From: a virus
Reading direction: 5' to 3' (one strand)
DNA: 64,000 bases
Virus record (IMG/VR): IMGVR_UViG_3300045988_174823
Part shown: positions 1 through 64,000 of the stretch, piece after piece
Position numbering within the stretch: the stretch's first letter is position 1
Layout of the letters: each line of letters begins with the position of its first letter
Notes under the pieces: generated by a model
What the model was told of the DNA's origin: nothing
The model's database searches: none
What the model saw: only the letters and a program-made list of their open reading frames with translations
Program-made: the position numbers and the translations under genes

Positions 1-238
1 ATTTCTTACAGTTATCGTCGAAAACCTTGGTAACGGCCGCGCCCGGAGCGCGATAACGAATACGCTTGCCAGCATAAAGGTTATCGGCCATAGCCTTGGC
101 CTGGGCTTCAGGGGCACGCAACGTCGAAGTGATAACGACATCAGGGTTCTTAGTGGCATCAGCCACACGGCTGATAAGATCCTTTACAGTGTCGTTGATT
201 GCGAACGCCGAAGAGTTAGCGTATGTAATATTTGCCAT
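1..238 (-). CDS. hypothetical protein, N-terminal fragment (ORF runs off the window edge)
   Basis: ATG at 238-236 (MANITYANSSAFAINDTVKDLISRVADATKNPDVV...) stays open to position 1. Same strand as, and 23-nt overlap with, the upstream gene. Absent from the ORF track because it is truncated. Confidence 0.4.
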   Translation of the reverse strand, partial: MANITYANSSAFAINDTVKDLISRVADATKNPDVVITSTLRAPEAQAKAMADNLYAGKRIRYRAPGAAVTKVFDDNCKK

Positions 239-632
239 ACGGAATTGTTATTTTAAGTGATTCTGCACTAATTGAGTTCGTGTTCATCCAATCCAGTAAG
301 TAATCCGATTTTTCGGAATTACTTAATTTTACAAAATCCTCAGGCGTGATAGCTCGGTCGAGTAAGTAATCACGAAAACCGCTTTCCATGATGGCGATGC
401 GTTGTCCTTCGGTGGCTACCTTTTGGAACATAGGTGATAACTCGTCAAGAGTTAAGGTGTTCTGGATAGCCTTACGAAATTCCCGTGCATCCAATTCGTT
501 TAACATCGGGAATTCGCCACGGAATGGTATGAGTTCCGACGGCCGTTTACGGTCGATGTATCGCGACGCTGCACCCCCTACAACCGAAGTCGTGAAGTTA
601 CGCGGTACACCATATCTTCCTTTGTCTTTCAT
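216..632 (-). CDS. hypothetical protein
   Basis: 138-aa ORF, co-directional, 3-nt gap to the upstream gene. No motif recognised. Confidence 0.5.
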   Translation of the reverse strand: MKDKGRYGVPRNFTTSVVGGAASRYIDRKRPSELIPFRGEFPMLNELDAREFRKAIQNTLTLDELSPMFQKVATEGQRIAIMESGFRDYLLDRAITPEDFVKLSNSEKSDYLLDWMNTNSISAESLKITIPYGKYYIR

Positions 633-635
633 GGC

Positions 636-3014
636 TTATTTCCTTGTGATTATCTTCGAGCGGTTGAACACAATCATAAATGAGTTGCCGCAGTAATTAC
701 CATTAGGCTGTATCATGGCGTCGTACCCTTGAAGCGCAGCATACACACCAAGGACTTCGTCGTATGAACGCGAAGATTGGTATATAGCCGCATAAATATC
801 CTTATCGGGGTCACCGACGCTATTAGAGCTAACTTTGCGCGCTGCGGCACTCTTTTCCTGATAGACCTTGAACGCTTCAGCGCGCTCCTTTTGTAAGCGA
901 TTCACCTCATCGTCAAGGTTCTTGACAGCTTCTTTCACGGCATCCTCGATTTTACCGTAGTGCTCGCGCATAATCCACCCCTTGAATTGGCGGACAGGAT
1001 AGTTGTACGGGCGCACGAAACCGTTCTTGCGCTTAATAGCATCGTTCTCGTAACGATAGCGCGAAAACACAAATCGCTCTGAAGTGTTAGGCATCTTGAT
1101 GACAAAATCGCCTGTTCCATTACCCTTTTCGGTAATGGTTCCGCCGTTAGCCGTTACCCAACCGCGGAGGTGATTATTCATAAAGTCGTCAAACTTCATA
1201 TATGACGGATTGCCGTCATCGTCAATAGCACCCCAATCGATCACTTGGTCGATTTGAAGCGGAATGTCGGTATATGCCGCGTCATCCCAATGCATAGAGG
1301 TTTTAACCCTTTTCTCGGTGTTGGAGGTGATATTGTGAAGTTCTGACGACAGCTGGTTATAAACGGCTTCGGCTTCTTGTTCTTCTTTCAGAGCCTTCTC
1401 AACTGCAGGAGATTTTCGGGCTGAAAGTTGTTGTATTTCCTTACGAGCATCTTCGACGGTGATGACTTTTGCCGAATCATCCAAAACAGCTTCAATAATA
1501 GCACCATCATCGCTTGCGTAACCGAGTGCGTTCTTATAAGAAGATGTTGATTTGTAGCCTGACGGCGTCTTATTGGCATTGGCTGAATCATTGACGTGAA
1601 AATAGATGCCTTCGCCGCAAACACCTTGTGTACCAAAAAAGCACGTGTCGTTGTACTTAAAATCGTCAGTGTAATACTCCGAATCTGTTCCGCGAGGCTG
1701 TACGCCACGGAACATATGATACTTTGATTTGGCCACTTTGGCCCAGAAAGTGTTATCATCTACAACGTCCGGACGTGCGTCGAAACCACGAGCAGCGCAA
1801 ATGTTAGATAACATTTGCCAACCTACTTGCCTATCGGTATTTGTTAATCGGTCCGTAGGGGTATTGCCATTGACACTCTTGTAAAGGGAATCCAGTTCAT
1901 CTTCCGAGAATTCGCGATACATATCCTCCTCGGACTTCAGGTTACGTGGTTTGACCTTACGATTAGCGCGCTGAATTTTAACTTGATAAATCCCTCGTAT
2001 TCGGTCCAAATCATTGAAACGTCCCTCAATGATAGCACGTATTTTAGATTTGGCGCCGAGTTTTCCAGCGTCAAAAAACGCTAAGATTTCGTCCTTACGG
2101 GCTTTCAAAGCGTCAATCTGGTCGATGAAGTCTTGCGACGTAAGATGGGCAACGATATTCGGATTGTGTTTTATCATACCATCCCAGTCGATCTTGTTGC
2201 CGAACGTCTTAGTCGAACCCTGTGCTCGGTAATTGAACAACCCGCCATTATCGACGCGGTAAACCTTGCCGGCAGCATCTACCAAACAATTGTCGTTTTG
2301 GTATATATCCCAATTGGCTAAAAAGGTGTCAACAACAAAACCCTTAGCCATAGCGGCATAATCCTTAGCCTGGGGTTCTGACACTCCGCGCATGTAGTTA
2401 GAGATAAGCGTCAAATCAGTTCCGTCGTCATACATTTCGTAATCCGGCGTGTCTAATCCAAACAAACTGTACACCTGTGCAACGTAGTATTCCGCGGCGA
2501 CGTGACCGCGGTTAGTGTTCTTTGAACTCTTAACGACAAACTCGCGACCCTTGGCGTCCTTCATCAGGACAGCTCCCGTGGAACCGCCTAATTTCTGTAC
2601 AAAGGTCAGCTGTGAAGGATCAGCCGGGAACATTTCGTTCACCTCCTTCTCCTGTTTAGCCAGTATAGCTTTGGAACGAAAAGCCCCTTTTCCAACAGGT
2701 ATTCCTTGCGGATTCTTGTAAACGCGCCAATCGTACGTCGTCTTTGCATTAGGCGTCAATGTCCAAATATACACCACGCCATCGACTACCTTTGTTTGGC
2801 CAGGCATGATAGCCTTTACAATGTCCGGGTCCTGTTTAACGCCGTGAAGGTGATCATACAACGACTTGGTTACATACAAGCTGTACTCGTAGTCATCGAC
2901 GAACTCGGAACGGGCCTTGTACGCTTCACAGGCTTTCTCCAATACGGCGTCAGAAACAGCACCCTCGGCATTACGGAGGGTGAAAATTTCCAACGCTTTT
3001 CTCAGTTCGTCCAT
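636..3014 (-). CDS. large multidomain protein with atypical kinase-like and ADP-ribosyltransferase-like regions (possible virion-packaged effector)
   Basis: 792-aa ORF. Residues ~140-270 (GGSTGAVLMKDAKGREFVVK ... ANWDIYQNDNCLVD ... YRVDNGG) resemble a PI3/4-kinase or actin-fragmin-kinase-like core. Residues ~430-515 (MFRGV ... CGEGIYFH ... STSSY ... IIEAV) resemble a PARP/Alt-like ART fold. Motif-level only. Confidence 0.45.
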   Translation of the reverse strand: MDELRKALEIFTLRNAEGAVSDAVLEKACEAYKARSEFVDDYEYSLYVTKSLYDHLHGVKQDPDIVKAIMPGQTKVVDGVVYIWTLTPNAKTTYDWRVYKNPQGIPVGKGAFRSKAILAKQEKEVNEMFPADPSQLTFVQKLGGSTGAVLMKDAKGREFVVKSSKNTNRGHVAAEYYVAQVYSLFGLDTPDYEMYDDGTDLTLISNYMRGVSEPQAKDYAAMAKGFVVDTFLANWDIYQNDNCLVDAAGKVYRVDNGGLFNYRAQGSTKTFGNKIDWDGMIKHNPNIVAHLTSQDFIDQIDALKARKDEILAFFDAGKLGAKSKIRAIIEGRFNDLDRIRGIYQVKIQRANRKVKPRNLKSEEDMYREFSEDELDSLYKSVNGNTPTDRLTNTDRQVGWQMLSNICAARGFDARPDVVDDNTFWAKVAKSKYHMFRGVQPRGTDSEYYTDDFKYNDTCFFGTQGVCGEGIYFHVNDSANANKTPSGYKSTSSYKNALGYASDDGAIIEAVLDDSAKVITVEDARKEIQQLSARKSPAVEKALKEEQEAEAVYNQLSSELHNITSNTEKRVKTSMHWDDAAYTDIPLQIDQVIDWGAIDDDGNPSYMKFDDFMNNHLRGWVTANGGTITEKGNGTGDFVIKMPNTSERFVFSRYRYENDAIKRKNGFVRPYNYPVRQFKGWIMREHYGKIEDAVKEAVKNLDDEVNRLQKERAEAFKVYQEKSAAARKVSSNSVGDPDKDIYAAIYQSSRSYDEVLGVYAALQGYDAMIQPNGNYCGNSFMIVFNRSKIITRK

Positions 3015-3017
3015 AAA

Positions 3018-4769
3018 CTATCCAAACAAAAGGGTTTCTGCTTTTTCAATCGACATATCGTCAGCGGATAACGTACCGAGTTCCGCGTTATGGGCTTTCC
3101 ACGTGTCGGGAATCATATCCTCAGCGCCAAGCGTTTTGGCGCGACGTTTAATCCAGCGGCGAGCCCGTTCAGGATTCTTTGCGTTGCCGGCCAAGCGGAT
3201 GGCATTCTTCAGGTCGGACTTGTTACGAATCGGGAATGAACCATCGGGGAGGGCCTCCTTTTTATCAGCAAGACGCTCACGTTGCTTTTCGGTAAAATCG
3301 GCCTTTTCGAGCGATTCTGCGGAGTCGAGCAGCGCTTCGGCCTTGGCTATCTCATCGGAAGTTTCGACGGGCTGGATGGCCTCGTACACGAATCCTTTCG
3401 TCAGTGCACGTACTGCGGCCCGCTCCCACTCTTTTTGCTTATCACCGATGAGATTGGTCCACTCACCGCCTATCTTGGCCATCCTGTTAGAACGGTCAGT
3501 AGAACGCTTCTCCGATAAGATGGTTCCGAAAGTACGGGTGGTAAACTTAGCAGGGTCGATTTTGTTCTTATTCTTAACGATAAGATCGAACAATTCTTTG
3601 CGTTCCTTTTTATCCTCTTCAGGGTCGTCGAGGTGCGGTTGCTGGGGAATATCCATTTCCTCGTAACGATCCTTCAGAACTTCGATCGTTTCATCGACGG
3701 TAAGATATACCTCCGACGTCAGCGTAGCGCGCGAAATGATGACCTTAGTGTCCTCGTTCTTCGAAAGGTTCACGAGGTCCTTGTTGGTCATGATAATGAT
3801 ACGGCCCGTGAATACGAAATTCGACTTGACGTCTTCCGGGTCGCCGACCACACGCTTACCTGAAGCGGCGGTGGCTTTCTTCATGATGGAAGCCAAGTCG
3901 GCGCGAGTGATAACGGAGTCGGTATCATCGAACAGAAGAATCTTACCGTTGTGTGCTTTCAGTACACCCAGCAGCTGCTTCTTGGAGTTGATGTCGCCGA
4001 GCTCAACGTAGTCATAGTCGCCGTCGCCTGGAGAATCGGTTTCAGCGTCGAATGGACGTTTATTGAGCAGTTCGGCAATTTTCTTGAAACCGTACGATTT
4101 ACCGATACCTGCGCCGCCAGCCGAGATCATGAACCGATGTTCCTTGTTATCGAGGAACTCAAGATACTGACGGTTAAGATCATACATAACCTCAACAGGC
4201 GGTTCGTAATCGGGATCCTTTTTCTTCATCGCATAGACGAAGCGGTCGTAAGCGATACGGTCTTGACGGCTCTGAAGTTTATTAAACTTTTTCTGAATGC
4301 GCGGGTCTTCGGGGTTAAGAAACCAGTCCTCGACGATTTCACCATCGTCGTTTCCACCCTCGCCGTCGTTAATGTCCACTTGAGCTCCGGTACTGGTAGG
4401 CGCAACAGGATCCTGTTTGGCAGTCATCTTAAGCAACGTAGATAACGTTCCGCTGGTATCCACCTGCGACATATCGGCATTACGGGATTTCAGTTCGTTG
4501 TAAGCGATATGTCGCAGCTGCGCATTGCCCTTGGGGTTGTTGACAACTTTCAAAAGGTTATCATCGCTGGTCTTCTTGGCCCACGCTTCAAGACTCGTCG
4601 CAGGACCCGAATCGCCCGATTCTTTACCAGTATCGGCGCTGGGCTTGGGTTTAGCGTTCTTATCGACACGCCAGTTGAACTTTCCAGGCTTGTACTCCGT
4701 CCACACCCACGGCTGGGTGGGGTGATGGTCGCCGACGTTGTGCTTTGCTTTTTGAATAATATCTGACAT
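3018..4769 (-). CDS. P-loop NTPase
   Basis: 583-aa ORF with Walker A ISAGGAGIGKSYGF and Walker B KILLFDDTD. C-terminal ALPDGSFPIRNKSDLKNAIRLAG motif. ATG confirmed at 4769. Confidence 0.6.
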   Translation of the reverse strand: MSDIIQKAKHNVGDHHPTQPWVWTEYKPGKFNWRVDKNAKPKPSADTGKESGDSGPATSLEAWAKKTSDDNLLKVVNNPKGNAQLRHIAYNELKSRNADMSQVDTSGTLSTLLKMTAKQDPVAPTSTGAQVDINDGEGGNDDGEIVEDWFLNPEDPRIQKKFNKLQSRQDRIAYDRFVYAMKKKDPDYEPPVEVMYDLNRQYLEFLDNKEHRFMISAGGAGIGKSYGFKKIAELLNKRPFDAETDSPGDGDYDYVELGDINSKKQLLGVLKAHNGKILLFDDTDSVITRADLASIMKKATAASGKRVVGDPEDVKSNFVFTGRIIIMTNKDLVNLSKNEDTKVIISRATLTSEVYLTVDETIEVLKDRYEEMDIPQQPHLDDPEEDKKERKELFDLIVKNKNKIDPAKFTTRTFGTILSEKRSTDRSNRMAKIGGEWTNLIGDKQKEWERAAVRALTKGFVYEAIQPVETSDEIAKAEALLDSAESLEKADFTEKQRERLADKKEALPDGSFPIRNKSDLKNAIRLAGNAKNPERARRWIKRRAKTLGAEDMIPDTWKAHNAELGTLSADDMSIEKAETLLFG

Positions 4770-4780
4770 ACGTTGTGCAG

Positions 4781-4804
4781 TTTTCCAAATAAATACTTGG
4801 AAAA
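4781..4804. repeat. inverted repeat TTTTCCAA-N8-TTGGAAAA between two genes
   Basis: 8-bp perfect arms at 4781-4788 and 4797-4804, 12 nt upstream of the ATG at 4769 and abutting the stop at 4805. It shares the TTGGAAAA word with the promoter-like repeat family. Confidence 0.5.
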
Positions 4805-5608
4805 TTACACTTCTACAGCGTCAAAGTCAATATCAAATTTCTTATATACAATGCGCAACTCGGGCACACCATTGATCGGCTTCTTCTTTTCATCAACACG
4901 AGCGTTAAGCGGCCAACGCTTCAAGATGATATCATGCGCACGTTGAACGCGCTCACGACGTTCGTACACATCCTGGAGACCGCCACCTTGTGTAGCTTCC
5001 TTGTTCATCTTACTCTGGAGCAAGAACCGTACGAATCGCGCATACACGATGCCGAGATACATACATTTTAACGAATAGTCGATATCACATTTCAACTCCA
5101 ACCGCTCATCAAAGTCCAACTCTAACGTGCGAAGACCCTTGAACACGATAAGGTGTGGAATACCGCCGTATTTGAAACGCGGACTAACGTCGATGCAATT
5201 CCAATCAAAAGCACTTTTGCCCATGGTGCCATATTCGAAGTCGGTTTTCATCACCTCTCGGTCGAATTCGTTGAAGAATTCAGCCAACTCTTCATGGGTT
5301 TTCAACGACAGTCCGCATTTGGCTTCACCGTCAATTGAGTAGAAGAAGTTGGCGATATCGTCATCCATCACCACAACGGGATACCCCTCGCGCAAGTAGG
5401 TATTCTTGCAGAAATTGACTACGTAGCTGTAGCCACGATTCGAGGCTGGAAGCACAATGAGGCGTTCGCGCTCATGCCCGGCTTCAACATATTTTTCAAC
5501 ATCCTCTTTTTCTACCACGATGTGGTAATCCACGCCGCCCTTTTTCAACAATCGAGTCGTGACGCATTTAGGGCGGTTTTTAGACACGACAAAGAATTGA
5601 CAGTTCAT
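4805..5608 (-). CDS. GT-A-like glycosyltransferase candidate (DxD type), paralog-like to 23500-24315
   Basis: FFVVSKNRP strand, then VVVMDDDIANFF (DxD) about 85 aa later, and a C-terminal GGGLQDVY...RWP motif shared with ORF 23500-24315. The ATG at 5608 is preferred over the TTG at 5638 (3 nt after the upstream stop). Confidence 0.45.
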   Translation of the reverse strand: MNCQFFVVSKNRPKCVTTRLLKKGGVDYHIVVEKEDVEKYVEAGHERERLIVLPASNRGYSYVVNFCKNTYLREGYPVVVMDDDIANFFYSIDGEAKCGLSLKTHEELAEFFNEFDREVMKTDFEYGTMGKSAFDWNCIDVSPRFKYGGIPHLIVFKGLRTLELDFDERLELKCDIDYSLKCMYLGIVYARFVRFLLQSKMNKEATQGGGLQDVYERRERVQRAHDIILKRWPLNARVDEKKKPINGVPELRIVYKKFDIDFDAVEV

Positions 5609-5610
5609 AC

Positions 5611-6291
5611 TCAAAATGGTAAGTCGCCCTCGTACCAAATTTCCTCAGGCGGGTTCTGTTCTATAAAACGTTGATAATTGTCCAGTGTACTTTCTAACGA
5701 TGGATAAAACCTCATGAACAACTCCCACTTAACGTCAAACATATCATCACACGATACGCGGCGTTTCATCAGTAGGCTTTCGCTATTATAGCACTGCACG
5801 CAGACCTGACGACGGCCTCGTAGTACGTACGAATAGGGAAAGTCGCGATAGTATTCCGCACCAGACGCTGTATTATACACCACATCATGGATAAACTGGT
5901 TGAACGGGTGTCCTGCGCCGAGAGGTGCCAGTAACGTATAACCGGGATTGCGGTGCATAAACTTCCGCAAATGATCGCGAAGCGCTTGTTCGGCGAAATT
6001 AAGGCCGTCATTCCCGAATTTGGCGCGTAAGTACGTATAGACGCTCTCATAATTACAGTCCTTGGAATGGGCCTGAAAATCGCTACAACGGACATTTTCT
6101 AACTCCAGGTCCAGACAATCCATGGCTATACCCAGAAAATTGTACAGAAGCCGCTGCTCTGAAACGCGCTTTGGGTCGCTATCTACAGTAAGCACCCGAA
6201 CGTCATATTCGGGTGCTACTAAAACGTGACAAGCACTCATCAGGAGATCACCCGCGTGTGGCTCGACACAGAGGTATTTTATTTTTCCCAT
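5611..6291 (-). CDS. LmbE/PIG-L-family deacetylase-like protein
   Basis: N-terminal VEPHAGDLLMSA (compare AHPDD, with His/Asp spacing conserved) and a later GAGHPFNQFIHD (compare HPDH). Overlaps the upstream gene by 13 nt. Confidence 0.4.
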   Translation of the reverse strand: MGKIKYLCVEPHAGDLLMSACHVLVAPEYDVRVLTVDSDPKRVSEQRLLYNFLGIAMDCLDLELENVRCSDFQAHSKDCNYESVYTYLRAKFGNDGLNFAEQALRDHLRKFMHRNPGYTLLAPLGAGHPFNQFIHDVVYNTASGAEYYRDFPYSYVLRGRRQVCVQCYNSESLLMKRRVSCDDMFDVKWELFMRFYPSLESTLDNYQRFIEQNPPEEIWYEGDLPF

Positions 6292-7238
6292 GGCCGTTTG
6301 TATATCTTCTCGACGCAGGGGCCGTCCTTCGATACGTCCTCAGCCATACGGCGAATTTCTGGCGTGATAGGCGGGAGCGTTTTCTTACCCATCTTATCAG
6401 GCAGGAAACCGACACGGACGCTGACATGTGTACACCCCTGACACGGACGGAACCGACGATCGTTGTTGTACAGCATCACGCGGGCAGCATGAAAGCGCGG
6501 ATGGTTCCAGAGGTCTTCGATAGGCATGTCGTGGATGTTGGCGATAGGGTACTCGCCGCGAAAGTCGTCGCAGCACAAGCACACCTGGCCGTTCCAACGC
6601 ACATCCAGTTCGCGGAACGGAAAAGTACATCGTTTGTTGTTGAACGAGTCGTCGAGCGGGAACGCTGCGCCACAGTGGTTAGCCAGACGACGCGTCATCT
6701 TGTTGGTATCGTCTTCGGCGATAGGCGGCAACAGACAGATACGGCGGCCCTGCTTGGGGTAGTAGTACGGAACGCCCGGTTCCAGCGTAACGACGTTGTA
6801 TTTCTCGATGTCGATTTTCTCGACGAAATTCCAGTCACCCTTAGCCGTATAGCAGTCCACCAGAATATCATTCATGCCGGCTTCAAAAAGACGGTCTAAA
6901 TATTCCGACGTATCCTTGGCGTGGTTCATACCGTACCCGTTGCTGTACATATGAAATACGGCTTTGGGCAGGTGTTTACGGAACGTAGCCACGATGTCGA
7001 TGAATGCGGGGTTGAGCGTCGGTTCGCCGTGCATAGCGAATACGAACTTACATTTCCACCCTACGCGGGCTACCTCTGAAGCGATACGCTCGGCGGTTTC
7101 AACGGTCATGAAATTCCACGGCTTAGTGCCTTTTTCGCGCATGCCGTGGAGACCGCAAAACGAACAACCCAGATTACACCCCTCCGTCGGTTCAATCTGC
7201 ATAGTGAACGGAGGGTCTTGTACGATTTTGTTTTTCAT
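6279..7238 (-). CDS. radical SAM enzyme with C-terminal Cys-rich (SPASM/twitch-like) domain
   Basis: EGCNLGCSFCG (CxxxCxxC) and HGEPTLNP. C-terminal CLCCDDFRG...RPCQGC. The ATG shares one nt with the stop of the MuF-like gene. Confidence 0.8.
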   Translation of the reverse strand: MKNKIVQDPPFTMQIEPTEGCNLGCSFCGLHGMREKGTKPWNFMTVETAERIASEVARVGWKCKFVFAMHGEPTLNPAFIDIVATFRKHLPKAVFHMYSNGYGMNHAKDTSEYLDRLFEAGMNDILVDCYTAKGDWNFVEKIDIEKYNVVTLEPGVPYYYPKQGRRICLLPPIAEDDTNKMTRRLANHCGAAFPLDDSFNNKRCTFPFRELDVRWNGQVCLCCDDFRGEYPIANIHDMPIEDLWNHPRFHAARVMLYNNDRRFRPCQGCTHVSVRVGFLPDKMGKKTLPPITPEIRRMAEDVSKDGPCVEKIYKRPWEK

Positions 7239-9268
7239 TATTTGGTAACTTTAATGTTAAGTTTCACGTTCTTTAACTTTGGGTTCTTAAACTGGCGTTT
7301 GATAGGCTTGATGAAAGCGCGGGTTGCAGGGTCCCAATCAAAGCCATCAGGAACGTGGTTGACTGTACACCGGCAATTGTGAACCACAATTCCATCGGCA
7401 ATGTAGCTTTCATCTTCGGCAACTGAAATATTGTACAATTTAGTGTACTTTTTAGATCTCGGAACTTGTTTAATGTATAAAACCTTCACACCACGCGAAA
7501 CTATTTGCCCCCGGTGATTTTTGAACAGCCGTTTCAGGCGGTTGTAAACCATATCGCCGTGGTTGTTTATCTCATCTTCAGTGAAGCGGAATGTCTCATA
7601 GCCGTAACACTCCAAAATGTCCTTATCGCGGTTGGAATCGTATTCCGGATCGTTGTGCCATTTTTCGCCGTCAGCCTCCAAAACAATCTTGAGATCGGGA
7701 ATCAGTAAATCGGGGAAATACCCCACAACATCGTTGCGGAACTTTCCGTTATTTTTCAAGAACACCCCTGTCTTAGCTTCAACTCCTAACGACTTACACA
7801 GATACTCCAACTTGCGCTCGATGAACGACCGTTTCTTACCATTGGTAGAATTAGTCTTCTTCAGCGCCTCAGCCATCCAAGGATACTCACCTTGATATTT
7901 ATCTTCGATAGCTTTTCTTGCTCTGGTGGTAAGTTTCTGACGATCGACAGCACTCATATTGGCATAACGAACAGCCATCTCTTCTTTGACTTTCTTACTC
8001 ATGTAAGAACGGAACTCTGTGTCTTGCCATTGCGAGACGCACTGTTCGCTCCGGTGACAAGCTATACACAGCCCCCTCTCCAAAAGAGTATCGCTGGCTG
8101 AAACGTATATTGGCATAAACGAACCGCATTTTTCACAACAAACACCTTCGATTGTTATCAAATCGCCTGTTTTCAATGAAGCAGCCTCTCGCCATTCACC
8201 GTTTGAAAGAATTGGATGATTTCCTGTTATACGACGCACCTTCCGTACCTTTTTACGCCCTAAAAGGTTTTTGACGGCATAATAGATGTCGTACAGGGGT
8301 TCATCCTTATGATCGTGAATAATCACTTCCGTAACAGGCCTAAACCTCCCTCGGTGAGTCAAAACCATATCCCCTTTCTTTAGAGAAGATATGTTTCTCC
8401 ATCCGTTGATGGTGTACACCTTTGTAGCCGGATTATTGAAACAATAGGGGTGCGTTGGGTCAATCGTAGGGAGCCATTCTGCCACCTTACGACCGATGTT
8501 GTTACCGTTAGCGATAAGGTCTGCCAAACGGAACAGTTTCGGTTTCGAGGTAGGGTCTTCGGGGTCTTCTAAGTACAACTCCCGGCACTTAGCGCACGCG
8601 CCTGGATAGACGTCGAAATACACTTTGGCGTCAGGACCGTGTTGCTTGAAAATACTTTCGGCACGGCCCACGTTGTAGGCTTCGTGTAGAAGGTAGTACG
8701 CAATACGCAGCCAATCGCGTCCCCAGTCTTGGGTAAGGTTTCCGAGTTCGCTGGCTATATACCGGGCTCCCTTACGGAGTTGAACAGCTTGAATGGCCTT
8801 GTCTTTTATTTGTTGACGTATTTCTGATTGTTGACGGAAATTCGATTTGAGTACAGCGTTGCGTGTTCCGGTGACGATACGATTACCAAGCGACGTGATG
8901 TCGGTATAGGCACGATTCTTGAGGTAGTTGAGCGCGTTTTCTTCCTGTTCGGTAAGCGGAACAAAGTTTCCCGATTTCAAGAACTGGAGAAACTGCTTGT
9001 AATTCATCTTCTTGGCGCGAGTGTCGCCAATTGCTTCGGCCAGTATTCCAAACAAAAAGGCGTGTTCGATGATGCCCTTTGAGTTCTTGTACTTATCGAC
9101 GTTGACCCCTGAAGCTACCAAGATATCAATTTCAGACTGCGTGAGGTAGTCCAATCCGACGTGCTTGGCAATAAAGAGATATTGCCAACGCCGGAGAATA
9201 CCGACCATGTCGTCTATTTGACGGTTGTTGAAAATCATAACTTTTCGACGTCTTTTCGGGGAATCCAT
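7238..9268 (-). CDS. MuF/SPP1 gp7-like head morphogenesis protein interrupted by an intein
   Basis: Removing residues 276-631 joins THPY to CRCTV. This restores the HPxCRC motif typical of Mu F/SPP1 gp7 family proteins. Confidence 0.7.
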   Translation of the reverse strand: MDSPKRRRKVMIFNNRQIDDMVGILRRWQYLFIAKHVGLDYLTQSEIDILVASGVNVDKYKNSKGIIEHAFLFGILAEAIGDTRAKKMNYKQFLQFLKSGNFVPLTEQEENALNYLKNRAYTDITSLGNRIVTGTRNAVLKSNFRQQSEIRQQIKDKAIQAVQLRKGARYIASELGNLTQDWGRDWLRIAYYLLHEAYNVGRAESIFKQHGPDAKVYFDVYPGACAKCRELYLEDPEDPTSKPKLFRLADLIANGNNIGRKVAEWLPTIDPTHPYCFNNPATKVYTINGWRNISSLKKGDMVLTHRGRFRPVTEVIIHDHKDEPLYDIYYAVKNLLGRKKVRKVRRITGNHPILSNGEWREAASLKTGDLITIEGVCCEKCGSFMPIYVSASDTLLERGLCIACHRSEQCVSQWQDTEFRSYMSKKVKEEMAVRYANMSAVDRQKLTTRARKAIEDKYQGEYPWMAEALKKTNSTNGKKRSFIERKLEYLCKSLGVEAKTGVFLKNNGKFRNDVVGYFPDLLIPDLKIVLEADGEKWHNDPEYDSNRDKDILECYGYETFRFTEDEINNHGDMVYNRLKRLFKNHRGQIVSRGVKVLYIKQVPRSKKYTKLYNISVAEDESYIADGIVVHNCRCTVNHVPDGFDWDPATRAFIKPIKRQFKNPKLKNVKLNIKVTK
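7376..8443 (-). mobile_element. intein (356 aa) with Zn-finger-like Cys cluster and DUF559/Vsr-like PD-(D/E)XK nuclease domain
   Basis: Starts with Cys (tgt, 8443-8441) and ends VVHN (aat, 7378-7376), followed by +1 Cys. Internal CCEKCG...CIACH cluster and PDLLIPDLKIVLEADGEKWHNDPEYDSNRDKDILECYGYETFRF. Confidence 0.7.
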
Positions 9269-9759
9269 TTCCCAGTGCCACGTGGTGCGCCGCTGTACGA
9301 AGGTTTACCTGTAAGTTGAATTAACTGTATTTCCGTGTCACCTTCCTTGATGTTTTTCACTGAATACACGCTGCGAACTCTTCCGGCGTAACGGACCTTA
9401 TCGCCAATTTTCACTTTTTCGTAGTGCTTGACGTATTTCTCCACCTTTTGATTTTCATAAAAATCGTTACGTGCAACGCCGTCGTCGCCAATTACAAGTG
9501 CTTCGGTGCCATCGCCAACCGTGAGCGTGTGAATATACGTATCGTCTTGACGACATTCAGAGTTTCGGCGTTGACTGGGATCGGGAAACTTTGCGCGTCC
9601 CGTGTAAAGTGCGCCGACGCGGCCTAACTTTCGGTTCTTAGACGTGTTGGCGTATCGTCCTGTTCTCGAACGCGCCTTTTCAATGAACCCCGCCACCACC
9701 TGCTCACGCATTGTATTGTGGTGTTCGTGTATTGCTTTTGTGATCGCGTCTATTTCCAT
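9235..9759 (-). CDS. hypothetical protein sharing an N-terminal motif with ORF 10437-12224
   Basis: 174-aa ORF. GFIEKARSRTGRYANTSKNRKLGRVGALYTG parallels IEKARHGVYADNAQNRRLQRVGQEYG in the 595-aa protein. Confidence 0.5.
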   Translation of the reverse strand: MEIDAITKAIHEHHNTMREQVVAGFIEKARSRTGRYANTSKNRKLGRVGALYTGRAKFPDPSQRRNSECRQDDTYIHTLTVGDGTEALVIGDDGVARNDFYENQKVEKYVKHYEKVKIGDKVRYAGRVRSVYSVKNIKEGDTEIQLIQLTGKPSYSGAPRGTGKWIPRKDVEKL

Positions 9760-10265
9760 AATCTGACCCGTGAAATTTGACTGCGTTTGACAACCATGTG
9801 TAGGCCGTTGTTTAACTCGATTTCCGCACCTTCATCGCCGGACACCAGAACCTTCCCGAACCTGTAGTAGAAACCTGCCTCGGAGTTTCCAGTCTTTGCG
9901 ATAACGGTATTATTCTGGGATAGTTCGGCGAGGTCTTTAATCTTGATGGCGTCATCGTCAAACATCTTCTTCCAAAACCACTCAACATCGGGGCAAAGAC
10001 GGATCTCTTCGTCGGGCTGTAACGATACTGTGATCGATGTGCCGGAGGGGTGCATCTTCACTTCACACCTACCATCACTAATGCGTGATAGCGTGCCGAC
10101 GTTATACTTCATCTGCCCTCTTTCATCCCTCATACGAGTAACGACCCATACCGGGTATGGTGGTTCTTTCTCCAGCGCGCTATTGACGGCAATCACTGTG
10201 CCGATATTCCAAACCTGTTCAATCTTCCTTGGCGGTATGGCCCAAATTGCCTTTCTTTGTTTCAT
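9750..10265 (-). CDS. hypothetical protein
   Basis: 171-aa ORF with an ATG start, overlapping both neighbours. Confidence 0.5.
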   Translation of the reverse strand: MKQRKAIWAIPPRKIEQVWNIGTVIAVNSALEKEPPYPVWVVTRMRDERGQMKYNVGTLSRISDGRCEVKMHPSGTSITVSLQPDEEIRLCPDVEWFWKKMFDDDAIKIKDLAELSQNNTVIAKTGNSEAGFYYRFGKVLVSGDEGAEIELNNGLHMVVKRSQISRVRLWK

Positions 10266-10437
10266 CCTCGTTTAGTTCTTTAATCGCCGCAGCCGTAGCG
10301 TCGGCGATGTACTTCAAGACATCACCGAGCGCCGCGGCATTATTGGCGTTCCATTCCCGGATAAACCGATTTTCGTACTGAGTAACGGTGGGGAATGGCG
10401 ACGGAAGAAAGTGGGTATGTTTGGCGTTGTAGGGCAT
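10219..10437 (-). CDS. hypothetical protein
   Basis: 72-aa ORF. Its ATG overlaps the stop of the upstream gene. Confidence 0.4.
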   Translation of the reverse strand: MPYNAKHTHFLPSPFPTVTQYENRFIREWNANNAAALGDVLKYIADATAAAIKELNEDETKKGNLGHTAKED

Positions 10438-12224
10438 TACTCTTCGGTGTTACCGCCGTAAATCTCCAGGAACTTGTCAACGAATTCCTTGTTGGTGCGT
10501 TTCATTACCTCCAATTGCGCGTCAACCTTCTTGCGGTATTCTTCCGGGTCATACACCCCGCGAAGCGAATCGCGTGCAGCCTGACGCTCGTCAGCGATTT
10601 TCTTCAACTCGGGATGACTGAGGAGTTCTTGACCAACACCCTGATCACGCGACTGCGGATCGGTAAGCGAATTGAGACTCAAAGCAGCACGCTGGGCCTC
10701 CTTGTCGCCAGATGCGATCCTTGCCTTCAGAGCGCGGGCAATACCTTCAGGGTTCTTGGCGATCATCTTGGCGTACTCAGCCGGATCAGCTCCCCTGTCG
10801 GTTTTCTTGATGAATTTGTCCGCGGCAGCGTTGTCCTTCTCGGGCGAAGACTTTGCGGCTTTGTCGGTCTTGGCTTTTGCGCCCTTCTCGGCACTCTTCA
10901 CTTCAGCCTTCGCCTTCTCGCCTTGCTTAGTGGCGCTTTCCTCCTCGCCGCCAATCAGCGCGTCGAGTTCCTTCTGGCCGTCCTTCGATACCTTCACGCC
11001 AGCCATCTCGAACATATTGGCGATGGTGTCGGCAATTTCGTCGTCCGTAGCGTCGGACTGAGCGCCGCTGACATCAGCCGGGTTTGCTTTCATGGCTGCG
11101 GCCAGTTCCTTGATAGCTGCAGCGTCACCCTTCTGCTTTACGAAGGACTTGAAGCCTTTGGTGTCGAAGTCGGTATCGTTTTCGGCCATATCGTCGAAAC
11201 TCTGAACGAGGCTTTCAGCGCTGCTGACCTTACCATCGCCGTTGGAATCAGCACGCATCTTGTCGAGCGTGGCTTGGCCTTTCTTCGAAAGATCGATTCC
11301 GGCCTCTTCGAAGATATTGGCAATCTCGTCGGCGATTTCATCATCACCCAGATCACTCTGTCCAGCCTCACTGGGCGTCTTACGGATAGCGTCGGCCAGT
11401 TCCTTCACAGCCTTTCCACCCTTTTCCTTGACGAAAGATTTGAACGACTTGGCGTCAAAATCAGCGTTACCTTCAGCCATTTCGTTGAAACTGTCAATGA
11501 GCGATGCGGCATCAGCCTTTCCGCCCTTTGCTTTAGCGTCGGGGTCGCCGAATTTAGACGCAGCGCCCTCAACATCGCTGATTTCCTTCACCGTCGTAGA
11601 TTCAAAGTTGTCCACGTCGGCGTAAGGATATTTATCTACGCGGTAGCCGTCGCTGGTCTTGGTAACTACCAGATCGAAACCGTCTTCGTCGCCGCCTACT
11701 TGCTTGATAAAAGCATGAGAAGCGTCCTCTACCCCGGCGTATTGCTCCAGATCACGATCGTCCATTTGACGGAAGCCCATGCCCTCAAACGTCGAGGTAG
11801 ATTTGGCATCGCCGTCAGCCAGCCCATTGCGCAGCGACGTATCGCCTTTCTTATTCTTGGCGCGAACGTTTATGCCACGACGCTCCAACTCAGCCGTGGC
11901 TACCTTACGCATCTCAGCGTCGGCCGACGGGTCGTTGGCTACTTTCACGAGGGCCTCTTCTGAAGCCTGACGTGCATGGTTCTGGAGGCTGACGTTCCCC
12001 TCGGGTACACCCTCGCCGCCTTCTTGACCTGCCTCGGGCTTTTCCTGAGCGGCATGACCATATTCCTGTCCCACGCGCTGCAGACGACGGTTTTGAGCGT
12101 TATCAGCATAAACACCGTGACGCGCTTTTTCGATCGGCGTTTCCTCAACGCACTCTTCTATGTTGGTAAATCCTTTCAAAATCTGTTGACGACGCGCTTC
12201 GCCATAGTTGATAATTTCTTTCAT
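10437..12224 (-). CDS. acidic Ala/Lys/Glu-rich repeat protein with one canonical EF-hand loop (scaffold or internal virion protein candidate)
   Basis: 595-aa ORF with two ~95-aa tandem repeats (aa ~236-325 and 326-421). DSNGDGKVSSAE fits the DxNxDGxxxxxE Ca-binding loop. Preceded by a promoter-like repeat. Confidence 0.5.
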   Translation of the reverse strand: MKEIINYGEARRQQILKGFTNIEECVEETPIEKARHGVYADNAQNRRLQRVGQEYGHAAQEKPEAGQEGGEGVPEGNVSLQNHARQASEEALVKVANDPSADAEMRKVATAELERRGINVRAKNKKGDTSLRNGLADGDAKSTSTFEGMGFRQMDDRDLEQYAGVEDASHAFIKQVGGDEDGFDLVVTKTSDGYRVDKYPYADVDNFESTTVKEISDVEGAASKFGDPDAKAKGGKADAASLIDSFNEMAEGNADFDAKSFKSFVKEKGGKAVKELADAIRKTPSEAGQSDLGDDEIADEIANIFEEAGIDLSKKGQATLDKMRADSNGDGKVSSAESLVQSFDDMAENDTDFDTKGFKSFVKQKGDAAAIKELAAAMKANPADVSGAQSDATDDEIADTIANMFEMAGVKVSKDGQKELDALIGGEEESATKQGEKAKAEVKSAEKGAKAKTDKAAKSSPEKDNAAADKFIKKTDRGADPAEYAKMIAKNPEGIARALKARIASGDKEAQRAALSLNSLTDPQSRDQGVGQELLSHPELKKIADERQAARDSLRGVYDPEEYRKKVDAQLEVMKRTNKEFVDKFLEIYGGNTEE

Positions 12225-12248
12225 GACTTTATAGGTTCATAAGTTTCA

Positions 12249-12293
12249 TTTCCAATACAAAGGTAGTTAAATTTCTCCAAACTGCCAAGAGCG
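12249..12293 (-). promoter_or_regulatory. promoter-like repeat, copy P1 (divergent)
   Basis: Plus strand reads TTTCCAATACAAAGGTAGTTAAATTTCTCCAAACTGCCAAGAGCG. The sense strand has TACCTTTG (12265-12258), which matches TAnnTTTG, 34 nt upstream of the ATG at 12224. Confidence 0.45.
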
Positions 12294-12296
12294 TTG

Positions 12297-12854
12297 TTAA
12301 AATTTTATGCCAAAATCTAACGTGTAGCCCCATTGGTCATCAATTCTTATAGCTGACGCACCAACCAAAAACCGTTGGCGGAAGTCGGCCCCAGCGGAAA
12401 ACTTTTGCGTACCAAAATCCAAAGAAGTACCTATCTGGGCATAACCCTGTATGAAGGGGATCTGTTTATCAATAATCGTGCGTTCTACCTCATGAACGCG
12501 AATAAGCGGCTTGACGTGTGACACAACCTCTGTAATGGCGTTGCGCTGGACAGTGGCGTCAACGCGGAACTCGCCGATACTGTCGTTAGAAAAATCAAGG
12601 CGGTATTCCTTGCGTGCCAGATAGTCGGCCAGCAAAGCTGCGGTATCTATTTCGCCCGGTAAGTATATCGTAGTATCGCGGACGATGATCTGCGGAACAG
12701 GAATCTTAACCGTATCGCGATATTCGACCGTGTCATACTTTGTCAGCCACTTTTCAACGACTTTAGGGGGTTCAGGGGTATAACTACTCCGCCCCAGAAA
12801 GAACGCGAAAATTAAGGCCGCTACAACGATAATTATAGATGCCGCCGTCTTCAT
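12297..12854 (-). CDS. signal-anchored beta-rich protein ending in an OMP-like beta-signal (outer-membrane or spanin-like candidate)
   Basis: N-terminal TM segment IIIVVAALIFAFFL. C-terminus YTLDFGIKF has alternating hydrophobic residues and a terminal Phe. ATGA overlap with the upstream gene. Confidence 0.4.
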   Translation of the reverse strand: MKTAASIIIVVAALIFAFFLGRSSYTPEPPKVVEKWLTKYDTVEYRDTVKIPVPQIIVRDTTIYLPGEIDTAALLADYLARKEYRLDFSNDSIGEFRVDATVQRNAITEVVSHVKPLIRVHEVERTIIDKQIPFIQGYAQIGTSLDFGTQKFSAGADFRQRFLVGASAIRIDDQWGYTLDFGIKF

Positions 12855-13351
12855 GACCTTTTGCCACTTTTAATCATTTCTTCATAAGCCATTATTGATG
12901 CCTCCAGTTCGTTGATTCGCTCTTTGTAAACCTCAGCTGCCTGGCTGGCTTCACGCTCCTGAGCGCGGAACTCTTCCATTAGGCGGTTATATTTATCGCG
13001 GTCTGCCTGGCGTTGCGCCTCGTATTCCTCGCGAATCTTGTTGAGCTCATTACGAAAGTTCGTCGTCATTTCGTTAGATAACTTACGTTCGTTTTGAACT
13101 TCCTGATACAGGTTATCATAGCGCTCCTTCCACCACGATTCTTTCTTATCAAGTTCCGCCATCAGGGTATCATAGCGCCCTTTCCAGAATTCCTCCCCTT
13201 TCAGGTCAGCGTCAGCCTGGCTATAACGTACCTCTTGAGCATATTTCTTACGATCCAACATACGCGCCACAATGGCGTAGCCAATACCGCCCGCCCCGAA
13301 TAGAAGCGAAATTACAGGGAAGATGGTGGTCATGAAATTTCCGTCAGCCAT
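12851..13351 (-). CDS. N-terminal TM plus long coiled-coil protein (i-spanin/holin-like candidate)
   Basis: TM segment IFPVISLLFGAGGIGYAIVA followed by ~120 aa of heptad-like charged sequence. Overlaps both neighbours. Confidence 0.4.
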   Translation of the reverse strand: MADGNFMTTIFPVISLLFGAGGIGYAIVARMLDRKKYAQEVRYSQADADLKGEEFWKGRYDTLMAELDKKESWWKERYDNLYQEVQNERKLSNEMTTNFRNELNKIREEYEAQRQADRDKYNRLMEEFRAQEREASQAAEVYKERINELEASIMAYEEMIKSGKRS

Positions 13352-13913
13352 TGCGTTTCATTCTTTCGTTAATACGTATGCGCGCGGCCTTGGCAGCCAA
13401 GGAATACGCATGGGAATCGTAATTAGAGCGAAGACACCTCAAGATTTCGTCGGCAAACACTTTTATAATATCCGGTTGAGCGCTTTTGTAAGCGTCCATG
13501 TCTCCTTCGTTTGTAAGTGTAGCGGGATAAATGATGAGTTTCACCTCAGCACTTACATGATTGAAGAAACGATACCATTGAGAGTCGTATGAATCAACAA
13601 ATGAGAACGACCGCCAACGTATTTGAGGTGTTAAAAGGTCATAGTGATTTGACAAGTTGTAGGCGAAGTCGCGTGTCAATATCGGACAAGCCCGGTTTAG
13701 TGTTAGACTGCAACCGTCCTTACGATCGGCGAAGAAGTCAATCGCCAAGGCTATGCCGTATGTGCGGTGCGGCCGAAAATAATTCCAAACATCATAAGCG
13801 TTACCAACGACAACTTCGATATGTCGCCGTCGCAGTTCCTCAGCCAGTGCCTGAACGAAACGGCGTGCTTCAGCGTTGAAACGCTTCGATGTTAAATAGA
13901 CCACCTTACGCAT
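13344..13913 (-). CDS. Amidase_3-like (N-acetylmuramoyl-L-alanine amidase fold) protein, possible endolysin
   Basis: C-terminal AEVKLIIYPATLTNEGDMDAYKSAQPDIIKVFADEILRCL resembles the Amidase_3 C-terminal region. The N-terminal catalytic motif is not obvious. The ATG at 13913 is preferred (1 nt after the upstream stop) over the track start at 14051. Confidence 0.3.
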   Translation of the reverse strand: MRKVVYLTSKRFNAEARRFVQALAEELRRRHIEVVVGNAYDVWNYFRPHRTYGIALAIDFFADRKDGCSLTLNRACPILTRDFAYNLSNHYDLLTPQIRWRSFSFVDSYDSQWYRFFNHVSAEVKLIIYPATLTNEGDMDAYKSAQPDIIKVFADEILRCLRSNYDSHAYSLAAKAARIRINERMKRNG

Positions 13914-13914
13914 G

Positions 13915-15540
13915 TTATATGATGTATGTAACTTCAGAAATGAAGCATTCGAAGTTGAGCGTTTCTTCCGATACATATTCGCTTGCCCACGCCACAAGAT
14001 GGTAATACCCCTTAGACATCTGATAGTCCCTCGTTCCAGTACCATCAACAATCTTAAGATTTTGGGTAGTACTCGGATTGGAATGTATGATTACTTCAAT
14101 CGCTCCGCCAACGCTCTCACGCGTGTACATTTTCAAAGCCGAAGGGGAATTAAGCATACCAAGCCGCAAAGTCCAATTTTGCGAACCAACGGCCGCATCA
14201 ATATTGAAGAAATAGCGTCCCCCCAACTCCAGGTTGTAATTATTTCCACCAGCGAGAATCGTAAATCCTGTGGCGCCACCAACAATTCCATTAGCCAGAT
14301 GTCGTTTCAATATACTACGATCGTATATAGAATCCGTAGCGACTAATTGCCGCAACTTACTACCTTCGTCGTCACCTGTAAGGATATTGGTCAATACACT
14401 CCAAATTGTTTCCAGACCTGTATAAACGCTGCCTGCGGTGTTGAAAGCGGTATTGTAAGGAATTCGCGGAAAATCGGTTGACTTACCACCTACCTTGATA
14501 TTGTTAGAATCGCCGTATTCGGAAAAGTCTATGTCCAAAATAGCGCGGTGAAGTAACGCTATGGCCTGTTCAACAGGATCGCCTGCTGCAGGCATAGGAC
14601 TTTCAGCAGCGGCAGCGGCATATCCTGACGACAGGCTCATTCCAGTAGCCAGTTTCAAACGGTTATACCAACCCTGAATTTTATTCAGGGCTGCCATTAG
14701 GTCGTCTTCCGTGGTAAGATCTTGTGGATTGGCGATAGTGGCCGTAACGGGTGCGACATTGGTCAGCTTGGCCGAAAATATTATCGTTTGAGAACCATTC
14801 TGCCAATCGGTGACGATTTTCTCAACCTGTTCGAATATCTTATTCATCGCGGCGTAATCGACCACGTACTGCTTGTATCCGACCACTTGGGTATCGTTAG
14901 CTTGCTCAGAAACGATAACGCCGCTCATCGCCGCACTGAAGTCAAAGAACAGACCATTTACGAACCCTAACGAATTCTTGGATGACGTCGAGAGCAACGA
15001 CTTCACACTACGTTTAACCAGCATGGGGTTATCACTAACAACCCGCATGCCATACAACACGTCGGTCAACGCCGGGTTGTCTGTTAACTGCTGAAAATCG
15101 AAATTGAGCTGTGACGTCCTTTGGTCGAAAGTCGCCACAACGTTGTCGAAGAAATAGTTTGTCGAAGCAACGTATTGCGTGGTTGTGCCTTGGCCTGCAA
15201 GATCTTCGACGATGATGTTGTTCTGTTTATCAACGTATTGAATACGTGTTTGACCTACCACCCACACCATAGTATTCCATGACGGATCGGAATCGCGTTT
15301 CAAGACGTTGTAGAACGCCGCGATAGGTAAACCGCCGGGAAGATTAGCTTTGTTGATAAGGTCGTTAAAATCGTTTATCTGAGACACGATTGCCTGCGAC
15401 ATCGGAACCCACTGCCCGAGCGAGGCATCGTAACTTTTGTGGAGTTTGTCGGTAGTGTCGTACCAAATAATCGCCGAATTCGACGGCGGCGTCGTGCCAA
15501 TAGAAATACCTGATACAGTTCCGACGTCAATAGTTGCCAT
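13915..15540 (-). CDS. structural protein (tail fibre/receptor-binding candidate)
   Basis: 541-aa ORF. N-terminus MATIDVGTVSGISIGTTPPSNSAIIWYDTTDKLHKSYDASLGQWVP is fibre-like. Sits between the portal and the lysis-like genes. Confidence 0.3.
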   Translation of the reverse strand: MATIDVGTVSGISIGTTPPSNSAIIWYDTTDKLHKSYDASLGQWVPMSQAIVSQINDFNDLINKANLPGGLPIAAFYNVLKRDSDPSWNTMVWVVGQTRIQYVDKQNNIIVEDLAGQGTTTQYVASTNYFFDNVVATFDQRTSQLNFDFQQLTDNPALTDVLYGMRVVSDNPMLVKRSVKSLLSTSSKNSLGFVNGLFFDFSAAMSGVIVSEQANDTQVVGYKQYVVDYAAMNKIFEQVEKIVTDWQNGSQTIIFSAKLTNVAPVTATIANPQDLTTEDDLMAALNKIQGWYNRLKLATGMSLSSGYAAAAAESPMPAAGDPVEQAIALLHRAILDIDFSEYGDSNNIKVGGKSTDFPRIPYNTAFNTAGSVYTGLETIWSVLTNILTGDDEGSKLRQLVATDSIYDRSILKRHLANGIVGGATGFTILAGGNNYNLELGGRYFFNIDAAVGSQNWTLRLGMLNSPSALKMYTRESVGGAIEVIIHSNPSTTQNLKIVDGTGTRDYQMSKGYYHLVAWASEYVSEETLNFECFISEVTYII

Positions 15541-15551
15541 TTTGAACTTTG

Positions 15552-15836
15552 TTAGCGTGAATATACGTAGGTCTTACGGTCAGCCCACACGAAATTATAA
15601 CTCATATCCCCCTGAGGATACTCGGTAATGGTAATACCATCAGCAGTGGTTTCCCGCTCGATGCGCCATCCTGCCTGCTGTTGACCTGTGCCAATAGGCG
15701 CATAACCGCGGTAGATAACGTCGCCCCCTGAGGCGTCAACAATCGGTTTCGGCATAGCATCGCTCAGCAATTGGACAATGGGCGCGGTGTTTTTCTCGTT
15801 ACTCGTCATGGTGTATTGCTTTTTGTAAGTATTCAT
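15552..15836 (-). CDS. hypothetical protein
   Basis: 94-aa ORF immediately after the portal gene. Start uncertain (alternative ATG at 15809). Confidence 0.45.
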   Translation of the reverse strand: MNTYKKQYTMTSNEKNTAPIVQLLSDAMPKPIVDASGGDVIYRGYAPIGTGQQQAGWRIERETTADGITITEYPQGDMSYNFVWADRKTYVYSR

Positions 15837-17574
15837 CGAATGCAGCTACGAGAGGATTGGACTCGCGTGCCTTCATAGTTTCTTCTTGATCACCCTCAGC
15901 GTAAAGGTCAAACGGATTTCCTGGCTGAGCGGTATCGTCTTCTTCCTCTTCGTCGCCAGCCACGGGTTGATCAGCAGGGCCTCCAGCTTCCATCCCCATA
16001 CCAGCAGCCTCTTCAAACGGATTGCCTCCGCCCATACCGCCCATTGCGGCCTGTTGCTGTTGTTGCTGCTTGGCGCTGATGGCTTGCTGTATAACAGAGT
16101 TTTCGATAGTATCGCCACCCTTTTCTTCGCCGATAGCCGGGAGGTCCCACTTCTCGCGAATTTCGTCCACGGTCTGGAAAGCCTGGAGACGTTTGATGTC
16201 CATATCCAGTTCCTCAGAGATGGTCATTCCGTTGAGGCCCATGAATACGAACTCGAAGTCGGGGTTGATTTGCTCGACGATGAACTTGTTAACCTTACGT
16301 TGGATGAATTTCAGCATCGGGTAAAGACCCTTGTCCTTCGACTGCTCCATGCGCTGCTTTTGGCCGTCGCCGAACGTTAGGCCACTGCCATTGGAACGCG
16401 AAATATCCCAGCCAATTTCCGTAGGGTCAATGCAGAATACTGCACAGGCGATTTTGATCAGATATTCCATCCACGAGTTATACTCCATATCGCGGTTGTT
16501 CTTCTGAAGGTCAACCCAGTCGATATCTCCCTCAACGACAGGCGTCTTCCATGACTGCATAACACCCGATATCATGGCCTGCCATTGCTGCTTGAACTGC
16601 TGAAGCGAGGCTTCGTTCACGTTACCTTTGATACGCAGAAGACCTTTCGGAGCCGAACCCTGTGAGAAGAAGCGGCGGTTGTACTCGTCGCCCCAAAGCA
16701 TCGATGTCACAACGTTGATTAACTCTTCCAACTCAGAGTTTCCGTAACCGTTAGCGTAAATCGACGTGGTCGGATTGCGAATTCCAAAGCACAACTCCCA
16801 TGGGTAGAACTGCGCTACCTTGGCCGTCTGGTACACCTGGACGTAGGCCGGATAATAGCCATCAACCTTAGGTCCCCAGTTCTGGCGATCGTCCATCATC
16901 GCTCCTTCAAAGTAGGGGTTGTTGTACTCGCCATCGAAATACGATTCCGCCAGGCGGAATGTAGCGGCATCAACGGCCTGGAAGCGGACCAGTTTGCCGC
17001 GGCGGTTGCGAATGCACTCAAACGTCATCTGATCGAACGTTAGCGAGTCGTCCACAATCTTACGTATAAATTCGTCAAACTCGTCGCCGTCCCACATAGC
17101 GGTATCGCCACAGTTGAGGATGAAGTCGGTGATGGAAGACGCAATTTTGCGGTCCTGCGTGTCCATCTTCTGCTCTTGGCCGAACTTAGGCTTGCGTCGA
17201 ATAACAAATCCCGTTGAATAGCGGTCGGCCTGCGGTTCGGCGAAGTCAGCTATCTGGTTTTTACGGGTCTTGATAATCGAATTAATAATGGGGGTGCGAC
17301 TCATCCGGCGTAACGTTTCGTACGAAAGCGAAAACGGCTTATCCTTATATCCTAAAAACGAGTTGAACTCCAAAGGATCGATCAGATATGCCTTCGGGGC
17401 AACGTTAGCAGGCTTGTGTTGCTGGTTTAATATTTCAGCAGCTTTGAGTATATCAGACGGGCTCTCGCTGCGCATCGCACGCTCTAACAACAGCGATTTG
17501 CGTATCGTCAAAGCCTGCATGGCGCGTTCCACCGATTCCAATCTTTCTTTCACACCGGACATAATTGTTTTCAC
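15799..17574 (-). CDS. portal protein
   Basis: 591-aa ORF. GYGNSELEELINVVTSMLWGDEYNRRFFSQGSAPKGLLRIKG and its surroundings are portal-like. Poly-Q plus an acidic C-terminal tail. The track start is GTG; an ATG alternative lies at 17562. Confidence 0.75.
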   Translation of the reverse strand: MKTIMSGVKERLESVERAMQALTIRKSLLLERAMRSESPSDILKAAEILNQQHKPANVAPKAYLIDPLEFNSFLGYKDKPFSLSYETLRRMSRTPIINSIIKTRKNQIADFAEPQADRYSTGFVIRRKPKFGQEQKMDTQDRKIASSITDFILNCGDTAMWDGDEFDEFIRKIVDDSLTFDQMTFECIRNRRGKLVRFQAVDAATFRLAESYFDGEYNNPYFEGAMMDDRQNWGPKVDGYYPAYVQVYQTAKVAQFYPWELCFGIRNPTTSIYANGYGNSELEELINVVTSMLWGDEYNRRFFSQGSAPKGLLRIKGNVNEASLQQFKQQWQAMISGVMQSWKTPVVEGDIDWVDLQKNNRDMEYNSWMEYLIKIACAVFCIDPTEIGWDISRSNGSGLTFGDGQKQRMEQSKDKGLYPMLKFIQRKVNKFIVEQINPDFEFVFMGLNGMTISEELDMDIKRLQAFQTVDEIREKWDLPAIGEEKGGDTIENSVIQQAISAKQQQQQQAAMGGMGGGNPFEEAAGMGMEAGGPADQPVAGDEEEEDDTAQPGNPFDLYAEGDQEETMKARESNPLVAAFDEYLQKAIHHDE

Positions 17575-17599
17575 GAGATTTGTTTACCTATAATTGGTA

Positions 17600-17923
17600 T
17601 CAACACAACAGTTTCAAAATGTCGTTCCGCGCTGTTTTACGAATTATCAATGCCTGATGAAGAAGGTCGCCCCATACCGCTATCTGGTAACCATTCCACG
17701 TGTAATAATCCGTTTGATCGTCGTACGAGCCATTCCATTCACCGTCGTGGCGTATGTCAGCGACGAGGCGTTTAAAACGCGCTGTTTCTTCGGTGGTAAG
17801 GGGTGATATGAAAGTGCCGACGACTACTAATCGTGCGGCACTTGTGGAAAGATCATCGGCCAAAATCTGAAAGTCGATGCCCATAAAATCGCCCGTTTCC
17901 AACGGCGTGTGAAAGGTTATCAT
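17600..17923 (-). CDS. hypothetical protein
   Basis: 107-aa ORF, 4-nt overlap with the upstream gene. Confidence 0.5.
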   Translation of the reverse strand: MITFHTPLETGDFMGIDFQILADDLSTSAARLVVVGTFISPLTTEETARFKRLVADIRHDGEWNGSYDDQTDYYTWNGYQIAVWGDLLHQALIIRKTARNDILKLLC

Positions 17924-18930
17924 TTGCCTATCAATTTACAAGCTCTTGGTTCAAATGTAGAGCGTTGTTTACCTTCACCAATCTTCATTTTCCAGTACTT
18001 TTGATACTCACACAGCCACATTTCCACCTGGTGAAGTGATATCTCGCCCGACGGCGTGACGTAATACCCCGATTCAAGTTTGTGCCAGTGTAGGTACGGA
18101 AAATCGCCAAACGAAGATAACGCTGCCTGTGCCTCATCACGCAGGCGATATATACCGTCAATTTGACGCTTCAACGATGGGAACACCAACCGCAGCCCTA
18201 TGGACGCACCAGGCCCCACATTGGTATAGTCATCCTGGGTAAAGTGCATGAAACGGCGATAGGTATAGCGCGGTATGTAGGTGAAGTCTTGGTAGAATTC
18301 GTGAGCGATAAATGTCGCCGACGAAGGTAACTCCTGAAGGAACTTGATAATCTGCCCAGGATCGGTAGCCGTCAACACCGTCCGCATCAGTTTACCTAAC
18401 TTACGATGAAGCGTAGGCACAACCAAATGCGTGTAGCAGTAGTCGCGCGGTTTTCCAGGTGTGGCCATCGAATTGATGAGGTAGGCCGTGGTGTAGGGGT
18501 TGTTGCCTGTGGCACGGTACGACGTTATCATTTCCGCAAAGCGGTCCTCGTCGTATTGGTTATAATCCGGAATGCCCGCTCCCCAACCGTACTTTTCACG
18601 AGCATATTCAAACGTTTCAGGGTTGTTAAAATACCGGAACACCATCATCTTCCAAACCAGATTCGTCAGCGTTAATTCGTCATCCAGCAAGATATTACGT
18701 ATCTGCCACTGCGAATTACGATCCAGTTCACGATACACATTGGTGAATTTGTAATCGCGTAATATAGGATCATCAGTCCACGGACGCGGTTTCTGATCCA
18801 GGAACCGTCGCTTCCATATCATTTGGCGCTCAAACATCGTGCGGAAGAACTCGTGATAGTGTTCCTCGCTGACGTCAAGTGCGGCGTCAGGTAATTTATC
18901 AGCCCAAGGGTAATGATCAAATTTCGCCAT
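17920..18930 (-). CDS. aGPT-Pplase / 5-hmdU-DNA-kinase helical-domain-like protein (DNA base hypermodification candidate)
   Basis: 336-aa all-alpha-looking ORF. WKRRFLDQKPRPWTDDPILRDYKFTNVYRELDRNSQW matches my recollection of the conserved N-terminal motif of these families. Not verifiable here. Confidence 0.4.
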   Translation of the reverse strand: MAKFDHYPWADKLPDAALDVSEEHYHEFFRTMFERQMIWKRRFLDQKPRPWTDDPILRDYKFTNVYRELDRNSQWQIRNILLDDELTLTNLVWKMMVFRYFNNPETFEYAREKYGWGAGIPDYNQYDEDRFAEMITSYRATGNNPYTTAYLINSMATPGKPRDYCYTHLVVPTLHRKLGKLMRTVLTATDPGQIIKFLQELPSSATFIAHEFYQDFTYIPRYTYRRFMHFTQDDYTNVGPGASIGLRLVFPSLKRQIDGIYRLRDEAQAALSSFGDFPYLHWHKLESGYYVTPSGEISLHQVEMWLCEYQKYWKMKIGEGKQRSTFEPRACKLIGK

Positions 18931-19282
18931 TTTGTTTACGATAAGTTCTAATCAACAATTCACGCCGTGCCTCCGTGCTTTTTCCTACCAAATGCCGCAA
19001 CGCGGCGTCCGTAATCTTCATCAACGGACGCTTAGGGGCATTTACAAGTCGCGTTTCAGGCACGCCGAGGTTTACTCTTATGCGTTTACCTCGAATCGGT
19101 TTAAGGGACTCTGCAGCGATTAATGGACAGTAGTCGTTACCGTGAAACGAACGTATCACAAAAGTCGTCCGACCCCATACCTCGGGGTCTGCTACGATAT
19201 CGCCTATTTTGAAATATCTCCATGCGTTCATACAGTTAAAAACTTTGGCCCCGAAACGCTTACGAATCGGAGCCGTTGTCAT
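18917..19282 (-). CDS. hypothetical protein
   Basis: 121-aa ORF overlapping the upstream gene by 14 nt. Confidence 0.5.
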   Translation of the reverse strand: MTTAPIRKRFGAKVFNCMNAWRYFKIGDIVADPEVWGRTTFVIRSFHGNDYCPLIAAESLKPIRGKRIRVNLGVPETRLVNAPKRPLMKITDAALRHLVGKSTEARRELLIRTYRKQNGEI

Positions 19283-19315
19283 AACTACCTACAAAATAGA
19301 AACAGAAAAAAGAAA

Positions 19316-19993
19316 CTAAAACCCGAATATCGTCAGCTGACGAGGCGACAGCTGATAGCGTTCGTTGTCGGAAAGATTGGTCTCGAGAATTTCACACGTC
19401 TTGATGTCGGTAGCCACGTTGGCGTATTCACGCACCTTTTCGTTATACTCCTCGCGGCAACGACACATTTCAGGAGTAATCGGGTTCTCCTTTTCCTCGT
19501 CAACAAGCGTACCAGCCAATTGAGGACCGGGATTGCAATCGCGGTCCTCCCAGCTGAAGATACGGAACGGCAGTTCCATCTTGATTTCGCCCGTCCACCA
19601 CGTAGGCGCACTTTCGGTAGGTACGCCACCACACTCCTCAAGTTTACTCTCGATTTCAGCCGAGAGGACTTGCAATTTAGCGTTCAGCGACGGAAGAATC
19701 TCGGCCTTGATTTTGGCCTTGATTTCTTTGCCCAGTTTACTGAACTTGATGTTGGAATCGTAACCGCTGATGGCGTTCATGATATCCGACTTTTCGATTT
19801 CAGCCTGAAGAGCTTCCTTGGCGTCGTTGAAACAAGACTTCTCGATGGCATTGGCCATTTTCTCGAAGACGTTATCCCCCTTTTCCACCTTATCGCTTTC
19901 GGTTTCGTCGCCTACAGGGACAAATCCCTTCAGCATGTGTTCCTGGCGCTCAGCGCGAGCGCTAAGGATAGTTTCACGAATGTTTTCCATCAC
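19316..19993 (-). CDS. hypothetical acidic protein
   Basis: 225-aa ORF. No motif recognised. Confidence 0.5.
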   Translation of the reverse strand: MMENIRETILSARAERQEHMLKGFVPVGDETESDKVEKGDNVFEKMANAIEKSCFNDAKEALQAEIEKSDIMNAISGYDSNIKFSKLGKEIKAKIKAEILPSLNAKLQVLSAEIESKLEECGGVPTESAPTWWTGEIKMELPFRIFSWEDRDCNPGPQLAGTLVDEEKENPITPEMCRCREEYNEKVREYANVATDIKTCEILETNLSDNERYQLSPRQLTIFGF

Positions 19994-20174
19994 CGTTGCC
20001 CTGTTTAACAGCCTTGGCGGCCACGTACTTGCCCCACGCCCAATGAGCCACCACTCCCGCTACAAACGAGAATATAGCCACCAGCGTGTGAATAATCTTT
20101 GCCTCATGGGCGTAAATCACCGCAGCAATCGTCAAGACCACTGCAATAATCAGAATCCACATCCACTTTTTCAT
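19974..20174 (-). CDS. small membrane protein (two predicted TM helices)
   Basis: 66 aa, with TM-like segments WMWILIIAVVLTIAAVIYA and LVAIFSFVAGVVAHWAW. Confidence 0.5.
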   Translation of the reverse strand: MKKWMWILIIAVVLTIAAVIYAHEAKIIHTLVAIFSFVAGVVAHWAWGKYVAAKAVKQGNGDGKHS

Positions 20175-20193
20175 AGCGTCTTATCTTGGTTAG

Positions 20194-21186
20194 TTACTTT
20201 ATTAACATTCCGTAGAAGTCTTCAAGCGTGTACGCCTTTTTATAGTTGTATGAATCCTTCGTGTTGGCTACTTCCTCAGCCATCGTCACCAATAATTCTT
20301 CCTGACGCGGCCCATACACCGACGGTGACAACCACGTCAACTGGACGTTGAACAAAATCTGCCCTATTTCTTCGGTGCTCAACGGCACTCCAAGAAATTT
20401 CTCGAACTTGGATTGAATCCACAACGCCATCTTCGTAGAACTATACCCCTGGAATGTAGTCGGCGACGGAAGACGCCCATTCAGTTCTCCTTTCAACGAC
20501 TCTATAAAACGGTTAAATGCCTTATCGCCAAATCCACGACGCACCTTGGGGATATTATCCGACTTATCACCCATCAACACCTTATAGAGCAGAACCTCCA
20601 ACGCTTCAGTCGTGAGTACCTGGATGTCGGCATCCAAGTGTTCATTCCAAAACCCCTCTTTCCCTGGAAAGACGTAGAATTTCATGAACTTGGAGTTGTA
20701 GTTGAAGACCGAAACCGTTGGCGTTATCAACTGCCGAATATCGCTATCGGCCGTGAGTATTACGGTTTCTTCATCGGGGAGTTCATCCAGCGCGAAAGCC
20801 CACAACATCATCAGATCGTCACCTTCAGCGCCTGGCACACGTGTGACAATTAACCCGCGTTTACGCAGCAGCGCTTCAAACTCACCAAGAACCTCTACAA
20901 ATGCGTCGCTCCACGGTTCCTTCACACGCGTGAGGGCGTATTTGTAGTCTTCGTACACCTCACGTCGCCACGAATGAGAGTCGATGACTACCACCACGCG
21001 GTTTACGTCATCGCCAAATCGCCGCACCGCAGCGCACAGGTTCATCACGCATTTACGTATCAGAACCTGGCGCTTTTCGCGGTCGTCCAAGACCTCACAG
21101 AGATCTTCGTTGCGGTAGTACGTCGAAAATATCGAGAACGACAGATGGTACAGGAAATTCCCGTCAAATACGAGGTTTATTTTCAT
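20194..21186 (-). CDS. 5'-3' exonuclease / flap endonuclease (PIN-like, T4 RNase H / T5 D15 type)
   Basis: Motifs LVFDGNFLYH, VVVIDSHSWRREVYEDYKY, GAEGDDLMMLWA and ILTADSDIRQLI. Confidence 0.75.
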   Translation of the reverse strand: MKINLVFDGNFLYHLSFSIFSTYYRNEDLCEVLDDREKRQVLIRKCVMNLCAAVRRFGDDVNRVVVVIDSHSWRREVYEDYKYALTRVKEPWSDAFVEVLGEFEALLRKRGLIVTRVPGAEGDDLMMLWAFALDELPDEETVILTADSDIRQLITPTVSVFNYNSKFMKFYVFPGKEGFWNEHLDADIQVLTTEALEVLLYKVLMGDKSDNIPKVRRGFGDKAFNRFIESLKGELNGRLPSPTTFQGYSSTKMALWIQSKFEKFLGVPLSTEEIGQILFNVQLTWLSPSVYGPRQEELLVTMAEEVANTKDSYNYKKAYTLEDFYGMLIK

Positions 21187-22010
21187 TGCGCTATCTGGTT
21201 AGGGTTGGTATTCGAAGCAGCGATACCGCCGCGGGTTATATTAACCTTGCGACCATCCTCAAAACCCATCGACATAGCGTGGCTACTGCCAATATGCCCT
21301 GGGCGGGTGGAGCGTAAATTCTTGTAATTCTCAGCCACGTAGTCGTTCAATTTCTGGTCCGTACGCAGCACCAGCGCGTTCACTTGTACCTGAGCCTGGA
21401 GTTCGCGATCACGCTCTTCTTTAAGACGATTCTGAACGCCTTTAGCTGCCCCGGCCAGATACGACCTCAAGAACGTACCGCGGTGCATCCGCTTTTCGCC
21501 CGTAAATACCCGCATCAGCGCCTGCGAATCGTCATTGCAGTACTCCTCGTAACGTTTCAGTGCCAAACGGTACAACTGGCTCGCCAACACGTCAAACAGC
21601 CATTTTACGACCTCGATATTATGCGGCTCGCCAATAACGACATACTTTTGACGCATTTCACGCACCTCCTTGCCGTTACGGTTTACGCGACACTCACGAC
21701 GTTTACTAACTATCGCGTAGCAGAAATTGTACTTACAAATTCCGTACAGCAGGAATTGATCCCAGAATCCGCCACACTTACGGGACCAGCTGTCGCCGAG
21801 TTTTTCTTCAACGACGTTAGTCGCCTGCTCGTTATCGGCTACCGCGTCCAAGTCGGCCATCGAAAGATTGTACTGGGTGAGGAGATTCTGAATTTTAGCA
21901 GCGGCGTTGGCAGCTTCAGCCTCGGAATTGATGGCCTTTGCTCCTTCGTAGAGCCGCTGCAGTTTCTTCAGTTTCGAGAGAATTGAGTTGATGTCCTGTG
22001 TAGTTTCCAT
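21183..22010 (-). CDS. DUF2786-like phage protein
   Basis: N-terminal ILSKLKKLQRLYEGAKAINSEAEAANAAAKIQNLLTQYNL. The ATG at 22010 is preferred over the TTG at 22040, which lies inside the promoter-like repeat. Confidence 0.4.
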   Translation of the reverse strand: METTQDINSILSKLKKLQRLYEGAKAINSEAEAANAAAKIQNLLTQYNLSMADLDAVADNEQATNVVEEKLGDSWSRKCGGFWDQFLLYGICKYNFCYAIVSKRRECRVNRNGKEVREMRQKYVVIGEPHNIEVVKWLFDVLASQLYRLALKRYEEYCNDDSQALMRVFTGEKRMHRGTFLRSYLAGAAKGVQNRLKEERDRELQAQVQVNALVLRTDQKLNDYVAENYKNLRSTRPGHIGSSHAMSMGFEDGRKVNITRGGIAASNTNPNQIAQ

Positions 22011-22033
22011 AACCAATTTTGTTTTACGATTCC

Positions 22034-22092
22034 TTTCCAAGAGCGAAGGTACGGCGAAAAATCGGATTCTCCAAGAGAATTTGAAAAAATTT
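22034..22092 (-). promoter_or_regulatory. promoter-like repeat, copy P2
   Basis: Plus strand reads TTTCCAAGAGCGAAGGTACGGCGAAAAATCGGATTCTCCAAGAGAATTTGAAAAAATTTT. The sense-strand TACCTTCG box (22051-22044) lies 34 nt upstream of the ATG at 22010. Confidence 0.45.
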
Positions 22093-22383
22093 TCAACAAT
22101 CCATCACCAAATTACCTTTCAACTCCAATTCGTACAACCGTTCGGCATCAGGTTTGGCATAGCAGAATATCAGCTTACCACCACCTGCACACGCCAACGC
22201 TTGGCGATACACCTCCTTTATACGCGCGAATTCCTCACTGCGATAAAAATCATAATCGCTAACACACAACTCCCACCACCGCTCTTGATGAGACGCCCAG
22301 GCTATGACACCTGGGCGTTCGGCTTCGATACGCTTTACAGCGGCTAATAGTAACAAGGTATATTTCTGGCGATCGGCTTTCAT
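22093..22383 (-). CDS. hypothetical protein
   Basis: 96-aa ORF with an ATGA overlap with the upstream gene. Confidence 0.5.
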   Translation of the reverse strand: MKADRQKYTLLLLAAVKRIEAERPGVIAWASHQERWWELCVSDYDFYRSEEFARIKEVYRQALACAGGGKLIFCYAKPDAERLYELELKGNLVMDC

Positions 22384-22976
22384 AATGTAGCATCTTCCTC
22401 GCCGAGAGAGCGTGCCAACTCCACCAACAAACGGACGTGCACGTGTTCGTCGGCAACGATCTTATTAATGAGTTGGATAGCCAACGCGGAAGTTACAGTC
22501 GGCGTAGGGTTGTTGGCTTGAATACGCTGACTGAGTTTTTCATACGCAGAAATTGTGTCTTCTTCGGCGACGATATTAATCTGAACAGCTTCGGCTGCGC
22601 TTTTAGTCGTAATGTCCACTTTGGCTGCCGAAAATGCAGGTTGTGATACGTTACCCCCGATGTGGTTAATGAAGTCGCCTAATCGGTCGTAGTGCTTCAT
22701 CTCAGTAAGGGCGATGCCGAGGAACGTTTCGCCAATTTCGTCGAAGAGCATCCGCTGCTGCGTGTACTGGAGAATGGCCGTGAGTTCCGACGTGGGAGCC
22801 GTACCGACGTATGCCTTGTAGAACCACTCAGCCGGAACGCCGTCATCGGGTCTGGCCTTGGAAATATCAGGATAATCAACCGCGTTATTGGCGTAACGCA
22901 TCGACTCTACTAACGCGTCAGCCATCGCTTCGACGTTATCCTGTTTGGCGGGGTTATGTAAGAGAATCGTTTTCAT
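22380..22976 (-). CDS. ferritin-like di-metal carboxylate protein (Mn-catalase/CotJC-like four-helix bundle)
   Basis: Two E...ExxH pairs: SELTAILQY...LTEMKHYD and VAEEDTISAY...VADEHVHV. Confidence 0.6.
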   Translation of the reverse strand: MKTILLHNPAKQDNVEAMADALVESMRYANNAVDYPDISKARPDDGVPAEWFYKAYVGTAPTSELTAILQYTQQRMLFDEIGETFLGIALTEMKHYDRLGDFINHIGGNVSQPAFSAAKVDITTKSAAEAVQINIVAEEDTISAYEKLSQRIQANNPTPTVTSALAIQLINKIVADEHVHVRLLVELARSLGEEDATL

Positions 22977-22978
22977 GG

Positions 22979-23503
22979 CTATTTAATCGTTGAACCGAAC
23001 CCTCCGGCGTCGCGCATCGAAGGCGTCAACGTGTCGGTTTCCTCCACTTCAATATACGGCGCAGGGACGATGACCAACTGGGCTACAACGTCTCCTGCCT
23101 TAAATTCCTTGGTGCTCAGATTCACGTTTTGAGGCTTCATCCCCGCAACCTCACCGAAGACGTTGGAAAGTAATCCACAAACGCTCTTGAAGAACCTGTG
23201 AACCAGCGTAGGCAAATGCCACGTCTTCTTGTAACGAGCACGTATCGTGCCGCGGTAGCCAGGGTCGATAACCCCTGGAGCATTACACATCACCAGGTCC
23301 ATTTTTGAACAACGCGAATTCGGGACCAGCAACCCGCAATACCCCCTGGGAATTTCGACGGCGATGCCGGTATCGTATTCGATGTAATCTTCAGTTTCCT
23401 TTACGGTTACAGCCACGAGGTCCAGGCCGTTATCCTCACCACCAGGATGAGCATACGTCGGCAGTACGGCTTCAGGGTGTACTTTCTTGAATTTTACGGT
23501 CAT
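22979..23503 (-). CDS. dut: dUTPase (trimeric type) with a ~30-aa insertion between motifs III and IV
   Basis: Motifs NGLDLVAV, VPNSRCSK, GVIDPGYRGTI, GDVVAQLV and RDAGGFGSTIK. Confidence 0.85.
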   Translation of the reverse strand: MTVKFKKVHPEAVLPTYAHPGGEDNGLDLVAVTVKETEDYIEYDTGIAVEIPRGYCGLLVPNSRCSKMDLVMCNAPGVIDPGYRGTIRARYKKTWHLPTLVHRFFKSVCGLLSNVFGEVAGMKPQNVNLSTKEFKAGDVVAQLVIVPAPYIEVEETDTLTPSMRDAGGFGSTIK

Positions 23504-24315
23504 TTCTTGTATCCTTTTAAGTGTAATTTGACTTCTATCATTTCACGATCCTTCATCTCGCCACCCCAGTTGGTACACTTCTTGGTGCGGAGTGTGATGT
23601 ATTCAGGGAACGTTTCCCTTAAACGTTGTGACTCGGCGTTGGAGTTCTCGATAGTTCGGTACACAGAACAACCGCCAGCAGCGTTGGCTCCTGTCATTTT
23701 ATCGAACGAATACTGATACGAAACCACGTTATCCAACCCAGCACGACGCAGGCCACAAGCCAAGGCAAAATCCTCTTTTATAGGCCAATCACTGAACCTA
23801 ACAGGCTGGCTCAGATATTGCTCAATATTCAGCCCCCAAATGGAGAAGAACCGCCCATTAATTTGTACGTCGTGCGTCTTATCGCGGTTGAATGGCCTAT
23901 ACGAAAGAGCCGCCACGGCGTAGGTGTCCAACTGCTCCGCTACCCAGTCAAACATCATCGAATAGATGCATTCCTGGGCCTCGACGGTGAAATTGTCGTT
24001 GTTTACCACTACAGGGGTCTTGGCATCGTCTAAACGCAGTGAGAAAGACACGTTATCGTCTAAGAAAAAGACTCCGCCAAATCCCCTATCAGCGGCCTCT
24101 ACAACAATGTAGTCTCGTATGTCGCCTACACCGCGACATACCGTACTGTATTCCTCGATGGCGGCAACCTTACCGCCCCAGTTGCGTTGGTGAGCGGCCA
24201 ATTCGCCAGGGTGACAGAATACCGTTACGCGGCGACGGGCCTCAGGCGTTAGGCGCTGGAGGGTTTTCTGGCGGTCAATACGACCACGGGTGAATAGTGC
24301 TATCAGAGTTTTCAT
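23500..24315 (-). CDS. GT-A-like glycosyltransferase candidate, paralog-like to 4805-5608
   Basis: IALFTRGRIDR strand, VFFLDDNVSF (DxD-like), and a C-terminal AAGGCSVYRT...TFPEY motif shared with ORF 4805-5608. ATGA overlap with dut. Confidence 0.45.
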   Translation of the reverse strand: MKTLIALFTRGRIDRQKTLQRLTPEARRRVTVFCHPGELAAHQRNWGGKVAAIEEYSTVCRGVGDIRDYIVVEAADRGFGGVFFLDDNVSFSLRLDDAKTPVVVNNDNFTVEAQECIYSMMFDWVAEQLDTYAVAALSYRPFNRDKTHDVQINGRFFSIWGLNIEQYLSQPVRFSDWPIKEDFALACGLRRAGLDNVVSYQYSFDKMTGANAAGGCSVYRTIENSNAESQRLRETFPEYITLRTKKCTNWGGEMKDREMIEVKLHLKGYKK

Positions 24316-24334
24316 ATCACTTAAAACGATGGCG

Positions 24335-27052
24335 CTAACCTAACATATCGAATTTAAATCCGGTAGTCATACGCGACGCCGCCAAGTCGGCCAGCCAAAA
24401 CGACGACGAAATATCATCGTGACTACCGACACTCTCCAGCCCTTTTTCGGTAAAGGCAACGGAACCGAGGTCTTGGAAGATGAGGTCCTTGACCTGCTGA
24501 GAATAAACGTTACCTATCGGGATGTGGATTTTGCCGCGCTCGAACAACGTCGAAAGGTGCGGCCATCCGGTCTTCAGGTCGTACTTATCAATTCCCGTAG
24601 TGTGACCAATAACGGGCATACCCTCGGTGTCGGCTGTCTCGACGAATATCTGTTGGAATGTGTTATTCTCCATCACGATAAGGTCAGGCCGGAAGCGGGA
24701 GTTGATACGGCGCAGAACGTTCATCTGCTCGAAAAACTTGGCACCTTTTTCACGGTAGAGGTGCAACAGCCAGCGCTCGTCGGTCAATTCGTCAATACCC
24801 CATACGCTAAATACGGCGTAGTCGGCGCCGACGTTGGCTGAAATAGCGAAGTCGCACCCGACAACCACTTTAGAGAACTTAATGGGGAATTCTTCGCGCG
24901 AATCAACCAACGTGTAATTTTCCATCCGCAGTAGCGAACGCGTGAGGATTTCCATCGGGAAGATTGACGACTCGTTGGTAATCGGGCGACAAAGGTTCTC
25001 ACGCGAGAAGATGATTGAACCCTGGGTCTCCTTTTTATCCATCAGGTCCTTAAACGACCAACGCTGGGGCCAAAGGATTCGTCCGTCGGGGAAGATGGCT
25101 GGATACTCGATAACGAACCAACCGTTCTTGGTCTTCAGGTCGCCGTAAAGGTCTTCGGCGTGGAACGGCGTACCGACGACGATAATCTGGCCACCAGGTA
25201 CGAGCATATTCATGATTACGGAGTGGAAATAGTCGGTGGACTTATTTCGTTGGAGACTGGAGTAAATGACGTTGTCCTTCAAGCCGTCATCTACGATAAT
25301 CCAATACGGGTGAGCACCACGCACCGACGATCCAAAACCTTTTCCCGTCAAACGTGCTCCGTTACGGCACACGATATTGGTAGCCGACCAGTTGTTGGCT
25401 GTCGATTGGGGAAACAGCCGTTCCTTCAATATCTCGTTTTCCTCAATAGTGCCTTTCAGAATCTCCAAAAGGTCCACACTCTGTTGTAACGAGAACGAGA
25501 ACAAGAATCCGCGATTTGATGAAGCTGCCGCAGGTCGTTTCGAGTAGCGGGTGGTTGACGGCTTCTTGTAACGGTATAGCTGCCACGCGGCGTAGGCGTT
25601 GGAGAAATAGAACGAGTTGTGCGTAACCGTACCGTCACCCAGCACGAAGCGGTGGTCGCCGTCGGTGGTGATAGATATGTAGTCACCTTCACCCGCGGGC
25701 GTGATCTTCAACGACGATACCACCGTAGGGTGTACGCCGTCGATAGTGCCCCAGTCCTTGTGTGACGTCTTGGCGGCCCAGTCGGTTTGGACCTTTTTAC
25801 GAGCGATCTTTACTGGGATGCGGTCCAGTTCACCAGAAATAGTCACGCACCACGACGAATAGTCGCGGCCTAACGCTTTACAATACCGCGTTCCACCACC
25901 CATTCGGGTACAGAAGCCAAGGCTGTCGGCCAAGTTCTTCACGTCACACACCAACTGGTAGTTCGTATTACCGAAGTGATAGCCGCCCTGCCAATAGTTA
26001 CCGTCGGAATCGATCAACCCAGCCAACACCTGAAGACGAACTTCTTCGCTGTTGACGAGGTACTGCTCCGGAATGTGCTTATTGTAGAGCAGGTTGTAAC
26101 CCTTGAGCATCCTTTCCAGCGGGTTACGCTTACCGCGGCCACGAACGTCAATTCCAAGTGTCACTACCATACCATTTTGGCCATAGTGAAGCCCCAAGCG
26201 CTCGGCGTAAGAGTGTAAGTACTCACACACTTCAGGGTCGGCGGTGGTGATCTTCTGGTTGTTGGAGTTGCCGTCGCCTAACCAGTACCCAAGAAAATAT
26301 GGTTCCAACCCCACGGGCCGCGTGGGGTACTGCACTGCCACCTTGAAACCGCGGTAACGTTCCTTCACCCAGTTCGGGGTCTTGCTTAAAAGCGTCGGAA
26401 TATCAATATCCACTATCCGCTTCGACGCTGTAGCGATGGAACCGTTGCGGTCCTTCTCGATCAGCGTACAAATGTGGCGTGAGTTGACGGTGTGGCTATC
26501 ACCGCGCGACTGGTCGATACGGTACATCATCGAATCGTGGCCACGGCGCGTAGCAACCACGCGGCGGGGCTTAGAGTCGATGCCCATCAACAAGTCGCCA
26601 ACCACAACGTCTTCGACCTTTTTGATAGTTCCGTCGTACATTCGGACGGGGGTTCCGACGGCTTCGCACTTTCCGTGGTCACGCGCTGCGTTGATACACA
26701 ATTTCTTGTGGTTATGGACTAATTCACCCCATTCCAGGTGGTGCCACGACAGCTGGAAGTCAGGGATAACAGAGGTGATGAAATACGTCAAGTTGGCGCA
26801 TCGTAGGGTATCTTCTACGACGGCCGAAACGTTTTCTTCGTAGCGGGGTTTGAAGTCAATCGACGCGTCACCCGTGTACATAATACGATATGTGTCCTCC
26901 AACAGAGCGTCGAATATCGTATCAACGTCGTGTATATCGCCACTCATCATCTCATTCAACCCACGCTCGTCCATACCCTCGATTATTTCATCAACGAGGT
27001 CTAAACAAGCCAAACGGTGCGTAACCGAGGGTGCTGTAATCTGAGGTATCAT
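24335..27052 (-). CDS. terL: terminase large subunit interrupted by an intein in the Walker A motif
   Basis: Removing residues 129-479 gives NAARDHGK-SFYFS (P-loop). The remaining ~550 aa have a terminase-like layout. Confidence 0.8.
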   Translation of the reverse strand: MIPQITAPSVTHRLACLDLVDEIIEGMDERGLNEMMSGDIHDVDTIFDALLEDTYRIMYTGDASIDFKPRYEENVSAVVEDTLRCANLTYFITSVIPDFQLSWHHLEWGELVHNHKKLCINAARDHGKCEAVGTPVRMYDGTIKKVEDVVVGDLLMGIDSKPRRVVATRRGHDSMMYRIDQSRGDSHTVNSRHICTLIEKDRNGSIATASKRIVDIDIPTLLSKTPNWVKERYRGFKVAVQYPTRPVGLEPYFLGYWLGDGNSNNQKITTADPEVCEYLHSYAERLGLHYGQNGMVVTLGIDVRGRGKRNPLERMLKGYNLLYNKHIPEQYLVNSEEVRLQVLAGLIDSDGNYWQGGYHFGNTNYQLVCDVKNLADSLGFCTRMGGGTRYCKALGRDYSSWCVTISGELDRIPVKIARKKVQTDWAAKTSHKDWGTIDGVHPTVVSSLKITPAGEGDYISITTDGDHRFVLGDGTVTHNSFYFSNAYAAWQLYRYKKPSTTRYSKRPAAASSNRGFLFSFSLQQSVDLLEILKGTIEENEILKERLFPQSTANNWSATNIVCRNGARLTGKGFGSSVRGAHPYWIIVDDGLKDNVIYSSLQRNKSTDYFHSVIMNMLVPGGQIIVVGTPFHAEDLYGDLKTKNGWFVIEYPAIFPDGRILWPQRWSFKDLMDKKETQGSIIFSRENLCRPITNESSIFPMEILTRSLLRMENYTLVDSREEFPIKFSKVVVGCDFAISANVGADYAVFSVWGIDELTDERWLLHLYREKGAKFFEQMNVLRRINSRFRPDLIVMENNTFQQIFVETADTEGMPVIGHTTGIDKYDLKTGWPHLSTLFERGKIHIPIGNVYSQQVKDLIFQDLGSVAFTEKGLESVGSHDDISSSFWLADLAASRMTTGFKFDMLG
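25616..26668 (-). mobile_element. intein (351 aa) with LAGLIDADG homing endonuclease
   Basis: Starts with Cys (tgc, 26668-26666) and ends VTHN (aac, 25618-25616), followed by +1 Ser. Contains LGYWLGDGNS and LAGLIDSDGNY. Confidence 0.8.
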
Positions 27053-27070
27053 AGCTTCGGTATTAATAGC

Positions 27071-27106
27071 AACACCCAGCAGGGGTCTCGATTCCCTCTG
27101 GGTGTT
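27071..27106 (-). other. strong hairpin in the gap upstream of terL
   Basis: AACACCCAG-C-AGGG, loop GTCTCGATT, CCCT-CTGGGTGTT: 13 bp with a 1-nt bulge. No U-tract follows on the sense strand. Confidence 0.5.
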
Positions 27107-27125
27107 ACCGGGCCTACAACAAAAC

Positions 27126-27602
27126 TCACTTCTTCAAATTTAACACCTTGGCGATGTAACGTTCCATTCCCAGGGTCTCGCGCTGATACACCTCTTCAGG
27201 GTATTCTTTCAAGAGTACGGAGTTGTAACTCTCAATAGCTGCCTCAAGCAACGTAGTCAGCTGTATAATCTTGGCCTTATGAACCGCTGCACGGTCGTCG
27301 GCGTTAAAAGTGAAGCAGAATTTTGTTTTGTTGGCGTCCATTATATCGACGTAACCGAACGTCTGAAGTGTTTCCAAAAGATCCAACGCCTTACGGTGTG
27401 ACAGCGTCGTCTTCTTTACAACCTCTGTACGGGTGAAAGTGCGTTGAGATCTCATCTCTTGCTCCAAAGCGTCTTTGCACAAAATACGAAGCAATTCGAG
27501 TGCTTTGGAAAAGGCCAATTGGCGGTTTTCGTCCTTTTCGGTGTACTGTTTTGCCGCTTCTACCTCCTCGGGTGTTTGAGCGACACGTGTGTTATCTGCC
27601 AT
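27126..27602 (-). CDS. hypothetical protein (small terminase candidate by position only)
   Basis: 158-aa ORF directly upstream of terL. No diagnostic motif. Confidence 0.3.
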   Translation of the reverse strand: MADNTRVAQTPEEVEAAKQYTEKDENRQLAFSKALELLRILCKDALEQEMRSQRTFTRTEVVKKTTLSHRKALDLLETLQTFGYVDIMDANKTKFCFTFNADDRAAVHKAKIIQLTTLLEAAIESYNSVLLKEYPEEVYQRETLGMERYIAKVLNLKK

Positions 27603-28028
27603 TTTGTTTTACAGTTTCTCGTTTTATAGTTGGAAACAACTCGCCGCGGAAACGCACCATAGTCTGTGCCAAATACGCGTACACGTCTTCAGGTCGGGCG
27701 TAGAGATCGTGCAGCGGCAACCTCGCCATGTATTTCAGTTCGTCGTCCTCCGACAGGCGATACACCACGTGAAACGCATACCGCCCGTCTTCAGGGTCGC
27801 GCATAACACCAACGACCTTGACCTCGATGATTTCGATAACCCCTTCGTTGGCCGACAGTATATAGCGCGAATCGCCAACGTTAGGCAGCAGATTGCCCTT
27901 GAGGCGCGTGGCCTTTCCGTTCTGGTTGACGTCCCGCGGGGGGTTACGCGTTTTTGCTTTCCGGCGCCGCTCTTCAGGCGGTTGTAGGCTTGATTGGCGT
28001 CGAATACCTTTTCAGCCAACGAGTCCAA
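27592..28028 (-). CDS. hypothetical protein encoded in two frames joined at a C6 run (frameshift, homopolymer error or decayed gene)
   Basis: Frame A (28028 down, TTG start) and frame B (ends 27592) both look protein-like. Frame B has no start codon upstream of 27804. Adding one C to the C6 run (plus-strand G6 at 27938-27943) fuses ...KQKRVTPPRDVNQNGK.... Confidence 0.35.
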
Positions 28029-28073
28029 ATCAGGCGTAATTTGACCGACAGGCTGGTAGCGGTAACGAATCGC

Positions 28074-28280
28074 CTACTTATCGCCCAAACGTTCTACCAG
28101 CCCGTTGGCGGTCAGTACCTCGAAAAGCGGCGGCGTGATTTTGGGACTCAGGCCGTTCTTAGCCAGTATAGCGCCAAACGACGCTCCGGGTTCCAATACA
28201 CTCACCCACTTATTCGCGGAACGCTCCAAGACTTCGGTGATTGACGCCTTAACGCGTTGAATAAATTGTTGCTTGTTCAT
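28074..28280 (-). CDS. hypothetical protein
   Basis: 68-aa ORF ending in TAG. The downstream frame-A ORF is in the same frame. Confidence 0.5.
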   Translation of the reverse strand: MNKQQFIQRVKASITEVLERSANKWVSVLEPGASFGAILAKNGLSPKITPPLFEVLTANGLVERLGDK

Positions 28281-28330
28281 TTTCGTTGTACAGTTTTTGT
28301 TGTTAGACGCACTGTATAACGTTGGCTATT

Positions 28331-28999
28331 TTATTTGGCGCACTTGAACTCGAAGAACTCGTTCCCGCGACGGCGAGATCTTTTCTCGGTGGCGGATGAC
28401 ATATCACCTGTAGCGCGTAACCGTCGTACACAGTAGCGAAAATACTCGGCCGTGGCTTCCACGTCGTTCATCGCGCCGTGGGCATCGGTAAGTACAATTC
28501 CTGCACGATCACACGTAGCGCCAAGAGTCATTTTCTCATCACCCGTCAGCCCGTACATCATCTTGGAAAGATACATCGTATCCAGCGTCTGATCCTGGAT
28601 GTAGTTGAACAGGCTCTGCTTTTTACCGTGTACGGAATAGTAGAACGCTGCTTCCAACATCCCTACATCGAACATCACGTTGTGACCCACGGCTACCAAC
28701 CGCCGTTGGTCCTTACCCTTGACGTCAGCAAAATTCTGGACACAAAACCGCATAAACGCGTCAATAAACGCATTCAGTTCCATACCGCGGTTCACCTCCG
28801 CCATATTTACCATCGTCTTTGCGATGGATTCCTTCGTTATTTGGAGATCGTTGTAGGGCTTCACGTAAGTCTCCCAGCGATCTATCTCTTTCAGGGTGTT
28901 AAAGTCTAACACAACGGCTGCAAATGACGTTATGGGATTTTTTGCGGGATCTAAGCCTCCCGTTTCGGTATCCATTACAAGGTACGGCGAACGTTTCAT
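28331..28999 (-). CDS. DEDDh 3'-5' exonuclease (DnaQ/epsilon-like)
   Basis: Motifs LVMDTETGGLD (Exo I), AVGHNVMFDVGML (Exo II) and AHGAMNDVEATAE (Exo III). Confidence 0.85.
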   Translation of the reverse strand: MKRSPYLVMDTETGGLDPAKNPITSFAAVVLDFNTLKEIDRWETYVKPYNDLQITKESIAKTMVNMAEVNRGMELNAFIDAFMRFCVQNFADVKGKDQRRLVAVGHNVMFDVGMLEAAFYYSVHGKKQSLFNYIQDQTLDTMYLSKMMYGLTGDEKMTLGATCDRAGIVLTDAHGAMNDVEATAEYFRYCVRRLRATGDMSSATEKRSRRRGNEFFEFKCAK

Positions 29000-29026
29000 A
29001 TCATTTCATTTTTCGTAAGTAACGCT

Positions 29027-29067
29027 GTAAAAAAACCGCCTCGCTGTATCACTACTGTGGGGCGGTT
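29027..29067 (-). terminator. Rho-independent terminator candidate downstream of the tRNA region
   Basis: Sense strand AACCGCC-(20-nt loop)-GGCGGTT followed by T7-8. Confidence 0.5.
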
Positions 29068-29288
29068 GGGGATGGATTAAACCTTTGATTGATGGAAGTA
29101 TGTTAAATACTTTATGGTCGGGGCGATATTTCACGCCCCGTGTTCGTCGGTTGTCGTTCCTATTGGTGCTCCCCTGTGCCGGCCGGGCGAACTGCCACAA
29201 CGATGACGAACGAAATTTCTTAAAAAGCCCCTCACCCATGGACTTTCGGGCCGCGTCTGCCGCACGCGGTTTTAATTGGGGCTTCTTG

Positions 29289-29359
29289 TTGACCCGGAAG
29301 GATTCGAACCTCCAACACCGGAACCAAAATCCGATGTGTTACCATTACACCACAGGTCA
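29289..29359 (-). tRNA. tRNA-Gln: tRNA-Gln (anticodon UUG)
   Basis: Hand-folded cloverleaf. Acceptor TGACCTG/CGGGTCA (U1-A72 as in bacterial tRNA-Gln), D arm GTGT-AATGGTA-ACAC, anticodon arm TCGGA-TTTTGGT-TCCGG, T arm GGAGG-TTCGAAT-CCTTC, discriminator A. No encoded CCA. Confidence 0.85.
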
Positions 29360-29742
29360 GTTAAGGGGCGCGACGCATCGCTTATACTCTTCCCCCCTTG
29401 TAGAGTCTGTCTCCTCCGCTCCGGCGCTCGCTATGGAGGAAGTCTGCGTTGCTGCCTTGGAGACAATTTTGTTACTGGTGTCAGGACTTATACGTTCCGA
29501 GACCTGACTTAACCCCACCAGCCTTGAGGTATTGGTGCCAGCCGACTGGGCGTCGGGACGGACACTGTGTAGAGTAATTCGTGGCCACTCTTTGACTCAA
29601 CAGCACCCTTTTCTGGCCAAAAGTAGAGGAAATACCGCGGTTGGAAAAGAAACTACACTCGTTGAAAACCTAACTCTTCATTGCTTGGCGTTAAGCGGCG
29701 TTTCCTCGTTTCAGATACTATAACGTTGAAGCGAAAGTAACT
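29360..29742 (-). ncRNA. candidate structured non-coding RNA upstream of (co-transcribed with?) tRNA-Gln
   Basis: About 380 nt with no credible ORF, lying between a terminator and the tRNA. Composite helix CTGGT-GTCAGG...CCTGAC-(8-nt bulge)-ACCAG (29474-29520), GTCTCC/GGAGAC (29409-14/29459-64), and TGGCCA/TGGCCA (29582-87/29613-18). Family not recognised. Confidence 0.25.
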
Positions 29743-29776
29743 AAAAATCCGCCAGGGGCAACCACATCCCTGGCGG
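29743..29776 (-). terminator. Rho-independent terminator after the HU gene
   Basis: Perfect 9-bp stem CCGCCAGGG/CCCTGGCGG with a 10-nt loop, followed on the sense strand by ATTTTT. Confidence 0.7.
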
Positions 29777-29810
29777 ACGTACGAAAGCGAACTGTGCTAC
29801 CAGTTACGGG

Positions 29811-30098
29811 CTATTTCTTAGCCTTTTTGCCGTAGGCGCGGAAACTGTACGCCGGACGGAACTGGATAGTCTTGTAGGGGTCAGTGGGGGCCGTAACACC
29901 CGTCTGCGGGTTACGTGCCATACGCGACGGTTGGTCCTTGGGGACGAACTTTCCCACCTTACCGATAGGGATGATTTCGTCCTTGTCGCGAACCTCCTCG
30001 GTGAGAATCTCTTCCAAAGCACGGACGAAAGCAATCGCCTGGGCCTTGGTAGTGCCGGCCTTGGCGGCCAAAGCACCGTAAAAATCTTGCACTTTCAT
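29811..30098 (-). CDS. hup: HU/IHF-family DNA-binding protein
   Basis: MKVQDFYGALAAKAGTTKAQAIAFVRALEEILTEEV...IPIGKVGKFVPKDQPSRMARNPQTGV...FRPA. The ATG at 30098 is chosen (track ORF extends to 30233) because it does not overlap the upstream gene. Confidence 0.8.
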   Translation of the reverse strand: MKVQDFYGALAAKAGTTKAQAIAFVRALEEILTEEVRDKDEIIPIGKVGKFVPKDQPSRMARNPQTGVTAPTDPYKTIQFRPAYSFRAYGKKAKK

Positions 30099-30136
30099 TG
30101 TACGATAATTTTGATTGTTGATAAATATGGGGTTTG

Positions 30137-30616
30137 TTAAACCTTTGTCGAAGCGATGGTAATTCCTAATTCTACCAGCTGTGAACGTAACGAATTCCAA
30201 GCAGCGTCGCGGGCTTCGGGGTTTATCCACCATTCGGAGAAATTATCACCTTCCGCAGCCATAGTGTCGTGGTTAAGGACGATGCCGTATTCGAAGCGTT
30301 GTTGTGAGTCGTTATATCGATCTACGCGGACTATCGACCGGATGGCGTACCACGGGACCACGACATCGCCCAACTCAATAAACACGCCATTCAAGCGTTT
30401 TTTATTCGTCGCTTCGTCAGCGTGACCCAGGAAGTCGGTTAACGACATATCGTAATCTGGACCATCGTCGGCGTTGCGTTCGGCGTCATACGGCCGTGCC
30501 TTTACCGTCGCGGGCTTATCACCAAATAGCGGCAGGCCATTGGCGCCGCGAGGTATCTTATGAGCCTTTTCAGGCGGCTGTTTTTCGTCAATTTTCGACG
30601 TGCGGACCTTTACCAT
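30137..30616 (-). CDS. hypothetical protein
   Basis: 159-aa ORF with an ATG start. Confidence 0.5.
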   Translation of the reverse strand: MVKVRTSKIDEKQPPEKAHKIPRGANGLPLFGDKPATVKARPYDAERNADDGPDYDMSLTDFLGHADEATNKKRLNGVFIELGDVVVPWYAIRSIVRVDRYNDSQQRFEYGIVLNHDTMAAEGDNFSEWWINPEARDAAWNSLRSQLVELGITIASTKV

Positions 30617-31526
30617 CTTGTTTCATCATTCTGACGTATCCGGCCTTCACCAACTTACGCATGGCGTTACGGGGGTTGAGGGCCTGTAAGTAAACGCAAT
30701 CGGGGTTGTATTGAACCTTAACAGCACGACGCGCAGTCGGTTTCCCGGTGGCGACATCTAACTCCAGTGTTGTTGTGGTGTCAATCTCCCTACATTCTCC
30801 GGTCTTATAGTTGAACTCGAATGATCTCATTCCCGGAAGCAGCGTGGATGAACCCAAATAGCGTTGTTCCTGCTTTTGGCGTTCTAACTGCTCGGTACGT
30901 GTAGGTTCGGCATCCTGCTGATCGAAACGTCCGGTGTGGAAGAATTCACTCATCTTGAAAATGTTTAATCCTCGTTCTATGCCTGCCAACATTTCGCTGG
31001 TAAAGGCGTGAATAATATCAAGTCGGGTGTTACAGCGCCAATACGGAACCGCTCCTCCTACGTCAGGCCCGGTGAGGCGATACTGCATAAGCGAAAATTC
31101 CAACGCGTAATCAGCCTCCGGGGAGTTGTAATTACCCGGCAGCCGTACTTGAACCTGAAGCAGGTGGGCATATTGGCCACAGAATATCTCATCACGACGC
31201 TGAGCGGGTTCCAAACGAATACGATAGGCGTCCATCGTAAGTTGGAATTCGCGAATGTAGGTAAAATTGACGAGATTCACCGTTTTCGTCAAAACGTGAT
31301 GCGTGTTGTCTTCCCAATTGGCGTGAATTACTTCGGCGTGATTTGGCAGGTGGAGTATTACCGCAGCCCAAATTTCTTGAGGGATGATGGACGATTTGCG
31401 TTCAGGACGCTGGCGAAATGCCTCAGGCCATGTAGCTTCGAATTCGTCCGCGACCGCCTCTTGCACCAAGGCGGTGATTTCTTCGGCGTAGAGCCAATTG
31501 ATTATCCAACGAATCAGGCGTTTCAT
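30588..31526 (-). CDS. hypothetical protein
   Basis: 312-aa ORF with an ATG start. Confidence 0.55.
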   Translation of the reverse strand: MKRLIRWIINWLYAEEITALVQEAVADEFEATWPEAFRQRPERKSSIIPQEIWAAVILHLPNHAEVIHANWEDNTHHVLTKTVNLVNFTYIREFQLTMDAYRIRLEPAQRRDEIFCGQYAHLLQVQVRLPGNYNSPEADYALEFSLMQYRLTGPDVGGAVPYWRCNTRLDIIHAFTSEMLAGIERGLNIFKMSEFFHTGRFDQQDAEPTRTEQLERQKQEQRYLGSSTLLPGMRSFEFNYKTGECREIDTTTTLELDVATGKPTARRAVKVQYNPDCVYLQALNPRNAMRKLVKAGYVRMMKQDGKGPHVEN

Positions 31527-31539
31527 CGTGTTAAGGATT

Positions 31540-31803
31540 TTACCACTGGACCATCATCCGGAAATAGGCGAAATATTTCCTTGTGCGGTTCAGGCCCACA
31601 GTTTCGGTTTTGTAAACTTCATCTATCGTTACTTCGTAACCTTGTTTCTTCAAACGCTGAGCAACGTATTTCAACCTGTTGCCGTTGGCGTCTTCGTTGA
31701 AGAATTCGCGTTTCCCCCTGGCGATAGCGCGTTGGATTCCAAACTCTACGTCAGCCAATGCCAATTCGTAAATCCAATTCCCCAGCCAAAAGATCTTCGG
31801 CAA
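31540..31803 (-). CDS. hypothetical protein (start uncertain, TTG in track)
   Basis: 87-aa ORF overlapping the upstream ORF by 53 nt. Confidence 0.35.
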   Translation of the reverse strand: MPKIFWLGNWIYELALADVEFGIQRAIARGKREFFNEDANGNRLKYVAQRLKKQGYEVTIDEVYKTETVGLNRTRKYFAYFRMMVQW

Positions 31804-31954
31804 TTTCGTAATTCAGGTGGCGCTGGGCCAAGGTGGTAAGTTTACGAGCCTGGGCGGCGGTGAGTATGGGACGGAATTGCTTGTTATCGAGTTGTACGCT
31901 GGGTGTTTGCTGTTGGCGTTCCATTTCGTGATTTTTGAGGTTTTCAACACTCAT
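31751..31954 (-). CDS. hypothetical protein, first gene after the non-coding hub
   Basis: 67-aa ORF with its ATG at 31954. Confidence 0.45.
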   Translation of the reverse strand: MSVENLKNHEMERQQQTPSVQLDNKQFRPILTAAQARKLTTLAQRHLNYEIAEDLLAGELDLRIGIG

Positions 31955-31977
31955 AACGTTGGCGATGTCTTACGCTG

Positions 31978-32074
31978 GTGTGTACGCGTGTGTACGCTGG
32001 CGTGTGGGGTGCTTGGCGGCTTGCTTCTCTCGCGCGCGCGTATGTCCACACGTGTACGCGCTTGCACGCGCGTG
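31978..32074. repeat. cluster of alternating purine-pyrimidine tracts and GTGTACGC repeats
   Basis: Uninterrupted alternating Pu/Py runs at 31978-31997 (20 nt), 32031-32045 (15 nt, including (CG)5), 32047-32061 (15 nt) and 32063-32074 (12 nt). GTGTACGC(G/T) occurs three times. Confidence 0.8.
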
Positions 32075-32084
32075 AGGCCCCAAA

Positions 32085-32116
32085 GTGTAGAGAGAAGTGT
32101 TTTTTTCTCTCTACAC
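32085..32116. repeat. perfect 12-bp inverted repeat (hairpin)
   Basis: GTGTAGAGAGAA (32085-32096), 8-nt loop, TTCTCTCTACAC (32105-32116). Confidence 0.85.
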
Positions 32117-32254
32117 CGGGTATTGGGGTAAAGGAGGGGGGGATTATAGGGGGGAAGGATAGGGAAGGTTAGGAAGTAAGGGGGTGTGGGGGGAGAGAAA
32201 CCTGCAGGAAGGGGAAGTAAGGGGGGAAGAAAGGGGAGGAGGAGAAGGGGGAAA
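32117..32254 (+). repeat. polypurine / G-run tract (G-quadruplex or triplex-prone)
   Basis: No C on the plus strand across 32117-32199 or 32207-32254. Eleven runs of G3-G7. Terminal pure-purine block of ~35 nt. Confidence 0.85.
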
Positions 32255-32444
32255 CCGCCAAAAGGGCGAAAATCTCTCTAAAAAACGAGAAAAATCTCAA
32301 CGACAGAAAATCGTCAAAACCAAAAACTGCCAAAGGGTGAAAACCGTCAAGAAAATCTTACAAGAAGAGCGAAACTGCCAAGACAGTCAATCAGGAAATC
32401 GCCAACAGCGAAAACCATCAACAGTCGTACAGCCCTCTTGGCAG
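32251..32444. promoter_or_regulatory. iteron-like array: about 10 imperfect direct repeats GAAA(A)yCGyCAA plus one inverted CTCTTGGCAG
   Basis: Copies start near 32251, 32268, 32289, 32306, 32322, 32339, 32351, 32371, 32395 and 32410, spaced 12-24 nt. An inverted copy lies at 32435-32444. The words CTGCCAAGA and AAATCGCCAACAG recur in promoter-like repeats P1 and P4. Confidence 0.6.
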
Positions 32445-32642
32445 CCAGGCGAAGGATGAAAGACGTCGCTGGAATGTCGTGGTCGGTGCTGGTGAGGCGT
32501 TACAGCCGAGGTGAACGTGTAACATCGTTCAACATGTCGCTGCGAGGTCGTTAAGACGTTAACGCGATTTTAGACCATTTGACGAACTATCTATCCTCAG
32601 GGGACCCCGGTGTACCGGAAAAGCATTTTGCGCAGTCAAACG

Positions 32643-32680
32643 AAAAGAAAAAGGGCCAATACAACAATTTGCATTGACCC
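32643..32680 (-). terminator. Rho-independent terminator after ORF 32706-33704
   Basis: Sense strand GGGTCAAT-(12 nt)-ATTGGCCC (8 bp, one G-U) followed by TTTTTCTTTT. Confidence 0.7.
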
Positions 32681-32705
32681 TCTACAGACGCAAATAGCCT
32701 ACGTG

Positions 32706-33704
32706 TTACGATACAGGCTTTTCGTCGGCTTTCAACACAGCTTCAGCATCAGCGACCTTGTCGTCCAGGTCCGTCACCTGAGGCTCGCTACCATCGGTGG
32801 GGACGTCAATACGCTTCAGCCCTACCTTGGACCCCAGCTCACGACCTAACATCGCAGCCAACGCCGCCATGGGGTTATCCTGGGAAGCGAAAGTGGGTTG
32901 TTCCTCTTCGTCAGGGTCAGGGATACCGTGTTCGCGACGAAAAGCCTCCGACTGAGTACGAAAACGTGCGTGGTACTCTTGTTGAATGCCGTCAGGATTG
33001 GTACGGAGCCAACCCTCATCAGCCAGCGTGGCCAACAGCGGTACGTTGAAAGCGACCAGTTTCTCTACCAGGAACGTACCAACGCCAAACACGTTGACCA
33101 ATAGCACACCGTCGGTGCGGCGATACGTAGCGCCCATCAGGTCCTGATCTACCAACACGAACTGACCGTAGAGTTCGCGCGGATTGGTAGTGGGGACGTG
33201 TTGAGCAATTTTCTCCACACCGATGCCGCAGTGGCCGTAACGTTCGTTGACGATCTCCAGTATCGTACGCTCGATAACGCGCCACTCCTCGTCCAGCACC
33301 GGGCCGTATTTTTCGATAGCCTTGGCGCCAAGGGCGGTGAAGTAAAGCGCATCGTCGTCAGGGCAGAACTCCATCAATCCGGCGTCGGTACATTCGTGCG
33401 ACAAACGCTTGATTTCGCTGACGACCGTGGCGCCATCGCTGATAGGTATCACCGCCCTAAACGCCAGGTTGTTATCCAGGAACGTTCCCAGCCACTGACG
33501 AATTTCGCCGTAACGCGGAGCAGCCTCAGCTACGTCAGTGAAAGGCAGCGGACCCTCATCCACACGGATGATACTCGGGCGGTCGGCAGCAGCGTTGGCC
33601 GCAGCGTACAGGAACAGGACCTGAGTCTTGGTGATACGCGCTTCGTCGTTGATAGGTAACGCCTCCTGGGCGTTGAACACGGTGGTAATTACGTTTGTTT
33701 CCAT
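32706..33704 (-). CDS. hypothetical acidic protein
   Basis: 332-aa ORF with an ATG start, followed by a terminator. Confidence 0.55.
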   Translation of the reverse strand: METNVITTVFNAQEALPINDEARITKTQVLFLYAAANAAADRPSIIRVDEGPLPFTDVAEAAPRYGEIRQWLGTFLDNNLAFRAVIPISDGATVVSEIKRLSHECTDAGLMEFCPDDDALYFTALGAKAIEKYGPVLDEEWRVIERTILEIVNERYGHCGIGVEKIAQHVPTTNPRELYGQFVLVDQDLMGATYRRTDGVLLVNVFGVGTFLVEKLVAFNVPLLATLADEGWLRTNPDGIQQEYHARFRTQSEAFRREHGIPDPDEEEQPTFASQDNPMAALAAMLGRELGSKVGLKRIDVPTDGSEPQVTDLDDKVADAEAVLKADEKPVS

Positions 33705-33743
33705 TTTGTTGTACTATGTTTTGAATGGTTTGTCTAATTTCGG

Positions 33744-33974
33744 TTATTGGGCGGCTTCCTTCTCGAATGCCCGTAGCAGTTCACGGGTGTCGGCTATACG
33801 CTCACACAACCGACGAACTTCTTCTTCGCTGGCGTTGGCCTTAGCGCGGTTAAGTGATTTTACCTGCTCGCGATACAGGGCTACCTGTACGCGGAGAGCC
33901 TCCTTGGAATGGGTTTTAGCGTAGCCACGGGCCGTAGCCATGGCCGTGGCGCGGGTTACTCGGTTAGGTGCCAT
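33744..33974 (-). CDS. hypothetical coiled-coil protein
   Basis: 76-aa ORF with an ATG start. Confidence 0.45.
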   Translation of the reverse strand: MAPNRVTRATAMATARGYAKTHSKEALRVQVALYREQVKSLNRAKANASEEEVRRLCERIADTRELLRAFEKEAAQ

Positions 33975-33992
33975 AATTCGTTGTATTAGGGG

Positions 33993-34295
33993 TTAAACTT
34001 CGATTTCTACTTTCTCGAACATCTGACGATCGGGGTCGAAGTCGCCAAACGTCACCCCTACGCGATACCACGCCTCGGTCGCCTCGCGGTGTGTAATGTT
34101 ATTGACCGCTATGGCGTTTCGCCGTTCGTCATGGATTATTACGTGGGCGAAGATGTTAGGATCGGGCAGCAGCTCACGTGCCATTATCAGCCGTCGCTCT
34201 TCGACTATACAGCGTTCGTTGTCGCCCATATCGCGTAGGTCGCTGTTGGCGTCGGTATTGACGATGTAAAGATTTACGCGGGTTTCAGGTTTCAT
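33993..34295 (-). CDS. hypothetical protein
   Basis: 100-aa ORF. Codon-by-codon check of the frame is consistent. Confidence 0.5.
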   Translation of the reverse strand: MKPETRVNLYIVNTDANSDLRDMGDNERCIVEERRLIMARELLPDPNIFAHVIIHDERRNAIAVNNITHREATEAWYRVGVTFGDFDPDRQMFEKVEIEV

Positions 34296-34298
34296 GGC

Positions 34299-35183
34299 TT
34301 ACCAGTTTTGAAGTTCGTACTCTTCGAAGCGGGCTTCGTAGTCCTCCAAGCCGAGTTCACGTAATTGAACGTTGGCGGTGCTGATGGCAGTCGTCATCCG
34401 TCTTACGCCGGACCCGTACCTTACCATCGCCTCTTTAAGCGATTTTAGGCGGTCGTCCAACAGCAGTAGCCCCATCCACGCATATCGGACGAACTGCGGT
34501 CCCACCTCTTCGCACGAAAACCGCCCTTGATTCTCGACTGCGGTCACCAGCGTGGGTTCGTCGTTGCCGGTAACGCCACGATAGATGTGAAAAGTCAACG
34601 CCGATCGCTGGTCGATTTTACCTTCTGCGTCCACCAACCCAAACGTTACGGAGTTCTCGCTATACCGCGCCACACGCCAGTCGGCGCAGTTACGGTTCTT
34701 TTCCAGGAACTCAACCAAATCGCGGGAGAAATTATTCGTTAACTCCTCGACGGCGGCGTGATAGGTGTTAATCTTTTCACGCAGGGCTTCGTGTTCGCTC
34801 TTTCCGGCGTCGGTGGAAAGATAGCAGTGCTGGGTGTAGAAACGGAACCATTCCAGGCGAGCGTCGCGGAACAGCGACTCCATATCGTTCAGGTATTTGA
34901 CCATTTCGCGCTTTGATTTCTGGTACTCACCCACCCGGAACGAATTACCACCCATCGACTGGAATGCCAGATCGTACGCCTTTTGAGCCTCGAACGTAGG
35001 TTCGGGGTTGATGCCGGTACGACGGGCCTCAGCTTCGGTCCAGTCCTCGCGACGTTTGAAGACCTCGATGATAGCGTCCATGACGGCCTCCTTGGTTCTG
35101 AATTGGTTGATACGATACGTTTTCATCGTGCTATTTGGTTTTGCGGTTTTGACTATTTTATTCAGTGATGATTTCAGCGCCAT
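34299..35183 (-). CDS. hypothetical protein
   Basis: 294-aa ORF with an ATG start. Confidence 0.55.
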   Translation of the reverse strand: MALKSSLNKIVKTAKPNSTMKTYRINQFRTKEAVMDAIIEVFKRREDWTEAEARRTGINPEPTFEAQKAYDLAFQSMGGNSFRVGEYQKSKREMVKYLNDMESLFRDARLEWFRFYTQHCYLSTDAGKSEHEALREKINTYHAAVEELTNNFSRDLVEFLEKNRNCADWRVARYSENSVTFGLVDAEGKIDQRSALTFHIYRGVTGNDEPTLVTAVENQGRFSCEEVGPQFVRYAWMGLLLLDDRLKSLKEAMVRYGSGVRRMTTAISTANVQLRELGLEDYEARFEEYELQNW

Positions 35184-35775
35184 ATTTACCTACCAACTTG
35201 GCAGCCAGCGGAGCTGTCTTAGCGAATTCCGCAATAGCCTCCTGTGTGGTCGGCATTTTGGCTGACGAAATAATCACACGGCCAAGGTAGTCGCCGCCTT
35301 CGGTGTTAAACTGGAAGAGCCATTGTTTAGGCTCGCCACCCGATATGCGGCGAACGTAGTCAGCAGCCGATTCCTCGTTCTTGGGTTCTTCAGGCTGGAT
35401 AGGCGCCTTGGCCCACTCCATCCACGCCTTATTCCACGCCGAGCGAACGAACAACATATCACCGCTACCATCACCCCACCAATCGTTACAGTGCGAAAGG
35501 TGAGCGCCAATCTGGTTACGGTTAGCGGTGCAGAGTTTCTTGTAAATTGAGCGGAACATCGTCGATACCGCACGCCCAGCGAAATGACCACCTTCGCGAG
35601 CGTCGTTGGTACAATACCCCCAAGCGCCAACGGTTTCTACCTTACCCTCTTCGTTGAGGAACTCAGTTTCGGTATCGCCCCAGGCTCCAAACAAGAAGGT
35701 ATCTTTCAGGAGCTGCTGTTCTTCGGAGGTCAGGACCTTCACGATTTCGCGGATGGTTTCAACGGTTGCTTTCAT
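35158..35775 (-). CDS. hypothetical protein
   Basis: 205-aa ORF with its ATG at 35775, preceded by promoter-like repeat P3. Confidence 0.55.
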   Translation of the reverse strand: MKATVETIREIVKVLTSEEQQLLKDTFLFGAWGDTETEFLNEEGKVETVGAWGYCTNDAREGGHFAGRAVSTMFRSIYKKLCTANRNQIGAHLSHCNDWWGDGSGDMLFVRSAWNKAWMEWAKAPIQPEEPKNEESAADYVRRISGGEPKQWLFQFNTEGGDYLGRVIISSAKMPTTQEAIAEFAKTAPLAAKLVGKYGAEIITE

Positions 35776-35799
35776 AGTTTACGAGTGTTTTAGTTTAAC

Positions 35800-35889
35800 T
35801 TTTCCAAGAGCGAAGGTACGGCGAATTTCCCAAACCGCCAAGAGAATCTTGAAAATTTTTCTATTTTTACGAAGATTTTTCCAAGACCC
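35800..35889 (-). promoter_or_regulatory. promoter-like repeat, copy P3
   Basis: Plus strand reads TTTTCCAAGAGCGAAGGTACGGCGAATTTCCCAAACCGCCAAGAGAATCTTGAAAATTTTTC...TTTTTCCAAGACCC. The sense-strand TACCTTCG box (35818-35811) lies 36 nt upstream of the ATG at 35775. Confidence 0.5.
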
Positions 35890-35952
35890 TCGTTCTATCA
35901 ACACCAGAAGGCGTATAACGTCATCGCCAATAACGCCAATACTACCGACCAA

Positions 35953-35997
35953 GCCATAAAATAAAGGAGGTTGGCGACCACACGGACCACCAACCTC
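35953..35997 (-). terminator. Rho-independent terminator after ORF 36026-36409
   Basis: Perfect 8-bp stem GAGGTTGG/CCAACCTC (35967-74/35990-97) followed on the sense strand by CTTTATTTTAT. Confidence 0.65.
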
Positions 35998-36025
35998 AGT
36001 ATATACGTCAACAATTTCATCGCGT

Positions 36026-36409
36026 TCAATTCTTATAAGCATCCATCAATTTATCAAACGCACGAATTCGCGGTTCAATTTCGCGCCATGGCCACCAATA
36101 GTCCTCGCCGTCTATTTGAGTACCGCCAAGAAATTCGGGGTTAAACTCTGGTATCACCAAACGGAGCCACACAGGGTTGTAGAGCGGCTTTCCATACACA
36201 AATTGTCTAACGGCGTACCCCTTACCCTCATCGCGCAAGATATCGGCCAGCTGAAGGGTCAATTCTTCCGACTGCCACGCCGTATCATGGAACGCTACAC
36301 ACATTCCCAGACCGCTGTGAGGCGAAACGTGTTTCGACTTTTCAAAATAGTCTTTTCGCGCTGCCATAATCCAACGTGCAATAACGGTTCGTTTTTCGGT
36401 GATAGTCAT
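36026..36409 (-). CDS. hypothetical protein
   Basis: 127-aa ORF. Confidence 0.5.
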   Translation of the reverse strand: MTITEKRTVIARWIMAARKDYFEKSKHVSPHSGLGMCVAFHDTAWQSEELTLQLADILRDEGKGYAVRQFVYGKPLYNPVWLRLVIPEFNPEFLGGTQIDGEDYWWPWREIEPRIRAFDKLMDAYKN

Positions 36410-36843
36410 GGTTTAAACAGCATTTTGTTACACTTAGGACAGCGGAGTAGCACCTTGGGGAGGTAGCGTTGTTCGAGTGCTCCGCGTATGAATATCCGCA
36501 CCTGGTCGTGAGTTAGCACAATTCGTTCGCCACACTCACACGTCAGCGTCACCTCAACGGTGTATTTACCTTCACCAGGCTCTTCATCCAAGAACAGACG
36601 GTCGGGAAACTGGCGGAACTCCAGTACACCGTTGGCGTTGCGTGTCCACGAATTACAGCGTTCTTTACCAAACCCCATATCCATCGTGAATGCGTACCCC
36701 TTAGTGTTGGCCAGGAATTCGGGTGTCAGATAGATCTTAACGTCGTGCGGACGCTCAGGGTCGCCGCTGGGTAAGGTGTAACACCCGTAACGGCGCATTT
36801 CGTCACTAAGTCGCGGGTCGTCGTAGTTGCGTTCTTGGTCCAT
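36406..36843 (-). CDS. hypothetical Zn-ribbon-containing protein
   Basis: 145 aa with CECGERIV ... RCPKCNK. Confidence 0.5.
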   Translation of the reverse strand: MDQERNYDDPRLSDEMRRYGCYTLPSGDPERPHDVKIYLTPEFLANTKGYAFTMDMGFGKERCNSWTRNANGVLEFRQFPDRLFLDEEPGEGKYTVEVTLTCECGERIVLTHDQVRIFIRGALEQRYLPKVLLRCPKCNKMLFKP

Positions 36844-36858
36844 ATCGTTTACGAGATT

Positions 36859-37419
36859 TCAGTTAAACAACGTTCCGTTGGCGTATTTCATCACCCAGGC
36901 AGTAGATTCTAACAGATAATCACCTTCCTTAGCCATATCCACCAGCCGCCAATATTGAGGAAATACGCGACCCGTAGGATCTTCTCCGGTAGCGGAGTTG
37001 TAACGTACTTCCATCCGGGTAGTACGAAAATCGCGGAACCCTAACCGCGCAGCACGAAAATGGTGTTCGTCCTCAGGACTGGTAAGGGTTACGGCGATAG
37101 CGTCACACAGCGGCGCCACTTTTAACAACCCCTCTACGTCAGGAAACCCCGTGAAGAGTTTAACACGCACGTTGGCGTTGGCGGAACGGAGTTCGGTGAT
37201 GACGTCAATAACGCGTTGAGGGTAGTTCATCGGTTCACCACCGATAATCTGTACCACCGTGAAGGAATCGCCCAGAGCGCGGCCAGTTGAAACACAAACC
37301 TTACCCTGCTTGGCCCACAGCTCACGCGCTGTGGATAATACTCGCACACCGTAAGCGTCAACGGGCAGTTCATCCACTATCAGGCGACATATGCGTCCTT
37401 TGTAATCCATCACTATCAC
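36859..37419 (-). CDS. NrdG/radical-SAM-activase-like protein lacking the CxxxCxxC cluster
   Basis: VVQIIGGEPMNYPQRVIDVITELRSANANVRVKLFTGF parallels the T4 NrdG GLTLTGGDPLYPQN...IWLWTGY region. The N-terminal Cys triad is absent. Confidence 0.3.
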   Translation of the reverse strand: MIVMDYKGRICRLIVDELPVDAYGVRVLSTARELWAKQGKVCVSTGRALGDSFTVVQIIGGEPMNYPQRVIDVITELRSANANVRVKLFTGFPDVEGLLKVAPLCDAIAVTLTSPEDEHHFRAARLGFRDFRTTRMEVRYNSATGEDPTGRVFPQYWRLVDMAKEGDYLLESTAWVMKYANGTLFN

Positions 37420-37901
37420 TATCGGTTTTTAGTGTGTTGAAGAACACGACCTGTTTCTTCTGGCGTTTTATCCAGCCCCCGATTATAGGGTGCGTCGGCG
37501 ATTTCACTGAACGGATACGGTACAGGCATCGTGTTGAGTTCGGCACGCGATGAGGGCGTTCTCCAAGCGCGTGAATAGCGACCTCTCAGCTGTTTAAGTA
37601 ACGATGGCGGAATCATATCCTTTGGCGGTTCGTAAGCTGGTACGAGCAGGGTTTCGGGTTCGGGCTTAGGCGACGAGGGGTGCTTAATGCCCCTATCCGT
37701 GTTGGCGGTGCCGATTTTAGCCTCTTTCCCGCGAAAACGGCGTAAACCCCTCCGCGATGCCGTAGAACGAACTGTAGAGATCGCCAATCCCCATTTAGCA
37801 CAAAACGCTTCTACATCCATAGTGGCGTAGTTTTCTACGAGTTCCTTTAAAGCCTCACTCCCCTCACACAGCACAGCGTGTTTATCACGTAAATTAGCCA
37901 T
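37419..37901 (-). CDS. hypothetical protein (possible HTH)
   Basis: 160-aa ORF. WGLAISTVRSTASRRGL is HTH-like. Confidence 0.4.
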   Translation of the reverse strand: MANLRDKHAVLCEGSEALKELVENYATMDVEAFCAKWGLAISTVRSTASRRGLRRFRGKEAKIGTANTDRGIKHPSSPKPEPETLLVPAYEPPKDMIPPSLLKQLRGRYSRAWRTPSSRAELNTMPVPYPFSEIADAPYNRGLDKTPEETGRVLQHTKNR

Positions 37902-37902
37902 A

Positions 37903-38160
37903 TCACAGATAGGTTAAGGTGGTGGTGTATTTAGCCCGTTCTTCGTTCAGTAGGGCCAACAGCCGATCCTCGCTACGCGACGAAGAACCTTCGTAATGGT
38001 ATTCTTCCAACACGAGTTCTACTTCGGCGTCGTTGTGAACCGGATAACCGCGTCTTCGTGCTATCAACTGGCGTTCGGTCTTGGTGCGTTGGCGACGGAC
38101 ATCCTCAATTTGACGGATTATTTCGTCCTTAGTCATCACCGCGTCAGTTTTAACATCCAA
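37903..38160 (-). CDS. hypothetical protein
   Basis: 85-aa ORF. Confidence 0.45.
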   Translation of the reverse strand: MDVKTDAVMTKDEIIRQIEDVRRQRTKTERQLIARRRGYPVHNDAEVELVLEEYHYEGSSSRSEDRLLALLNEERAKYTTTLTYL

Positions 38161-38465
38161 TCGCGGAACTGGTACGGCGCACGCGGTTCGCGTTCTATCA
38201 GCTGGCCTGTACGTAGGTTACGAAGATGATAGGTCGGAAATTCGTCTTCGGTATCGCCGCCAACGATAAGGCACGTGTCTTCGCCCTTACCGGCAGCGTC
38301 GTACATTTCATCCAACAACCCAATAGGGTCGTCGTTAGCTTCGTCGTACACTACGCCGTACAACTCACGAAATTCTTCCTCGGTGAAGTCCACGCCAGTG
38401 TAGGCGGCTATCTCGACCCACGTCTTCACCTTTACGCGGGTGCCGATACGGTACAGCGGATTCAT
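38136..38465 (-). CDS. hypothetical protein
   Basis: 109-aa ORF. Confidence 0.5.
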   Translation of the reverse strand: MNPLYRIGTRVKVKTWVEIAAYTGVDFTEEEFRELYGVVYDEANDDPIGLLDEMYDAAGKGEDTCLIVGGDTEDEFPTYHLRNLRTGQLIEREPRAPYQFRDWMLKLTR

Positions 38466-38623
38466 TTCTGTGCTTGATTGGTGTAATATGCCATTTGTTT
38501 TACGATTTAAGTTCTACAATCTTACGGCGTCGGCCAAATAGGCTTCAGCTCCGGTAGCGTTGGGCGTTTCAGCGCCCCACCCAGCGGCATACGCAGCAGC
38601 AATAAGAACTTCGGGAGTCATAG

Positions 38624-38815
38624 CTACCTACGATTTAAGTATTCGATAACACGATCTATCGCATACGCGCCATACCCGATAACGAGCATCCCGAATAGTT
38701 TCACCAGCCCGTCGCCGTACCAAATCAAGTTGATACCCACAAACGCTATCACAGTGACGATTATTACTAACATCCAAACGGCGCGCTCTTCCTGCTGTTT
38801 ACGATTCTTGTTCAT
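38624..38815 (-). CDS. small membrane protein (two TM helices)
   Basis: The ATG at 38815 (MNKNRKQQEERAVWMLVIIVTVIAFVGINLIWYG...) follows the upstream stop by 1 nt. The track ORF start at 38950 overlaps the upstream gene. Confidence 0.45.
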   Translation of the reverse strand: MNKNRKQQEERAVWMLVIIVTVIAFVGINLIWYGDGLVKLFGMLVIGYGAYAIDRVIEYLNRR

Positions 38816-38816
38816 T

Positions 38817-39071
38817 TTACAGAGTCTTGAGGAGATTTTCGATAGCCTCACGACGCGTTGCGCCGTAAGCGGGGATATTGGTGTTACCTTGTGCGTCGAT
38901 GATTTCAGCAGCCGACCAACGGAGTTCGTAGTTACCGCGCAGCCCCTCATCGCGAGCCCAAGAGCGGCACAGCCCCGTATTATCGTCTTCGTAAACTACT
39001 TCGTCGCGGACCAGAACCTGGCACAGAACCTCAACTTCGAATTTTACAGTCTTTTTTACAATCGCCTTCAT
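38817..39071 (-). CDS. hypothetical protein
   Basis: The ATG at 39071 is preferred over 39092. It places the conserved TACCTTCG box 32 nt upstream, as in the other three repeat copies. Confidence 0.45.
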   Translation of the reverse strand: MKAIVKKTVKFEVEVLCQVLVRDEVVYEDDNTGLCRSWARDEGLRGNYELRWSAAEIIDAQGNTNIPAYGATRREAIENLLKTL

Positions 39072-39091
39072 AGCTTTAGAGTTTAGTTTCA

Positions 39092-39188
39092 TTTTCCAAG
39101 AGCGAAGGTAGTGTAAATCTCCAAGACTTCAAAGAGAATCGCGAAAAATCTTCCAAGAAAAGTGAATTATTTCGTAAATCGCCAACAG
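39092..39188 (-). promoter_or_regulatory. promoter-like repeat, copy P4
   Basis: Plus strand reads TTTTCCAAGAGCGAAGGTAGTGTAAATCTCCAAGACTTCAAAGAGAATCGCGAAAAATCTTCCAAGAAAAG...AAATCGCCAACAG. Confidence 0.5.
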
Positions 39189-39221
39189 AAACCCCCAGCG
39201 GACGAGTTGGTCCACCGGGGG
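39186..39221 (-). terminator. terminator-like imperfect hairpin after ORF 39242-39793
   Basis: CCCCCAGCGGAC / GTCCACCGGGGG (10 of 12 bp) followed on the sense strand by a weak TTTCTGTT tract. Confidence 0.35.
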
Positions 39222-39241
39222 CACAGATAATACAACGGTTG

Positions 39242-39793
39242 TTAGATGAATTTACGTGTTATCCACTGGATGTACTCCTTTCTCACTTTCAACCGTTCAT
39301 CGTCGCCGCGAAGACTATTTTGCTCACACACATACGACCGCTTGGCTATTTCGTAACACGTCATTTTATCCATTTGTTCCATCATCCACTGATACGCGTC
39401 GCCAAATTGTGCCGTTGACTCAATACCTGTAATATGTCCCACGGGATGTTCCGTACTTATATGCACTACCAACGGGAATTGGCGCATATCTTGACGCTTT
39501 AGGTATAGCCTAATAAAAGCCGGATACGTGCCACCAACGTTTGGCGGTGCTCCTGGAATATATTCCGCATATACGCCGTTAGATAACGCTACGCGGTTAT
39601 GGTAGTACGCATTCAGAGCACGCTTAGTAATACGATTCACCACTTCGTCAAAATCCATCGTATTAACGTCAACGGTTTCGAGTCCTACCAGTTGGCGCAC
39701 CTTAAACAACGACGGACGGTATTCATACCACATCGCAATTAATATAACCACGATACATACCGCTGCGGCGAAAAGTGTCGATTTGTCGTCCAT
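39242..39793 (-). CDS. hypothetical membrane-anchored protein
   Basis: 183 aa with an N-terminal TM segment LFAAAVCIVVILIAMWY. Confidence 0.5.
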   Translation of the reverse strand: MDDKSTLFAAAVCIVVILIAMWYEYRPSLFKVRQLVGLETVDVNTMDFDEVVNRITKRALNAYYHNRVALSNGVYAEYIPGAPPNVGGTYPAFIRLYLKRQDMRQFPLVVHISTEHPVGHITGIESTAQFGDAYQWMMEQMDKMTCYEIAKRSYVCEQNSLRGDDERLKVRKEYIQWITRKFI

Positions 39794-39811
39794 AGTGCTC
39801 TTGAATTTTCG

Positions 39812-40384
39812 TTATCGCTCAGCGAACGTTACCTTGTACCACCCCGCTCCCGCCACGGCCACAAATCGCACGTTACGGTCTCTTTCGTCAAGGGAGATAT
39901 ACACCGCTGCTGACGTGTTGGCGAACGCCGGAACTACACCTGTCTCGCGGGACGACGCTACGGCAGCTATTTCTGTCGCGGTCATCTTCTCCACCGTGGT
40001 GTCAGGGCGAACGTCAAAACCCAGCGAACGGATGGCGCCCATCACGTAGTCTGAAACCTCAACGCGCGTCTGCAGCGTGCTCATCATATTTTCGAAGTCG
40101 CGTCGAAATTCGCCAAACGAACGCACCTTGGTGGTGGTAGTTACAGGCTTCCCTACCACGTCGTCGCCAACGAATATCAGGTTACGAGTATGCTCGGCCC
40201 AGCCGTTGGCGACGGATACTACCTTTGAGGCCTGCCAACCGATGGTTTCGGCCTTTTGAGTGACATACGACGCACGCTCTTCCAGTTCGCGCGGAAGATT
40301 TACCAACACGCACGCTTCCTCGTTGCTAATGAGCTCGATGGGCTGGCCATTCCAGCGCTGCTTGAATTCTTGAATTTCCATCAC
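39812..40384 (-). CDS. hypothetical protein
   Basis: 190-aa ORF. Confidence 0.5.
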   Translation of the reverse strand: MMEIQEFKQRWNGQPIELISNEEACVLVNLPRELEERASYVTQKAETIGWQASKVVSVANGWAEHTRNLIFVGDDVVGKPVTTTTKVRSFGEFRRDFENMMSTLQTRVEVSDYVMGAIRSLGFDVRPDTTVEKMTATEIAAVASSRETGVVPAFANTSAAVYISLDERDRNVRFVAVAGAGWYKVTFAER

Positions 40385-41619
40385 TTCTTGAATTTAGATT
40401 TTTGTTTTTTGTTGAATTTGTGTTGCGGTACGCGTCCCTCTTCACGTGTTAGTTCGTGGTCCTCGTCCGGCGTTTTATTAAACTTTGAACGCCAAAAATC
40501 AACCTCGGCCTCTGCTCGGTGTTTAGGCCCTTCCAAGGTCTCACGCTGCTTGGCGATACGCTGAAGGAAGAGCTGTTTTATGGCTTCGCTGGAAGTACGT
40601 TCTTCGTCAGTCAGGGGCTGTGCCTTAACGTCCTCAACCTCATCGATGCCATTAACAGCGTGGTTGTGCTGAATACGGTTGAAATCGTAGTTCATCGACG
40701 ATGGATATTCCATCTCGGCTTGGGGGTCGTATTCGTCGTTTGTAGGCATGAATTTAGCGTAATACGAGTTATGCAACCCGGCTACCAGTTTAGCCAGATC
40801 CCAGTTCATACGTGCAGCCACACGGCCAAGGATTATCTCCTTGAGGTTTACCGATTTGTAGATGGTTTGCTGGATGTGGAGGCGAATCTCTGTTTCGACG
40901 TTGACGTCTATGGCGCCGTTAATGAATATCTGGTCACCTTCGGCCTCTTTACGTATCTGTTCCAGAGTGCGTAGCATCGAATTATAGGCGTCGTTCGAGC
41001 GGAGGGCCTTGTAGCGCATTTTCATCTGGGTGTACATCCAGCTGAGTTCCTCCAACCGCGGACGCTTCGAGTACAGGCGCACATCCTGGACGCGGTTACG
41101 GAATTCCTCGCGACGTTTTTCAATATCGTTAATAAACCGCTTCAACACGTCCTGGACGTAGTTCAGTTCTACCTCTATTTCACGACTTTCAGCCAATATA
41201 CGGACTACCTCCCGCGGGGTGAACATCTTCCCCAAGAGTTCCTTTATATCCTCTACCAGCGTCACGTCGCTCATATGAAGCGATTTGTGTTCTTCGCGCT
41301 CGGCCTGTTTACGCTTACGCGCCAATTCGAACGAACCCCGTGCCACGGCTAAGAGGCGGTTGGCCGTCACCTGGACCTTACGGCGTTCGGTGTACATTTC
41401 CAGAATTTCTTCGCGTTCGCTGGCAGAGAGGTGCTTAATAGTGTCGTGTAGCTTACGCGGGAACCACATCAGGTTGATTTCCGTACCGTCAGAAGCCAGC
41501 ACGTGAATACGTTTCAACGTGGCCGACTCTTTCATCACCAGATATTTCTTCCACGCCACTGTATCAACGATTTCCGGAGGCACCGGGGCGTTTAATATGT
41601 CCTTGAAGTCTTTTTCCAT
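40381..41619 (-). CDS. hypothetical protein
   Basis: 412-aa ORF with a charged C-terminal tail. No motif recognised. Confidence 0.55.
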   Translation of the reverse strand: MEKDFKDILNAPVPPEIVDTVAWKKYLVMKESATLKRIHVLASDGTEINLMWFPRKLHDTIKHLSASEREEILEMYTERRKVQVTANRLLAVARGSFELARKRKQAEREEHKSLHMSDVTLVEDIKELLGKMFTPREVVRILAESREIEVELNYVQDVLKRFINDIEKRREEFRNRVQDVRLYSKRPRLEELSWMYTQMKMRYKALRSNDAYNSMLRTLEQIRKEAEGDQIFINGAIDVNVETEIRLHIQQTIYKSVNLKEIILGRVAARMNWDLAKLVAGLHNSYYAKFMPTNDEYDPQAEMEYPSSMNYDFNRIQHNHAVNGIDEVEDVKAQPLTDEERTSSEAIKQLFLQRIAKQRETLEGPKHRAEAEVDFWRSKFNKTPDEDHELTREEGRVPQHKFNKKQKSKFKK

Positions 41620-41663
41620 TGCGTTGTACTGTATATGAGTCGTTGGAATAATAACTGTTGGCG

Positions 41664-42002
41664 CTATTCATCTACCATTGACGATGGTTGCGATGAACGA
41701 TCAACGTCGTTGTGGTATAGCGCTGGCGCCACTTCATTACGATAATCCACAAATGCCCAACGGTTGTGGTCGCCGCTGAGAGCGCCGAGTAATTCGCGAT
41801 CGCGCCAAATGTTGTTATGCACGGGAAACGGTTGGCGTTTCATACGTGTAGGAACTATGCCGTAAACGACAGTGTTACGTGCTATACCCTCACTGACCTT
41901 CACAGCGTCGGGAACCGTTAAGCGAAACGCCTGACCCGCGTCCTCTGGGTAGAGTACAGGGATCAGGAGTCCGTCGCGTGTTTTATAGATTTCGTATTTC
42001 AT
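41664..42002 (-). CDS. hypothetical protein
   Basis: 112-aa ORF. Confidence 0.5.
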   Translation of the reverse strand: MKYEIYKTRDGLLIPVLYPEDAGQAFRLTVPDAVKVSEGIARNTVVYGIVPTRMKRQPFPVHNNIWRDRELLGALSGDHNRWAFVDYRNEVAPALYHNDVDRSSQPSSMVDE

Positions 42003-42215
42003 CTATCGTACAGGTAAGCGGTCGCGTTTCGCTCGTTCCTTAAACAACAACCATCGTAAACGATTCGATATTTTAGCCAACTTCTCATCATCCAGCACAA
42101 CGCTTGGTTGGCGATCGATATACGTGTTCAATATTCCAACCAACGCTTCCAATTCGTCGATTTCCAATCTGATGTTGTTACGCGGCGTGTTATTCATAAC
42201 GTTCGTATTCGTCAA
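42003..42215 (-). CDS. hypothetical protein
   Basis: 70-aa ORF abutting the next gene. Confidence 0.45.
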   Translation of the reverse strand: MTNTNVMNNTPRNNIRLEIDELEALVGILNTYIDRQPSVVLDDEKLAKISNRLRWLLFKERAKRDRLPVR

Positions 42216-42498
42216 CCAGTTCTTCTGCTGTTAGGCGTACTTTTTTCTCATAGAACAACCGCCAACGCCAATAAGGTATATATGTATCAGGGTCAACAGG
42301 TACGCGCTGCCCACACTCAGGGCATGTCGTGAAGTCGTTGTCGTAACGCATGCCTGTGGGGACAATTTCGGCGTTAGTGAACAAGAGTTTCGCGCCACAC
42401 ATTTCACAACGTTTCTTATACACTGGATTTTGGAGATATTCTTTTCTGCGTTGTGATCTTTTATATCGTCTTGGATCTCCCTTTTTGAGTGTTATCAT
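42190..42498 (-). CDS. hypothetical Zn-ribbon protein
   Basis: 102 aa with CEMCGAKL ... CPECGQRV. Confidence 0.5.
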   Translation of the reverse strand: MITLKKGDPRRYKRSQRRKEYLQNPVYKKRCEMCGAKLLFTNAEIVPTGMRYDNDFTTCPECGQRVPVDPDTYIPYWRWRLFYEKKVRLTAEELVDEYERYE

Positions 42499-43043
42499 CG
42501 CTTACGATTCTTGTACATCAACCGTATATTCTGACCTGTCAAATCGGCAAATGCCTCTTTGGATACCTCGATGCAGTCGGCAGGTATTTTGGCGCGTCCC
42601 GATTCTACCATCCATTTTGATACGGCAAAACCTAATTTAGAGCCAACGATCTTGATATTGGCCTCTACCTTTAAACAACATCCGCCAAAATAGTCCGTAT
42701 AACCAACCAAGGCGTTAACCTCGTTACACCCCACACGCGGCAAGCGCTGAATACGTTCGTAAACCGCACGTCCCTCAGGTGTGCGGTCGGGACGATACAT
42801 ATTGGCCAACGGTGAACCGTCTCGCTGCCATCCTGGCGGTGGAGTGGTGGTGAATTCCACAGCACTGATTCCACCAGCCCAAAGCAATTTAGCTGGACGA
42901 TAGCTTACACCGCCAACACTCTTTACAAACGCTCGCGCGGCGTTAAGAGCTTGTATTCGTTTCCACGCCAACGAGAATATCTCGTCGTAGGTTTTGGTTC
43001 CAACGTCCGCGACGTAGTATTTCATCGCTTCTTTTTTTTTCAT
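42495..43043 (-). CDS. hypothetical protein
   Basis: 182-aa ORF. Confidence 0.5.
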   Translation of the reverse strand: MKKKEAMKYYVADVGTKTYDEIFSLAWKRIQALNAARAFVKSVGGVSYRPAKLLWAGGISAVEFTTTPPPGWQRDGSPLANMYRPDRTPEGRAVYERIQRLPRVGCNEVNALVGYTDYFGGCCLKVEANIKIVGSKLGFAVSKWMVESGRAKIPADCIEVSKEAFADLTGQNIRLMYKNRKR

Positions 43044-43843
43044 ATCGCGCTTTCTTTTTGTAACATCGCTGTAGCGTACAATAAGGCGCCAAATGACGCC
43101 ATGGCGATATTACGATCAACGTACATATTCCTTGACTGGTCGATTTCTATCAACACACGTCCATCATCCAACAATTCGAGGTGAACACGTCCGTACGTCA
43201 ACAGTTCCATCAACACGTCCTCCAAAGTAAACGCTGGCTGATAGCGGTGTGAACGTAAGATTTCGTACGCTCGCGGTTGATTGGTGGTGAGCAGTGCGCC
43301 TGATTGGTGTCCACGACGTAATAAATACCCTAATTGCTTTCGCGGTTTCAAGCCCCTTTTCAAGAGTTCTGCCGAAGCCATAGCAGGTAATACATCAGTA
43401 CCAATCAAAGACTCTGTATAGGCTTGTTTAGGGCCATATTGTGAGGGGTATTTATCGTCTGGGGTTGGGATACGCGGCAGACGTCCTTCCAACACACGTT
43501 TATCTACCAATTCCGAACGACCATCGGTGGTGTACCATTGACCGTCGTAGTATGACGGTCGGCGTTCAAACCAATGAAACGTACCATCAGCATCGGCGGT
43601 ATAATATCCAGGTTTGATAGCTACCATCGACGACGAACGCAGTTGGACATATTCACCGTTCTTTAGTGTAGCGCCATCCAACAAGACATTAGCTTGTTCA
43701 GGTGTTATGTGAGTGGACTTGGCCTCGCTAAAGAACAACTGATGGTCTTTAATCCTAATTGGGTGCCGGTTGGTGAGGATGTAACCCTCCACGGCGTGTC
43801 TAACCAACCAGGCCATGGCTGTCCAGTATTTCGTAGAACTCAC
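43040..43843 (-). CDS. hypothetical protein
   Basis: 267-aa ORF. Confidence 0.5.
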   Translation of the reverse strand: MSSTKYWTAMAWLVRHAVEGYILTNRHPIRIKDHQLFFSEAKSTHITPEQANVLLDGATLKNGEYVQLRSSSMVAIKPGYYTADADGTFHWFERRPSYYDGQWYTTDGRSELVDKRVLEGRLPRIPTPDDKYPSQYGPKQAYTESLIGTDVLPAMASAELLKRGLKPRKQLGYLLRRGHQSGALLTTNQPRAYEILRSHRYQPAFTLEDVLMELLTYGRVHLELLDDGRVLIEIDQSRNMYVDRNIAMASFGALLYATAMLQKESAI

Positions 43844-44270
43844 GCGGCCAAACGATATTATCAGGCAGTGGTACCAAGAACGACCCTAATGCCACGGCAA
43901 ATGCCTGCGCCACATCCTTCACTTCCCAACTTGCTATTCCGCAACCGATTTTAGTCACGTAGAATGTCTGTTCGGGGTGTTGGCTGGTGTAGAGGATGAA
44001 GCGGTCACATGCATCTATCAACGCTTTATACGGAACGTGTGTCTTTCGGTACAACGGGCGATTGGTGTAATCTTCTTCAACCTCGACGTACTCCATCGTC
44101 GGGATGGCGTAGCTTCGGCCCTGCGGACCTTCAGCTTGACCGTTTATGGCGCCAAAACGTTTCATCGCCGTGTAAGCCGCACCACCGCAGTGGTCACCGT
44201 CAGTATTAGAACCAAACACAAATACGCCATCGTCGGGCAGTTCGTCAATATTTTCAGGTGTAAATTTCAT
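43800..44270 (-). CDS. SLOG-superfamily (A1S_2505-like) nucleotide-binding or -processing protein
   Basis: VFVFGSNTDGDHCGGAAYTAMKRFGAINGQAEGPQGRSYAIPT matches the remembered N-terminal signature of this phage family. Confidence 0.45.
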   Translation of the reverse strand: MKFTPENIDELPDDGVFVFGSNTDGDHCGGAAYTAMKRFGAINGQAEGPQGRSYAIPTMEYVEVEEDYTNRPLYRKTHVPYKALIDACDRFILYTSQHPEQTFYVTKIGCGIASWEVKDVAQAFAVALGSFLVPLPDNIVWPREFYEILDSHGLVG

Positions 44271-44276
44271 AGGTAG

Positions 44277-44489
44277 TTAGATTTCTTCAATTTCTCCTCG
44301 TTGGAGTGCTTTCTTGTAGTTTACTAAATTAACCGATTCGACGTCCGAAGTGGAGCAATCAGGACCGATGAATTGAACGTTCATTGCGTTCTGTTCAGGG
44401 CGTATCTTTACCACGACAAATGTCGTGCCTACAGGCAACAGATACCTCTTCCCTACACGAAAGAACCGCGCTTTACTCTTCTTCGCCAT
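44277..44489 (-). CDS. hypothetical protein
   Basis: 70-aa ORF. Confidence 0.45.
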   Translation of the reverse strand: MAKKSKARFFRVGKRYLLPVGTTFVVVKIRPEQNAMNVQFIGPDCSTSDVESVNLVNYKKALQRGEIEEI

Positions 44490-45147
44490 CTACTTTCTTG
44501 ATTATTTTGGTGGCCGATTTGATAAGCGCCTCGGTGTCTTTCAACGCAGCTAACTGGTCCGCGGTGTACTCACGCCAACGGTCCTTGTTAATTAAACCGC
44601 TGATTTTAACGGCAATTCGCCGAACGTTTTCGCGTAGAGTGTCGTACTTGAGTATATCCAGCTGGCGAGTTGTAATGTACTGAAAATAACTACCCGTGAT
44701 GGTCTTTGTTTCACCCGATACCGTAATGACATTTTCGCTGGTAACGATGGGATCTACGTTGGGCACAGGTTCGCCACCCGTTGGCGTAAGGTCGTAGAAA
44801 TTCAACGGCACCAAATTATATTTTATCGAAAAAGAAAGAGCCGCTCCTGATTCCTCTTCAGTCACCCTGTAAATCTGCACTATCGAGCCGTGATTAAATC
44901 GGGCGACGAGGTCTCCAGAAAACAGCGTCGCAGGACACAGACAACGTTCGCGGAACTTTTCCAGGGGGATCAATACCGAATTTTTGGATGTAGGAAAGTT
45001 CTTGACGACTACCATCATTTCAGAACTCTCCGTCGTTTCTCCTGGCGTTTCCATTACAGGCATACAACCCGTGGTAAAGACTCGGGCGATGGTGTTATCG
45101 ACACGATAATACCATTCGCGATTTACATAATTTTCAACAGTTTTCAT
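44473..45147 (-). CDS. hypothetical protein
   Basis: 224-aa ORF. Confidence 0.5.
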   Translation of the reverse strand: MKTVENYVNREWYYRVDNTIARVFTTGCMPVMETPGETTESSEMMVVVKNFPTSKNSVLIPLEKFRERCLCPATLFSGDLVARFNHGSIVQIYRVTEEESGAALSFSIKYNLVPLNFYDLTPTGGEPVPNVDPIVTSENVITVSGETKTITGSYFQYITTRQLDILKYDTLRENVRRIAVKISGLINKDRWREYTADQLAALKDTEALIKSATKIIKKVDGEEE

Positions 45148-45542
45148 TATGCGTAGTTTTTACGTAATTCTTCCAATTTGGCAGTGTAAACCTCCATTAG
45201 AGCTGGATCGCAGGTCATACGGCGTTTCCAAACCTCGATATTTTCGGTGGCCGGAAGTACGTTTTTGTATTCAGAAGTTGAACTCTCATCAGCCCACGAA
45301 CGTTGAGCGTCGTCCATCATGTAGGCTACCAACTGCCATTCGTAGGGTGACTGGATTTCCGTGCGGAGGTATTCGTAATGTGCCAGGATTTCGATAGGAT
45401 CCTTGGTGCGAAACGCGAAGTCGGGGTCTGACGATTCCGAAAAGCCGCGCCCTCGGCCTATCAACCCCGACCGGAGCCACTGGTGATAAGCGGGCTTCCC
45501 ATCATCAGTATTACATTTCAAAAGGTAGTATAAATTTTTCAT
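45147..45542 (-). CDS. hypothetical protein
   Basis: The ATG at 45542 (MKNLYYLLKCNTDDGK...) is preferred. The upstream 51 codons of the track ORF are basic and low-complexity, and they overlap another ORF. Confidence 0.45.
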   Translation of the reverse strand: MKNLYYLLKCNTDDGKPAYHQWLRSGLIGRGRGFSESSDPDFAFRTKDPIEILAHYEYLRTEIQSPYEWQLVAYMMDDAQRSWADESSTSEYKNVLPATENIEVWKRRMTCDPALMEVYTAKLEELRKNYA

Positions 45543-45558
45543 CGTTGTTAAAAAGTTT

Positions 45559-45747
45559 TCATTTCTTAAAAACGTTGGCGATTTCTTTGGGCGACGGGAA
45601 TCGTGTCCGTTGGCGTGGTGCACGGCGGGGGAAATGACGCTCGATGGTTTCCTCTTCACGGTCCTCGATACGGTCTTCGGCCTTGTTGAGTTCATCCTCG
45701 TGAACCTTGGATCGGATATCTTCCGTTGAATGGTTGGCTGATGTCAT
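45559..45747 (-). CDS. small acidic hypothetical protein
   Basis: 62-aa ATG-initiated ORF overlapping the helicase 3' end by 56 nt. Coding status uncertain. Confidence 0.3.
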   Translation of the reverse strand: MTSANHSTEDIRSKVHEDELNKAEDRIEDREEETIERHFPRRAPRQRTRFPSPKEIANVFKK

Positions 45748-47227
45748 AACTTGCTTGATTTAAGGGAACGTATATTAGTGAATTTTTTGCGCGTGTAATG
45801 GCTACATATTTAAGGTTAGATTCTTGTTCCAACTGCCACGGCTGTGTAGCGAAGCGCGACGGGATAAGTTCTGGAGCCAGAAAGAACACATTGTCGCTTT
45901 CAAGGCCCTTGGATTTGTGGATAGTCATCAACATTATTCCCTCAAGGTCGTCGGTAAAAATTCCCTCGATTATTTCACGCAGTTCTGCTACCGTATCGGC
46001 TTCAACGGCCAACGCGCGTAACACTTCTATTTTCTCCAATAGTTCGTCCATCTTCGGCGACGCATCAGGGTTCTTCCAACCCTTAGCACGCAATTTCTGA
46101 GCCAGTTTGTCAGCTTCTTTCCAAAGTAGCTTTTCCAACTCGTCGATAGTACGGGCTCCTGTCTTGGATACCAAATCCACCAAACTGCGGCCGATGTCCT
46201 TGCCACGAACGCGTGATTTAATCTTGTTTTTCAACAACCACAGGTAAACCTCCACCAGCGGGCGCAGGTTACGGCATATTATCCAATCACCGTCCTCAAT
46301 GTCGTTCAAAGAGCCGACGCTGACCTCGCCCTCGTGAGCGCGTTCGTAGGGACGTATATAGGGAACAATTTTTTCGGCTTCTTCGACAATACGGCGTCCA
46401 CAGCGATAACAAACCGACAACGGCATTTCCACACTTTCGCCATTTAATTCAGCCAACCGGGAATAACTGTTGGCGTCGGCGCCTGCAAAACCGTATATAG
46501 CTTGACGTGGATCGCCAACGGTTATCAACCGTGAACGGCGGTCCAGCGCGTGTTTTATCAATTCGTGCTGCAGGAGACTCATATCCTGGCTCTCGTCCAC
46601 CATTATCACCTCATACTTACGGAAGCGAATACTGGGGTCCGTCACCGGGACATACAACATATCGGTAAAATCAAACTGTGAATGGTCAGCAGCTCCCTTG
46701 GCAAACGTTTCCAATGCCAGTTGTTTCTCCAGCAAGTCACAGTCGATATCGTGATATTCGCACAATGCCTCAATTTCGCCGATTTCAGGACGGCAAAGCG
46801 ACGTCCGCATCAAATCTACTATCTTCGGAATTAAATAAAACAGATATCCCTTTTTACGCCTCAACAACAATTCCTGTACCTGCTCGTCGCGGGCGTGATG
46901 TTTCAACACCACTTCTAACTTGGCTATGGACTTATTCGGGTTCATCTGGGCGGTACGGCCGTACCGACGTAGCAACAACCGCCACCCATAGGAGTGCAAC
47001 GTCATTATATCGACGTTCGGGCGACGGTTTCGGGCCTGCAATTCCTTCACGATGGAATTGTTGAAGGCCATGAAGATGATGGATTTTCCACGTGGTATGC
47101 GTTCCAAGCAACCGAGTAGAGTGGTAGTCTTACCACTGCCAGCCACAGCGTTAACATTGATATTGTGGTTTGTAGTAGCTACCTCATTGTATATTGCCTG
47201 TTGATAAGGCGACGGCTGAAAAGCCAT
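45692..47227 (-). CDS. SF1 UvrD/PcrA/Rep-like DNA helicase
   Basis: Motifs AVAGSGKTTTL (Walker A), VIMVDESQDMS (motif II), TIHKSKGLESDNVFF and YVAITRAKNSL (motif VI). Confidence 0.9.
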   Translation of the reverse strand: MAFQPSPYQQAIYNEVATTNHNINVNAVAGSGKTTTLLGCLERIPRGKSIIFMAFNNSIVKELQARNRRPNVDIMTLHSYGWRLLLRRYGRTAQMNPNKSIAKLEVVLKHHARDEQVQELLLRRKKGYLFYLIPKIVDLMRTSLCRPEIGEIEALCEYHDIDCDLLEKQLALETFAKGAADHSQFDFTDMLYVPVTDPSIRFRKYEVIMVDESQDMSLLQHELIKHALDRRSRLITVGDPRQAIYGFAGADANSYSRLAELNGESVEMPLSVCYRCGRRIVEEAEKIVPYIRPYERAHEGEVSVGSLNDIEDGDWIICRNLRPLVEVYLWLLKNKIKSRVRGKDIGRSLVDLVSKTGARTIDELEKLLWKEADKLAQKLRAKGWKNPDASPKMDELLEKIEVLRALAVEADTVAELREIIEGIFTDDLEGIMLMTIHKSKGLESDNVFFLAPELIPSRFATQPWQLEQESNLKYVAITRAKNSLIYVPLNQASYDISQPFNGRYPIQGSRG

Positions 47228-47259
47228 GACGATTTTGTTTTACAATTTTGTTACTGATA

Positions 47260-47583
47260 CTATCCGCGAGTCGATGTCCAGTAAATCCATTTGACGCTTT
47301 TGTGAAACTGGAAATTCAGCGCTTTCTGGTTCTGTACGATGGATTCGAGTTTCGACAGCACAGCCGCCTTTCCTCGATGTATATCTAACGACTCTAAGCG
47401 TATAAACGCTGTAATATCATACCCCGTTACCTCGCAGTAGTCGATTGACGCCACGTTGGACTCTACTGACGGTGTAAATTTGTTTACTAAGAACACCAAC
47501 GGGTCGTTACCGTACATCCAAACCTCCAAAACGGCAAAACCGCTTTCCAAAATGGTGGTGATGATTTCAATCTTTCTTTCCAT
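47260..47583 (-). CDS. hypothetical protein
   Basis: 107-aa ORF. Confidence 0.5.
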   Translation of the reverse strand: MERKIEIITTILESGFAVLEVWMYGNDPLVFLVNKFTPSVESNVASIDYCEVTGYDITAFIRLESLDIHRGKAAVLSKLESIVQNQKALNFQFHKSVKWIYWTSTRG

Positions 47584-48205
47584 TGTGATATTCCTTTTTG
47601 ATGTTTTCTAATAGCTTTTTCATGCGTACCAACGCGCGGCTGTAAAGGTTTTCGGTGACGTCAGGATTATCGGCCAAGAACTCTGATTTACGCTGGCCTG
47701 CTAATCGCGACATCGTGATCCTTCGTTCCAAATCAGTAAATCCCAGTGTGTCAAACGTTATTTCCATATCGTTGACATAACCTGGAGTGCGCATATCGGG
47801 GTGCGAAGACTCTACGGCGTCCGATATTTCACCATGACGTGCCTTGAGGTTCTTCTTGTAGAGTGTGTAGAAATTACGCGCGATAGATTTGTTGAAATAG
47901 AAATAGAAATTCGCACCCGGAAGGATGGTAAACTTTTCTATACATTTGTCAAACATCGCGTAACAATCGGCAATGGCTTCGTCGCGTGAGGGGATATCCG
48001 GCGTGTTAGAACCGTTCAACAGATTGATGTAGTTCGTGATGTTTTTCAACACGATATGCCCCATCATCCTGAATACAAGGTTACGATACGCAGACGCCCG
48101 GCGCGGGTCGTCACAATGTCTGATGATGAGAATACATTTATTCACCAGCCCGATTCGGTATTTGAATGACTGGCGAAACATTTGACGCTCGACCGACTTA
48201 CGCAT
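47567..48205 (-). CDS. sigma-70-family (ECF-like, regions 2 and 4) sigma factor
   Basis: Region-2-like AIADCYAMFDKCIEKFTILPGANFYFYFNKSIARNFYTLYKK. Region-4-like LGFTDLERRITMSRLAGQRKSEFLADNPDVTENLYSRALVRMKKLL. Confidence 0.6.
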   Translation of the reverse strand: MRKSVERQMFRQSFKYRIGLVNKCILIIRHCDDPRRASAYRNLVFRMMGHIVLKNITNYINLLNGSNTPDIPSRDEAIADCYAMFDKCIEKFTILPGANFYFYFNKSIARNFYTLYKKNLKARHGEISDAVESSHPDMRTPGYVNDMEITFDTLGFTDLERRITMSRLAGQRKSEFLADNPDVTENLYSRALVRMKKLLENIKKEYHNGKKD

Positions 48206-48213
48206 AACCGCTT

Positions 48214-48543
48214 CTATTTTTTCAACATCGACTTAGCTTCAGCACGAACGGCAGCCAACTTTGCGCGGCGTTCCGGAGCGATTTTCTTCTTGAAGTGTTC
48301 ATGAGAGCGCCGCTTTAGGGATTCCTGCTTCTGCTCCTTGGACATCGCTCTAAAACGGCCGAAATAGATACCTTTCAGGTCAGCGGGCGTTTCCTTTTTG
48401 ATTTCTTCACGTATCTTACCACAAGCCGGGCACGGCGATTGCTTACAGAACGGCTTACCGTCACGCATCACCACGCTTACCGATGAATAGTAGTCGCGCT
48501 GGTCGTAGCGCGGACATTCGGGGTTTTTACAAACGAATTCCAT
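48214..48543 (-). CDS. Zn-ribbon protein with basic tail
   Basis: 109 aa with CKNPECPRY ... CPACGK. Confidence 0.5.
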   Translation of the reverse strand: MEFVCKNPECPRYDQRDYYSSVSVVMRDGKPFCKQSPCPACGKIREEIKKETPADLKGIYFGRFRAMSKEQKQESLKRRSHEHFKKKIAPERRAKLAAVRAEAKSMLKK

Positions 48544-48551
48544 AGGGCTGA

Positions 48552-49025
48552 TTATTGACGGCTACCGTACAACGCAATCAGCATCGCGTCGCAAGTGGCC
48601 AAAGTTACGTTGAATTGCGGGAATAGCTGCTGGGCCTTAGCTTTGAGTTTGTTCTTCCATTCGGTCTTGGTCATCTTGCCGCGAACGCCGAGTTGAAATT
48701 CCTTCTGCCATTTCTGGGGTGTTACGGTCTCGGTCGGAATACGACACGCCAACAGAGCCATCTCTAAATGACCGTAACCGCGGCCGAAATTGAACATCGC
48801 GTTGGCGCCGTTACCCGGTATGCCTCCAACCTTCTCCAAATAGCATTTCGAGTTGAGCGAATGGAGTTTCAGGAACGCCAAAAGGTCAGTTGGTGTTTCG
48901 GGCATTTTTACCGCCGCCACCAACCGACCTTTGTCAATGGAGTAAACTCCGATACCACCTGCGGCTCCGGGGTCTATGCCGATTATCAATCGGTCCTTGT
49001 AGTAGGTTGTTACAGATGATTTCAT
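48552..49025 (-). CDS. ruvC: RuvC-like Holliday junction resolvase
   Basis: LIIGIDPGAAGGIGVY N-terminal catalytic Asp motif and C-terminal TCDAMLIALYG. Confidence 0.7.
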   Translation of the reverse strand: MKSSVTTYYKDRLIIGIDPGAAGGIGVYSIDKGRLVAAVKMPETPTDLLAFLKLHSLNSKCYLEKVGGIPGNGANAMFNFGRGYGHLEMALLACRIPTETVTPQKWQKEFQLGVRGKMTKTEWKNKLKAKAQQLFPQFNVTLATCDAMLIALYGSRQ

Positions 49026-49044
49026 CGTTATATCTTAGTTGAAA

Positions 49045-49896
49045 CTATAAGATAATAACGTTGGTGCGAATCATACCCTTGAACCACCCATCAGGTACGG
49101 GAACTCCCTTTGGTAAACGTTTATTTTTCAATCCATTATTAATCCATACAAATTTCGTTCCGGTTAGCGGATGTGGATGGGTAGAATAGTATTTCTTCAT
49201 CCGTTCCGACACCACATTTTTATGTTTACTATAATATTTCTTGTTAGCTTCAGAAATTTTGCGTTTAGTATCATCCGACATTGCGCCTCGTACACGCCCT
49301 GACATAATTTCCGAATGTCTTCTTTTCCATTCTTCGGTGTGATGTTTACCGCGCAACGCCTCGGCAACTTTGTTTATGTGCTCTTGAGTCTTTTTCTTTC
49401 CTCTTAACGCTTTCGATATCTTTTCGCGGTGTTCTGCAGTGATAATTCTCCCGATAAGAGATTGGGACTTCTTGGCTTTTGACTCTTCTGATTGCTTAAT
49501 TCCTGTCATCCGAATCCTTATTGCTTCTCGCGCTGCTGGAGAAGATAACCTCCGTTTAGCGGCGATTGACATTTTACACTTAACCTCAGGAATTTTAGCC
49601 GGGTTTACTTGACCAAACATATTCGATGAACCCGGAAGGATGTTATATCCTATGTCCTTTTCAGTCGAGTGCAGCTTCTTGATGTAAAGCATCTCCCAAG
49701 CATCCAACTGAGGTTGTGTGTCGCAAATACGGAGCGTTTCACGCTTGAAATTCTCAGGGCCGTAATGTCTAACAGCTAAGAGCAAGTTCCTTCCGCTTCC
49801 CAAATACCCGTCGAATTCGTCAGATTCACAAACGTGTTAACCGATGTAAATCTTGCCGTTGACGAGGTTCGTAGTTTTGTAAATTATACCGTACAT
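49045..49896 (-). pseudogene. free-standing GIY-YIG homing endonuclease gene with an in-frame TAA at codon 20
   Basis: MYGIIYKTTNLVNGKIYIG*HVCESDEFDGYLGSG.... The TAA at 49839-49837 replaces the CAA found in the paralog at 59772. The rest of the frame stays open (NUMOD-like C-terminus). The first 32 nt are identical to copy 2. Confidence 0.75.
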
Positions 49897-49936
49897 ATTA
49901 CCAGTTTTGTACGGTTATAATTGTTTAGTAGGCTTA

Positions 49937-51808
49937 TTAGACAAGTGTAGAAACGCCGTCTATTTTACGAACACAAATAACGCTATCAAAGAAAGAGGGG
50001 TCTTCTATATTCTGAGTGATAAGTAAAATGGTTGTTTTAAGCCGTTTCATCGTTTTAACGATAGACATAGTTCCCAGTGAATCGACCCCACTCAGACTTT
50101 CGTCTAATAACAACATGTCCAAGCCGCGTCCATCGGTACTCATGTTAAGCAAACGCTGAACTCCTAAAAGAGCCGCAATACCTACTCGTTGTCGCTCACC
50201 GCCAGAGTACGTTGCGTAACCGTTAGTAGATATTCCATCCGAAGATATGAAGACTTCCATTTTATCACGCGCATCGCCATTCTTAAGCGTTTGAAACGGA
50301 GTAATATGTAAGCGAAAATCCATGTCCATTATCTCCAAGAATCGGTTGGCGCTACCTGTCAAAGCGTCAATTGCTTTGTTAGCGAGATACGTAGTGAACC
50401 CGTTCTTGCCCATATGGAAGTCCCAGAACGCCATCGACTCGGCCAAATACCGGAAGTCGGCCAGTTCGGCCTTAGCGGTCTTTAGTTCGGCTTTGGCTGC
50501 TTTAATCTTACTTTCGATAGATTTAATTGAAGTATCCTCGGCGGCGGCTTGTTTAGCCGCTTCAATACGTTTAGCCAGATCTTCCTTACGACGGTCGATT
50601 TCATCCATCTGGCGTTTCAACCTGTCGGCCCGGTCGCGAATGTCCTTCATGTTACGCTTTACACGAGCCAGTTCAGCTTCCACCTGTTCGTAGTCCCGTT
50701 GTTTTTCTTCGAGTTCTTCAAGCGCCTTTTCGGCCTTTTTGACGTCCAGCGCAAACTGTTCGTCGTCGCGTTCCAGCTGGGCGATATTCCTACGAATCTG
50801 GGCTGGGGTAAGGTTAAGTTCGCTATTGGGGAGAAACTGCTCGCCACACTTAGGACATTCGATAACACCCTCCAACGCCAATTCCAAATCGACCTTAGCG
50901 CGGCGATTCTTCTTGCGTTGGTTTTTGAGGGTAGTAATATTATCCTCCGCCGCGGCGATATCTTCCGCAAAGTTCGGCGCAGTTTCCAGCTGTTGTTCGA
51001 ATTGAATGCGTTTAGTCTTTTCTTCCTCGAATTCGCGGCGAATTTCCTTGGCTTGAATACCAAGCAAGGCAGCATCCTTAATGTATTCGCCAAGCAGATC
51101 ACGCATTCCCTTGATATTGGTCGCTGAAGCGTTATTGGCTTTTAACTCCTTCAGGTTCTCTTCGAGGGTCTCGATCTTGGTATTCAGCGTAAGTGCCTTT
51201 GTATCGTATTCCGCCACACGCTCGTCGGCGGTCTTGTGATCGGCCTTGATAGCGTCCAAAACAGGCTGGAGCATATCAGCATTAGTGATACGGTTCAGAA
51301 TCTCCTTTTTGGTAGTATCGGGTGCGGTCAGAAAGTTGTACTGACGATCCTGGCTGATAATGTAGTAGCGGAGGAGATCCTCACGGCTCAGTCCCAGCAA
51401 CTCCAATACTCGCTTATCTACCTCGGCCACGGACGTCAACTGAGTGTTCTCATGGCCGTTTTCGAAGAGCGCGGCCTTTGCGCTTCGCTTACGATAAAAG
51501 CGACGACGAATCTCCATAGTGTGGTGAAGAACATCGTTAGCCAACTGCATCGCCACCCACGCTTCGTCGCTGGAACGGTTGATGGCCTTATCGCGCGTGA
51601 TAGGTGTATCGCGTGGCAACAAATCGCCTGTAAGCGCCAGTGATATCGCTTCGAACAGCGTCGATTTACCGGAGCCGTTATTCAGTGAACCGCGGTCGGT
51701 CTGGTTATCGCCGAATATTACCGTACATTCGCCGCGCTTGAATACTACCTCGGCCCGGTCACGAAACGCGAACAAGCCGCCAAATTCTATTTTTACAGGA
51801 TACCACAT
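49937..51808 (-). CDS. Rad50/SbcC-like ATPase (T4 gp46-like)
   Basis: NGSGKSTLFEAISLALTG Walker A, central coiled coil with CPKCGEQF hook, YSGGERQRVGIAALLG signature and MLLLDESLSGVD Walker B. Confidence 0.9.
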   Translation of the reverse strand: MWYPVKIEFGGLFAFRDRAEVVFKRGECTVIFGDNQTDRGSLNNGSGKSTLFEAISLALTGDLLPRDTPITRDKAINRSSDEAWVAMQLANDVLHHTMEIRRRFYRKRSAKAALFENGHENTQLTSVAEVDKRVLELLGLSREDLLRYYIISQDRQYNFLTAPDTTKKEILNRITNADMLQPVLDAIKADHKTADERVAEYDTKALTLNTKIETLEENLKELKANNASATNIKGMRDLLGEYIKDAALLGIQAKEIRREFEEEKTKRIQFEQQLETAPNFAEDIAAAEDNITTLKNQRKKNRRAKVDLELALEGVIECPKCGEQFLPNSELNLTPAQIRRNIAQLERDDEQFALDVKKAEKALEELEEKQRDYEQVEAELARVKRNMKDIRDRADRLKRQMDEIDRRKEDLAKRIEAAKQAAAEDTSIKSIESKIKAAKAELKTAKAELADFRYLAESMAFWDFHMGKNGFTTYLANKAIDALTGSANRFLEIMDMDFRLHITPFQTLKNGDARDKMEVFISSDGISTNGYATYSGGERQRVGIAALLGVQRLLNMSTDGRGLDMLLLDESLSGVDSLGTMSIVKTMKRLKTTILLITQNIEDPSFFDSVICVRKIDGVSTLV

Positions 51809-51809
51809 A

Positions 51810-52868
51810 TCACAGTTCTTTAAGCATCGCCAGGCCCTCTTTCATACGCTCGCCACGTATGTCGCGTTCCTTACAGAATTCCATGAAATTCTTAACGATG
51901 GTTGATTTACGGAACGTTACAATCTTCTCAGGGTCGGCCGCTGTGGCCATGGCTGCGGCAGTTTCGTCAGCTTGAAACTTGATTTCGATACCCACGGCCG
52001 AGAACTCTGAAGCGTTGAGTTTCTCGCAATCGGCTTTAGACCCCGTTACGACGATTCTGACGCGATCATAATCCTCGCCGGAGTACTTATCCATGAGGTT
52101 ACGCAAAGTCGCTGTATCGGTCGCTGAGACAGTTTCACGGATATACCGCGGAAAGCGTAACGGGCGGTGCTCCCATGTGCCGTCATCATACACGATGGTC
52201 ACCCCCTTATCGTCGGCCGTTTCGCCAAAGTTGTTCTGGCACATCGAACCCAGATAGTGGACCTTTTCACCCACGTCCGAGGCGTTATGATAATGGCCTA
52301 CAAACACCGCGTCGTAGTTACGGAACATATCCGGACGGATGTCGCTTTCAACCTGCGTACCGTCGTTATTACGAACGCCCTCCACAGCCACGTGCGTTAT
52401 CATGAACCGCGGCCCGTCAAACGTTTCGCGTTCCAAACCGTTATCGACGGCCAGTTTCTCCTCTAACCACTTGGCGTCGCCATAGTAGGGTATCAACACG
52501 AACGACACCCCATTCCACACAAACTCCGACGCCCGGCTTACAACCGTAGCCGCTCCCGGGCACGCGCTGAGGTAGCTGCGATCGGAGTTCGGGTCGGTCT
52601 TATCGTGGTTGCCGGGGATAGCCGCGATTTCCAGTCCACGCGCTTCAGCTTCTTCGGTAATTTCACGCCAAGCGTCGAGGACTTCCAAAGGTTGTGCCGA
52701 GCGGGACGTGAATACGTCACCGCCCAGAATCACAATCTTACAACCTATTTCTTCAGCCAGCGCAAACGTCTGGTTGAATAAATCCCGTACCACCATCACG
52801 TTGTCTTTCGACAAGTGAGGGTCGAAACCTAAGATGGCCACAGGACTTTTGTTCGATTTCCGTTTCAT
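51810..52868 (-). CDS. Mre11/SbcD-like nuclease (T4 gp47-like)
   Basis: Motifs ILGFDPHLS, ILGGDVFTS, IPGNHD, ITHVAVEG and FVGHYHN. The ATG at 52868 is preferred (no overlap with the upstream gene). Confidence 0.85.
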   Translation of the reverse strand: MKRKSNKSPVAILGFDPHLSKDNVMVVRDLFNQTFALAEEIGCKIVILGGDVFTSRSAQPLEVLDAWREITEEAEARGLEIAAIPGNHDKTDPNSDRSYLSACPGAATVVSRASEFVWNGVSFVLIPYYGDAKWLEEKLAVDNGLERETFDGPRFMITHVAVEGVRNNDGTQVESDIRPDMFRNYDAVFVGHYHNASDVGEKVHYLGSMCQNNFGETADDKGVTIVYDDGTWEHRPLRFPRYIRETVSATDTATLRNLMDKYSGEDYDRVRIVVTGSKADCEKLNASEFSAVGIEIKFQADETAAAMATAADPEKIVTFRKSTIVKNFMEFCKERDIRGERMKEGLAMLKEL

Positions 52869-52897
52869 TTTGTAAAGTTTACCGAGATAAACGTTGG

Positions 52898-54031
52898 CTA
52901 ATTGTCGGAAACGACTTCCGCCTCCTCTGCCATCTTGCTTCTCCACTCACGAAGATCCTTGTGGCGAGTAGCTGCAATAACCTTTTCCAGCGCCGAAATG
53001 AGCGGGTTCTGGTCATAGTACAGCTGGTAGAGTTCGCGGTCCGATTTCCAACGTAGTTTACCATTCAAGGCCGAGTACACGGTCTTGGACGGTTTCTGGA
53101 TAATACCGCGTTCAACGCCGTACTCGATGTCTTCCTCGGAAAGGATAATGCCGTACCCAAGCAAGATACGGATGTACGTCTTTTGGCGCGAACCGAAGTC
53201 GTTCTTGATAACCTTAACCTCTGAAATTTGAGCCACCTCCACGTCGTCAATTTTCTTCATTTCCGTCACGCGCATCTGGAGACGCATAGTGGGCATGAGT
53301 TCCACCCATTCTCCGCCAGTACTTTTGCGCGACGTAACGCCCATGACGTTCTGTTCGTACTGGTGGTTGAGGATGACGAAATGGATGATATTGGTGTAGC
53401 ACAGCCCGACCAACCCCTTAGCGAACATCTTGGCCGATTTGGCGAACGCCATCATCTTCGGTTCCTGGAGTTTCTCCAACTCTTCGCCCCTGGAAGCGGC
53501 CTTGTCCATATTATCGACGTTGGCGCGGAGGGCGTCGTACTCGGCCTTAGAAAGCGTTGCGCCAAGCGAGTCCCAAAGGAAGAAGAACCGCGGCTTTTCT
53601 TTGATACCCGCCTCGGCGAACAGCGCGTGAGCGTCCTTTACGAACTTACTAACGCGCACGAACATCTGCTCGACGTAGTGAATTTTGATGATAGCCACAC
53701 GAGAAATATCCACGCCCAGCTGGATGGCGTAGTCCTTGTTGTCGCGGTTTTCGGACGAAAGGATACATGCCAACCCGGTATCGGGATTCTCGGCCAGAAA
53801 GTATTTCATGGCCTCCAGGCCCTCGGTAGTCTTACCACTGCGACTACGACCCGCAATCTCGATGATACCCGTTGGCAAACCGAACGTGCGCAAATTCCAG
53901 TCTAATTCGGGACTACCGGTATAGGCCCACGATTTAATCTCCGAGAAACCATCTTTCTTCTTGAACGTGATGACGTCTTCAGAGTTGAACTGGGCCGTGA
54001 GTTTATTCAAAACGCTTGAAATTTTCGACAT
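52898..54031 (-). CDS. RecA/UvsX-like recombinase
   Basis: IIEIAGRSRSGKTTEGLEAM Walker A and FFFLWDSLGAT Walker-B-like motif. The ATG at 54031 is preferred, leaving room for the upstream terminator. Confidence 0.8.
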   Translation of the reverse strand: MSKISSVLNKLTAQFNSEDVITFKKKDGFSEIKSWAYTGSPELDWNLRTFGLPTGIIEIAGRSRSGKTTEGLEAMKYFLAENPDTGLACILSSENRDNKDYAIQLGVDISRVAIIKIHYVEQMFVRVSKFVKDAHALFAEAGIKEKPRFFFLWDSLGATLSKAEYDALRANVDNMDKAASRGEELEKLQEPKMMAFAKSAKMFAKGLVGLCYTNIIHFVILNHQYEQNVMGVTSRKSTGGEWVELMPTMRLQMRVTEMKKIDDVEVAQISEVKVIKNDFGSRQKTYIRILLGYGIILSEEDIEYGVERGIIQKPSKTVYSALNGKLRWKSDRELYQLYYDQNPLISALEKVIAATRHKDLREWRSKMAEEAEVVSDN

Positions 54032-54044
54032 AGTGTAGATAGTT

Positions 54045-54075
54045 AAAAACGGCTGGCCAACCACGAAAGCCAGCC
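54045..54075 (-). terminator. Rho-independent terminator after ORF 54101-55372
   Basis: Sense strand GGCTGGC-(11 nt)-GCCAGCC followed by GTTTTT. Confidence 0.6.
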
Positions 54076-54100
54076 AGCCGCGGGGAAAGTATCACGGGGG

Positions 54101-55372
54101 TTATTTCTTACCGAGTTTGGCGCGAATCGACGCCAGCGAGCGGGTTGCGCTTGAGGGTTCCGGAGCTTCAGCTTCGTCTTCCGGTTCAGGTTCCGGAGCT
54201 TCCTCTTCCTCTTCGTCGCCGCCGTTTAACCCCAGGGCTTCGCGAATCTTCTCGCGAATCTGGTCGTCGGTCGTGGACTTGTAAACCTTAACCACTTCGC
54301 CGAGATCGTTGTCGTGGATGAACGCCTTGAGTTCGGCGCGGTCCATATCGTCCAGACCATCGTCGCTGCCTTCTGCCTCAGGCTCCGGTTCAGGTTCGTT
54401 GTCCGGTTCCTCTTCCAGCTCCTCGGGCTCGGGGATGCGGACACCGGGGCGGTTCTTCTTCGTGCGAACTGCCGGAACGTCATCCTCTTCGTCATCGTCA
54501 CGACGCTTGGCAGCTTTCTTAGTTACCTTCTTCTTGGGCTCGTCGTCAGAGTCACTGTACTGGGCGCGTACTTTCTCCACGATTTCCATCCATTCGTCGT
54601 CGCCGAAGACGTCGATACCGTGCTGCTCGTCGAAATTCTGGAGACCCTCCAAAGCGCGTTCGAACGTTTCCAGCGTGTACGTTCCGGCGACCTCCTCGAT
54701 GGGCTTCAGTTTCATGAATTTCTCGATAGCCTCGTCCGTGAGGGGGCATGCCTTGGGCTTCTTGCCGAGCGACACGTCGTAGTAGTTCTCACCCTTTTTC
54801 TTGTTCGGGTTTTTGATGTACTTGACGAACAGCGGCAGACCCTCGTCCGGGTCGGTGAACGGGTCAGTCTCGATAGGTTCATCCTCCTCCTCGGTAATGG
54901 CCAGGCGGTTCATGGCGTCGCGGACGGTCTTCTTGAACTCCCACAGCTTGGGGTCCATATCGTCTTCCTTGACCTCAGCGGCGTAGCACAGCCACGAAAG
55001 CGACGGCAGCAGGCCATCGCGCTGAGCCGTAACGGCGGCCACGGCATTCTCCGACCCGTGGGCCTTCACATAGGCGACATACTCCTGGACAATGTCCATG
55101 GCGGTCTTGCCGTGGAAAATGGAATCCAGTACCGTACCGCGGCGCTCGTCGCCAGAGTCCGTAGTAAACGGCAGCCAGTAGCATTTCCGGGGTACGTAGA
55201 AATTGTCGTGGTCGGGATGGGCGGGGAAGATACGAATCTTCATAAGTTTGCCATCCTCAAGCGACAGGAACTCGGCGTTGCCGTTGTTCAGCATCGAGTT
55301 GTCTTCGTCGATGCGGGCCTTGAGTTTTTTGATGGGAGTTGCTTTCAGCTTACTCCGCAAATCATTTGCCAT
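54101..55372 (-). CDS. hypothetical protein with long acidic low-complexity region (ssDNA-binding protein candidate by position only)
   Basis: 423-aa ORF between replication and recombination genes. The globular N-terminal ~270 aa are followed by D/E/P-rich repeats. No diagnostic motif. Confidence 0.25.
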   Translation of the reverse strand: MANDLRSKLKATPIKKLKARIDEDNSMLNNGNAEFLSLEDGKLMKIRIFPAHPDHDNFYVPRKCYWLPFTTDSGDERRGTVLDSIFHGKTAMDIVQEYVAYVKAHGSENAVAAVTAQRDGLLPSLSWLCYAAEVKEDDMDPKLWEFKKTVRDAMNRLAITEEEDEPIETDPFTDPDEGLPLFVKYIKNPNKKKGENYYDVSLGKKPKACPLTDEAIEKFMKLKPIEEVAGTYTLETFERALEGLQNFDEQHGIDVFGDDEWMEIVEKVRAQYSDSDDEPKKKVTKKAAKRRDDDEEDDVPAVRTKKNRPGVRIPEPEELEEEPDNEPEPEPEAEGSDDGLDDMDRAELKAFIHDNDLGEVVKVYKSTTDDQIREKIREALGLNGGDEEEEEAPEPEPEDEAEAPEPSSATRSLASIRAKLGKK

Positions 55373-55410
55373 AATACTTTGATTTTGTTAAGGTGTTAAT
55401 ATAAACGTTG

Positions 55411-55950
55411 TTAACTGTCGTCTTCGTCGGGAATCAGTTTGCGGCGTTTGCGTACTTTCATAACCGAATTCGCCTTACTCTGGAGGAGGTGCTCCTCGAT
55501 ATCGCCTGCCGGTATCGACAGCGATAGCTTATCCAGTTTCGACGACTTATCCTTAGCGGAAAAAAGAAGCGAAGCGACATAATCACGCGTCTTCTGGGCC
55601 TCAAACAATTTGAGTTTGTTAGCCTTATAAACCGGGCTCTGATAGACCGCCGTGTTTACCTCATCGACGGTTGCCGGTTTCTTACGGTCCTCTTCATCGT
55701 TGAGGGCGGTGCGTATCTCCTCGCGAACCTTGGCTTCCATAATCTCGCAGTTGAGTTTCGTTTCAGCCAGCGCCCGCTCGGCATCGGCCAGCAACAGGCC
55801 GAGACGGTTTACGACAACCGGGAAAGTGATAATCTCACCAACCAGATTTTCGTAGTGGATGGTCATCAATTCGTCAACGTCTATTTCGCCCTCGAACTCC
55901 TGAAATTCGATTTCGTAAACGTTCTTTCCAATCAGCAGTTTCCGTTTCAT
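55411..55950 (-). CDS. hypothetical protein
   Basis: 179-aa ORF. Confidence 0.5.
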   Translation of the reverse strand: MKRKLLIGKNVYEIEFQEFEGEIDVDELMTIHYENLVGEIITFPVVVNRLGLLLADAERALAETKLNCEIMEAKVREEIRTALNDEEDRKKPATVDEVNTAVYQSPVYKANKLKLFEAQKTRDYVASLLFSAKDKSSKLDKLSLSIPAGDIEEHLLQSKANSVMKVRKRRKLIPDEDDS

Positions 55951-56312
55951 TCTTTAGGTTCATGTTGGTTTACGTCGCCAAAACGTACACGACGCGTAAT
56001 TTCGATAATGAGATAATGAGCGGCTTTTTCCAAGTCGCGAATCAGACGGCTCTTGTTGTGCCCCACGGTGATGTATCGCTGGAGATAGCGCGTTACCTGG
56101 TAGATGTTAATGGCCGCACCGTGGTCCATGCCATATAACATCTTTTTGGTGTCGATAACCTTTTCACCATCGGCGTACTTATCAGAGTAGGTTCCGGCAA
56201 TGTGGTTGATAGTCATTGCCAGGGCCTGCGCGGCTTCAGGTTCAGATTGGCAGATACGCTCGATGTCATAAGACACCTGCGAAATTAATGAATCTTGAGT
56301 TTTCTTGTCCAT
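55947..56312 (-). CDS. DUF3310-like phage protein
   Basis: GAAINIYQVTRYLQRY...IRDLEKAAHYL resembles the NIxKYLxR...DLxKAxxYL signature. Confidence 0.4.
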   Translation of the reverse strand: MDKKTQDSLISQVSYDIERICQSEPEAAQALAMTINHIAGTYSDKYADGEKVIDTKKMLYGMDHGAAINIYQVTRYLQRYITVGHNKSRLIRDLEKAAHYLIIEITRRVRFGDVNQHEPKE

Positions 56313-56313
56313 G

Positions 56314-56961
56314 TTAAATTATATCGTTTTGTAAGTCATTAATGGCTCCTACCCATACGTACATCAGGCGTTCTTGCTCACAAATATCCGCCGATACACA
56401 CGTACTTTGTAACGTTGAAACCGCCCTACGATAGCTATCCTTACAATACGGTAATAAATCCAAAGGCCAAGAGCGGTTTCCCATCCCCACCTCACGATGC
56501 AAGAAATACAACAACGCCATCCAATCGGCCACCTTTACAATCGCGTGAGCAACGTCGTAATACGGTGCATCCTTTGAAAGCGTTTTGGCAATTACCGAAT
56601 CGTCTCCGAATTCGGCCATTACCTGGTGCGCAACAAACTCGTCCAAAACGTTACGCAGTTCCGACCCGTTATAAGCGTTATATTTAAGTTCGTGGGTGAT
56701 ATCGCGACGCAGAATAGCCTCGTCGAAGTCATGCATCAGCGCCATCTTCAGCGTCTGATACTTGAACGTAGCCACCGTATTATTATCGTCCCCTCCAGGC
56801 CAGAGATAGTCCAGCAGGCACATCGTGAAGACCGATACCTTGTACGAATGTTGCGAAACGCTTTCCTGCTGGTGGCGGTCATACTCCAACCACTGCTTGA
56901 TGTTATCCAACCGCGCAAGATGATCGCGGTTGAAGAGTTTGATTAAATCATCCTTTTGCAT
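56314..56961 (-). CDS. HD-domain 5'-deoxynucleotidase (YfbR-like) candidate
   Basis: ESVSQHSYKVSVFTMCLL and MALMHDFDEAILRRDITHELKY parallel YfbR ENVAEHS... and ...HDASEVLTGDLPTPVKY. Confidence 0.55.
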   Translation of the reverse strand: MQKDDLIKLFNRDHLARLDNIKQWLEYDRHQQESVSQHSYKVSVFTMCLLDYLWPGGDDNNTVATFKYQTLKMALMHDFDEAILRRDITHELKYNAYNGSELRNVLDEFVAHQVMAEFGDDSVIAKTLSKDAPYYDVAHAIVKVADWMALLYFLHREVGMGNRSWPLDLLPYCKDSYRRAVSTLQSTCVSADICEQERLMYVWVGAINDLQNDII

Positions 56962-56976
56962 AACCGATTTGTTTTA

Positions 56977-59022
56977 CTATTGTAATATCTCTAACCTTGT
57001 AGATTGTGAAGACTGTACGGTCTTCTTTCCAGCGAAATAATTCACACGCCCTGAAACAGCCACAATACGGTTCAACAGCGTAGCTTCGTTTTCCGGCTGA
57101 TGAAGCCAAAAGTCAGGCCACAACGTAATCTGGATGATGAGGTCGTTGACCTCCACTTGCAGTACACCGTAAGAATCGCCACCTTTGGTTTGACGTTCGA
57201 ATACGTTATTCGCACGACCAACGATACAAACCTCGTCGCCCTCGTGTTTACGCTCAAACTCGGCGGCGGTAACGTACAGCCGAACCATCCGTTTTCCGAG
57301 TCCGTATTCGTTCATCATACGTTCGTAGTCCACCTCGCCGTACCCGGTTAATTCACGCTGTTTGAAGACCCACCAGGCGTTAGTGTGAGCATCAGGCGAA
57401 GTGAATTCGTCGGAAAGCGGTTCACCGCGGCGTTCGAGATATTGCTTGACGATATCCAGACGCTGACGAGGATTGCGTATGTCTTCTACCAGATCGAACG
57501 CTCCAGCCATAATAAGACGCAACACCACAGTACGGTTTATGCCTTTAGGGGCAGAAGTTATGAAGTCCTCAAACGAGAACACTTCGCCGTGTTCATCTTT
57601 CATGGCTTTCAATAGCGTCAACGCCCGCTCGCCTACTCCCTTGACCTTACCCAGCGAAAAGAAGATACGGTTCGTCTTGGGGTCGCACGTAAAGGTTTCA
57701 CCCGAGAAATTGATATCCGGCGGACGGACCTCAATTTCGGCCCCGGTTTTCTTCATCTCCACCAAGCGATACGGGATATCGGACTCCTTCGAGGCGTACT
57801 GAAGCGACGTCGTCCAGAACTCCAGCGGGTAGTTAACCTTAAACCACTGTGACCAGTACGACATCATGGTATAGGCCACGGCGTGCGACTTGTTGAAGCC
57901 GTACCCTGAAAAGGCCAGCAGTTTGCTCCAAACCTCATCAGCCCGCGCTTCAGGTTTCTCAGTCAACCCGCGTTCGCGCAACAAGGTCGCGTATCCGGCA
58001 CGGAACTTATCGTGAAACGACTCGATAAGGTCCATATTTTTCTTCTTGATGGCGGTACGCAGGATATCGGATTCCACTGGACTCAGACCGCCTACAACGA
58101 CGGCTTTCATTATCTGCTCCTGGTAGGTATAGAGCGAATAGGTGTCGCGCGTTATTTCCTCCATACCGGGGTCGAATTTAGGCTTCCGGGCGCCATTCTT
58201 AATTTCAACGAACGTTTCGTGCGCCTTAACATCCATAGGACCCGGACGGAACAACGCCGTCATAGCGATAAGGTCGTCCAGGCTATGCGGTTTGGCCTCG
58301 CGGCAGTAGTTCATCAACCCCATAGCGCCAAACTGGAACACATCCTCGCACCAACCGCGCTGGAAATACCGGAATACCTCCTCGTCGTTGAACGGGATGG
58401 TGTTGACGTCGATTTGCTCCTTGCGGTTCTTGGCGATAAGTTTCAGAATAGATGAAAATTTATCCAGCTGGTTGAGACCTAAAATATCCTCTTTCAAGAA
58501 CCCTGACTTGTCGATATACTTACCCTCCCACTCGGAGACCAGCACACCACCCATGCGTTTCATAGGCATCCACCCGTAAAGGTCGATGGGGTTTCCGTCT
58601 TCGTCTTTCCGGGGTACGATGATAACGGCCGACGGATGAACTGAACCCGTCTTACACTGCGTAAGGGCGTATTTCGTCATGTGCACCAACTCCGGATGGT
58701 CCTGGACGAAACGGAACAATTCCCGCGACGTAGCGGCGTAGTTGAACAGGTCGCCCCACGTGTATTCTATCTGGTCGTCAATGTCCTTGGTGAGTTTATT
58801 CATCACCGCAAACGGCACGCCCATAACCTTACCAAAGTCCTTCAAACAGGTTTTCAGTTTCATGCGTGTGTACGTACCCACGGAGCAAACGTGGTCAACG
58901 CCGTAACGACGAGCCATGTACTCCTTTACCGTATCGCGGAACGCCACCGGGAAGTCGCAATCCACGTCCGGCATGCTGTCCTGACGAGCAACTTCAATCT
59001 TTTTTATTTTTAGAATTCTCAT
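56977..59022 (-). CDS. dnaE: DNA polymerase III alpha (DnaE-type), C-terminal piece starting at the catalytic PDxDxDF motif
   Basis: MRILKIKKIEVARQD-SMPDVDCDF, FRPGPMD and GYGFNKSHAVAYTMMSYWSQWFKVNYPLEFW. Its ATG (59022-59020) overlaps the endonuclease TGA as ATGA. Confidence 0.85.
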   Translation of the reverse strand: MRILKIKKIEVARQDSMPDVDCDFPVAFRDTVKEYMARRYGVDHVCSVGTYTRMKLKTCLKDFGKVMGVPFAVMNKLTKDIDDQIEYTWGDLFNYAATSRELFRFVQDHPELVHMTKYALTQCKTGSVHPSAVIIVPRKDEDGNPIDLYGWMPMKRMGGVLVSEWEGKYIDKSGFLKEDILGLNQLDKFSSILKLIAKNRKEQIDVNTIPFNDEEVFRYFQRGWCEDVFQFGAMGLMNYCREAKPHSLDDLIAMTALFRPGPMDVKAHETFVEIKNGARKPKFDPGMEEITRDTYSLYTYQEQIMKAVVVGGLSPVESDILRTAIKKKNMDLIESFHDKFRAGYATLLRERGLTEKPEARADEVWSKLLAFSGYGFNKSHAVAYTMMSYWSQWFKVNYPLEFWTTSLQYASKESDIPYRLVEMKKTGAEIEVRPPDINFSGETFTCDPKTNRIFFSLGKVKGVGERALTLLKAMKDEHGEVFSFEDFITSAPKGINRTVVLRLIMAGAFDLVEDIRNPRQRLDIVKQYLERRGEPLSDEFTSPDAHTNAWWVFKQRELTGYGEVDYERMMNEYGLGKRMVRLYVTAAEFERKHEGDEVCIVGRANNVFERQTKGGDSYGVLQVEVNDLIIQITLWPDFWLHQPENEATLLNRIVAVSGRVNYFAGKKTVQSSQSTRLEILQ

Positions 59023-59772
59023 TTCTTTCTCGGTTTCATTCCATGCCAAAATCCATCGGGGAGAGAGGCGTCCTTGCAAATAGTAGCGTTTATTTCGCCG
59101 TTAGTTATCCTAACTTTGCCTTGCATAGGGTTCGTGTATCCACGTTCATACCTATCGCGTAATTTCTTTCCAAAATCTTTTCGCCGCTCCTCGGGCCAGC
59201 GATTATGCCAGTTAGGGTTATTTTCACCCTTGTATCGCCCTTTCATTTTAGCCGACAAATTTGCCTTTTGTTCAGCCGTCCATCGGTTGCCGTAGTTTGG
59301 ATTCTTTTCGCCTATGTATCGCCCTTTTAAGGTCTTCGAAATTTTTTTTCTTATAATCAGTATTATCTAAAGCAATTTGACGTTTTTGATGAATTTGCTT
59401 CATTAATTCTGGATGATTCTTGAATGTCTTTTTAAGCGACCGTGAAACTTTCAAAGCAACCTCTGGAATCAACATGGGTGAGCCGCTTCCAAACTTATTA
59501 GCCGTACCCGATAAGATATTGTAGCCAATCCTCTTATTGGTTGAATTGAGTTTCTTGATGTATAGCATTCCCCAGGCGTCGAGTTGTAACTGGGTATCGC
59601 ATACGCGGAGCGTTTCACGCTTGAAGTTCTCAGGTCCGTAATGTTTAACCGCGTTCGTCAAAGATACACCACTACCCAAATACCCGTCAAACTCGTCAGA
59701 TTCGCAAACATGTTGGCCGATATAAATCTTGCCGTTAATTAGGTTCGTAGTTTTGTAAATTATACCGTACAT
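59019..59772 (-). mobile_element. GIY-YIG homing endonuclease gene inserted in dnaE, split into two frames at an A8 run
   Basis: ORF 59272-59772 has GIIY...KIYIG. The NUMOD3-like repeats (GEKNPNYG, GENNPNWH) continue in the frame of ORF 59019-59258, open from 59366. The frames meet at sense-strand A8 (plus T8 at 59342-59349), and A7 would give one ORF. Confidence 0.75.
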
Positions 59773-61463
59773 AAAGTTCGCAATTTATCAATATCTATGT
59801 CGAGGTCTATATTTGATAAATCGCAGTCTATGTCTATCGCTTCCCCGCTTCGAAGAGGAATCTTAGTATTTTCAGGCAACTTGAATTTCCCGTATCCTTC
59901 TATTTCTATCTCCCAGAATTTTGGGATGTTAACACGCGTCTCGTTCAAGAAACGCTCAAACATCAAGTTGTATTTCAGCGGATCAACATCCGTAATATAC
60001 AGGCAATACGCAATCAGCGAACCACACACTGAACCACGGCCCGACCCGGTCATGATACCTTGTTCGCGGCACCAGTTCATGATGTCCCAAAGTATCATAA
60101 AGTAGTCGCACAGCCCGTTCGGCACGATAATGGCACATTCCTTTTCCAACTCGGCCATATAGTGGTCGAGATTATCGACTTTACCTACTAACCGCTCTTG
60201 TACGCCAGCTTCAAGTTTTTCAAAAAAGGCGTCTTCAACCGTAGTTTTTACAAACTCGTATTTCGGTAGATGGCGTATTCCGACGGGTATCTGAAAGTCT
60301 ATACTCTCCGTCAACGTAGTGGAATTAGCCATGCCATCAATTATCTTTTCGTAAAGGGGCGCGGCTACGTCCATCCACTCTTCATACGCTAAAATCGTCT
60401 CTTTTGAGTTTTTGAAATACTGGGTTGCGCTTTCGGCATTGACCACGCCTGCCACCTTGTTCAGGAGCGACTTCAGCGGAGCCTCTTCAGGGTCGAGATA
60501 GTACGAGTCGTTGATAACGAGCGGTGGTGTATCGCGGTAAAGTTTAATTTTACGGCAACGACATACGTAGGTATCAATACTTTCCAAGTGATCGCGGAAT
60601 AAGGTTTCGGACGCGTACTCCACCGTATCGATCTGGTAATACACACGGTCGAATGCGGCGTGATAGGCCGTCAGTAACCGCTTGCAACGCTCGACATCTC
60701 CCTTGAAATAGTTTAATTCACTGTCAGGCGGTATTACACATACCAGGCCGCGTCCTAACTTGTAGAGTTCTTCCGCGGGTATAAACCCCTGATAATCGAC
60801 GTTTATAGCCTTATTAACCAATAACAGGTTACGCCATCCGTGGGTACTCATGGCGTATAGCTTCAACGAAAAAGTTTCCTGAACATCAGCTGCCGGATCA
60901 TAGTTACAAACCACGGTAACGGTTTCACCGATGATAGGTTTCAGTCCCTTGCCTAAGCAAGCGGTCTGAAAGGCGAGCGTGCCAGCCAGCGTATTACGGT
61001 CACAAATACCCAGAGCCGTCATACGGTTGAATTTGGCCTTAGCAGCCCACTCTTCGCAGTTGGACGAACCGTTCAAGAACTCGTATTCGCTATGAACACC
61101 CAGGTGAACGAACGGAACCAGTTCCTCAGCCGTGCTTGTACCAAGATATTTGAAGTCGCGGAATTCGGGACGGAAAACCACAGTTTTATCCAGCCGCAGG
61201 TGGTCCTTTTTGATATTCGAGTAGTAGAACTTGCCGCCGAATTCGAAGAGAATGTATTTCACCACGCCATCGTACAGTGCGTCGAATTCAGCAGCCGTTA
61301 CTGCGAACGAGAATCGTTCGTCGATTATCTTTCCGCTATCGTCGGGGTGTAGGTACAAGAAGTCCCCTACACCCTCAATGGCGATTATGTTCAATTCGTC
61401 GTCGCGCTTTTCTTCGATAGCCAGATAGTTATCTTCCGCCCACCGACGTAGCGAGTCAGTCAT
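59760..61463 (-). CDS. dnaE: DNA polymerase III alpha (DnaE-type), N-terminal piece (PHP domain to just before the catalytic Asp motif)
   Basis: FVHLGVHSEYEFLNGS (PHP) and GRGSVCGSLIAYCLYITDVDPLKYNLMFERFLNETRV. A 56-aa non-canonical tail then runs into the endonuclease start. Confidence 0.85.
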   Translation of the reverse strand: MTDSLRRWAEDNYLAIEEKRDDELNIIAIEGVGDFLYLHPDDSGKIIDERFSFAVTAAEFDALYDGVVKYILFEFGGKFYYSNIKKDHLRLDKTVVFRPEFRDFKYLGTSTAEELVPFVHLGVHSEYEFLNGSSNCEEWAAKAKFNRMTALGICDRNTLAGTLAFQTACLGKGLKPIIGETVTVVCNYDPAADVQETFSLKLYAMSTHGWRNLLLVNKAINVDYQGFIPAEELYKLGRGLVCVIPPDSELNYFKGDVERCKRLLTAYHAAFDRVYYQIDTVEYASETLFRDHLESIDTYVCRCRKIKLYRDTPPLVINDSYYLDPEEAPLKSLLNKVAGVVNAESATQYFKNSKETILAYEEWMDVAAPLYEKIIDGMANSTTLTESIDFQIPVGIRHLPKYEFVKTTVEDAFFEKLEAGVQERLVGKVDNLDHYMAELEKECAIIVPNGLCDYFMILWDIMNWCREQGIMTGSGRGSVCGSLIAYCLYITDVDPLKYNLMFERFLNETRVNIPKFWEIEIEGYGKFKLPENTKIPLRSGEAIDIDCDLSNIDLDIDIDKLRTLCTV

Positions 61464-61464
61464 A

Positions 61465-62682
61465 TTACAGGAGTTTATTGATTTCTGCGTTAGAAAACCT
61501 TGCCGCGAAGAAATTGCGAGCCAACATCAGGTAGTCCCACTTTTCTTCAACGGATACGGTCCCTGTGATACGGTCCATCAGCACAAAGCACGACTTCAGC
61601 AACGAATCACGGTCATCCTTATAGGCACCAATATTTCGCTTGTAGAAGACGTACACCTTCAACATCTGGTAAACTACCCAGAAATAGGTTGATTTCTCAA
61701 ATACGTAGTTCTCAAACCCGGCCTCGTCTTCCAAGATATTGCCTTTTGCGTATCGCACCGCCAAACGATTTATCATCTCTTCCATAAAGGCCGTTATTTC
61801 ACACAGGCGGTTTACCGGAACCTCCGATTCGAACTTAAAGTCCATCATATACGACATCGCTCCCTCGTAATACAAGCTGCGGCGCGTATTATTGGACACG
61901 AAAAGTTCGCTCATCTGCTCGGCGATATTATTCCATTCGTAGATATGGAGCGACTGCGAGTTGTGAGTCTGAACACCTAACTCTACCCCCAAGCAGAGGG
62001 ACATTACCTCCGTCAGGAACGAGAACTGAAAGATGTTCGTTGGTAAGCCCCAGTGGAGATCATTCGAACGGTTCTGGACCGTGGTAACGAGTTTCCCATC
62101 GCGGATTTTCAACATCACCATATCGTTACACGGCAAGTCCTTCGATTTCACGCCGAGGTCAAACTTAGGATTCCAAATCGACATCACAACCTGACGTGTT
62201 TCCGGGTCAGTGCTCAGCAGGCGAATGGCTTCCTTCACCTGATCCAGGCCCGGGTCCATCGACTCACCCTCGGACGAAATACCCCAATGACGCAAACGCC
62301 AGCCGTAGGGAGCGTGGAACGTAACGCCATTATCGGAAAAATCGACCATCTTGCCGTTGAAGATCTTCAGGAACTCGACGTCCTTACGGCCCGTAACTAT
62401 CCACATAGCTTCAGCCAGCAGGAAGAAGATGTTGATGTTGCGGGCATAGCCGCCTACACAGCGGCGATACGGGTTGTTGATTATTGTCTTGACATCGAGC
62501 AGTTCGCGTACCTTACCAGCACGAGAATCCTGAAGCGGGAGCGTCGTCATCATCGTGCGGTTGATATACGGATACACCTCGGCGAACGAACCGCGCGGAT
62601 CGGTAAATACCACACGCCGCCGATAGTCAAACTCAAAACGGCTAATGCCTGTTTCGGTCTGGGAAATTGATTCTTGCTTCAT
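61465..62682 (-). CDS. thymidylate synthase-family enzyme (ThyA or dUMP hydroxymethylase) with ~130-aa C-terminal extension
   Basis: Motifs TRQVVMSIWNPKFDL, DLPCNDMVMLKI, VQNRSNDLHWGLPTNIFQFSFL and SLHIYE. Confidence 0.8.
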   Translation of the reverse strand: MKQESISQTETGISRFEFDYRRRVVFTDPRGSFAEVYPYINRTMMTTLPLQDSRAGKVRELLDVKTIINNPYRRCVGGYARNINIFFLLAEAMWIVTGRKDVEFLKIFNGKMVDFSDNGVTFHAPYGWRLRHWGISSEGESMDPGLDQVKEAIRLLSTDPETRQVVMSIWNPKFDLGVKSKDLPCNDMVMLKIRDGKLVTTVQNRSNDLHWGLPTNIFQFSFLTEVMSLCLGVELGVQTHNSQSLHIYEWNNIAEQMSELFVSNNTRRSLYYEGAMSYMMDFKFESEVPVNRLCEITAFMEEMINRLAVRYAKGNILEDEAGFENYVFEKSTYFWVVYQMLKVYVFYKRNIGAYKDDRDSLLKSCFVLMDRITGTVSVEEKWDYLMLARNFFAARFSNAEINKLL

Positions 62683-62732
62683 ATCCTTAATACGGTTTTA
62701 TCTGGGGTAAATAACGTTGAAGACGGGTGGAC

Positions 62733-62758
62733 GAAAAACCCCGGCCGTCATGGCCGGG
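62733..62758 (-). terminator. Rho-independent terminator after ORF 62799-63839
   Basis: Perfect 8-bp stem CCCCGGCC/GGCCGGGG with a 5-nt loop, followed on the sense strand by TTTTT. Confidence 0.75.
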
Positions 62759-62798
62759 GCGGGTAATTTAGTAACCTATCATATCCTCCCTTCCGGGT

Positions 62799-63839
62799 TT
62801 ATTTCTTGGCGGCCTTGGCTTTCTTAGCGGCCGCCGCTTTCATGAGCGCAGCACGGGCCTTAGCTTTGGGATCCTCGGCGGGCTCATTTGCTTCAGCCTT
62901 GGGAGCAACTTTCTTCGTAGCGGGCGCGGGTTTCTTAGCGGCCGGAGCGGCGGCTTTATTGCCGGTTGCCTTCAGATCGGCCTCCATCTTTTCGCGGTTC
63001 TTACCCAGACGCGTATCGGCGGTAGAAACGGCCGACTTGATATCGTCGAGGTAGGTCTTTACAACCTCCATCGCGTCGTTCCAGGCGATACCCTTGAGCC
63101 AGGGCAGGTTGTTCCACGTCATGACGAAGTCAAGACCATCCTCGGCCAGCTTGTCCTGCGAAGCCTGACTGCGGAACGTATTCAGGACGACGTTGGTCGT
63201 AGTGAACTGGCCGTCTTTCGAGTACACGTTCTCGAACATGATGACCACCGGATGCGAGTTGGCGCCGCCGAACTTGATGGAGATACCCTGCGACACGGCG
63301 ACGTACTGGAACTCCTTTTCAGGGAAGAACTTGCTCAGTTCCTTGCGGAGCAGGTCGAGGTGCTCAGGGTTCGTCTGAGGCTTCAGACGAATACCCTTTT
63401 CGTCGTGCTTCGAAGGCTTTTTGGTGGTCTTAGTTTTCTTGGGCTCGGCCTCTTTCTTGGTGGCGGGTTTCTTAGCCTTGGGCTGCGGCTTGGATTCCTC
63501 AGGCTCGGGCTCTGCTTCCGGTTCAGCTGGAGCGGCCTCTTCAGCCTCCTGAGCAGCCTCTTCTTCCTCTTCGGCGGCTTCCTCAGCCAGCTCGTCGGCC
63601 TGCTGCTCGGCGGGCGTAGGTTCTTCAGCCGGAGCGGCCTCTTCAGCCGAATCGCTCTCCAGTTCGGCGAACGAACCGACGATGTCAATCAGGTTGTCAA
63701 TCGTCTCCTCGTCCATGCCGGGGATTCCAGCCTGCTCAAGACGCTCAATGAGGATCTTCTTTGCCTCATCCTCGGTATTGGCGGTAATACCGAGTTTCTT
63801 CAGCCGTTCGGCGTTCACTTTCGAAATTTTAGTTGCCAT
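62799..63839 (-). CDS. protein with acidic E/A/P linker and Lys/Ala-rich histone-H1-like tails
   Basis: 346 aa. AEEAAEEEEEAAQEAEEAAPAEPEAEPEPEE followed by KPQPKAKKPATKKEAEPKKTKTTKKPSK. C-terminus AAPAAKKPAPATKK...AAAAKKAKAAKK. Has its own terminator. Confidence 0.5.
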   Translation of the reverse strand: MATKISKVNAERLKKLGITANTEDEAKKILIERLEQAGIPGMDEETIDNLIDIVGSFAELESDSAEEAAPAEEPTPAEQQADELAEEAAEEEEEAAQEAEEAAPAEPEAEPEPEESKPQPKAKKPATKKEAEPKKTKTTKKPSKHDEKGIRLKPQTNPEHLDLLRKELSKFFPEKEFQYVAVSQGISIKFGGANSHPVVIMFENVYSKDGQFTTTNVVLNTFRSQASQDKLAEDGLDFVMTWNNLPWLKGIAWNDAMEVVKTYLDDIKSAVSTADTRLGKNREKMEADLKATGNKAAAPAAKKPAPATKKVAPKAEANEPAEDPKAKARAALMKAAAAKKAKAAKK

Positions 63840-63883
63840 GATTTTTGTACGTTTTAGTGAAACAATTTTTATTTATTCATCGT

Positions 63884-64000
63884 TTAATCGGTAATAATCG
63901 TATCTTGTTGGCGTATAATATAACGCTGACTTGTGATTTGCCAACAAGTAGGCTTGCTGTTCGGCAATAATTTGGTCAACAAGCGTACACGCGTCACTGA
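63884..64000 (-). CDS. hypothetical protein, C-terminal fragment (ORF enters from beyond the window)
   Basis: Open frame from 64000 to the TAA at 63886-63884 (…KLLPNSKPTCWQITSQRYIIRQQDTIITD*). Confidence 0.3.
   Translation of the reverse strand, partial: SVTRVRLLTKLLPNSKPTCWQITSQRYIIRQQDTIITD

What the first reader, a model, noticed from the sequence alone, without database searches (positions are those of the whole stretch)
32251..32444. Iteron-like array sharing sequence words with a dispersed promoter-like repeat
About ten imperfect direct repeats of GAAA(A)yCGyCAA start near 32251, 32268, 32289, 32306, 32322, 32339, 32351, 32371, 32395 and 32410, spaced 12-24 nt apart. An inverted CTCTTGGCAG lies at 32435-32444. 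The words CTGCCAAGA(G) and AAATCGCCAACAG recur in promoter-like repeats P1 (12281-12293) and P4 (39176-39188). CCAAGAG(A) occurs two or three times in each of P2-P4. This looks like a binding-site family for one sequence-specific protein, clustered here (origin or titration site) and dispersed at promoters.
Basis: seen in the sequence. Interest (0 to 1): 0.75.

Follow-up and report, generated by a model that had tools for sequence, protein, structure and literature searches.

The report
Phage replication-origin repeats with C-tract core
The repeat array is real and is most likely the initiator-binding part of a phage replication origin, next to a C-rich "C5-TATAAT-C5" DNA core that recurs beside or inside replication-initiator genes of many unrelated phages and prophages and that I could not find described.

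Summary
There are 10-11 imperfect GAAAAYCGYCAA units (TTGRCRRTTTYC on the gene strand) at 32250-32424, and the quoted words recur at promoter regions P1, P3 and P4 above chance.

The array is one block of a 750-nt non-coding module (31955-32705). The blocks, in gene-strand order, are:
- a terminator;
- the array;
- a 125-nt homopyrimidine C-tract run ending in C6-TATAAT-C7;
- a covarying hairpin;
- alternating purine/pyrimidine GC-rich repeats;
- an inverted unit copy.

Relatives keep this order but carry 2-11 units.

The order [quoted passage not shown] recurs in at least 27 non-redundant phage and prophage lineages from several phyla. There it lies inside or next to replication-initiator genes (lambda-O-like, DnaD-like, replisome organizer). 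It is read in both open frames or is non-coding, so the constraint acts on the DNA.

Best reading, with confidence about 0.6, is an iteron-type origin with an unusual structure-prone core. No experiment supports it. There is no AT-rich unwinding region, no GC-skew turn and no recognisable initiator gene next to it. Binding of the same protein at the promoters is plausible but untested.

The parts
32640..32683 (-). Intrinsic terminator ending the upstream (replication-gene) operon
   Evidence: stem-loop 32683->32650 followed by TTCTTTTCGT. Relatives have different terminator hairpins at the same place.
32595..32618 (-). Conserved box CCGGTACACC..N..CCTGAGG upstream of the array
   Evidence: Read. 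GGTACACC...TCACCTGAG is kept in the L001, L007, L016, L018 and L019 groups. Function unknown.
32250..32424 (-). Iteron-like array: 10-11 units TTGRCRRTTTYC (GAAAAYCGYCAA on the + strand), mean spacing 16 nt
   Evidence: Unit number varies among relatives: about 10 here, 6-7 in the L001 group, about 4 in the L007 group, 2-3 in the L009 group.
32435..32444 (+). Inverted word CTCTTGGCAG at the distal edge of the array
32130..32255 (-). Homopyrimidine (gene strand) / homopurine (+ strand) tract. Nine G-runs of at least 4 on the + strand. Contains sub-motifs C4TTTCTTC6 (starts 32236) and C6ACAC5 (starts 32193).
   Evidence: + strand composition A43 C4 G68 T11. The sub-motifs are unique in the window and in the same order as in other lineages.
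32136..32154 (-). C6-TATAAT-C7 core (exact CCCCCTATAATCCCCC at 32153->32138)
   Evidence: Conserved in relatives; the L007 group has CCCCTATATCCCC. The same 16-mer occurs in more than 120 viral and 82 bacterial loci.
32085..32116 (+). Hairpin H1: 12-bp stem, 8-nt loop (AAARACAC on the gene strand, GTGTYTTT on the + strand)
   Evidence: I3, 100% complementary; folding z-score -5; 7 of 14 pairs have compensatory changes across 8 variants, with 93% standard pairs on the gene strand against 100% on the + strand.
31960..32075 (.). Alternating purine/pyrimidine GC-rich repeats (GTGTACGC, CGCGCGCGCG)
   Evidence: D2, D5, D8. Folding is no better than shuffled sequence. GCGCGCG-type runs follow the core in several other lineages.
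31958..31969 (+). Single inverted copy of the array unit (GTTGGCGATGTC), abutting the start codon of the next gene
   Evidence: I4, and I1 nearby. CGCCAACGTTAT is conserved in all relatives.
32706..33704 (-). 332-aa protein encoded directly upstream: candidate array-binding protein
   Evidence: No family match. The structure model is weak (pLDDT 53), but residues about 60-125 fold as helix-helix-helix-strand-strand. Foldseek hits are non-significant (E>0.6) and mostly winged-helix DNA binders, with a few unrelated proteins.
31540..31954 (-). Downstream gene, intact (176 aa) in L001 but frameshifted here at a T-run. Alternative candidate binder or initiator.
   Evidence: No family match.
12277..12291 (-). 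Dispersed unit-like site at -33 of promoter P1 (CTCTTGGCAGTTTGG)
   Evidence: 14.7 bits.
35830..35844 (-). Dispersed unit-like site at -33 of promoter P3 (CTCTTGGCGGTTTGG)
   Evidence: 15.9 bits.
39174..39188 (-). Dispersed unit-like site (CTGTTGGCGATTTAC) just after a terminator and 56 nt upstream of the P4 -33 element
   Evidence: 16.7 bits.

Best explanation
The array is the iteron block of a free-standing, non-coding replication origin. The phage has a genome of about 98 kb, promoters of the Bacteroidota type and a DNA-hypermodification gene set.

Proposed mechanism:
1. A phage DNA-binding protein oligomerises on the 10-11 TTGRCRRTTTYC units. Candidates are the adjacent 332-aa protein with a predicted winged helix, or the downstream gene product.
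2. The resulting strain is taken up by the adjacent structure-prone core. This is a 125-nt homopurine/homopyrimidine C-tract run ending in C6-TATAAT-C7, which takes the place of a classical AT-rich unwinding element. It could open as H-DNA, i-motif or G-quadruplex, with TATAAT as the only easily melted spot.
3. The purine/G-rich + strand folds into hairpin H1, which has a conserved loop. H1 then serves as a loading or priming signal, so that synthesis runs in the direction of the genes.
4. Single unit-like sites at P1, P3 and P4 tie the same protein to transcription, through autoregulation or titration.

Shown: the anatomy, its conservation, the hairpin covariation, and the link between this architecture and initiator genes elsewhere.
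Inferred: every binding, unwinding and priming step.
For: Array and module anatomy.

Relatives (15 IMG/VR loci plus 4 contigs) keep the module order but vary the unit number from 2 to 11. They exchange left and right halves by recombination.

The exact core 16-mer occurs in more than 120 viral loci. With a C5 run 3-30 nt upstream it occurs in 82 bacterial loci. For that pattern I calculate about 8 expected by chance in 596 Gb of uniform composition.

Among these, 27 non-redundant lineages share an upstream C-tract run.
- 15 of 26 have at least 3 copies of a lineage-specific 9-mer in -260..-50, against 18% of 851 control windows (binomial P 9e-6).
- 7 of 26 have at least 4 copies, against 2.4% of controls (P 2e-6).

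In other phages the element sits inside or next to genes annotated as replication initiators, or whose neighbours are replication genes.
- L040 and L096: O-like replication initiation.
- L053, phrog_270; L035, replisome organizer followed by a DnaC-like loader; L112; and L027 and L063, 750-900 nt downstream of an O-like (L027) or phrog_15768 (L063) gene followed by a DnaB-like helicase gene.
- Of 10 prophage ORFs tested, 5 are replication-initiation, primosomal or DnaD-like. Three more are phrog_15768, the class found just upstream of DnaB in L063.

The motif is read as PYNPP or as PPIIPP in different initiators, including homologues L053 and L083. It is non-coding in the window family.

In an unbiased set of L053 homologues (57-100% protein identity), 20 of 20 that span the linker keep the exact 16-mer and the C-tract pattern. 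The N-terminal domain and the repeats in front of the core differ from lineage to lineage.

H1: 7 of 14 pairs are compensatory and the loop is conserved.

Sub-motifs C4TTTCTTC6, C6ACAC5 and C5TATAATC5 are unique in the window and in the same order as elsewhere.

The upstream genes are a replication block: DNA polymerase, SF1 helicase, SbcCD and RecA.
Against: Nothing here is experimental.

There is no AT-rich unwinding region. The tract next to the array is 57% G+C.

Cumulative GC skew shows no turn at 32 kb. All genes point one way, so this argues only against bidirectional initiation.

The flanking proteins match no initiator family. The winged-helix call rests on a low-confidence model.

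No DnaB-type helicase or primase family appeared among the 25 Pfam families listed of the 28 found in the window.

Beyond the 16-mer, similarity of the window tract to a profile of the other lineages is not significant after composition correction (E 0.65).

The units resemble promoter -33 halves, so the binder may be transcriptional.

Many contigs break inside this element. That could point to DNA ends.

In the L053 family the core is on average no better conserved than the C-terminal coding DNA (0.92 against 0.90). Part of its conservation is therefore mosaic inheritance.
Confidence: 0.6

Rival explanations
1. Transcription-control region. The units are -33-type promoter halves, bound by RNA polymerase/sigma or by a phage activator or repressor. 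The cluster acts as a decoy or titration site, or as an enhancer. Alternatively, TATAAT is the -10 box of a promoter that drives the downstream block, or a primer RNA as at T4 oriF/oriG.
For: - Units share TTGGCRGTTT with the -33 regions of P1 and P3.
- In relatives, the P3 -33 word also occurs as an array unit.
- The upstream operon ends in a terminator, so the downstream genes need a promoter somewhere in this gap.
- TATAAT is the canonical sigma-70 -10 hexamer.
- The phage has T4-like recombination and replication genes: RecA, an SF1 helicase, SbcCD.
Against: - No unit is followed by a -7 box TAnnTTTG.
- No -35/-10 pair lies at TATAAT.
- The phage's own four strong promoters are of the Bacteroidota type, not TATAAT.
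- This reading does not explain why the same core sits inside initiator genes in Alphaproteobacteria, Clostridia and Bacteroidota prophages.
Confidence: 0.17
2. Genome-end or segregation signal. The module would be a pac/cos site with repeated small-terminase binding sites, or a centromere-like site bound by the adjacent winged-helix protein.
For: - Contigs of several lineages end inside the element: L016; L031, L039, L072, L098, L101, plus Nextera adapter sequence abutting it in L069 and L124; and 5 of 22 L053-family loci.
- Weak Foldseek hits include the centromere-binding protein TubR.
Against: - The terminase is 5 kb away, at 24335-27052.
- Most relatives' contigs run straight through the element.
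- The contig breaks are more simply explained. A core of about 150 nt is shared at 84-100% identity by co-occurring mosaic phages whose N-terminal flanks differ, and such repeats break assemblies.
- In other phages the element lies inside initiator ORFs.
- No ParA or TubZ family is among the Pfam families listed.
Confidence: 0.07
3. RNA element. The region would be a structured non-coding RNA or long 5' leader (H1 and, in relatives, H2/H3), preceded by a C/U-rich unstructured stretch acting as a Rho-loading site or a protein sponge.
For: - H1 covaries like an RNA helix.
- H2 in relatives shows paired changes: CCAGAGAGAC/GTCTCTCTGG, CGGGAGAC/GTCTCCCG and CGAGGAAC/GTTCCTCG.
- The tract is C-rich and G-poor on the gene strand.
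Against: - No Rfam family matches even at E<=1.
- The mismatches in H1 are A.C on the gene strand and G.U only on the antisense strand, where no promoter is evident.
- H2 is absent from the window and from L003.
- This reading does not explain the link to initiator genes.
Confidence: 0.09
4. Functionless relic. The region would be a decayed remnant of an initiator gene's proline-rich linker and repeats, expanded by slippage.
For: - In one frame the tract reads ...LPPYNPP..., like the linkers of initiators elsewhere.
- Unit number and tract length vary freely among relatives.
Against: - The core 16-mer, the H1 loop and H1 pairing are maintained across the family through compensatory changes.
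- The module order is kept in relatives whose flanking protein has diverged to 58% identity.
Confidence: 0.05

Closest known systems
Lambda ori within gene O, and SPP1 oriL within gene 38 (iteron origins embedded in the initiator or replisome-organizer gene). From my own knowledge of these systems.
   Same: Direct repeats next to an unwinding region. In the other lineages found here, the repeats and core lie in the inter-domain linker of O-like, DnaD-like or replisome-organizer genes, next to DnaB/DnaC-like genes.
   Different: In the window the element is intergenic and no neighbour is a recognisable initiator. The region next to the repeats is a G+C-rich homopurine/homopyrimidine C-tract run ending in C5-TATAAT-C5, not an AT-rich stretch. 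Unit spacing is irregular, about 16 nt.
Iteron plasmids and the P1 incA titration array (own knowledge)
   Same: Many tandem initiator sites plus single or inverted copies at a promoter or gene start, used for autoregulation or titration. Here an inverted copy lies at 31958-31969, with single sites at P1, P3 and P4.
   Different: No Rep-family protein, no DnaA boxes, and a lytic-type 98-kb phage context. Titration is untested.
T4 oriF/oriG (promoter plus downstream unwinding element, R-loop primed) and ColE1 RNA II (own knowledge)
   Same: An origin built from promoter-like words next to a strand-asymmetric unwinding region. The phage carries RecA-, Dda- and SbcCD-like genes.
   Different: No complete promoter was found in the array. 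Gene-sense transcription would give pyrimidine-rich RNA, which forms weak R-loops.
Intrastrand triplex / H-DNA motifs in bacterial genomes (Holder et al. 2015, PMC4666352)
   Same: C-run, loop, C-run (and, in a second context, N3-6 then a G-run) is the block pattern of a C-C-G intrastrand triplex. Such G/C-rich motifs are multi-copy in cyanobacteria and enterobacteria.
   Different: The stems here are 5 nt, below that study's 6-nt minimum. That paper found its motif not associated with phages and did not link it to origins. No structure was measured here.
Single-strand origins and priming hairpins (sso of rolling-circle plasmids, G4-type ssi signals) (own knowledge)
   Same: H1 has a conserved loop and a freely covarying stem, with a strand preference.
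   Different: There is no sequence similarity to known sso/ssi classes. The strand preference rests on 7 alignment cells from about 2-3 independent changes.

Membership tests
Iteron-type phage/plasmid replication origin | Cluster of at least 3 direct repeats of one 10-22 nt unit | tested here: met
   10-11 units at 32250-32424. 6 matches fall within 172 nt against about 0.2 expected.
Iteron-type phage/plasmid replication origin | Adjacent AT-rich DNA-unwinding element | tested here: not met
   The adjacent 125 nt are 57% G+C and 88% purine on one strand. Only the TATAAT hexamer is AT-rich.
Iteron-type phage/plasmid replication origin | Linked gene for a recognisable initiator (Rep, O, DnaD-like) | tested here: inconclusive
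   Neighbours match no Pfam, PHROG or NCBIfam family. The 332-aa protein has a predicted winged-helix segment, but the model is weak.
Iteron-type phage/plasmid replication origin | Initiator binding and origin activity | not testable with these tools
   Needs EMSA or footprinting, plasmid replication assays, and marker-frequency analysis.
Iteron-type phage/plasmid replication origin | Strand-composition (GC-skew) turn at the site. Supportive, not defining. | tested here: not met
   Cumulative skew falls steadily across 1-64 kb, with only a local bump at 31-33 kb.
Repeats / C-tract / C5-TATAAT-C5 element (class defined here from 27 lineages) | Exact CCCCCTATAATCCCCC on the strand of the replication genes | tested here: met
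   32153->32138 on the minus strand, unique in the window.
Repeats / C-tract / C5-TATAAT-C5 element (class defined here from 27 lineages) | At least 60 nt of pyrimidine-rich C-tract run directly upstream, with C-run/TTKYTT/C-run sub-motifs | tested here: met
   C4TTTCTTC6 and C6ACAC5 lie upstream, in the same order as elsewhere. The first type occurs in 19 of 27 lineages. The profile match is not significant after bias correction (E 0.65).
Repeats / C-tract / C5-TATAAT-C5 element (class defined here from 27 lineages) | Lineage-specific direct repeats upstream of the tract | tested here: met
   The window array meets this. In the class, 15 of 26 lineages have at least 3 copies, against 18% of controls.
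Repeats / C-tract / C5-TATAAT-C5 element (class defined here from 27 lineages) | Lies inside or beside an annotated replication-initiator gene | tested here: inconclusive
   True elsewhere. Here it lies at the end of the replication-gene block, but the immediate neighbours are unannotated.
Bacteroidota-type promoter (TTG-N17-21-TAnnTTYG) | -33 TTG with a -7 box at the right spacing | tested here: not met
   The pattern finds P1-P4 and four other minus-strand sites, but nothing in 31955-32705.
Sigma-70-type promoter at TATAAT | -35-like hexamer 16-18 nt upstream of the -10 hexamer | tested here: not met
   The scan of 31700-32900 reports no site at 32143-32148.
Described RNA families (Rfam 15) | Covariance-model match | tested here: not met
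   At gathering thresholds only tRNA-Gln is found in the window. There are no hits with E<=1 in 31850-32800.
pac/cos packaging site | Next to or inside the terminase genes, with genome ends mapping there | tested here: inconclusive
   The terminase is 5 kb away. Some contigs end in the element but most do not. Ends cannot be mapped without reads.

The most novel reading that the evidence does not exclude
The C-tract run ending in C5-TATAAT-C5 is a widespread origin core that works at the DNA level. It would be a structure-prone element (H-DNA, i-motif or G-quadruplex) that replaces the AT-rich unwinding region. It combines with interchangeable, lineage-specific iterons and initiator N-terminal domains in phages and prophages of Bacteroidota, Clostridia, Alphaproteobacteria and Planctomycetota. 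The window would hold a free-standing, expanded version of it, with a strand-specific priming hairpin.
Probability: 0.35. Interest if true: 0.85.

Novelty: new variant of a known kind. Interest (0 to 1): 0.68.

Why it matters
If this is right, it gives a sequence signature that locates replication origins in many uncultured phages and prophages, and that marks the joint where initiator specificity modules are swapped. It also points to an origin-opening mechanism that relies on a G+C-rich homopurine/homopyrimidine tract with one TATAAT hexamer, not on an AT-rich stretch. That mechanism can be tested directly with permanganate or S1 probing and with motif mutants in any cultivable phage whose O-like or DnaD-like gene carries the motif. 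For this phage, it identifies the likely origin and two candidate origin-binding proteins in a genome where nearly all nearby genes are unannotated.

Tried and rejected
- **DNA and protein similarity to deposited phages:** blastn of the region and tblastn of the 332-aa protein found nothing.
- **Coding potential:** all three gene-strand frames of the gap contain stops. The open stretches are not conserved among relatives. The 91-aa + strand ORF at 32184-32459 lies in a region whose unit number and tract length differ among relatives. I rejected a protein-coding reading.
- **Rfam:** searched at gathering thresholds and leniently, with no hit.
- **Sigma-70 scan:** only a weak site inside the upstream gene end.
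- **Long-range pairing of GGTACACC (about 32610) with GGTGTA (about 32118):** rejected, because the L007 group changes one side only.
- **GC-rich repeat region as a structured element:** folding is no better than shuffled sequence.
- **Structure prediction of the 332-aa protein:** the model is low confidence and no Foldseek hit is significant.
- **Profile (nhmmer) test of homology between the window tract and other lineages:** the only window hits are in the tract, but E is 0.65 upstream, and the downstream model gave only non-significant hits (E 7-8) elsewhere in the window.
- **Protein-level origin of the 16-mer (a PYNPP peptide):** rejected, because it is read in two frames and also occurs in non-coding DNA.
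- **Literature search for the motif or the peptide:** nothing relevant. Two keyword searches found no description of such an origin core.
- **Automatic alignment of H1 variants:** MAFFT placed the two arms out of register. I re-registered them by hand with N padding, so the pair counts lean towards the structure I drew.
Full report
**1. The observation**

The window has genes on the minus strand only. The finding lies in a 750-nt gap (31955-32705). The gap separates a 332-aa ORF (32706-33704) from a short ORF that starts at 31954.

On the gene strand the unit reads TTGRCRRTTTYC. Seven units are good, three are degenerate, and an eleventh weak one lies near 32391. Spacing is 10-22 nt, mean 16.

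Six of the 76 window-wide matches to GAAAAYCGYCAA (up to 2 mismatches) fall within 172 nt. I calculate about 0.2 expected there, Poisson P about 1e-7.

The inverted CTCTTGGCAG, the P1 copy of CTGCCAAGAG and the exact 13-mer shared with the P4 region are all present.

**2. The promoter-like repeats**

P1-P4 are four strongly conserved sites on the gene strand at 12288, 22074, 35841 and 39132. Their form is (a/g)ATTCTCTTGG-N19-TACCTTYG-CTCTTGGAAAA, followed 20-30 nt later by an ATG.

From my own knowledge, this is the Bacteroidota promoter form (-33 TTG, -7 TAnnTTTG). It suggests a Bacteroidota host.

A position weight matrix from seven ungapped array units gives 27 hits of at least 11 bits outside the array, against 9.4 +/- 3.0 in simulated sequence. 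Three of the five best outside hits lie in the P1, P3 and P4 gaps, on the array's strand. At P1 and P3 they coincide with the -33 element.

In relatives, the -33 word of the P3-equivalent promoter changes: TTGGCGG, TTGGCTG or TTGTAGA. The same words turn up among the array units of those lineages. The shared vocabulary is therefore real.

No array unit has a -7 box at promoter spacing.

**3. The array is one block of a larger module**

On the gene strand the gap reads, in order:
- an intrinsic terminator (32683->32650);
- a conserved GGTACACC...CCTGAGG box;
- the array;
- a 125-nt homopyrimidine tract (+ strand A43 C4 G68 T11, with nine G-runs of at least 4), ending in C6-TATAAT-C7 (exact CCCCCTATAATCCCCC at 32153->32138);
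- a perfect 12-bp hairpin H1 (32116->32085);
- alternating purine/pyrimidine GC-rich GCGTACAC / CGCGCGCG repeats;
- an inverted copy of the unit abutting the next start codon.

None of this is coding. All frames carry stops, and the open stretches differ among relatives. No Rfam family matches.

**4. Relatives**

The 332-aa protein has relatives on contigs mostly of about 95-100 kb, with identity down to 58%. Their gaps keep the same block order.

Three things vary:
- Unit number ranges from 2-3 (L009 group) to 10-11 (window).
- Tract length varies.
- A second hairpin, H2, is present or absent.

Left and right halves recombine. L019 joins an L001-like left half to an L009-like right half. Conservation across the family therefore cannot be read simply as purifying selection.

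H1 is the exception. Across eight variants, 7 of 14 pairs carry compensatory changes and the loop AAARACAC is kept. All departures from pairing are A.C on the gene strand and G.T on the + strand: 93.1% against 100% standard pairs. I registered this alignment by hand, and the strand bias rests on only two or three independent changes. It is suggestive and no more.

**5. The same architecture elsewhere**

The exact 16-mer occurs in more than 120 IMG/VR loci. With a C5 run 3-30 nt upstream it occurs in 82 loci of bacterial genomes from many phyla. For that pattern I calculate about 8 expected in 596 Gb of uniform composition.

Two contexts recur.

*Context 1: repeats, C-tract run, then the 16-mer.* Lineage-specific direct repeats are followed by a pyrimidine run of about 60-70 nt made of C-tracts, and then by the 16-mer.
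- There are 27 non-redundant lineages.
- 15 of 26 have at least 3 copies of a 9-mer in -260..-50, against 18% of 851 control windows (P 9e-6). 7 of 26 have at least 4 copies, against 2.4% (P 2e-6).
- The sub-motif C-run/TTKYTT/C-run is present in 19 of 27. It occurs once in the window, in the same order as C6ACAC5 and the core.

*Context 2: repeats, AT-rich spacer, the 16-mer, N3-6, then GGGGG.* This lies inside O-like initiator genes.

**6. Link to replication initiators**

ORFs that contain the element, or lie next to it, are annotated as follows.
- Replication initiation O-like: L040, L096.
- Replication initiation protein: L053, L112.
- Replisome organizer followed by a DnaC-like loader: L035.
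- The element follows an O-like (L027) or phrog_15768 (L063) gene and then a DnaB-like helicase gene.

Of ten prophage ORFs from Alphaproteobacteria, Clostridia and Bacteroidota:
- five are replication-initiation, primosomal or DnaD-like;
- three belong to phrog_15768, the class found just upstream of DnaB in L063;
- one shares the N-terminal family of L040;
- one shows no family.

From my own knowledge, this is where lambda and SPP1 keep their origins: inside the initiator gene, in the inter-domain linker.

**7. The constraint acts on DNA, not on protein**

The 16-mer has two open frames, and both are used. PYNPP and PPIIPP occur in different initiators, including the homologues L053 and L083. 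In the window family it is non-coding.

I fetched homologues of the L053 initiator by protein similarity alone (57-100% identity). All 20 that span the linker keep the exact 16-mer and the C-run pattern, through indels that shift the frame. The sequence just upstream of the core, where the direct repeats lie in this class, differs from lineage to lineage.

A caveat applies. In that family mean pairwise DNA identity is 0.68 for the N-terminal part, 0.92 for the core and 0.90 for the C-terminal part. The three segments reassort, so the core is also a mosaic joint. Its conservation is not on average above that of the folded domain.

**8. What it most likely is**

Taken together, the array is best read as the iteron block of a replication origin whose core belongs to this class. 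It sits at the end of the replication-gene block: split DNA polymerase, SF1 helicase, SbcCD, RecA and an exonuclease.

The adjacent 332-aa protein has a predicted helix-helix-helix-strand-strand segment. Its weak Foldseek neighbours are mostly winged-helix DNA binders. It is therefore a candidate binder, but the model is poor and no hit is significant. The downstream gene is the alternative candidate.

The mechanism I propose is inference from anatomy. A protein binds the iterons. The homopurine/homopyrimidine-TATAAT core opens. The G-rich + strand folds, with H1 as a priming or loading signal, and synthesis runs co-directionally with the genes.

**9. What argues against it**

- There is no AT-rich unwinding region.
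- There is no GC-skew turn.
- There is no recognisable initiator, DnaB or primase nearby.
- Similarity beyond the 16-mer is not significant after composition correction.
- The units look like promoter halves.
- Contigs of several lineages break inside the element.

I attribute the contig breaks to assembly. A core of about 150 nt is shared at 84-100% identity by co-occurring mosaic phages whose N-terminal flanks differ. Physical DNA ends are not excluded.

**10. Comparison with what is known**

The module works like an iteron origin of the lambda-O / SPP1-gene-38 kind. The inverted copy and the dispersed single sites also recall iteron-plasmid autoregulation and P1 incA titration. It fails the AT-rich-region criterion and the linked-initiator criterion, so I do not file it as a plain member of that kind.

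The C-run/loop/C-run pattern matches the block layout of intrastrand triplex motifs described in bacterial genomes (PMC4666352). The stems here are shorter than that study's minimum. That paper also reports no association of its motif with phages.

I found no description of the core in the searchable literature. That is absence of evidence only.

**11. Verdict**

The origin interpretation is supported by comparative evidence, with confidence about 0.6. The idea of one shared binding protein is plausible but untested.

The wider finding is a C-tract / C5-TATAAT-C5 core that recurs with interchangeable repeats at initiator genes across phyla. This is the most interesting part and deserves an experiment.

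Noticed in passing
window 61465-62682 (thymidylate-synthase-like); other genes not located: The phage carries a DNA-hypermodification gene set. It includes a 5-hmdU DNA kinase (E 4.5e-52), two TET-associated glycosyltransferases, radical SAM+SPASM, dUTPase, a dCTP-deaminase-like protein and an HD/YfbR-like 5'-deoxynucleotidase. A phage HU at 29811-30233 recalls SPO1 TF1. Modified thymines could matter for the strongly strand-asymmetric origin region.
   Followed up: partly
window 24335-27052: The large terminase subunit (905 aa) carries an intein with Hint and LAGLIDADG homing-endonuclease domains.
   Followed up: no
window 56977-61463 and 49045-49803: The DNA polymerase is split into two ORFs (59760-61463 and 56977-59079) by a SegE-like GIY-YIG endonuclease ORF (59272-59772). 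A second endonuclease-like ORF, with a NUMOD3 motif, lies at 49045-49803.
   Followed up: partly
window 12288, 22074, 35841, 39132 (minus strand): There are four near-identical Bacteroidota-type promoters, ATTCTCTTGG-N19-TACCTTYG-CTCTTGGAAAA. Conservation extends well beyond the -33 and -7 boxes, including a second CTCTTGG at about +1.
   Followed up: partly
window 31751-31954 and 31540-31803: The gene just downstream of the origin region is intact in L001 (176 aa). Here it is broken by one extra T in a T-run (CTTTTGG against CTTTGG). This is either a sequencing error or a real frameshift.
   Followed up: partly
L194, L196-L200, L202-L203, L205-L207, L211, L220-L221, L225-L228, L231-L232, L234-L235, L237, L241-L245, L252, L256, L258, L261, L268-L269 (bacterial genomes): A short multi-copy element, CCCCCTATAATCCCCC-N3-6-GGGGGAT(A), occurs many times per genome. 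It contains the hairpin ATCCCCC/GGGGGAT and has a C-C-G triplex-like layout. It appears in 10 loci of one uncultured bacterium, in 5 loci of a Xenococcaceae cyanobacterium, and in several Bacteroidaceae and Prevotella MAGs. It is either intergenic or forms tandem coding repeats (APYNPPVGDE). Its relation to the origin core is unclear.
   Followed up: partly
L016 (end of contig), L031, L039, L069, L072, L098, L101, L124, L284, L285, L290, L292, L293: Contigs of several unrelated lineages begin or end inside the C-tract/TATAAT element. Two have Nextera adapter sequence abutting it. This is probably an assembly break at a shared repeat or low-complexity stretch. DNA ends are not excluded.
   Followed up: partly
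L019 against L001 and L009 (gap region): Recombination joints fall inside the non-coding module. L019 combines an L001-type terminator and array with an L009-type core, hairpins and downstream gene, although its 332-aa protein is only 58% identical to the window's. In the L053 family the N-terminal part, the core and the C-terminal part reassort independently.
   Followed up: partly
No sigma family is among the 25 Pfam families listed of the 28 found in the window.
   Followed up: partly
window 29288-29359: A tRNA-Gln (anticodon TTG) lies on the gene strand, between the HU gene and the exonuclease gene.
   Followed up: no
L001 about 7370-7425, and equivalents in L009, L017, L018: A second hairpin, H2, shows paired changes: CCAGAGAGAC/GTCTCTCTGG, CGGGAGAC/GTCTCCCG and CGAGGAAC/GTTCCTCG. 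A small GCGCAC-N4-GTGCGC hairpin follows H1 in most relatives. Both are absent from the window and from L003.
   Followed up: no

What the first reader, a model, noticed from the sequence alone, without database searches (positions are those of the whole stretch)
35800..35889. Four-copy promoter-like repeat with a fixed-distance TACCTT(C/T)G box
A 45-95-nt element occurs upstream of four minus-strand genes, with core plus-strand sequence TTT(T)CCAAGAGCGAAGGTA followed by AAATyTCC...CCAAGAGAAT...GAAAA. The copies are P1 12249-12293, P2 22034-22092, P3 35800-35889 and P4 39092-39188. On the sense strand each carries TACCTTCG (TACCTTTG in P1), ending 32-36 nt before the ATG. This resembles the Bacteroidota -7 element TAnnTTTG. 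P3 and P4 sit directly after terminator hairpins, giving a terminator-promoter arrangement. The element may mark one temporal gene class, possibly read by the phage sigma factor.
Basis: partly seen in the sequence, partly recalled or inferred. Interest (0 to 1): 0.65.

Follow-up and report, generated by a model that had tools for sequence, protein, structure and literature searches.

The report
Repeated host-type promoters in a Bacteroidota phage
The four repeats are real and are most likely ordinary promoters that the bacterial host's own RNA polymerase reads to switch on blocks of phage genes, so this is a useful annotation, not a new kind of system.

Summary
A profile search finds exactly four copies in the window, all in gaps upstream of minus-strand genes. 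P2, P3 and P4 share an exact 18-mer, and P1 is a degenerate copy.

On the sense strand each copy has this layout:
- an A/T tract;
- (CTC)TT[G/T]G;
- exactly 19 nt of spacer;
- TACCTT[C/T]G;
- 4-5 nt, then an invariant GGAAA;
- a 26-30 nt A-rich, unstructured leader without a Shine-Dalgarno sequence;
- ATG.

This is the Bacteroidota housekeeping-sigma promoter (-33 TTTG / -7 TAnnTTTG). A pattern written from that consensus alone recovers these four sites and no other intergenic site in 64 kb.

In about 60 orthologous copies from related viral contigs, the positions that stay fixed are the consensus ones. Whole promoter alleles are swapped, but TT[T/G]G-19 nt-TAHHTT[T/C]G is kept.

I found no sigma-factor domain in the window or in 18 kb of flanking sequence from a near-identical relative. 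The phage-sigma idea is therefore unsupported.

P3 and P4 follow strong terminators and head 3-kb cassettes of small unknown genes. Cassette indels and conversion tracts in relatives break inside the promoters. This resembles the T4-type promoter/stem-loop cassettes (PeSLs).

Verdict: a new member of a known kind, of modest interest.

The parts
39072..39154 (-). P4 promoter. A/T tract 39154-39141; -33 ATTCTCTTTG 39139-39130 (TTTG 39133-39130); 19-nt spacer; -7 box TACCTTCG 39110-39103; predicted start G at 39097 (+/-1); 26-nt leader 39097-39072; ATG 39071-39069.
   Evidence: orthologues
39191..39222 (-). Intrinsic terminator hairpin upstream of P4: 13 pairs (9 G-C), tail TTCTGTTGG. It ends the unit of gene 39242-39793.
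   Evidence: In relatives a hairpin of different sequence occupies the same place.
35776..35862 (-). P3 promoter (the finding's copy). A/T tract 35862-35849; -33 ATTCTCTTGG 35847-35838; 19-nt spacer; -7 box TACCTTCG 35818-35811; predicted start G at 35805 (+/-1); 30-nt leader 35805-35776; ATG 35775-35773.
35967..35997 (-). Intrinsic terminator hairpin (13 pairs), tail CTTTATTTTA. It ends the P4 unit (genes 39071-36026) about 70 nt before the P3 element.
   Evidence: Conserved across orthologues in alignment A2.
32650..32683 (-). Terminator hairpin (15 pairs) that ends the P3 unit (genes 35775-32706).
22011..22095 (-). P2 promoter. A/T tract 22095-22082, overlapping the stop codon of gene 22093-22383; -33 ATTCTCTTGG 22080-22071; 19-nt spacer; -7 box TACCTTCG 22051-22044; predicted start G at 22038; 28-nt leader; ATG 22010-22008 (DUF2786/DUF7168 protein, followed by a 5'-3' exonuclease).
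12225..12309 (-). P1 promoter, the degenerate copy. A/T tract 12309-12296, overlapping the end of gene 12297-12854; -33 GCTCTTGG 12292-12285; 19-nt spacer; canonical -7 box TACCTTTG 12265-12258; predicted start G at 12253/12252; 28-nt leader; ATG 12224-12222 (595-aa protein of unknown function).
17952..17981 (-). Possible further host-type promoter inside the 3' end of gene 17920-18930: TTGG-18 nt-TACATTTG, 29 nt before the ATG of gene 17600-17923. It matches only the generic consensus and is not part of the repeat family.
   Evidence: Not tested further.

Best explanation
P1-P4, plus a fifth copy just beyond the window, are promoters of the Bacteroidota housekeeping type, read by the host RNA polymerase with its primary sigma factor.

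Inferred mechanism:
- The A/T tract at about -55 to -45 acts as an UP-like element.
- TT[G/T]G at -35 to -32 is the -33 element.
- Exactly 19 nt further on, TACCTT[C/T]G at -12 to -5 is the -7 element.
- Transcription starts 4-5 nt later, at the first G of an invariant GGAAA.
- The transcript carries a 26-30 nt A-rich, unstructured leader without a Shine-Dalgarno sequence, which suits Bacteroidota translation initiation.

P5, P4 and P3 head short units of small unknown genes. P3 and P4 are bounded by terminators on both sides. This is the layout expected of genes expressed by the unmodified host enzyme, most likely early in infection.

Because the copies are so alike, they also serve as points of homologous exchange. 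Promoter alleles and the first downstream genes are shuffled between related genomes.

Shown: the sequence anatomy, its statistics, its conservation pattern, the terminators and the recombination footprints.

Inferred: the recognising sigma factor, the start site, promoter strength and timing.
For: 1. A pattern written from the published host consensus alone, TT[TG]G-N18-20-TAHHTT[TC]G, hits the coding strand 5 times. Four hits are P1-P4, all intergenic and 32-36 nt from an ATG. The other strand has 0 hits, and 0.22 are expected. No other intergenic -7-like box lies 20-60 nt before any start codon.

2. The spacer is exactly 19 nt in all four copies and in every orthologue.

3. Orthologues retrieved through the neighbouring proteins, and therefore not biased towards the motif, show the following.
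- P1: 14 distinct sequences. P2: 16. P3: 13. P4: 11. P5: 10.
- T-12, A-11, T-8 and T-7 are invariant. G-5 is kept in all but two P1 variants and one P3 variant.
- The two 'n' positions vary (CC, CT, TC, AT) and are never G.
- Position -6 is T or C.
- When CTCTTGG is replaced, the replacement is TATTTTG (canonical TTTG) with the 19-nt spacing kept (L084-86, L092, L009/L102).

4. The boxes are the best-conserved segments. In P5 the -33 box, the -7 box and the start region are 100% invariant, against 0.70 mean identity in the leader. In P3 the boxes score 0.91 and 0.94, against 0.82 for the spacer.

5. The promoter stays about 90% identical where the adjacent proteins have fallen to 46-60% amino-acid identity.

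6. The published consensus places T-12, A-11, T-8, T-7, T-6 and G-5 as nearly invariant, gives TAHHTTTG with 4-5 nt to the start site, and reports a mean leader of 33 nt (PMC6847099).

7. The host phylum is consistent.
- Only 6 of 81 genes have a Shine-Dalgarno-like 4-mer.
- A peaks at -13/-14 and a purine at -3.
- The closest cultured relatives infect Chryseobacterium and Bacteroides and Maribacter.
- Sigma-70-type promoter matches are at background level.

8. No sigma-factor domain was found.

9. The leaders are unstructured (-1.7 to -4.6 kcal/mol, z about 0) and no Rfam family matches.

10. Recombination footprints.
- Homology in more than 15 relatives breaks at window 39078, inside the P4 leader, and three different genes follow that promoter.
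- L029's P3 carries a 38-nt tract identical to P4.
- L219's P4 carries a P3-type spacer.
Against: - Three of the four copies, and all ten P5 orthologues, have C at -6, where host promoters are reported to have a nearly invariant T.
- The -33 element is mostly TTGG within a conserved CTCTTGG, not TTTG.
- The C-containing core always travels with CTCTTGG just downstream. This could be an extra recognition site.
- A distant cultured relative, Chryseobacterium phage MA9V-3, has its own repeated element, TGTTG-N21-TAYCTTTA, which departs from the host consensus at -5. The lineage may therefore use a promoter dialect that needs a phage factor.
- The host species is unknown. About 17 kb of the roughly 99-kb genome was not examined for sigma or polymerase genes.
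- There are no transcript data.
- The phage probably hypermodifies thymidine, so recognition of these T-rich boxes on virion DNA is untested.
Confidence: 0.75

Rival explanations
1. A phage-specific promoter class. The host polymerase recognises TACCTTCG plus CTCTTGG only after modification by a phage-encoded sigma factor or a sigma-appropriating activator. These would then be middle or late promoters, not host-read ones.
For: - C at -6 is fixed in P2, P4 and P5 orthologues.
- CTCTTGG is conserved at -33 and recurs at +1.
- The related Chryseobacterium phage has a repeated TAYCTTTA box that lacks the host's G-5.
- Portal similarity to SPO1-like phages. From my own knowledge, those phages use phage sigma factors.
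Against: - No sigma-factor domain appears in about 82 kb of the roughly 99-kb genome.
- Many orthologues carry fully canonical TTTG/TAnnTTTG versions at the same sites.
- The downstream CTCTTGG is replaced by TAGTGG in those alleles.
- The units P3-P5 drive are small-gene cassettes bounded by terminators, which is typical of host-read early genes.
Confidence: 0.12
2. The main function is as operator or activator sites for a phage DNA-binding protein. That protein would bind the direct repeats (T)CTCTTGG(A), spaced 34 nt apart, with further TCTTGGA copies upstream in P3 and P4.
For: CCAAGAG occurs 13 times against 5 expected, and 6 of the 13 lie inside the four elements. The 34-nt spacing of the two main copies is constant.
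Against: - The +1 copy is lost in the TACCTTTG-TAGTGG alleles, and the -33 copy is lost in the TATTTTG alleles. The -33/-7 consensus positions and the spacing persist in both.
- The second TTGG, at about -24, is absent from P2.
- No candidate regulator was identified.
Confidence: 0.05
3. This explanation can hold alongside the best one. The elements are mobile regulatory cassettes of the PeSL type. Their near-identity is maintained by recombination between copies and in turn promotes it, and this shuffles the genes downstream.
For: - The breakpoint at 39078 in the P4 leader is shared by more than 15 relatives, and three alternative first genes follow P4.
- Conversion tracts are seen in L029 and L219.
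- The same 20-nt 'type B' upstream half occurs at P2 in some genomes and at P3 in others.
- The cores TTCG+CTCTTGG and TTTG+TAGTGG behave as linked haplotypes spread in a mosaic over sites and genomes.
- Terminators sit next to P3 and P4.
Against: - There are only about 5 copies per genome, against about 50 PeSLs.
- The hairpins lie beside the promoter, not inside it, and P1 and P2 have none.
- The gene A indel can also be explained by a 5-nt microhomology (ACTCT).
- No mini-circles or recombination intermediates can be seen in sequence data.
Confidence: 0.4
4. A chance or neutral repeat with no function, such as a remnant of duplication.
For: None beyond the small number of copies.
Against: - The statistics.
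- The strict strand and intergenic placement at a fixed distance from start codons.
- Conservation above that of flanking coding sequence, next to proteins that are only 46-60% identical.
Confidence: 0.02

Closest known systems
Bacteroidota primary-sigma (sigma-A-Bfr) promoter, -33 TTTG / -7 TAnnTTTG (PMC2483708 and PMC6847099 summarise it; PMC9723704 places the box at -12 to -5)
   Same: - TA at -12/-11, TT at -8/-7 and G at -5.
- No G at the two 'n' positions.
- A TT(T/G)G element 19 nt upstream.
- A purine start 4-5 nt after the box.
- A leader of about 30 nt without a Shine-Dalgarno sequence.
- P1 and many orthologues match the consensus exactly.
   Different: - C instead of T at -6 in P2-P5.
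- TTGG within a longer conserved CTCTTGG at -33.
- Conserved GGAAA start region and A/T tract.
- Five near-identical copies, where host promoters are a loose consensus.
Strong Bacteroides phage promoter P_BfP1E6, used in Bacteroides synthetic biology (described through bioRxiv 10.1101/2025.03.18.644028 and PMC11554821, both citing Whitaker et al. 2017, which I could not read)
   Same: A phage-borne promoter read constitutively by uninfected Bacteroides. It is described as having UP elements and the -7 consensus, and as stronger than host rRNA and rpoD promoters.
   Different: I could not obtain its sequence, so no base-by-base comparison was made. It comes from a different phage. No activity data exist for the present elements.
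PeSL (promoter-early stem-loop) cassettes of T4-type phages (PMC2839356, PMC4122927)
   Same: - Repeated, strong, host-consensus promoters with an upstream AT-rich region.
- Coupled to terminator hairpins.
- Placed before small genes of unknown function.
- Found at the ends of insertions, deletions and replacements between related genomes.
   Different: - The host consensus is the Bacteroidota -33/-7 type, not sigma-70.
- About 5 copies, not about 50.
- Hairpins lie upstream of the promoter and do not overlap it, and are absent at P1 and P2.
- The phage is not a T4-type virus. Its portal is closest to a Chryseobacterium phage, SPO1-like phages and Bacteroides DAC phages.
Repeated TGTTG-N21-TAYCTTTA elements of Chryseobacterium phage MA9V-3 (PV245944.1).
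   Same: - A distant relative (portal 41% identical, about 103 kb, all genes on one strand, tRNA-Gln).
- At least 10 copies in 50 kb against 0.27 expected, all on the coding strand and before small genes.
- The box core is TA(C/T)CTT, and one copy reads TACCTTCG.
   Different: - The -33-like element is TGTTG with a 21-nt spacer.
- The box ends in A, not G.
- Short inverted repeats overlap the -33 region.
- There is no sequence homology to the present elements beyond the box.
Host-sigma-read early promoters of the SPO1 host-takeover module (from my own knowledge, not checked here)
   Same: Clustered strong early promoters and terminators in front of small genes, in a phage with hydroxymethyl-uracil-type DNA.
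   Different: The host is Gram-positive with a sigma-A -35/-10 consensus. SPO1 has known phage sigma factors for later classes, and none was found here.

Membership tests
Bacteroidota primary-sigma -33/-7 promoter | -7 element with T-12, A-11, T-8, T-7 and G-5 | tested here: met
   Present in all four copies. T-12, A-11, T-8 and T-7 are invariant across orthologues of P1-P5. G-5 is lost only in two P1 variants and one P3 variant.
Bacteroidota primary-sigma -33/-7 promoter | T at -6 (TTTG), reported as nearly invariant in host promoters | tested here: inconclusive
   - Met in P1 and in most P3 orthologues and some P4 orthologues.
- C in the window's P2, P3 and P4 and in all P5 orthologues.
- This is one mismatch to a statistical consensus, and its effect on host recognition is unknown.
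Bacteroidota primary-sigma -33/-7 promoter | No G at -10/-9 (TAHHTTTG) | tested here: met
   Only CC, CT, TC and AT are seen.
Bacteroidota primary-sigma -33/-7 promoter | -33 element TTTG at a fixed distance of about 19 nt upstream of the -7 element. The consensus motifs are taken from the papers read here; the usual spacing range is from my own knowledge. | tested here: met
   - TTTG in P4 and P5, TTGG in P1-P3.
- The spacer is exactly 19 nt everywhere.
- Replacement alleles carry TATTTTG at the same spacing.
Bacteroidota primary-sigma -33/-7 promoter | Transcription starts 4-5 nt downstream of the box and depends on host holoenzyme | not testable with these tools
   There are no RNA data and no identified host. 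The start is only predicted, at the G of the invariant GGAAA.
Bacteroidota primary-sigma -33/-7 promoter | Host belongs to the Bacteroidota | tested here: inconclusive
   Indirect evidence only:
- 6 of 81 genes have a Shine-Dalgarno-like 4-mer, and A is enriched at -13/-14.
- The nearest cultured relatives infect Chryseobacterium, Bacteroides and Maribacter.
- A scan of 185,579 species genomes with the exact 18-mer gave only chance matches.
PeSL cassettes of T4-type phages | Strong host-consensus promoter with an AT-rich upstream region | tested here: met
   Met with the Bacteroidota consensus in place of sigma-70. Promoter strength was not tested.
PeSL cassettes of T4-type phages | Stem-loop terminator built into the promoter motif (between, overlapping or just beside the boxes) | tested here: not met
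   Hairpins lie upstream of P3 (about 70 nt) and P4 (about 3 nt from the stem, the T-rich tail overlapping the element's upstream end) only. P1 and P2 have none, and no hairpin lies between the boxes.
PeSL cassettes of T4-type phages | Tens of copies concentrated in hyperplastic regions before ORFans | tested here: not met
   Five copies in about 82 kb. P3-P5 do precede genes with no family match.
PeSL cassettes of T4-type phages | Located at the ends of indels and replacements between related genomes | tested here: met
   Breakpoint at 39078 in the P4 leader, alternative first genes after P4, and conversion tracts in L029 and L219.
Promoter class of a phage-encoded sigma factor | A sigma factor (or RNA polymerase) is encoded by the phage | tested here: not met
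   No sigma or polymerase domain appears in Pfam or PHROGs scans of the window's ORFs and of 18 kb of flanks. About 17 kb of the genome was not seen.
Promoter class of a phage-encoded sigma factor | A consensus distinct from that of the host housekeeping sigma | tested here: not met
   The conserved positions coincide with the host consensus. Only -6 C and the CTCTTGG context differ.

The most novel reading that the evidence does not exclude
The lineage, which includes Chryseobacterium phage MA9V-3, uses its own promoter dialect: TAYCTT(C/T)(G/A) with an extended CTCTTGG or TGTTG upstream element. This dialect would deviate from the host consensus at -6/-5 on purpose. Two reasons are possible. 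The boxes may have to be read on thymidine-hypermodified virion DNA. Alternatively, an unrecognised phage protein may retarget the host polymerase. At the same time the near-identical copies would act as PeSL-like recombination modules. That would be the first such mobile promoter cassettes outside T4-type phages and in Bacteroidota.
Probability: 0.2. Interest if true: 0.55.

Novelty: new member of a known kind. Interest (0 to 1): 0.3.

Why it matters
- It gives a well-supported promoter and transcription-unit map for an uncultivated phage family of about 100 kb: start regions, leaders, and terminators bounding two 3-kb cassettes.
- The phage family comes partly from human-gut samples, where very few phage promoters are known.
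- The elements are candidate strong, compact promoter and leader parts for Bacteroidota engineering. The only widely used strong part there is also phage-derived.
- The natural allele swaps amount to a ready-made mutational series for the -33/-7 promoter. They include a conserved C at -6, which is worth testing.
- The recombination footprints suggest that promoter-mediated module shuffling, described for T4-type phages, also operates in this lineage.
- None of this changes how phage transcription is understood.

Tried and rejected
- **Phage sigma factor or RNA polymerase.** Pfam and PHROGs scans covered about 75 window ORFs and 42 further ORFs. The further set included 7.7 kb upstream and 10 kb downstream from a 95-99% identical contig. 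No sigma domain was found.
- **E. coli-type promoters.** The sigma-70 scan is at shuffle level.
- **RNA element in the leader.** Rfam finds only the tRNA. Leader folds are no better than shuffles.
- **Close cultured relatives.** Megablast of 12 kb against 50,697 phage records gave no match. A blastn search with the element gave only chance hits.
- **Bacteroides phage DAC19.** It has 24% G+C and is too distant. It carries ordinary host-type promoters but no related element.
- **Host identification.** The exact 18-mer in 185,579 species genomes gave four chance matches, in Pseudomonas, a Lachnospiraceae MAG and a Thermodesulfobacteriota MAG, none related to the phage.
- **Function of the first genes after P1 and P3.** No Pfam, PHROGs or PDB sequence match.
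- **Whitaker 2017.** I could not read it to compare the P_BfP1E6 sequence.
- **More copies in the window.** I looked for weaker copies and for boxes ending in A or T. None is intergenic.
- **Concerted evolution within one genome.** I considered this as the reason for the exact 18-mer. It is rejected as a general rule because single genomes mix allele types, for example L009 with a type-A P4 and a type-B P3.

Full report
**What the window is**

Nearly all long ORFs lie on the minus strand, and G+C is about 49%. Family scans identify the following genes.
- Packaging: large terminase and portal.
- Replication and recombination: a split family-B DNA polymerase, a Dda-like helicase, SbcCD-like nuclease, UvsX-like recombinase and a resolvase.
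- DNA modification: a set of genes for thymidine hypermodification.

No cultured phage is similar at the DNA level. By protein, the nearest cultured phages infect Chryseobacterium (portal 41% identical), Bacteroides thetaiotaomicron (terminase and portal 37%) and Maribacter.

Only 6 of 81 genes have a Shine-Dalgarno-like 4-mer upstream. A peaks at -13/-14 and a purine at -3. These are the translation signals described for Bacteroidota (PMC6847099). Matches to the E. coli promoter type are at shuffle level. The host is therefore probably a member of the Bacteroidota, but this is an inference.

**Checking the observation**

- The 17-mer TTCCAAGAGCGAAGGTA occurs exactly at 22035, 35802 and 39094, against 0.18 expected even with three mismatches allowed. 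The repeat finder groups these three sites as one 61-nt family.
- The same 17-mer occurs in 43 stretches of about 25 IMG/VR viral contigs. Of these, 40 are homologous elements.
- A profile built from those copies finds exactly four copies in the window. They are P4, P2 and P3 (E 1e-23 to 1e-19) and P1 (E 3e-4).
- All four lie in intergenic gaps on the coding strand. The box ends 31-35 nt before the ATG.
- The true starts of the genes after P4 and P2 are the ATGs at 39071 and 22010.
- The 87-aa ORF that covers P3 is spurious.

P1 is a weak copy.

**Anatomy on the sense strand**

Aligning the copies gives this layout:
- an A/T tract such as GAAAAATTTTC;
- about 7 nt;
- (AT)TCTCTT[G/T]G;
- exactly 19 nt;
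- TACCTT[C/T]G;
- CTCTT or TAGT;
- GGAAA;
- a 26-30 nt A-rich leader;
- ATG.

The published consensus for the primary sigma factor of Bacteroidota is -33 TTTG and -7 TAnnTTTG. In it:
- the box occupies -12 to -5;
- there is no G at the two free positions;
- there are 4-5 nt to the start site;
- the mean leader is 33 nt.

These come from PMC2483708, PMC6847099 and PMC9723704.

I wrote a pattern from that consensus alone, TT[TG]G-N18-20-TAHHTT[TC]G. It hits the coding strand five times. Four hits are P1-P4. The other strand has none, and 0.22 are expected. No other intergenic -7-like box lies 20-60 nt before any start codon.

The predicted start is the first G of the invariant GGAAA. This falls at 35805, 39097, 22038 and 12252/12253.

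**Comparative test**

I retrieved orthologous sites through the neighbouring proteins, so the sample is not biased towards the motif.
- P1: 14 distinct sequences.
- P2: 16.
- P3: 13.
- P4: 11.
- P5, a fifth site just outside the window: 10.

Across all of these:
- T-12, A-11, T-8 and T-7 never change. G-5 changes only in two P1 variants and one P3 variant.
- The free positions vary (CC, CT, TC, AT) and are never G.
- Position -6 is T or C.
- The spacer is always 19 nt.

In some genomes the whole upstream half is replaced by an unrelated sequence. That replacement carries TATTTTG, the canonical -33 element, at the same spacing, together with canonical TACCTTTG, TATCTTTG or TAATTTTG (L084-86, L092, L009/L102).

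The boxes are the most conserved segments. The promoters remain about 90% identical next to proteins that have diverged to 46-60% identity. This pattern is what selection for recognition by the host housekeeping sigma would produce.

**Terminators and units**

Strong hairpins with T tails lie at 39222-39191, 35997-35967 and 32683-32650 on the minus strand. They define a P4 unit (39071-36026, about ten small ORFs) and a P3 unit (35775-32706, five ORFs). None of the ORFs I scanned in either unit has a convincing family match.

In relatives whose upstream gene is only 46-50% identical, a different hairpin sequence occupies the same place before P4. P1 and P2 have no terminator. Their A/T tracts overlap the stop codons of the preceding genes.

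**The phage-sigma idea**

I found no sigma-factor or RNA-polymerase domain. The search covered the window's ORFs. It also covered 7.7 kb upstream and 10 kb downstream, taken from a 95-99% identical contig. About 17 kb of the roughly 99-kb genome remains unseen.

Because the conserved positions are those of the host consensus, a phage sigma factor is not needed to explain the elements.

Three caveats remain.
- C at -6 is fixed in P2, P4 and P5.
- CTCTTGG is conserved at -33 and, in the C-type core, again just downstream of the box.
- The distantly related Chryseobacterium phage MA9V-3 has its own repeated TGTTG-N21-TAYCTTTA element, at least 10 copies in 50 kb against 0.27 expected. It departs from the host consensus at -5.

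**Recombination**

The copies also look like exchange points.
- In more than 15 relatives, homology to the window runs through the P4 promoter, stops at 39078 inside the leader, and resumes at 38825 or 38649.
- Three different genes follow that promoter in different genomes.
- L029's P3 contains a 38-nt tract identical to P4.
- L219's P4 carries a P3-type spacer.
- The two core types, TACCTTCG+CTCTTGG and TACCTTTG+TAGTGG, behave as linked haplotypes scattered over sites and genomes.

This parallels the promoter/stem-loop cassettes of T4-type phages (PMC2839356, PMC4122927). However, the copy number is far lower and the hairpins are not built into the promoter. I would say it works like a PeSL without being one.

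**Other readings excluded**

The leaders do not fold better than shuffles, and no Rfam family matches. The exact 18-mer occurs in bacterial genomes only by chance. A regulator that binds the CTCTTGG repeats cannot be the main function, because either repeat can be lost while the promoter consensus persists.

**Verdict**

The repeat is real. It is best explained as a small family of host-type (Bacteroidota -33/-7) promoters with an UP-like tract and a conserved start region and leader. They probably drive early units, and they double as recombination modules. This is a new member of a known kind and of modest interest. The phage-sigma suggestion has no support.

Noticed in passing
window minus strand at 62719, 49063, 31961, 29728, 28324; related sequence at 35930-35918: A second, strand-specific promoter-like motif, C(C/T)NCA(A/G)CGTTAT(A/T).
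- The exact form CAACGTTAT occurs 5 times against 0.62 expected, and never on the + strand.
- It lies about 30-36 nt before start codons or about 20 nt after terminators.
- Upstream of the thyA-like gene it is kept as CCAGCGTTAT, followed by ATAAAA, in orthologues of 67-81% identity. There the terminator stem shows compensatory changes.
- It may mark the middle or late class and could be the more unusual signal in this genome.
   Followed up: partly
just beyond the window end (about 64.55 kb); L192:7003-7033: A fifth copy of the promoter (P5): TTTG-19 nt-TACCTTCG with an A/T tract. It lies before a 210-aa ORF and the Lys/Ala-rich protein 62799-63839. The -33 box, the -7 box and the start region are invariant in 10 orthologues.
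   Followed up: yes
17920-18930, 4805-5638, 23500-24315, 6279-7238, 61465-62682, 22979-23503, 56314-56961: A gene set for thymidine hypermodification:
- a 5-hmdU DNA kinase domain (E 4.5e-52);
- two TET-associated glycosyltransferases;
- a radical SAM/SPASM protein;
- a thymidylate-synthase-like enzyme;
- a dUTPase/dCTP-deaminase-like protein;
- a YfbR-like HD nucleotidase.

The T-rich promoter boxes may therefore be chemically modified in virion DNA.
   Followed up: no
59760-61463 / 59272-59772 / 56977-59079; paralogue 49045-49803: The family-B DNA polymerase is split into two ORFs by a GIY-YIG/NUMOD3 homing-endonuclease-like gene. A 73-89% identical partial copy of that gene lies 9.9 kb away (repeat families D1 and D3).
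   Followed up: no
7238-9268 and 24335-27052: The 676-aa protein carries Hint/intein-splicing and DUF559 endonuclease domains, so an intein is likely. The 905-aa large terminase has an extra N-terminal half that matches helicase/primase-like phage proteins.
   Followed up: no
31955-32705: About 750 nt without a credible gene. It has C-rich and GGGGAAG-type repeats and alternating CGCGTGTACAC tracts. GC skew changes sign locally between 30 and 34 kb. It may be a replication or packaging landmark.
   Followed up: no
35158-35775: The first gene after P3 has an N-terminal domain of about 123 aa. This domain is 58-67% identical to ORFs in more than 60 viral contigs of other, smaller phage groups, including human stool samples. 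It has no Pfam, PHROGs or PDB match. This is a widespread phage protein of unknown function.
   Followed up: partly
L211 (Chryseobacterium phage MA9V-3, PV245944.1, 1-50000), e.g. 29373, 30405, 31091, 31614, 31919, 32211, 32722: This cultured distant relative has at least 10 copies of a repeated element, TGTTG-N21-TAYCTTTA, before small genes. Short inverted repeats often overlap the upstream box, which looks like a PeSL. As far as I know this has not been described.
   Followed up: partly
38817-39071 vs relatives (L016, L043, L212-L217): The 84-aa gene directly after P4 is absent from many close relatives. In them the promoter leader joins the next gene (the 63-aa membrane protein 38624-38815) at a 5-nt repeat, ACTCT. 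Other relatives carry a different first gene (MKRFNL...).
   Followed up: partly
29288-29359 and 29618: A tRNA-Gln (TTG) lies in a long non-coding stretch. A canonical TACTTTTG box without a good -33 element lies about 260 nt upstream of it.
   Followed up: no

Follow-up and report, generated by a model that had tools for sequence, protein, structure and literature searches.

A mobile AT-rich cassette with a GIY-YIG endonuclease gene replaces a nine-residue surface loop of a viral DnaE polymerase

Split genes in phages and cyanobacteria

[quoted passage not shown] 2011, PMC3045599). The dnaE locus analysed here resembles this case in that the gene of an essential enzyme is interrupted in its active site by a free-standing homing endonuclease gene, which overlaps the downstream piece, and in that the insertion brought oppositely charged C- and N-terminal tails and has a GC profile of its own. 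As in Aeh1, the pieces would be translated separately with neither RNA nor protein splicing, and an RNA structure probably limits the translation of the endonuclease. However, the interrupted gene encodes a replicative polymerase of the C family instead of a ribonucleotide reductase, the endonuclease is of the GIY-YIG instead of the HNH type, and the polarity of the charges is opposite, the tail being acidic and the leader basic here. Whereas the Aeh1 case is unique, the tails here belong to a conserved family that occurs in fused, split, endonuclease-less and cargo-bearing forms in many phages, and an intein ancestry, which is speculation only for Aeh1, has some sequence support here.

In fractured genes, the two halves of a split intein flank a free-standing endonuclease gene, and three such loci are in dnaE (Dassa et al. 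2009, PMC2677866). They share with the present locus the order of a host N part with the N half of a module, a GIY-YIG gene, and the C half of the module with the host C part, as well as hairpins upstream of the endonuclease, complementary charges on the strands that would interact, and a break at the canonical intein endonuclease-insertion site. Their split inteins have six HINT motifs, five catalytic residues and N halves of 88–105 residues (PMC2677866), whereas the module here comprises 56 + 15 aa, from which blocks A, F and G, all catalytic residues and every splicing residue are missing; ligation is therefore not expected. The cyanobacterial split DnaE (Ssp/Npu DnaE split intein) is the same enzyme family in two pieces, and the Npu intein shows a weak alignment to the tail and leader that spans the natural split site of the intein. 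Unlike here, the cyanobacterial pieces are encoded far apart, the break is at a different position, and efficient trans-splicing joins the two proteins.

In T4-like Aeromonas phages the B-family DNA polymerase gp43 is split, with a GIY-YIG gene in one gap, and T4 gp39/gp60 is split by mobA, as cited in PMC2677866 and PMC3045599. They are likewise phage replication enzymes in two cistrons, sometimes still with an endonuclease gene between, and the subunits presumably assemble into a functional enzyme. They differ from the present case in polymerase family and in the position of the split.

The split dnaE locus and its endonuclease gene

The window is the whole analysed stretch of viral DNA, 64,000 nucleotides in length. 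DnaE is encoded on its minus strand as an N piece (61463–59760, 567 aa) and a C piece (59022–56977, 681 aa), with the GIY-YIG homing endonuclease gene between them (Table 1). The GSGRGS nucleotide-binding motif (60047–60030) lies on the N side of the break and the catalytic PDVDCDF motif (58971–58951) on the C side; the last DnaE-like codon of the N piece is V at 59933–59931, and the S codon of SMPDVDCDF is at 58977–58975. In Pfam, the N piece matches PHP (E = 7e-16) and positions 5–103 of DNA_pol3_alpha (E = 5e-32), and the C ORF matches positions 98–260 of the same profile, DNA_pol3_finger and HHH_6. All coordinates of the first-pass annotation check out on the minus strand, and the ORFs and Pfam matches bear out its description of a DnaE split between the two motifs with an endonuclease gene in between.

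Table 1. Features of the split dnaE locus in the window.
Feature	Coordinates	Strand	Description
DnaE N piece, core	59931..61463	-	PHP domain and first half of the Pol-beta-like palm; ends ...ERFLNETRV
RNA hairpin within tail coding sequence	59769..59833	-	3' arm pairs the endonuclease AUG (59772-59770)
N-piece acidic tail, 56 aa, NIPKFWEIEIEGYGKFKLPENTKIPLRSGEAIDIDCDLSNIDLDIDIDKLRTLCTV	59763..59930	-	N half of the proposed split docking module
Free-standing GIY-YIG homing endonuclease gene, NUMOD3-like repeats, frameshifted	59019..59772	-	GIIYK-x10-YIGQ motif
C-piece basic leader, 15 codons, MRILKIKKIEVARQD	58978..59022	-	C half of the proposed split docking module
DnaE C piece, core	56977..58977	-	Catalytic PDVDCDF, remaining palm, thumb, fingers, HhH, C-terminal part, stop codon

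The endonuclease ORF begins with an ATG at 59772 and overlaps the N ORF, whose tail ends with a TAA stop at 59762–59760, by 13 nt. Its matches to SegE_GIY-YIG, GIY-YIG and NUMOD3 in Pfam each fall just under the cut-off. The first frame encodes 166 aa (59772–59272, stop at 59274–59272), and a second frame extends to the TGA at 59021–59019. An A8 run at 59349–59342 has one A more than the intact gene, which is present as a 250-aa ORF in nine of ten close relatives. The endonuclease of the window is degenerating through the frameshift at this run, so that the gene reported earlier in the gap is present but not as a single ORF. The ATGA overlap of the C ORF start (59022) with the endonuclease stop is likewise confirmed, but the argument for coupling drawn from it is weakened because the frame ending in that TGA is cut off by the frameshift. 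The leader ATG has no Shine-Dalgarno-like motif, which is typical of this genome, since such motifs occur in only 6 of the 60 window genes. A minus-strand terminator was looked for between the N and C pieces and none was found, which suggests that both halves are probably transcribed together.

In related contigs the N parts share 88–97% identity with the N core, and in most close relatives the C parts share 85–94% with the C core. dN/dS is about 0.01 in the last 60 codons of the N core and 0.01–0.02 in the first 60 codons of the C core, and the catalytic motifs of DnaE are all intact in the sequence and in Pfam. These values bear on the possibility that dnaE is broken and the host polymerase is used, or that the split arose as an error of sequencing or assembly. 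The endonuclease frameshift speaks for it, because it indicates that decay or homopolymer error occurs at the locus. However, the low dN/dS of both halves, the intact motifs and the same split in about 30 independent contigs and three cultured phage lineages make such an explanation extremely unlikely.

Alleles of the cassette and the question of splicing

The allele series covers 71 related viral contigs, where dnaE is unsplit with the 9-aa loop SGERAKSAD in 37, fused in frame with a 61-aa module in two, and split in about 30. The direct join of ...ETRV to SMPD proposed by the first-pass annotation is not what the nearest unsplit relatives have, which instead read ETRV-SGERAKSAD-S[LM]PD; the leader end ARQDS matches their AKSADS. 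The presence and absence of the cassette are intermixed among genomes with flanks 88–97% identical, and polymorphisms of the flanks are linked to it. The GC content is 37.5% in the tail, 31% in the leader and 40.6% in the cassette, compared to 48–52% in the DnaE core. A mobile AT-rich cassette consisting of the tail, the GIY-YIG gene and the leader replaced a 9-residue surface loop of DnaE (Pol III alpha); this loop connects the region of the nucleotide-binding motif GSGRGS with the strand that carries the catalytic DxD.

Nine loci without the endonuclease are still split, where the distance from stop to ATG is 0, −4, 0, 1 and 8 nt in five, a 116-nt spacer remains in one, and a 64-nt deletion remnant in three. 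A GH16 or EcoRI-like methylase gene occupies the gap of three split loci. The same split is found in the cultured phages Cellulophaga phiST, Tenacibaculum Larrie and Bacteroides BS-TP1, whose annotation gives two dnaE genes at the break point; these are adjacent, with tail and leader, in phiST and Larrie, and separated by a helicase gene in BS-TP1. Lineages other than that of the window have thus had the endonuclease deleted or exchanged for cargo genes, which would leave them with a permanently two-subunit polymerase.

Endonuclease genes that sit at the catalytic sites of phage polymerase genes are often carried by introns, and the endonuclease ORF could lie inside a group I intron, where RNA splicing from 59931 to about 58980 would yield one full-length DnaE. 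The earlier remark that the 5' junction follows a U and that the 3' end offers a G is trivially true. However, the covariance search that had been proposed as a check found no intron: Rfam gave neither Intron_gpI nor any other match over 56000–62000 at E ≤ 10, and no match in seven related loci at the gathering threshold. The 271-nt insert of L002, which is without an endonuclease, has a folding z of +0.57, no better than shuffles, and a simple hairpin was the sole non-coding RNA feature to turn up. Purifying selection acts on the 5' 168 nt and the 3' 45 nt as protein-coding sequence, and the proposed splicing would remove the 9-residue loop present in all 37 unsplit relatives. In endonuclease-less relatives the stop and start overlap or are separated by 0–8 nt, which leaves no room for a ribozyme. 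An intron is thus highly improbable. The earlier preference for two separately translated polypeptides is supported by the comparative data, namely the endonuclease-less splits, the cargo genes, the coding tail and leader and the two dnaE genes annotated in cultured phages, and genes in pieces rather than an intron are strongly supported.

With respect to protein splicing, the module profile matches a DnaE intein best in the PDB, where split inteins account for 9 of 22 matches with E-values of 0.09–1.4. In hhalign, the comparison with inteins gives P = 5e-5 and a probability of 53–67%, with 1 of 200 shuffles as high, and the leader Met falls opposite that of the Npu DnaE C-intein; the tail matches intein block B weakly. 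In Pfam, the BS-TP1 module matches Intein_splicing best (E = 7e-4), at 19.8 bits against a cut-off of 35.8. The intein similarity is sub-threshold everywhere, and with a broader module profile Tudor-domain hairpins score slightly above inteins. The module may be what is left of a split intein with its break at the canonical site of endonuclease insertion.

A functional split intein, where tail and leader trans-splice to a seamless DnaE (Dassa et al. 2009), would agree with these likenesses of the tail to block B and of the leader to the C-intein start, with the exact fractured-gene architecture, where a free-standing GIY-YIG gene stands between the N half and the C half (PMC2677866), and with the true inteins in the dnaE of relatives and in the terminase of the window. 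However, the first residue of the module is N, T, E, K, S, G or A across the family and hence no Cys/Ser nucleophile is conserved, the TxxH histidine is replaced, the terminal HN is missing, and the +1 position is A, F or L, never Cys, Ser or Thr. The fused alleles (L053, L067 and DAC16) keep the module in frame, equally without splicing residues, and the Pfam intein models stay below threshold. A minimal HINT domain has about 130 aa. The module has just 61–72 aa, whereas the N halves of fractured genes alone have 88–105 residues (PMC2677866). We consider active trans-splicing very unlikely.

The tail and leader module and the RNA hairpin

Homologues of the tail are present at about 30 split loci and also on N-terminal fragments of metagenomic proteins, and leaders from related contigs and called C-piece protein fragments all begin with M-[KR]-[VIAP], with stops just upstream. 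The tail and leader have a dN/dS of 0.03–0.15, based on 18–27 synonymous differences in the tail, and the flanks 0.01–0.13. Both are conserved with a coding type of evolution, and neither the leader nor the tail, which the first-pass annotation had called a read-through, is mere read-through. The net charge is −5 for the tail and +3 for the leader; over 14 family members the means are −5.5 for the tails and +2.9 for the first 10 leader residues. By these sequence measures, the tail and leader are a conserved split module under selection, acidic in one half and basic in the other, which moves with the endonuclease as an AT-rich cassette. We know of no conserved docking module described for split gp43 or gp39/gp60.

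The reading we prefer, with a probability of about 0.85, is a genes-in-pieces polymerase whose pieces are separately translated and reassemble non-covalently via the tail and leader module without splicing. The 567-aa and 681-aa pieces would probably be translated separately, associate and be active, with the active site rebuilt non-covalently from the two; neither RNA splicing nor protein splicing would take part. The acidic tail and the basic leader would be halves of one small beta-rich module, whose terminal strands, …IDLDIDID… and MRILKIKKIEV, probably form a hairpin with each other that keeps the two pieces associated. This pairing model is based on the sequence pattern and the fused allele; with pLDDT values of 48 and 56.5, the predicted structures add nothing to it. 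The module is probably a decayed split intein that kept the association interface and lost all splicing residues.

The pieces could instead assemble via the large native palm interface alone, with the tail and leader as tolerated passengers or with another role, such as regulation of the endonuclease via the hairpin or contact with another replisome subunit. The Aeh1 NrdA a/b heterodimer forms without tails (PMC3045599), a second dnaE split site, present in the relatives L059 and L060, has almost no tails, and the encoded RNA hairpin could account for part of the tail conservation. However, purifying selection maintains tails and leaders in lineages whose endonuclease was lost long ago and where its regulation by a hairpin would be purposeless, the charge complementarity is consistent in the 14 members, and the fused alleles show both halves as one contiguous module. 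Assembly by the palm alone is considered unlikely. Within the preferred genes-in-pieces reading, the role of the tail could still differ from simple docking, as in Aeh1 NrdA (PMC3045599).

The resemblance of IDLDIDID in the tail to the PDxDxDF motif, which the first-pass annotation had pointed out, is real and strong enough for MAFFT to misalign the two. Rather than a copy of the active site, the segment would more plausibly be a conserved beta-strand of the split docking module, which also encodes the RNA hairpin. The hairpin has a minimum free energy of −17.1 kcal/mol (z = −3.9; −3.5 to −5.1 in relatives), and hairpins of a similar kind are found in the more distant L035 and L018. Its 17-bp helix is 95% paired over six distinct sequences, compared to 33–49% in slid controls, and two pairs have both sides changed. 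The conserved hairpin on the AUG probably limits the translation of the endonuclease.

Position of the split and alleles of dnaE in related viruses

As shown in the table, dnaE is carried in the window by two neighbouring same-strand ORFs, the N piece and the C piece, which are colinear with an unsplit homologue and have an endonuclease ORF between them. On the N side, the split is bordered by ...GSGRGS...ERFLNETRV (V at 59933-59931) and, on the C side, by SMPDVDCDF (S at 58977-58975); the coordinates given in the first-pass annotation are correct. In Pol III alpha, the palm of which is Pol-beta-like, the split comes between the Gly-Ser motif that binds the nucleotide and the catalytic DxD strand. 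The motifs are intact on both pieces, and the C-family polymerase set is complete when the two ORFs are combined, with PHP, palm, finger and HhH above the Pfam cut-offs and the GS and DxD motifs present. The codon comparison gave dN/dS values of 0.01-0.13 for the dnaE flanks, which indicates purifying selection on both pieces. A near-identity search of the locus (megablast, GenBank phages) gave no match.

Features of the split dnaE locus
Feature	Position	Strand	Remarks
DnaE N piece, 567 aa	61463-59760	-	Pfam PHP and DNA_pol3_alpha palm (profile positions 5-103)
Tail, 56 codons	59930-59763	-	
RNA hairpin, last ~20 tail codons	59833-59769	-	z = -3.9; 3' arm pairs endonuclease AUG
GIY-YIG endonuclease gene	ATG at 59772 to TGA overlapping leader ATG	-	Start 13 nt inside N ORF
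Leader, 15 codons	ATG at 59022-59020	-	ATG overlaps endonuclease TGA
DnaE C piece, 681 aa	59022-56977	-	Pfam DNA_pol3_alpha (positions 98-260), finger and HhH

The junctions were mapped among 71 related viral contigs (L-numbers below), where 37 alleles are unsplit, 2 are fused, and about 30 share the split point. The unsplit alleles read ERFLNETRV-SGERAKSAD-S[LM]PDIDxDF (GAGACGCGTGTGTCGGGTGAACGCGCCAAGTCAGCCGAC around the insertion site), and in close relatives their N parts are 89-97% identical to that of the window. In L053 and L067, a 61-aa insert lies in frame at the SGERAKSAD loop. In the split loci, the gap holds a GIY-YIG gene in 18, no endonuclease in 9, and unrelated genes in 3, and the split outlasts the loss of the endonuclease. 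Of the nine endonuclease-less loci, five have stop-to-ATG distances of 0, -4, 0, 1 and 8 nt and one has 116 nt; the remaining three have a spacer of 64 nt, the clean deletion remnant of an L001-type endonuclease. The C piece starts with a conserved M-[KR]-[VIAP], closely preceded by stops, both in every split locus and in the protein fragments called for this piece. The cargo in the gap includes a GH16 glycoside hydrolase and an EcoRI-like adenine methyltransferase (243-aa ORF in L050 and L051; 281-aa ORF in L058), and a Dda-like helicase gene in Bacteroides phage BS-TP1 (L074 5710-7035). The dnaE split seems to have turned into an insertion hotspot for cargo genes.

The first-pass annotation had preferred genes-in-pieces over a group I intron and had proposed an Rfam search as a check, which bore out that preference: positions 56000-62000 of the window gave no relevant match at E<=10, and seven related loci, including endonuclease-less ones, gave none at the gathering threshold. 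Structured non-coding RNA of at least about 200 nt kept after loss of the ORF was absent, and the 168 nt and 45 nt at the flanks show the evolution of coding sequence; the 271-nt endonuclease-less insert of L002 folds no better than its shuffles (z = +0.57). The gaps of 0-8 nt leave no space for a ribozyme, and the inserts are too varied for one splicing mechanism. A group I intron was therefore rejected on the lack of a covariance-model match and of retained structured RNA, and on the adjoining or overlapping stop and start in five relatives.

Among genomes with N parts 88-97% identical to that of the window, split and unsplit alleles are intermixed; L060 is unsplit at 97% identity, and L012 and L055 are split at 88%. 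The codons bordering the cassette, namely, the tail, the endonuclease gene and the leader, vary with its type, with NQSRV, NSNRV or NETRV upstream and ARQDSMPDV downstream, against AKSADSLPDI in unsplit alleles, a pattern that variable co-conversion tracts would produce. As judged from these allele sequences, the cassette is mobile as a unit.

The split is also present in cultured phages. Cellulophaga phage phiST carries adjacent genes annotated in GenBank as "DNA polymerase III alpha subunit", gp044 (525 aa) and gp045 (673 aa), 1 nt apart, with a tail of ...YKLTLEDGSIVELPEGT...IHDIIEGDDLIKY ending at the stop codon and the leader MKIINIEQNTAPKLVNGT; the arrangement in Tenacibaculum phage Larrie is the same. 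In BS-TP1, a 577-aa N piece with a 77-aa tail is followed by the helicase gene and then by an unannotated C piece (MRITKIQEH...EHGS/LPDVD). In Bacteroides phage DAC16, the ORF is fused (1277 aa) and carries an insert of 59 aa, and Chryseobacterium phage MA9V-3 has no insert. The presence of the split gene in cultured phages suggests that viable, plaque-forming phages replicate with a split DnaE, and its presence in phiST, Larrie and BS-TP1 lends indirect support to assembly of the separate polypeptides into an active enzyme; a literature search found no paper describing a split DnaE in such phages. For annotation, two "DNA polymerase III alpha" genes side by side in phages akin to those of Bacteroidota hosts are better taken as coding for a single functional enzyme than as pseudogenes. 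The BS-TP1 C piece runs off the linear GenBank record (PQ571274.1; L074 7036-8650 and L075 8006-8659), unannotated on one side and annotated on the other as a 217-aa "DNA polymerase III subunit alpha"; the record ends appear to cut the gene.

The tail and leader as a protein module and their possible relation to inteins

The tails and leaders of all split loci align as one family, hereafter the module. The tail consensus is x-A-H-H-x-Y-x-L-T-x-E-D-G-...-G-D-x-[IV]-P-L-x-G-G-...-[LI]-D-I-D-V, or a variant of the window type, and that of the leader is M-K-[VI]-K-x-[VI]-K-...; in the fused alleles, both halves form one contiguous unit of about 60 aa with a short turn (...LKLNF-KQG-KVNSC...). At the codon level, dN/dS of the module is 0.03-0.15 with many synonymous changes (synonymous against non-synonymous differences of 25 vs 5 for L003 and L009, and 16 vs 3 for L056 and L063), so that the tail and leader are under purifying selection, as the two pieces are. 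The tail has a net charge of -5 in the window (-1 to -10 in the family, mean -5.5), and the leader has +3 (first ten residues across the family +1 to +5, mean +2.9). The GC content is 37.5% in the tail, 41.8% in the endonuclease gene and 31.1% in the leader, compared to 48-52% in the DnaE cores and 49.6% in the whole window.

An echo of the catalytic PDxDxDF motif, which the first-pass annotation had pointed out in the tail, is present; it is ascribed to the inverted repeat of the RNA hairpin together with an alternating-Asp strand, and not to a copied active site. A duplicated catalytic motif was rejected because, as read from the sequence, there is no DNA similarity beyond the GAY codons. 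In phiST and BS-TP1, the strand equivalent to the echo is EGDDLI or EGDDII; the fused allele has LKLNF there. MAFFT repeatedly misplaced the IDIDxD of the tail onto the catalytic PDIDxDF, which limits those alignments.

An exhaustive phmmer search with tail and leader against 1.84 billion proteins gave only three real matches (P0022, P0029 and P0050), and the module was not found outside dnaE. The top matches, repeat-rich proteins of 1,257-4,565 aa, were read as spurious; P0045 is a Cna_B repeat adhesin, and P0044 is presumably an AHNAK repeat protein. The word-indexed protein search returned no fused full-length protein, only short fragments.

When a profile built from 15 modules was run against the full set of PDB sequences, the top match was a DnaE intein (E = 0.13), and split inteins (Npu/Ssp-type DnaE, gp41-1) account for 9 of the 22 PDB matches listed. 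Profile positions 4-63 align to Npu residues 56-107, across the natural split site. In hhalign, the module against six split inteins with uncurated sequences, a lead rather than a curated test, gave P = 5e-5 and a probability of 67%; the observed score was 30, while column-shuffled profiles had a median of 9 and a 95th percentile of 13.6, and 1 of 200 shuffles scored as high. The Viterbi path places the tail on intein block B and the leader Met exactly on the C-intein Met (MRILKIK vs MIKIATRK of Npu). The best Pfam match of the BS-TP1 module (77 + 33 aa) is PF14890 Intein_splicing (E = 7e-4, 19.8 bits vs the 35.8 cut-off), and the module contains an xLAPSDTTII string that resembles block A by eye, with Gly/Ala where Cys is expected. 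The EGDDLI/EGDDII strand resembles the motif preceding the endonuclease-insertion site in inteins, and the free-standing endonuclease gene in the window lies between the module halves at the canonical split site.

Tudor-domain hairpins scored slightly above inteins when the profile was broadened, and the hhalign probability fell to 53%; no intein family was among the Pfam matches of the 15 modules, and true inteins of the same phage group were readily detected by Pfam search. The N-terminal nucleophile Cys/Ser1 and block A are absent, the first tail residue being N, T, E, K, S, G or A across the family. The block B region aligns, but its TxxH is lacking, with D, N or E at the His position and a variable Thr position. 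The C-terminal His-Asn and the +1 Cys/Ser/Thr (blocks F and G) are likewise absent: the leaders, of about 14-16 aa, end in ...ARQD, ...FFTD or ...FRSD, and the next native residues are A, F or L. As every score stayed below the family thresholds, and blocks A, F and G and all catalytic residues are missing, the module was not classed as an intein or split intein, and protein splicing today is very unlikely. The PDB profile matches, the hhalign score, the Pfam match of the BS-TP1 module and a gene order identical to that of fractured genes are weak signals that agree in direction, and descent of the module from an intein is put at about even or slightly better odds.

The tail, endonuclease and leader can tentatively be regarded, with a probability of about 0.45, as a distinct mobile element, a "non-splicing split intein", which would have lost splicing, kept the capture interface and invaded an essential gene at its active site to give a two-subunit enzyme. 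Decay of the endonuclease would then leave a permanent split, with the gap as a landing pad for GH16, methylase and helicase genes. If true, such an element would supply the link, on which Crona et al. 2011 (PMC3045599) speculated, that is missing between fractured genes and genes-in-pieces assisted by tails.

Endonuclease gene and translation of the two pieces

The endonuclease copy in the window has the motif GIIYK-x10-YIGQ and scores slightly below the Pfam cut-offs (SegE_GIY-YIG 23.8-24.1 vs 25; GIY-YIG 18 vs 22.6; NUMOD3 17.1 vs 20.4), while NUMOD3 is above its cut-off in the related L052 endonuclease. The gene between the pieces reported in the first-pass annotation is present but broken in the window, where a 166-aa frame ends at 59272 and another frame continues to 59019. 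Nine of the ten close relatives aligned have an intact 250-aa endonuclease, and that of L049 is likewise damaged. The frames part at an A8 run (59349-59342, minus strand), where the window reads AAG-AAAAAAAA-TTTC, with one extra base relative to AAG-(A/G)AAAGAA-TTTC. A programmed frameshift, for which a +1 shift or a transcript losing one A would be needed, was rejected in favour of the more probable decay or homopolymer sequencing error; the run is lineage-specific, with AAAAGAA or GAAAGAA at this place in relatives, and low-level transcriptional slippage may occur there.

The ATGA overlap noted earlier is a trait of the cassette family; in the window, ribosomes translating the endonuclease would stop about 250 nt upstream of the leader, and therefore the C piece would have to initiate by itself in this genome. 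A Shine-Dalgarno-like core precedes 6 of the 60 larger minus-strand genes of the window, so its absence at the leader ATG is normal for the genome.

The RNA hairpin at the endonuclease start has z values of -3.5 to -5.1 in relatives, and similar hairpins occur in more distant cassettes. Over six distinct sequences, its inner 17-bp helix is 95% paired, compared to 33-49% in slid controls, and in two of the pairs both sides have changed. Hairpins have been drawn upstream of fractured-gene endonucleases (PMC2677866), and the legend of Figure 5 on mobE offers an analogy for RNA structure restraining endonuclease translation (PMC3045599). By this analogy, the hairpin probably restrains translation of the endonuclease.

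A second free-standing GIY-YIG gene (49045-49896, minus strand), between an SbcC-like gene and the next ORF, is 45% identical to the dnaE-associated one, with nearly identical N-termini, and has an in-frame stop at codon 20 (YIG-stop-H); both GIY-YIG endonucleases of the genome are thus damaged.

Proposed assembly, classification and neighbouring elements

The two pieces would be co-transcribed, as there is no minus-strand terminator between them, and the C piece would initiate independently at the leader ATG. The palm would then reassemble non-covalently, with the acidic tail strand pairing with the basic leader strand like the hairpin of the fused alleles. Structure prediction did not confirm the strand pairing: with AlphaFold2, tail and leader alone reached a pLDDT of 47.7, which is unusable, and a 262-aa chimera of the window with unpaired rows reached 56.5, a weak prediction in which both tail and leader show beta-strands. 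As a compact split module with complementary charges and no splicing, it could serve as a protein-assembly tag.

Since the defining features of inteins and introns were tested for and not found, the dnaE of the window is classed as a variant of genes-in-pieces, and neither as an intein nor as an intron. Judging from its sequence, it would work like Aeh1 NrdA-a/mobE/NrdA-b (Crona et al. 2011, PMC3045599), with which it shares colinear ORFs, selection, an own downstream start and insertion-derived oppositely charged tails, and its gene order is identical to that of the fractured genes, three dnaE loci among them (Dassa et al. 2009, PMC2677866). It differs from both in the host enzyme, in a module conserved across the family with no splicing residues left, and in having fused, split, decayed and cargo-bearing alleles as a natural series. 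A C-family replicative polymerase split between its nucleotide-binding motif and catalytic aspartates thus joins the very short list of genes-in-pieces, shown or inferred. While Aeh1 NrdA is a single case, dnaE offers alleles with no insert, fused, split with and without the endonuclease, and split with cargo, including the cultured phiST, Larrie, BS-TP1, DAC16 and MA9V-3, which makes a possible docking role of the tails and their possible descent from split inteins directly testable.

In two relatives, L059 and L060, dnaE has a second genes-in-pieces split (about locus 7020-7921); it lies in the C part after about 335 codons and holds a paralogous GIY-YIG gene (62% identical). The upstream piece ends in ...HYADLLMNLDKKKEQV (...LMNLDKKKEQV) at the stop codon, and the downstream piece starts with MGLSRKEAEKIAEGVW, leaving almost no tails. 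In L047, L049, L055, L062 and L060, an HNH intein of about 262 aa lies in frame in dnaE (about locus 7146-7933; GYGFNK/C...VVTCN/SHAVAY), and that of L047 gave Intein_splicing at 34.8 bits vs the 35.8 cut-off and HNH_3 and HNH above theirs; this intein is absent from the window. In this phage group, dnaE is a hotspot with at least three insertion sites.

The terminase large subunit of the window (905 aa, 24335-27052, minus strand) contains an intein with a LAGLIDADG homing endonuclease, where Pfam Hom_end_hint (E 8e-12), Hom_end and LAGLIDADG_3 match at about residues 130-383 and PHROG terminase matches flank them. Bacteroides, Chryseobacterium, Cellulophaga and Tenacibaculum are the hosts of the nearest isolates and, together with the rarity of Shine-Dalgarno-like cores, suggest a Bacteroidota host. 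Directly upstream of dnaE (61465-62682, minus strand) lies a gene for a 405-aa thymidylate-synthase-family protein (PHROG 5131, E 2e-69), which exceeds the typical ThyA length and could be a dNMP hydroxymethylase-type enzyme.
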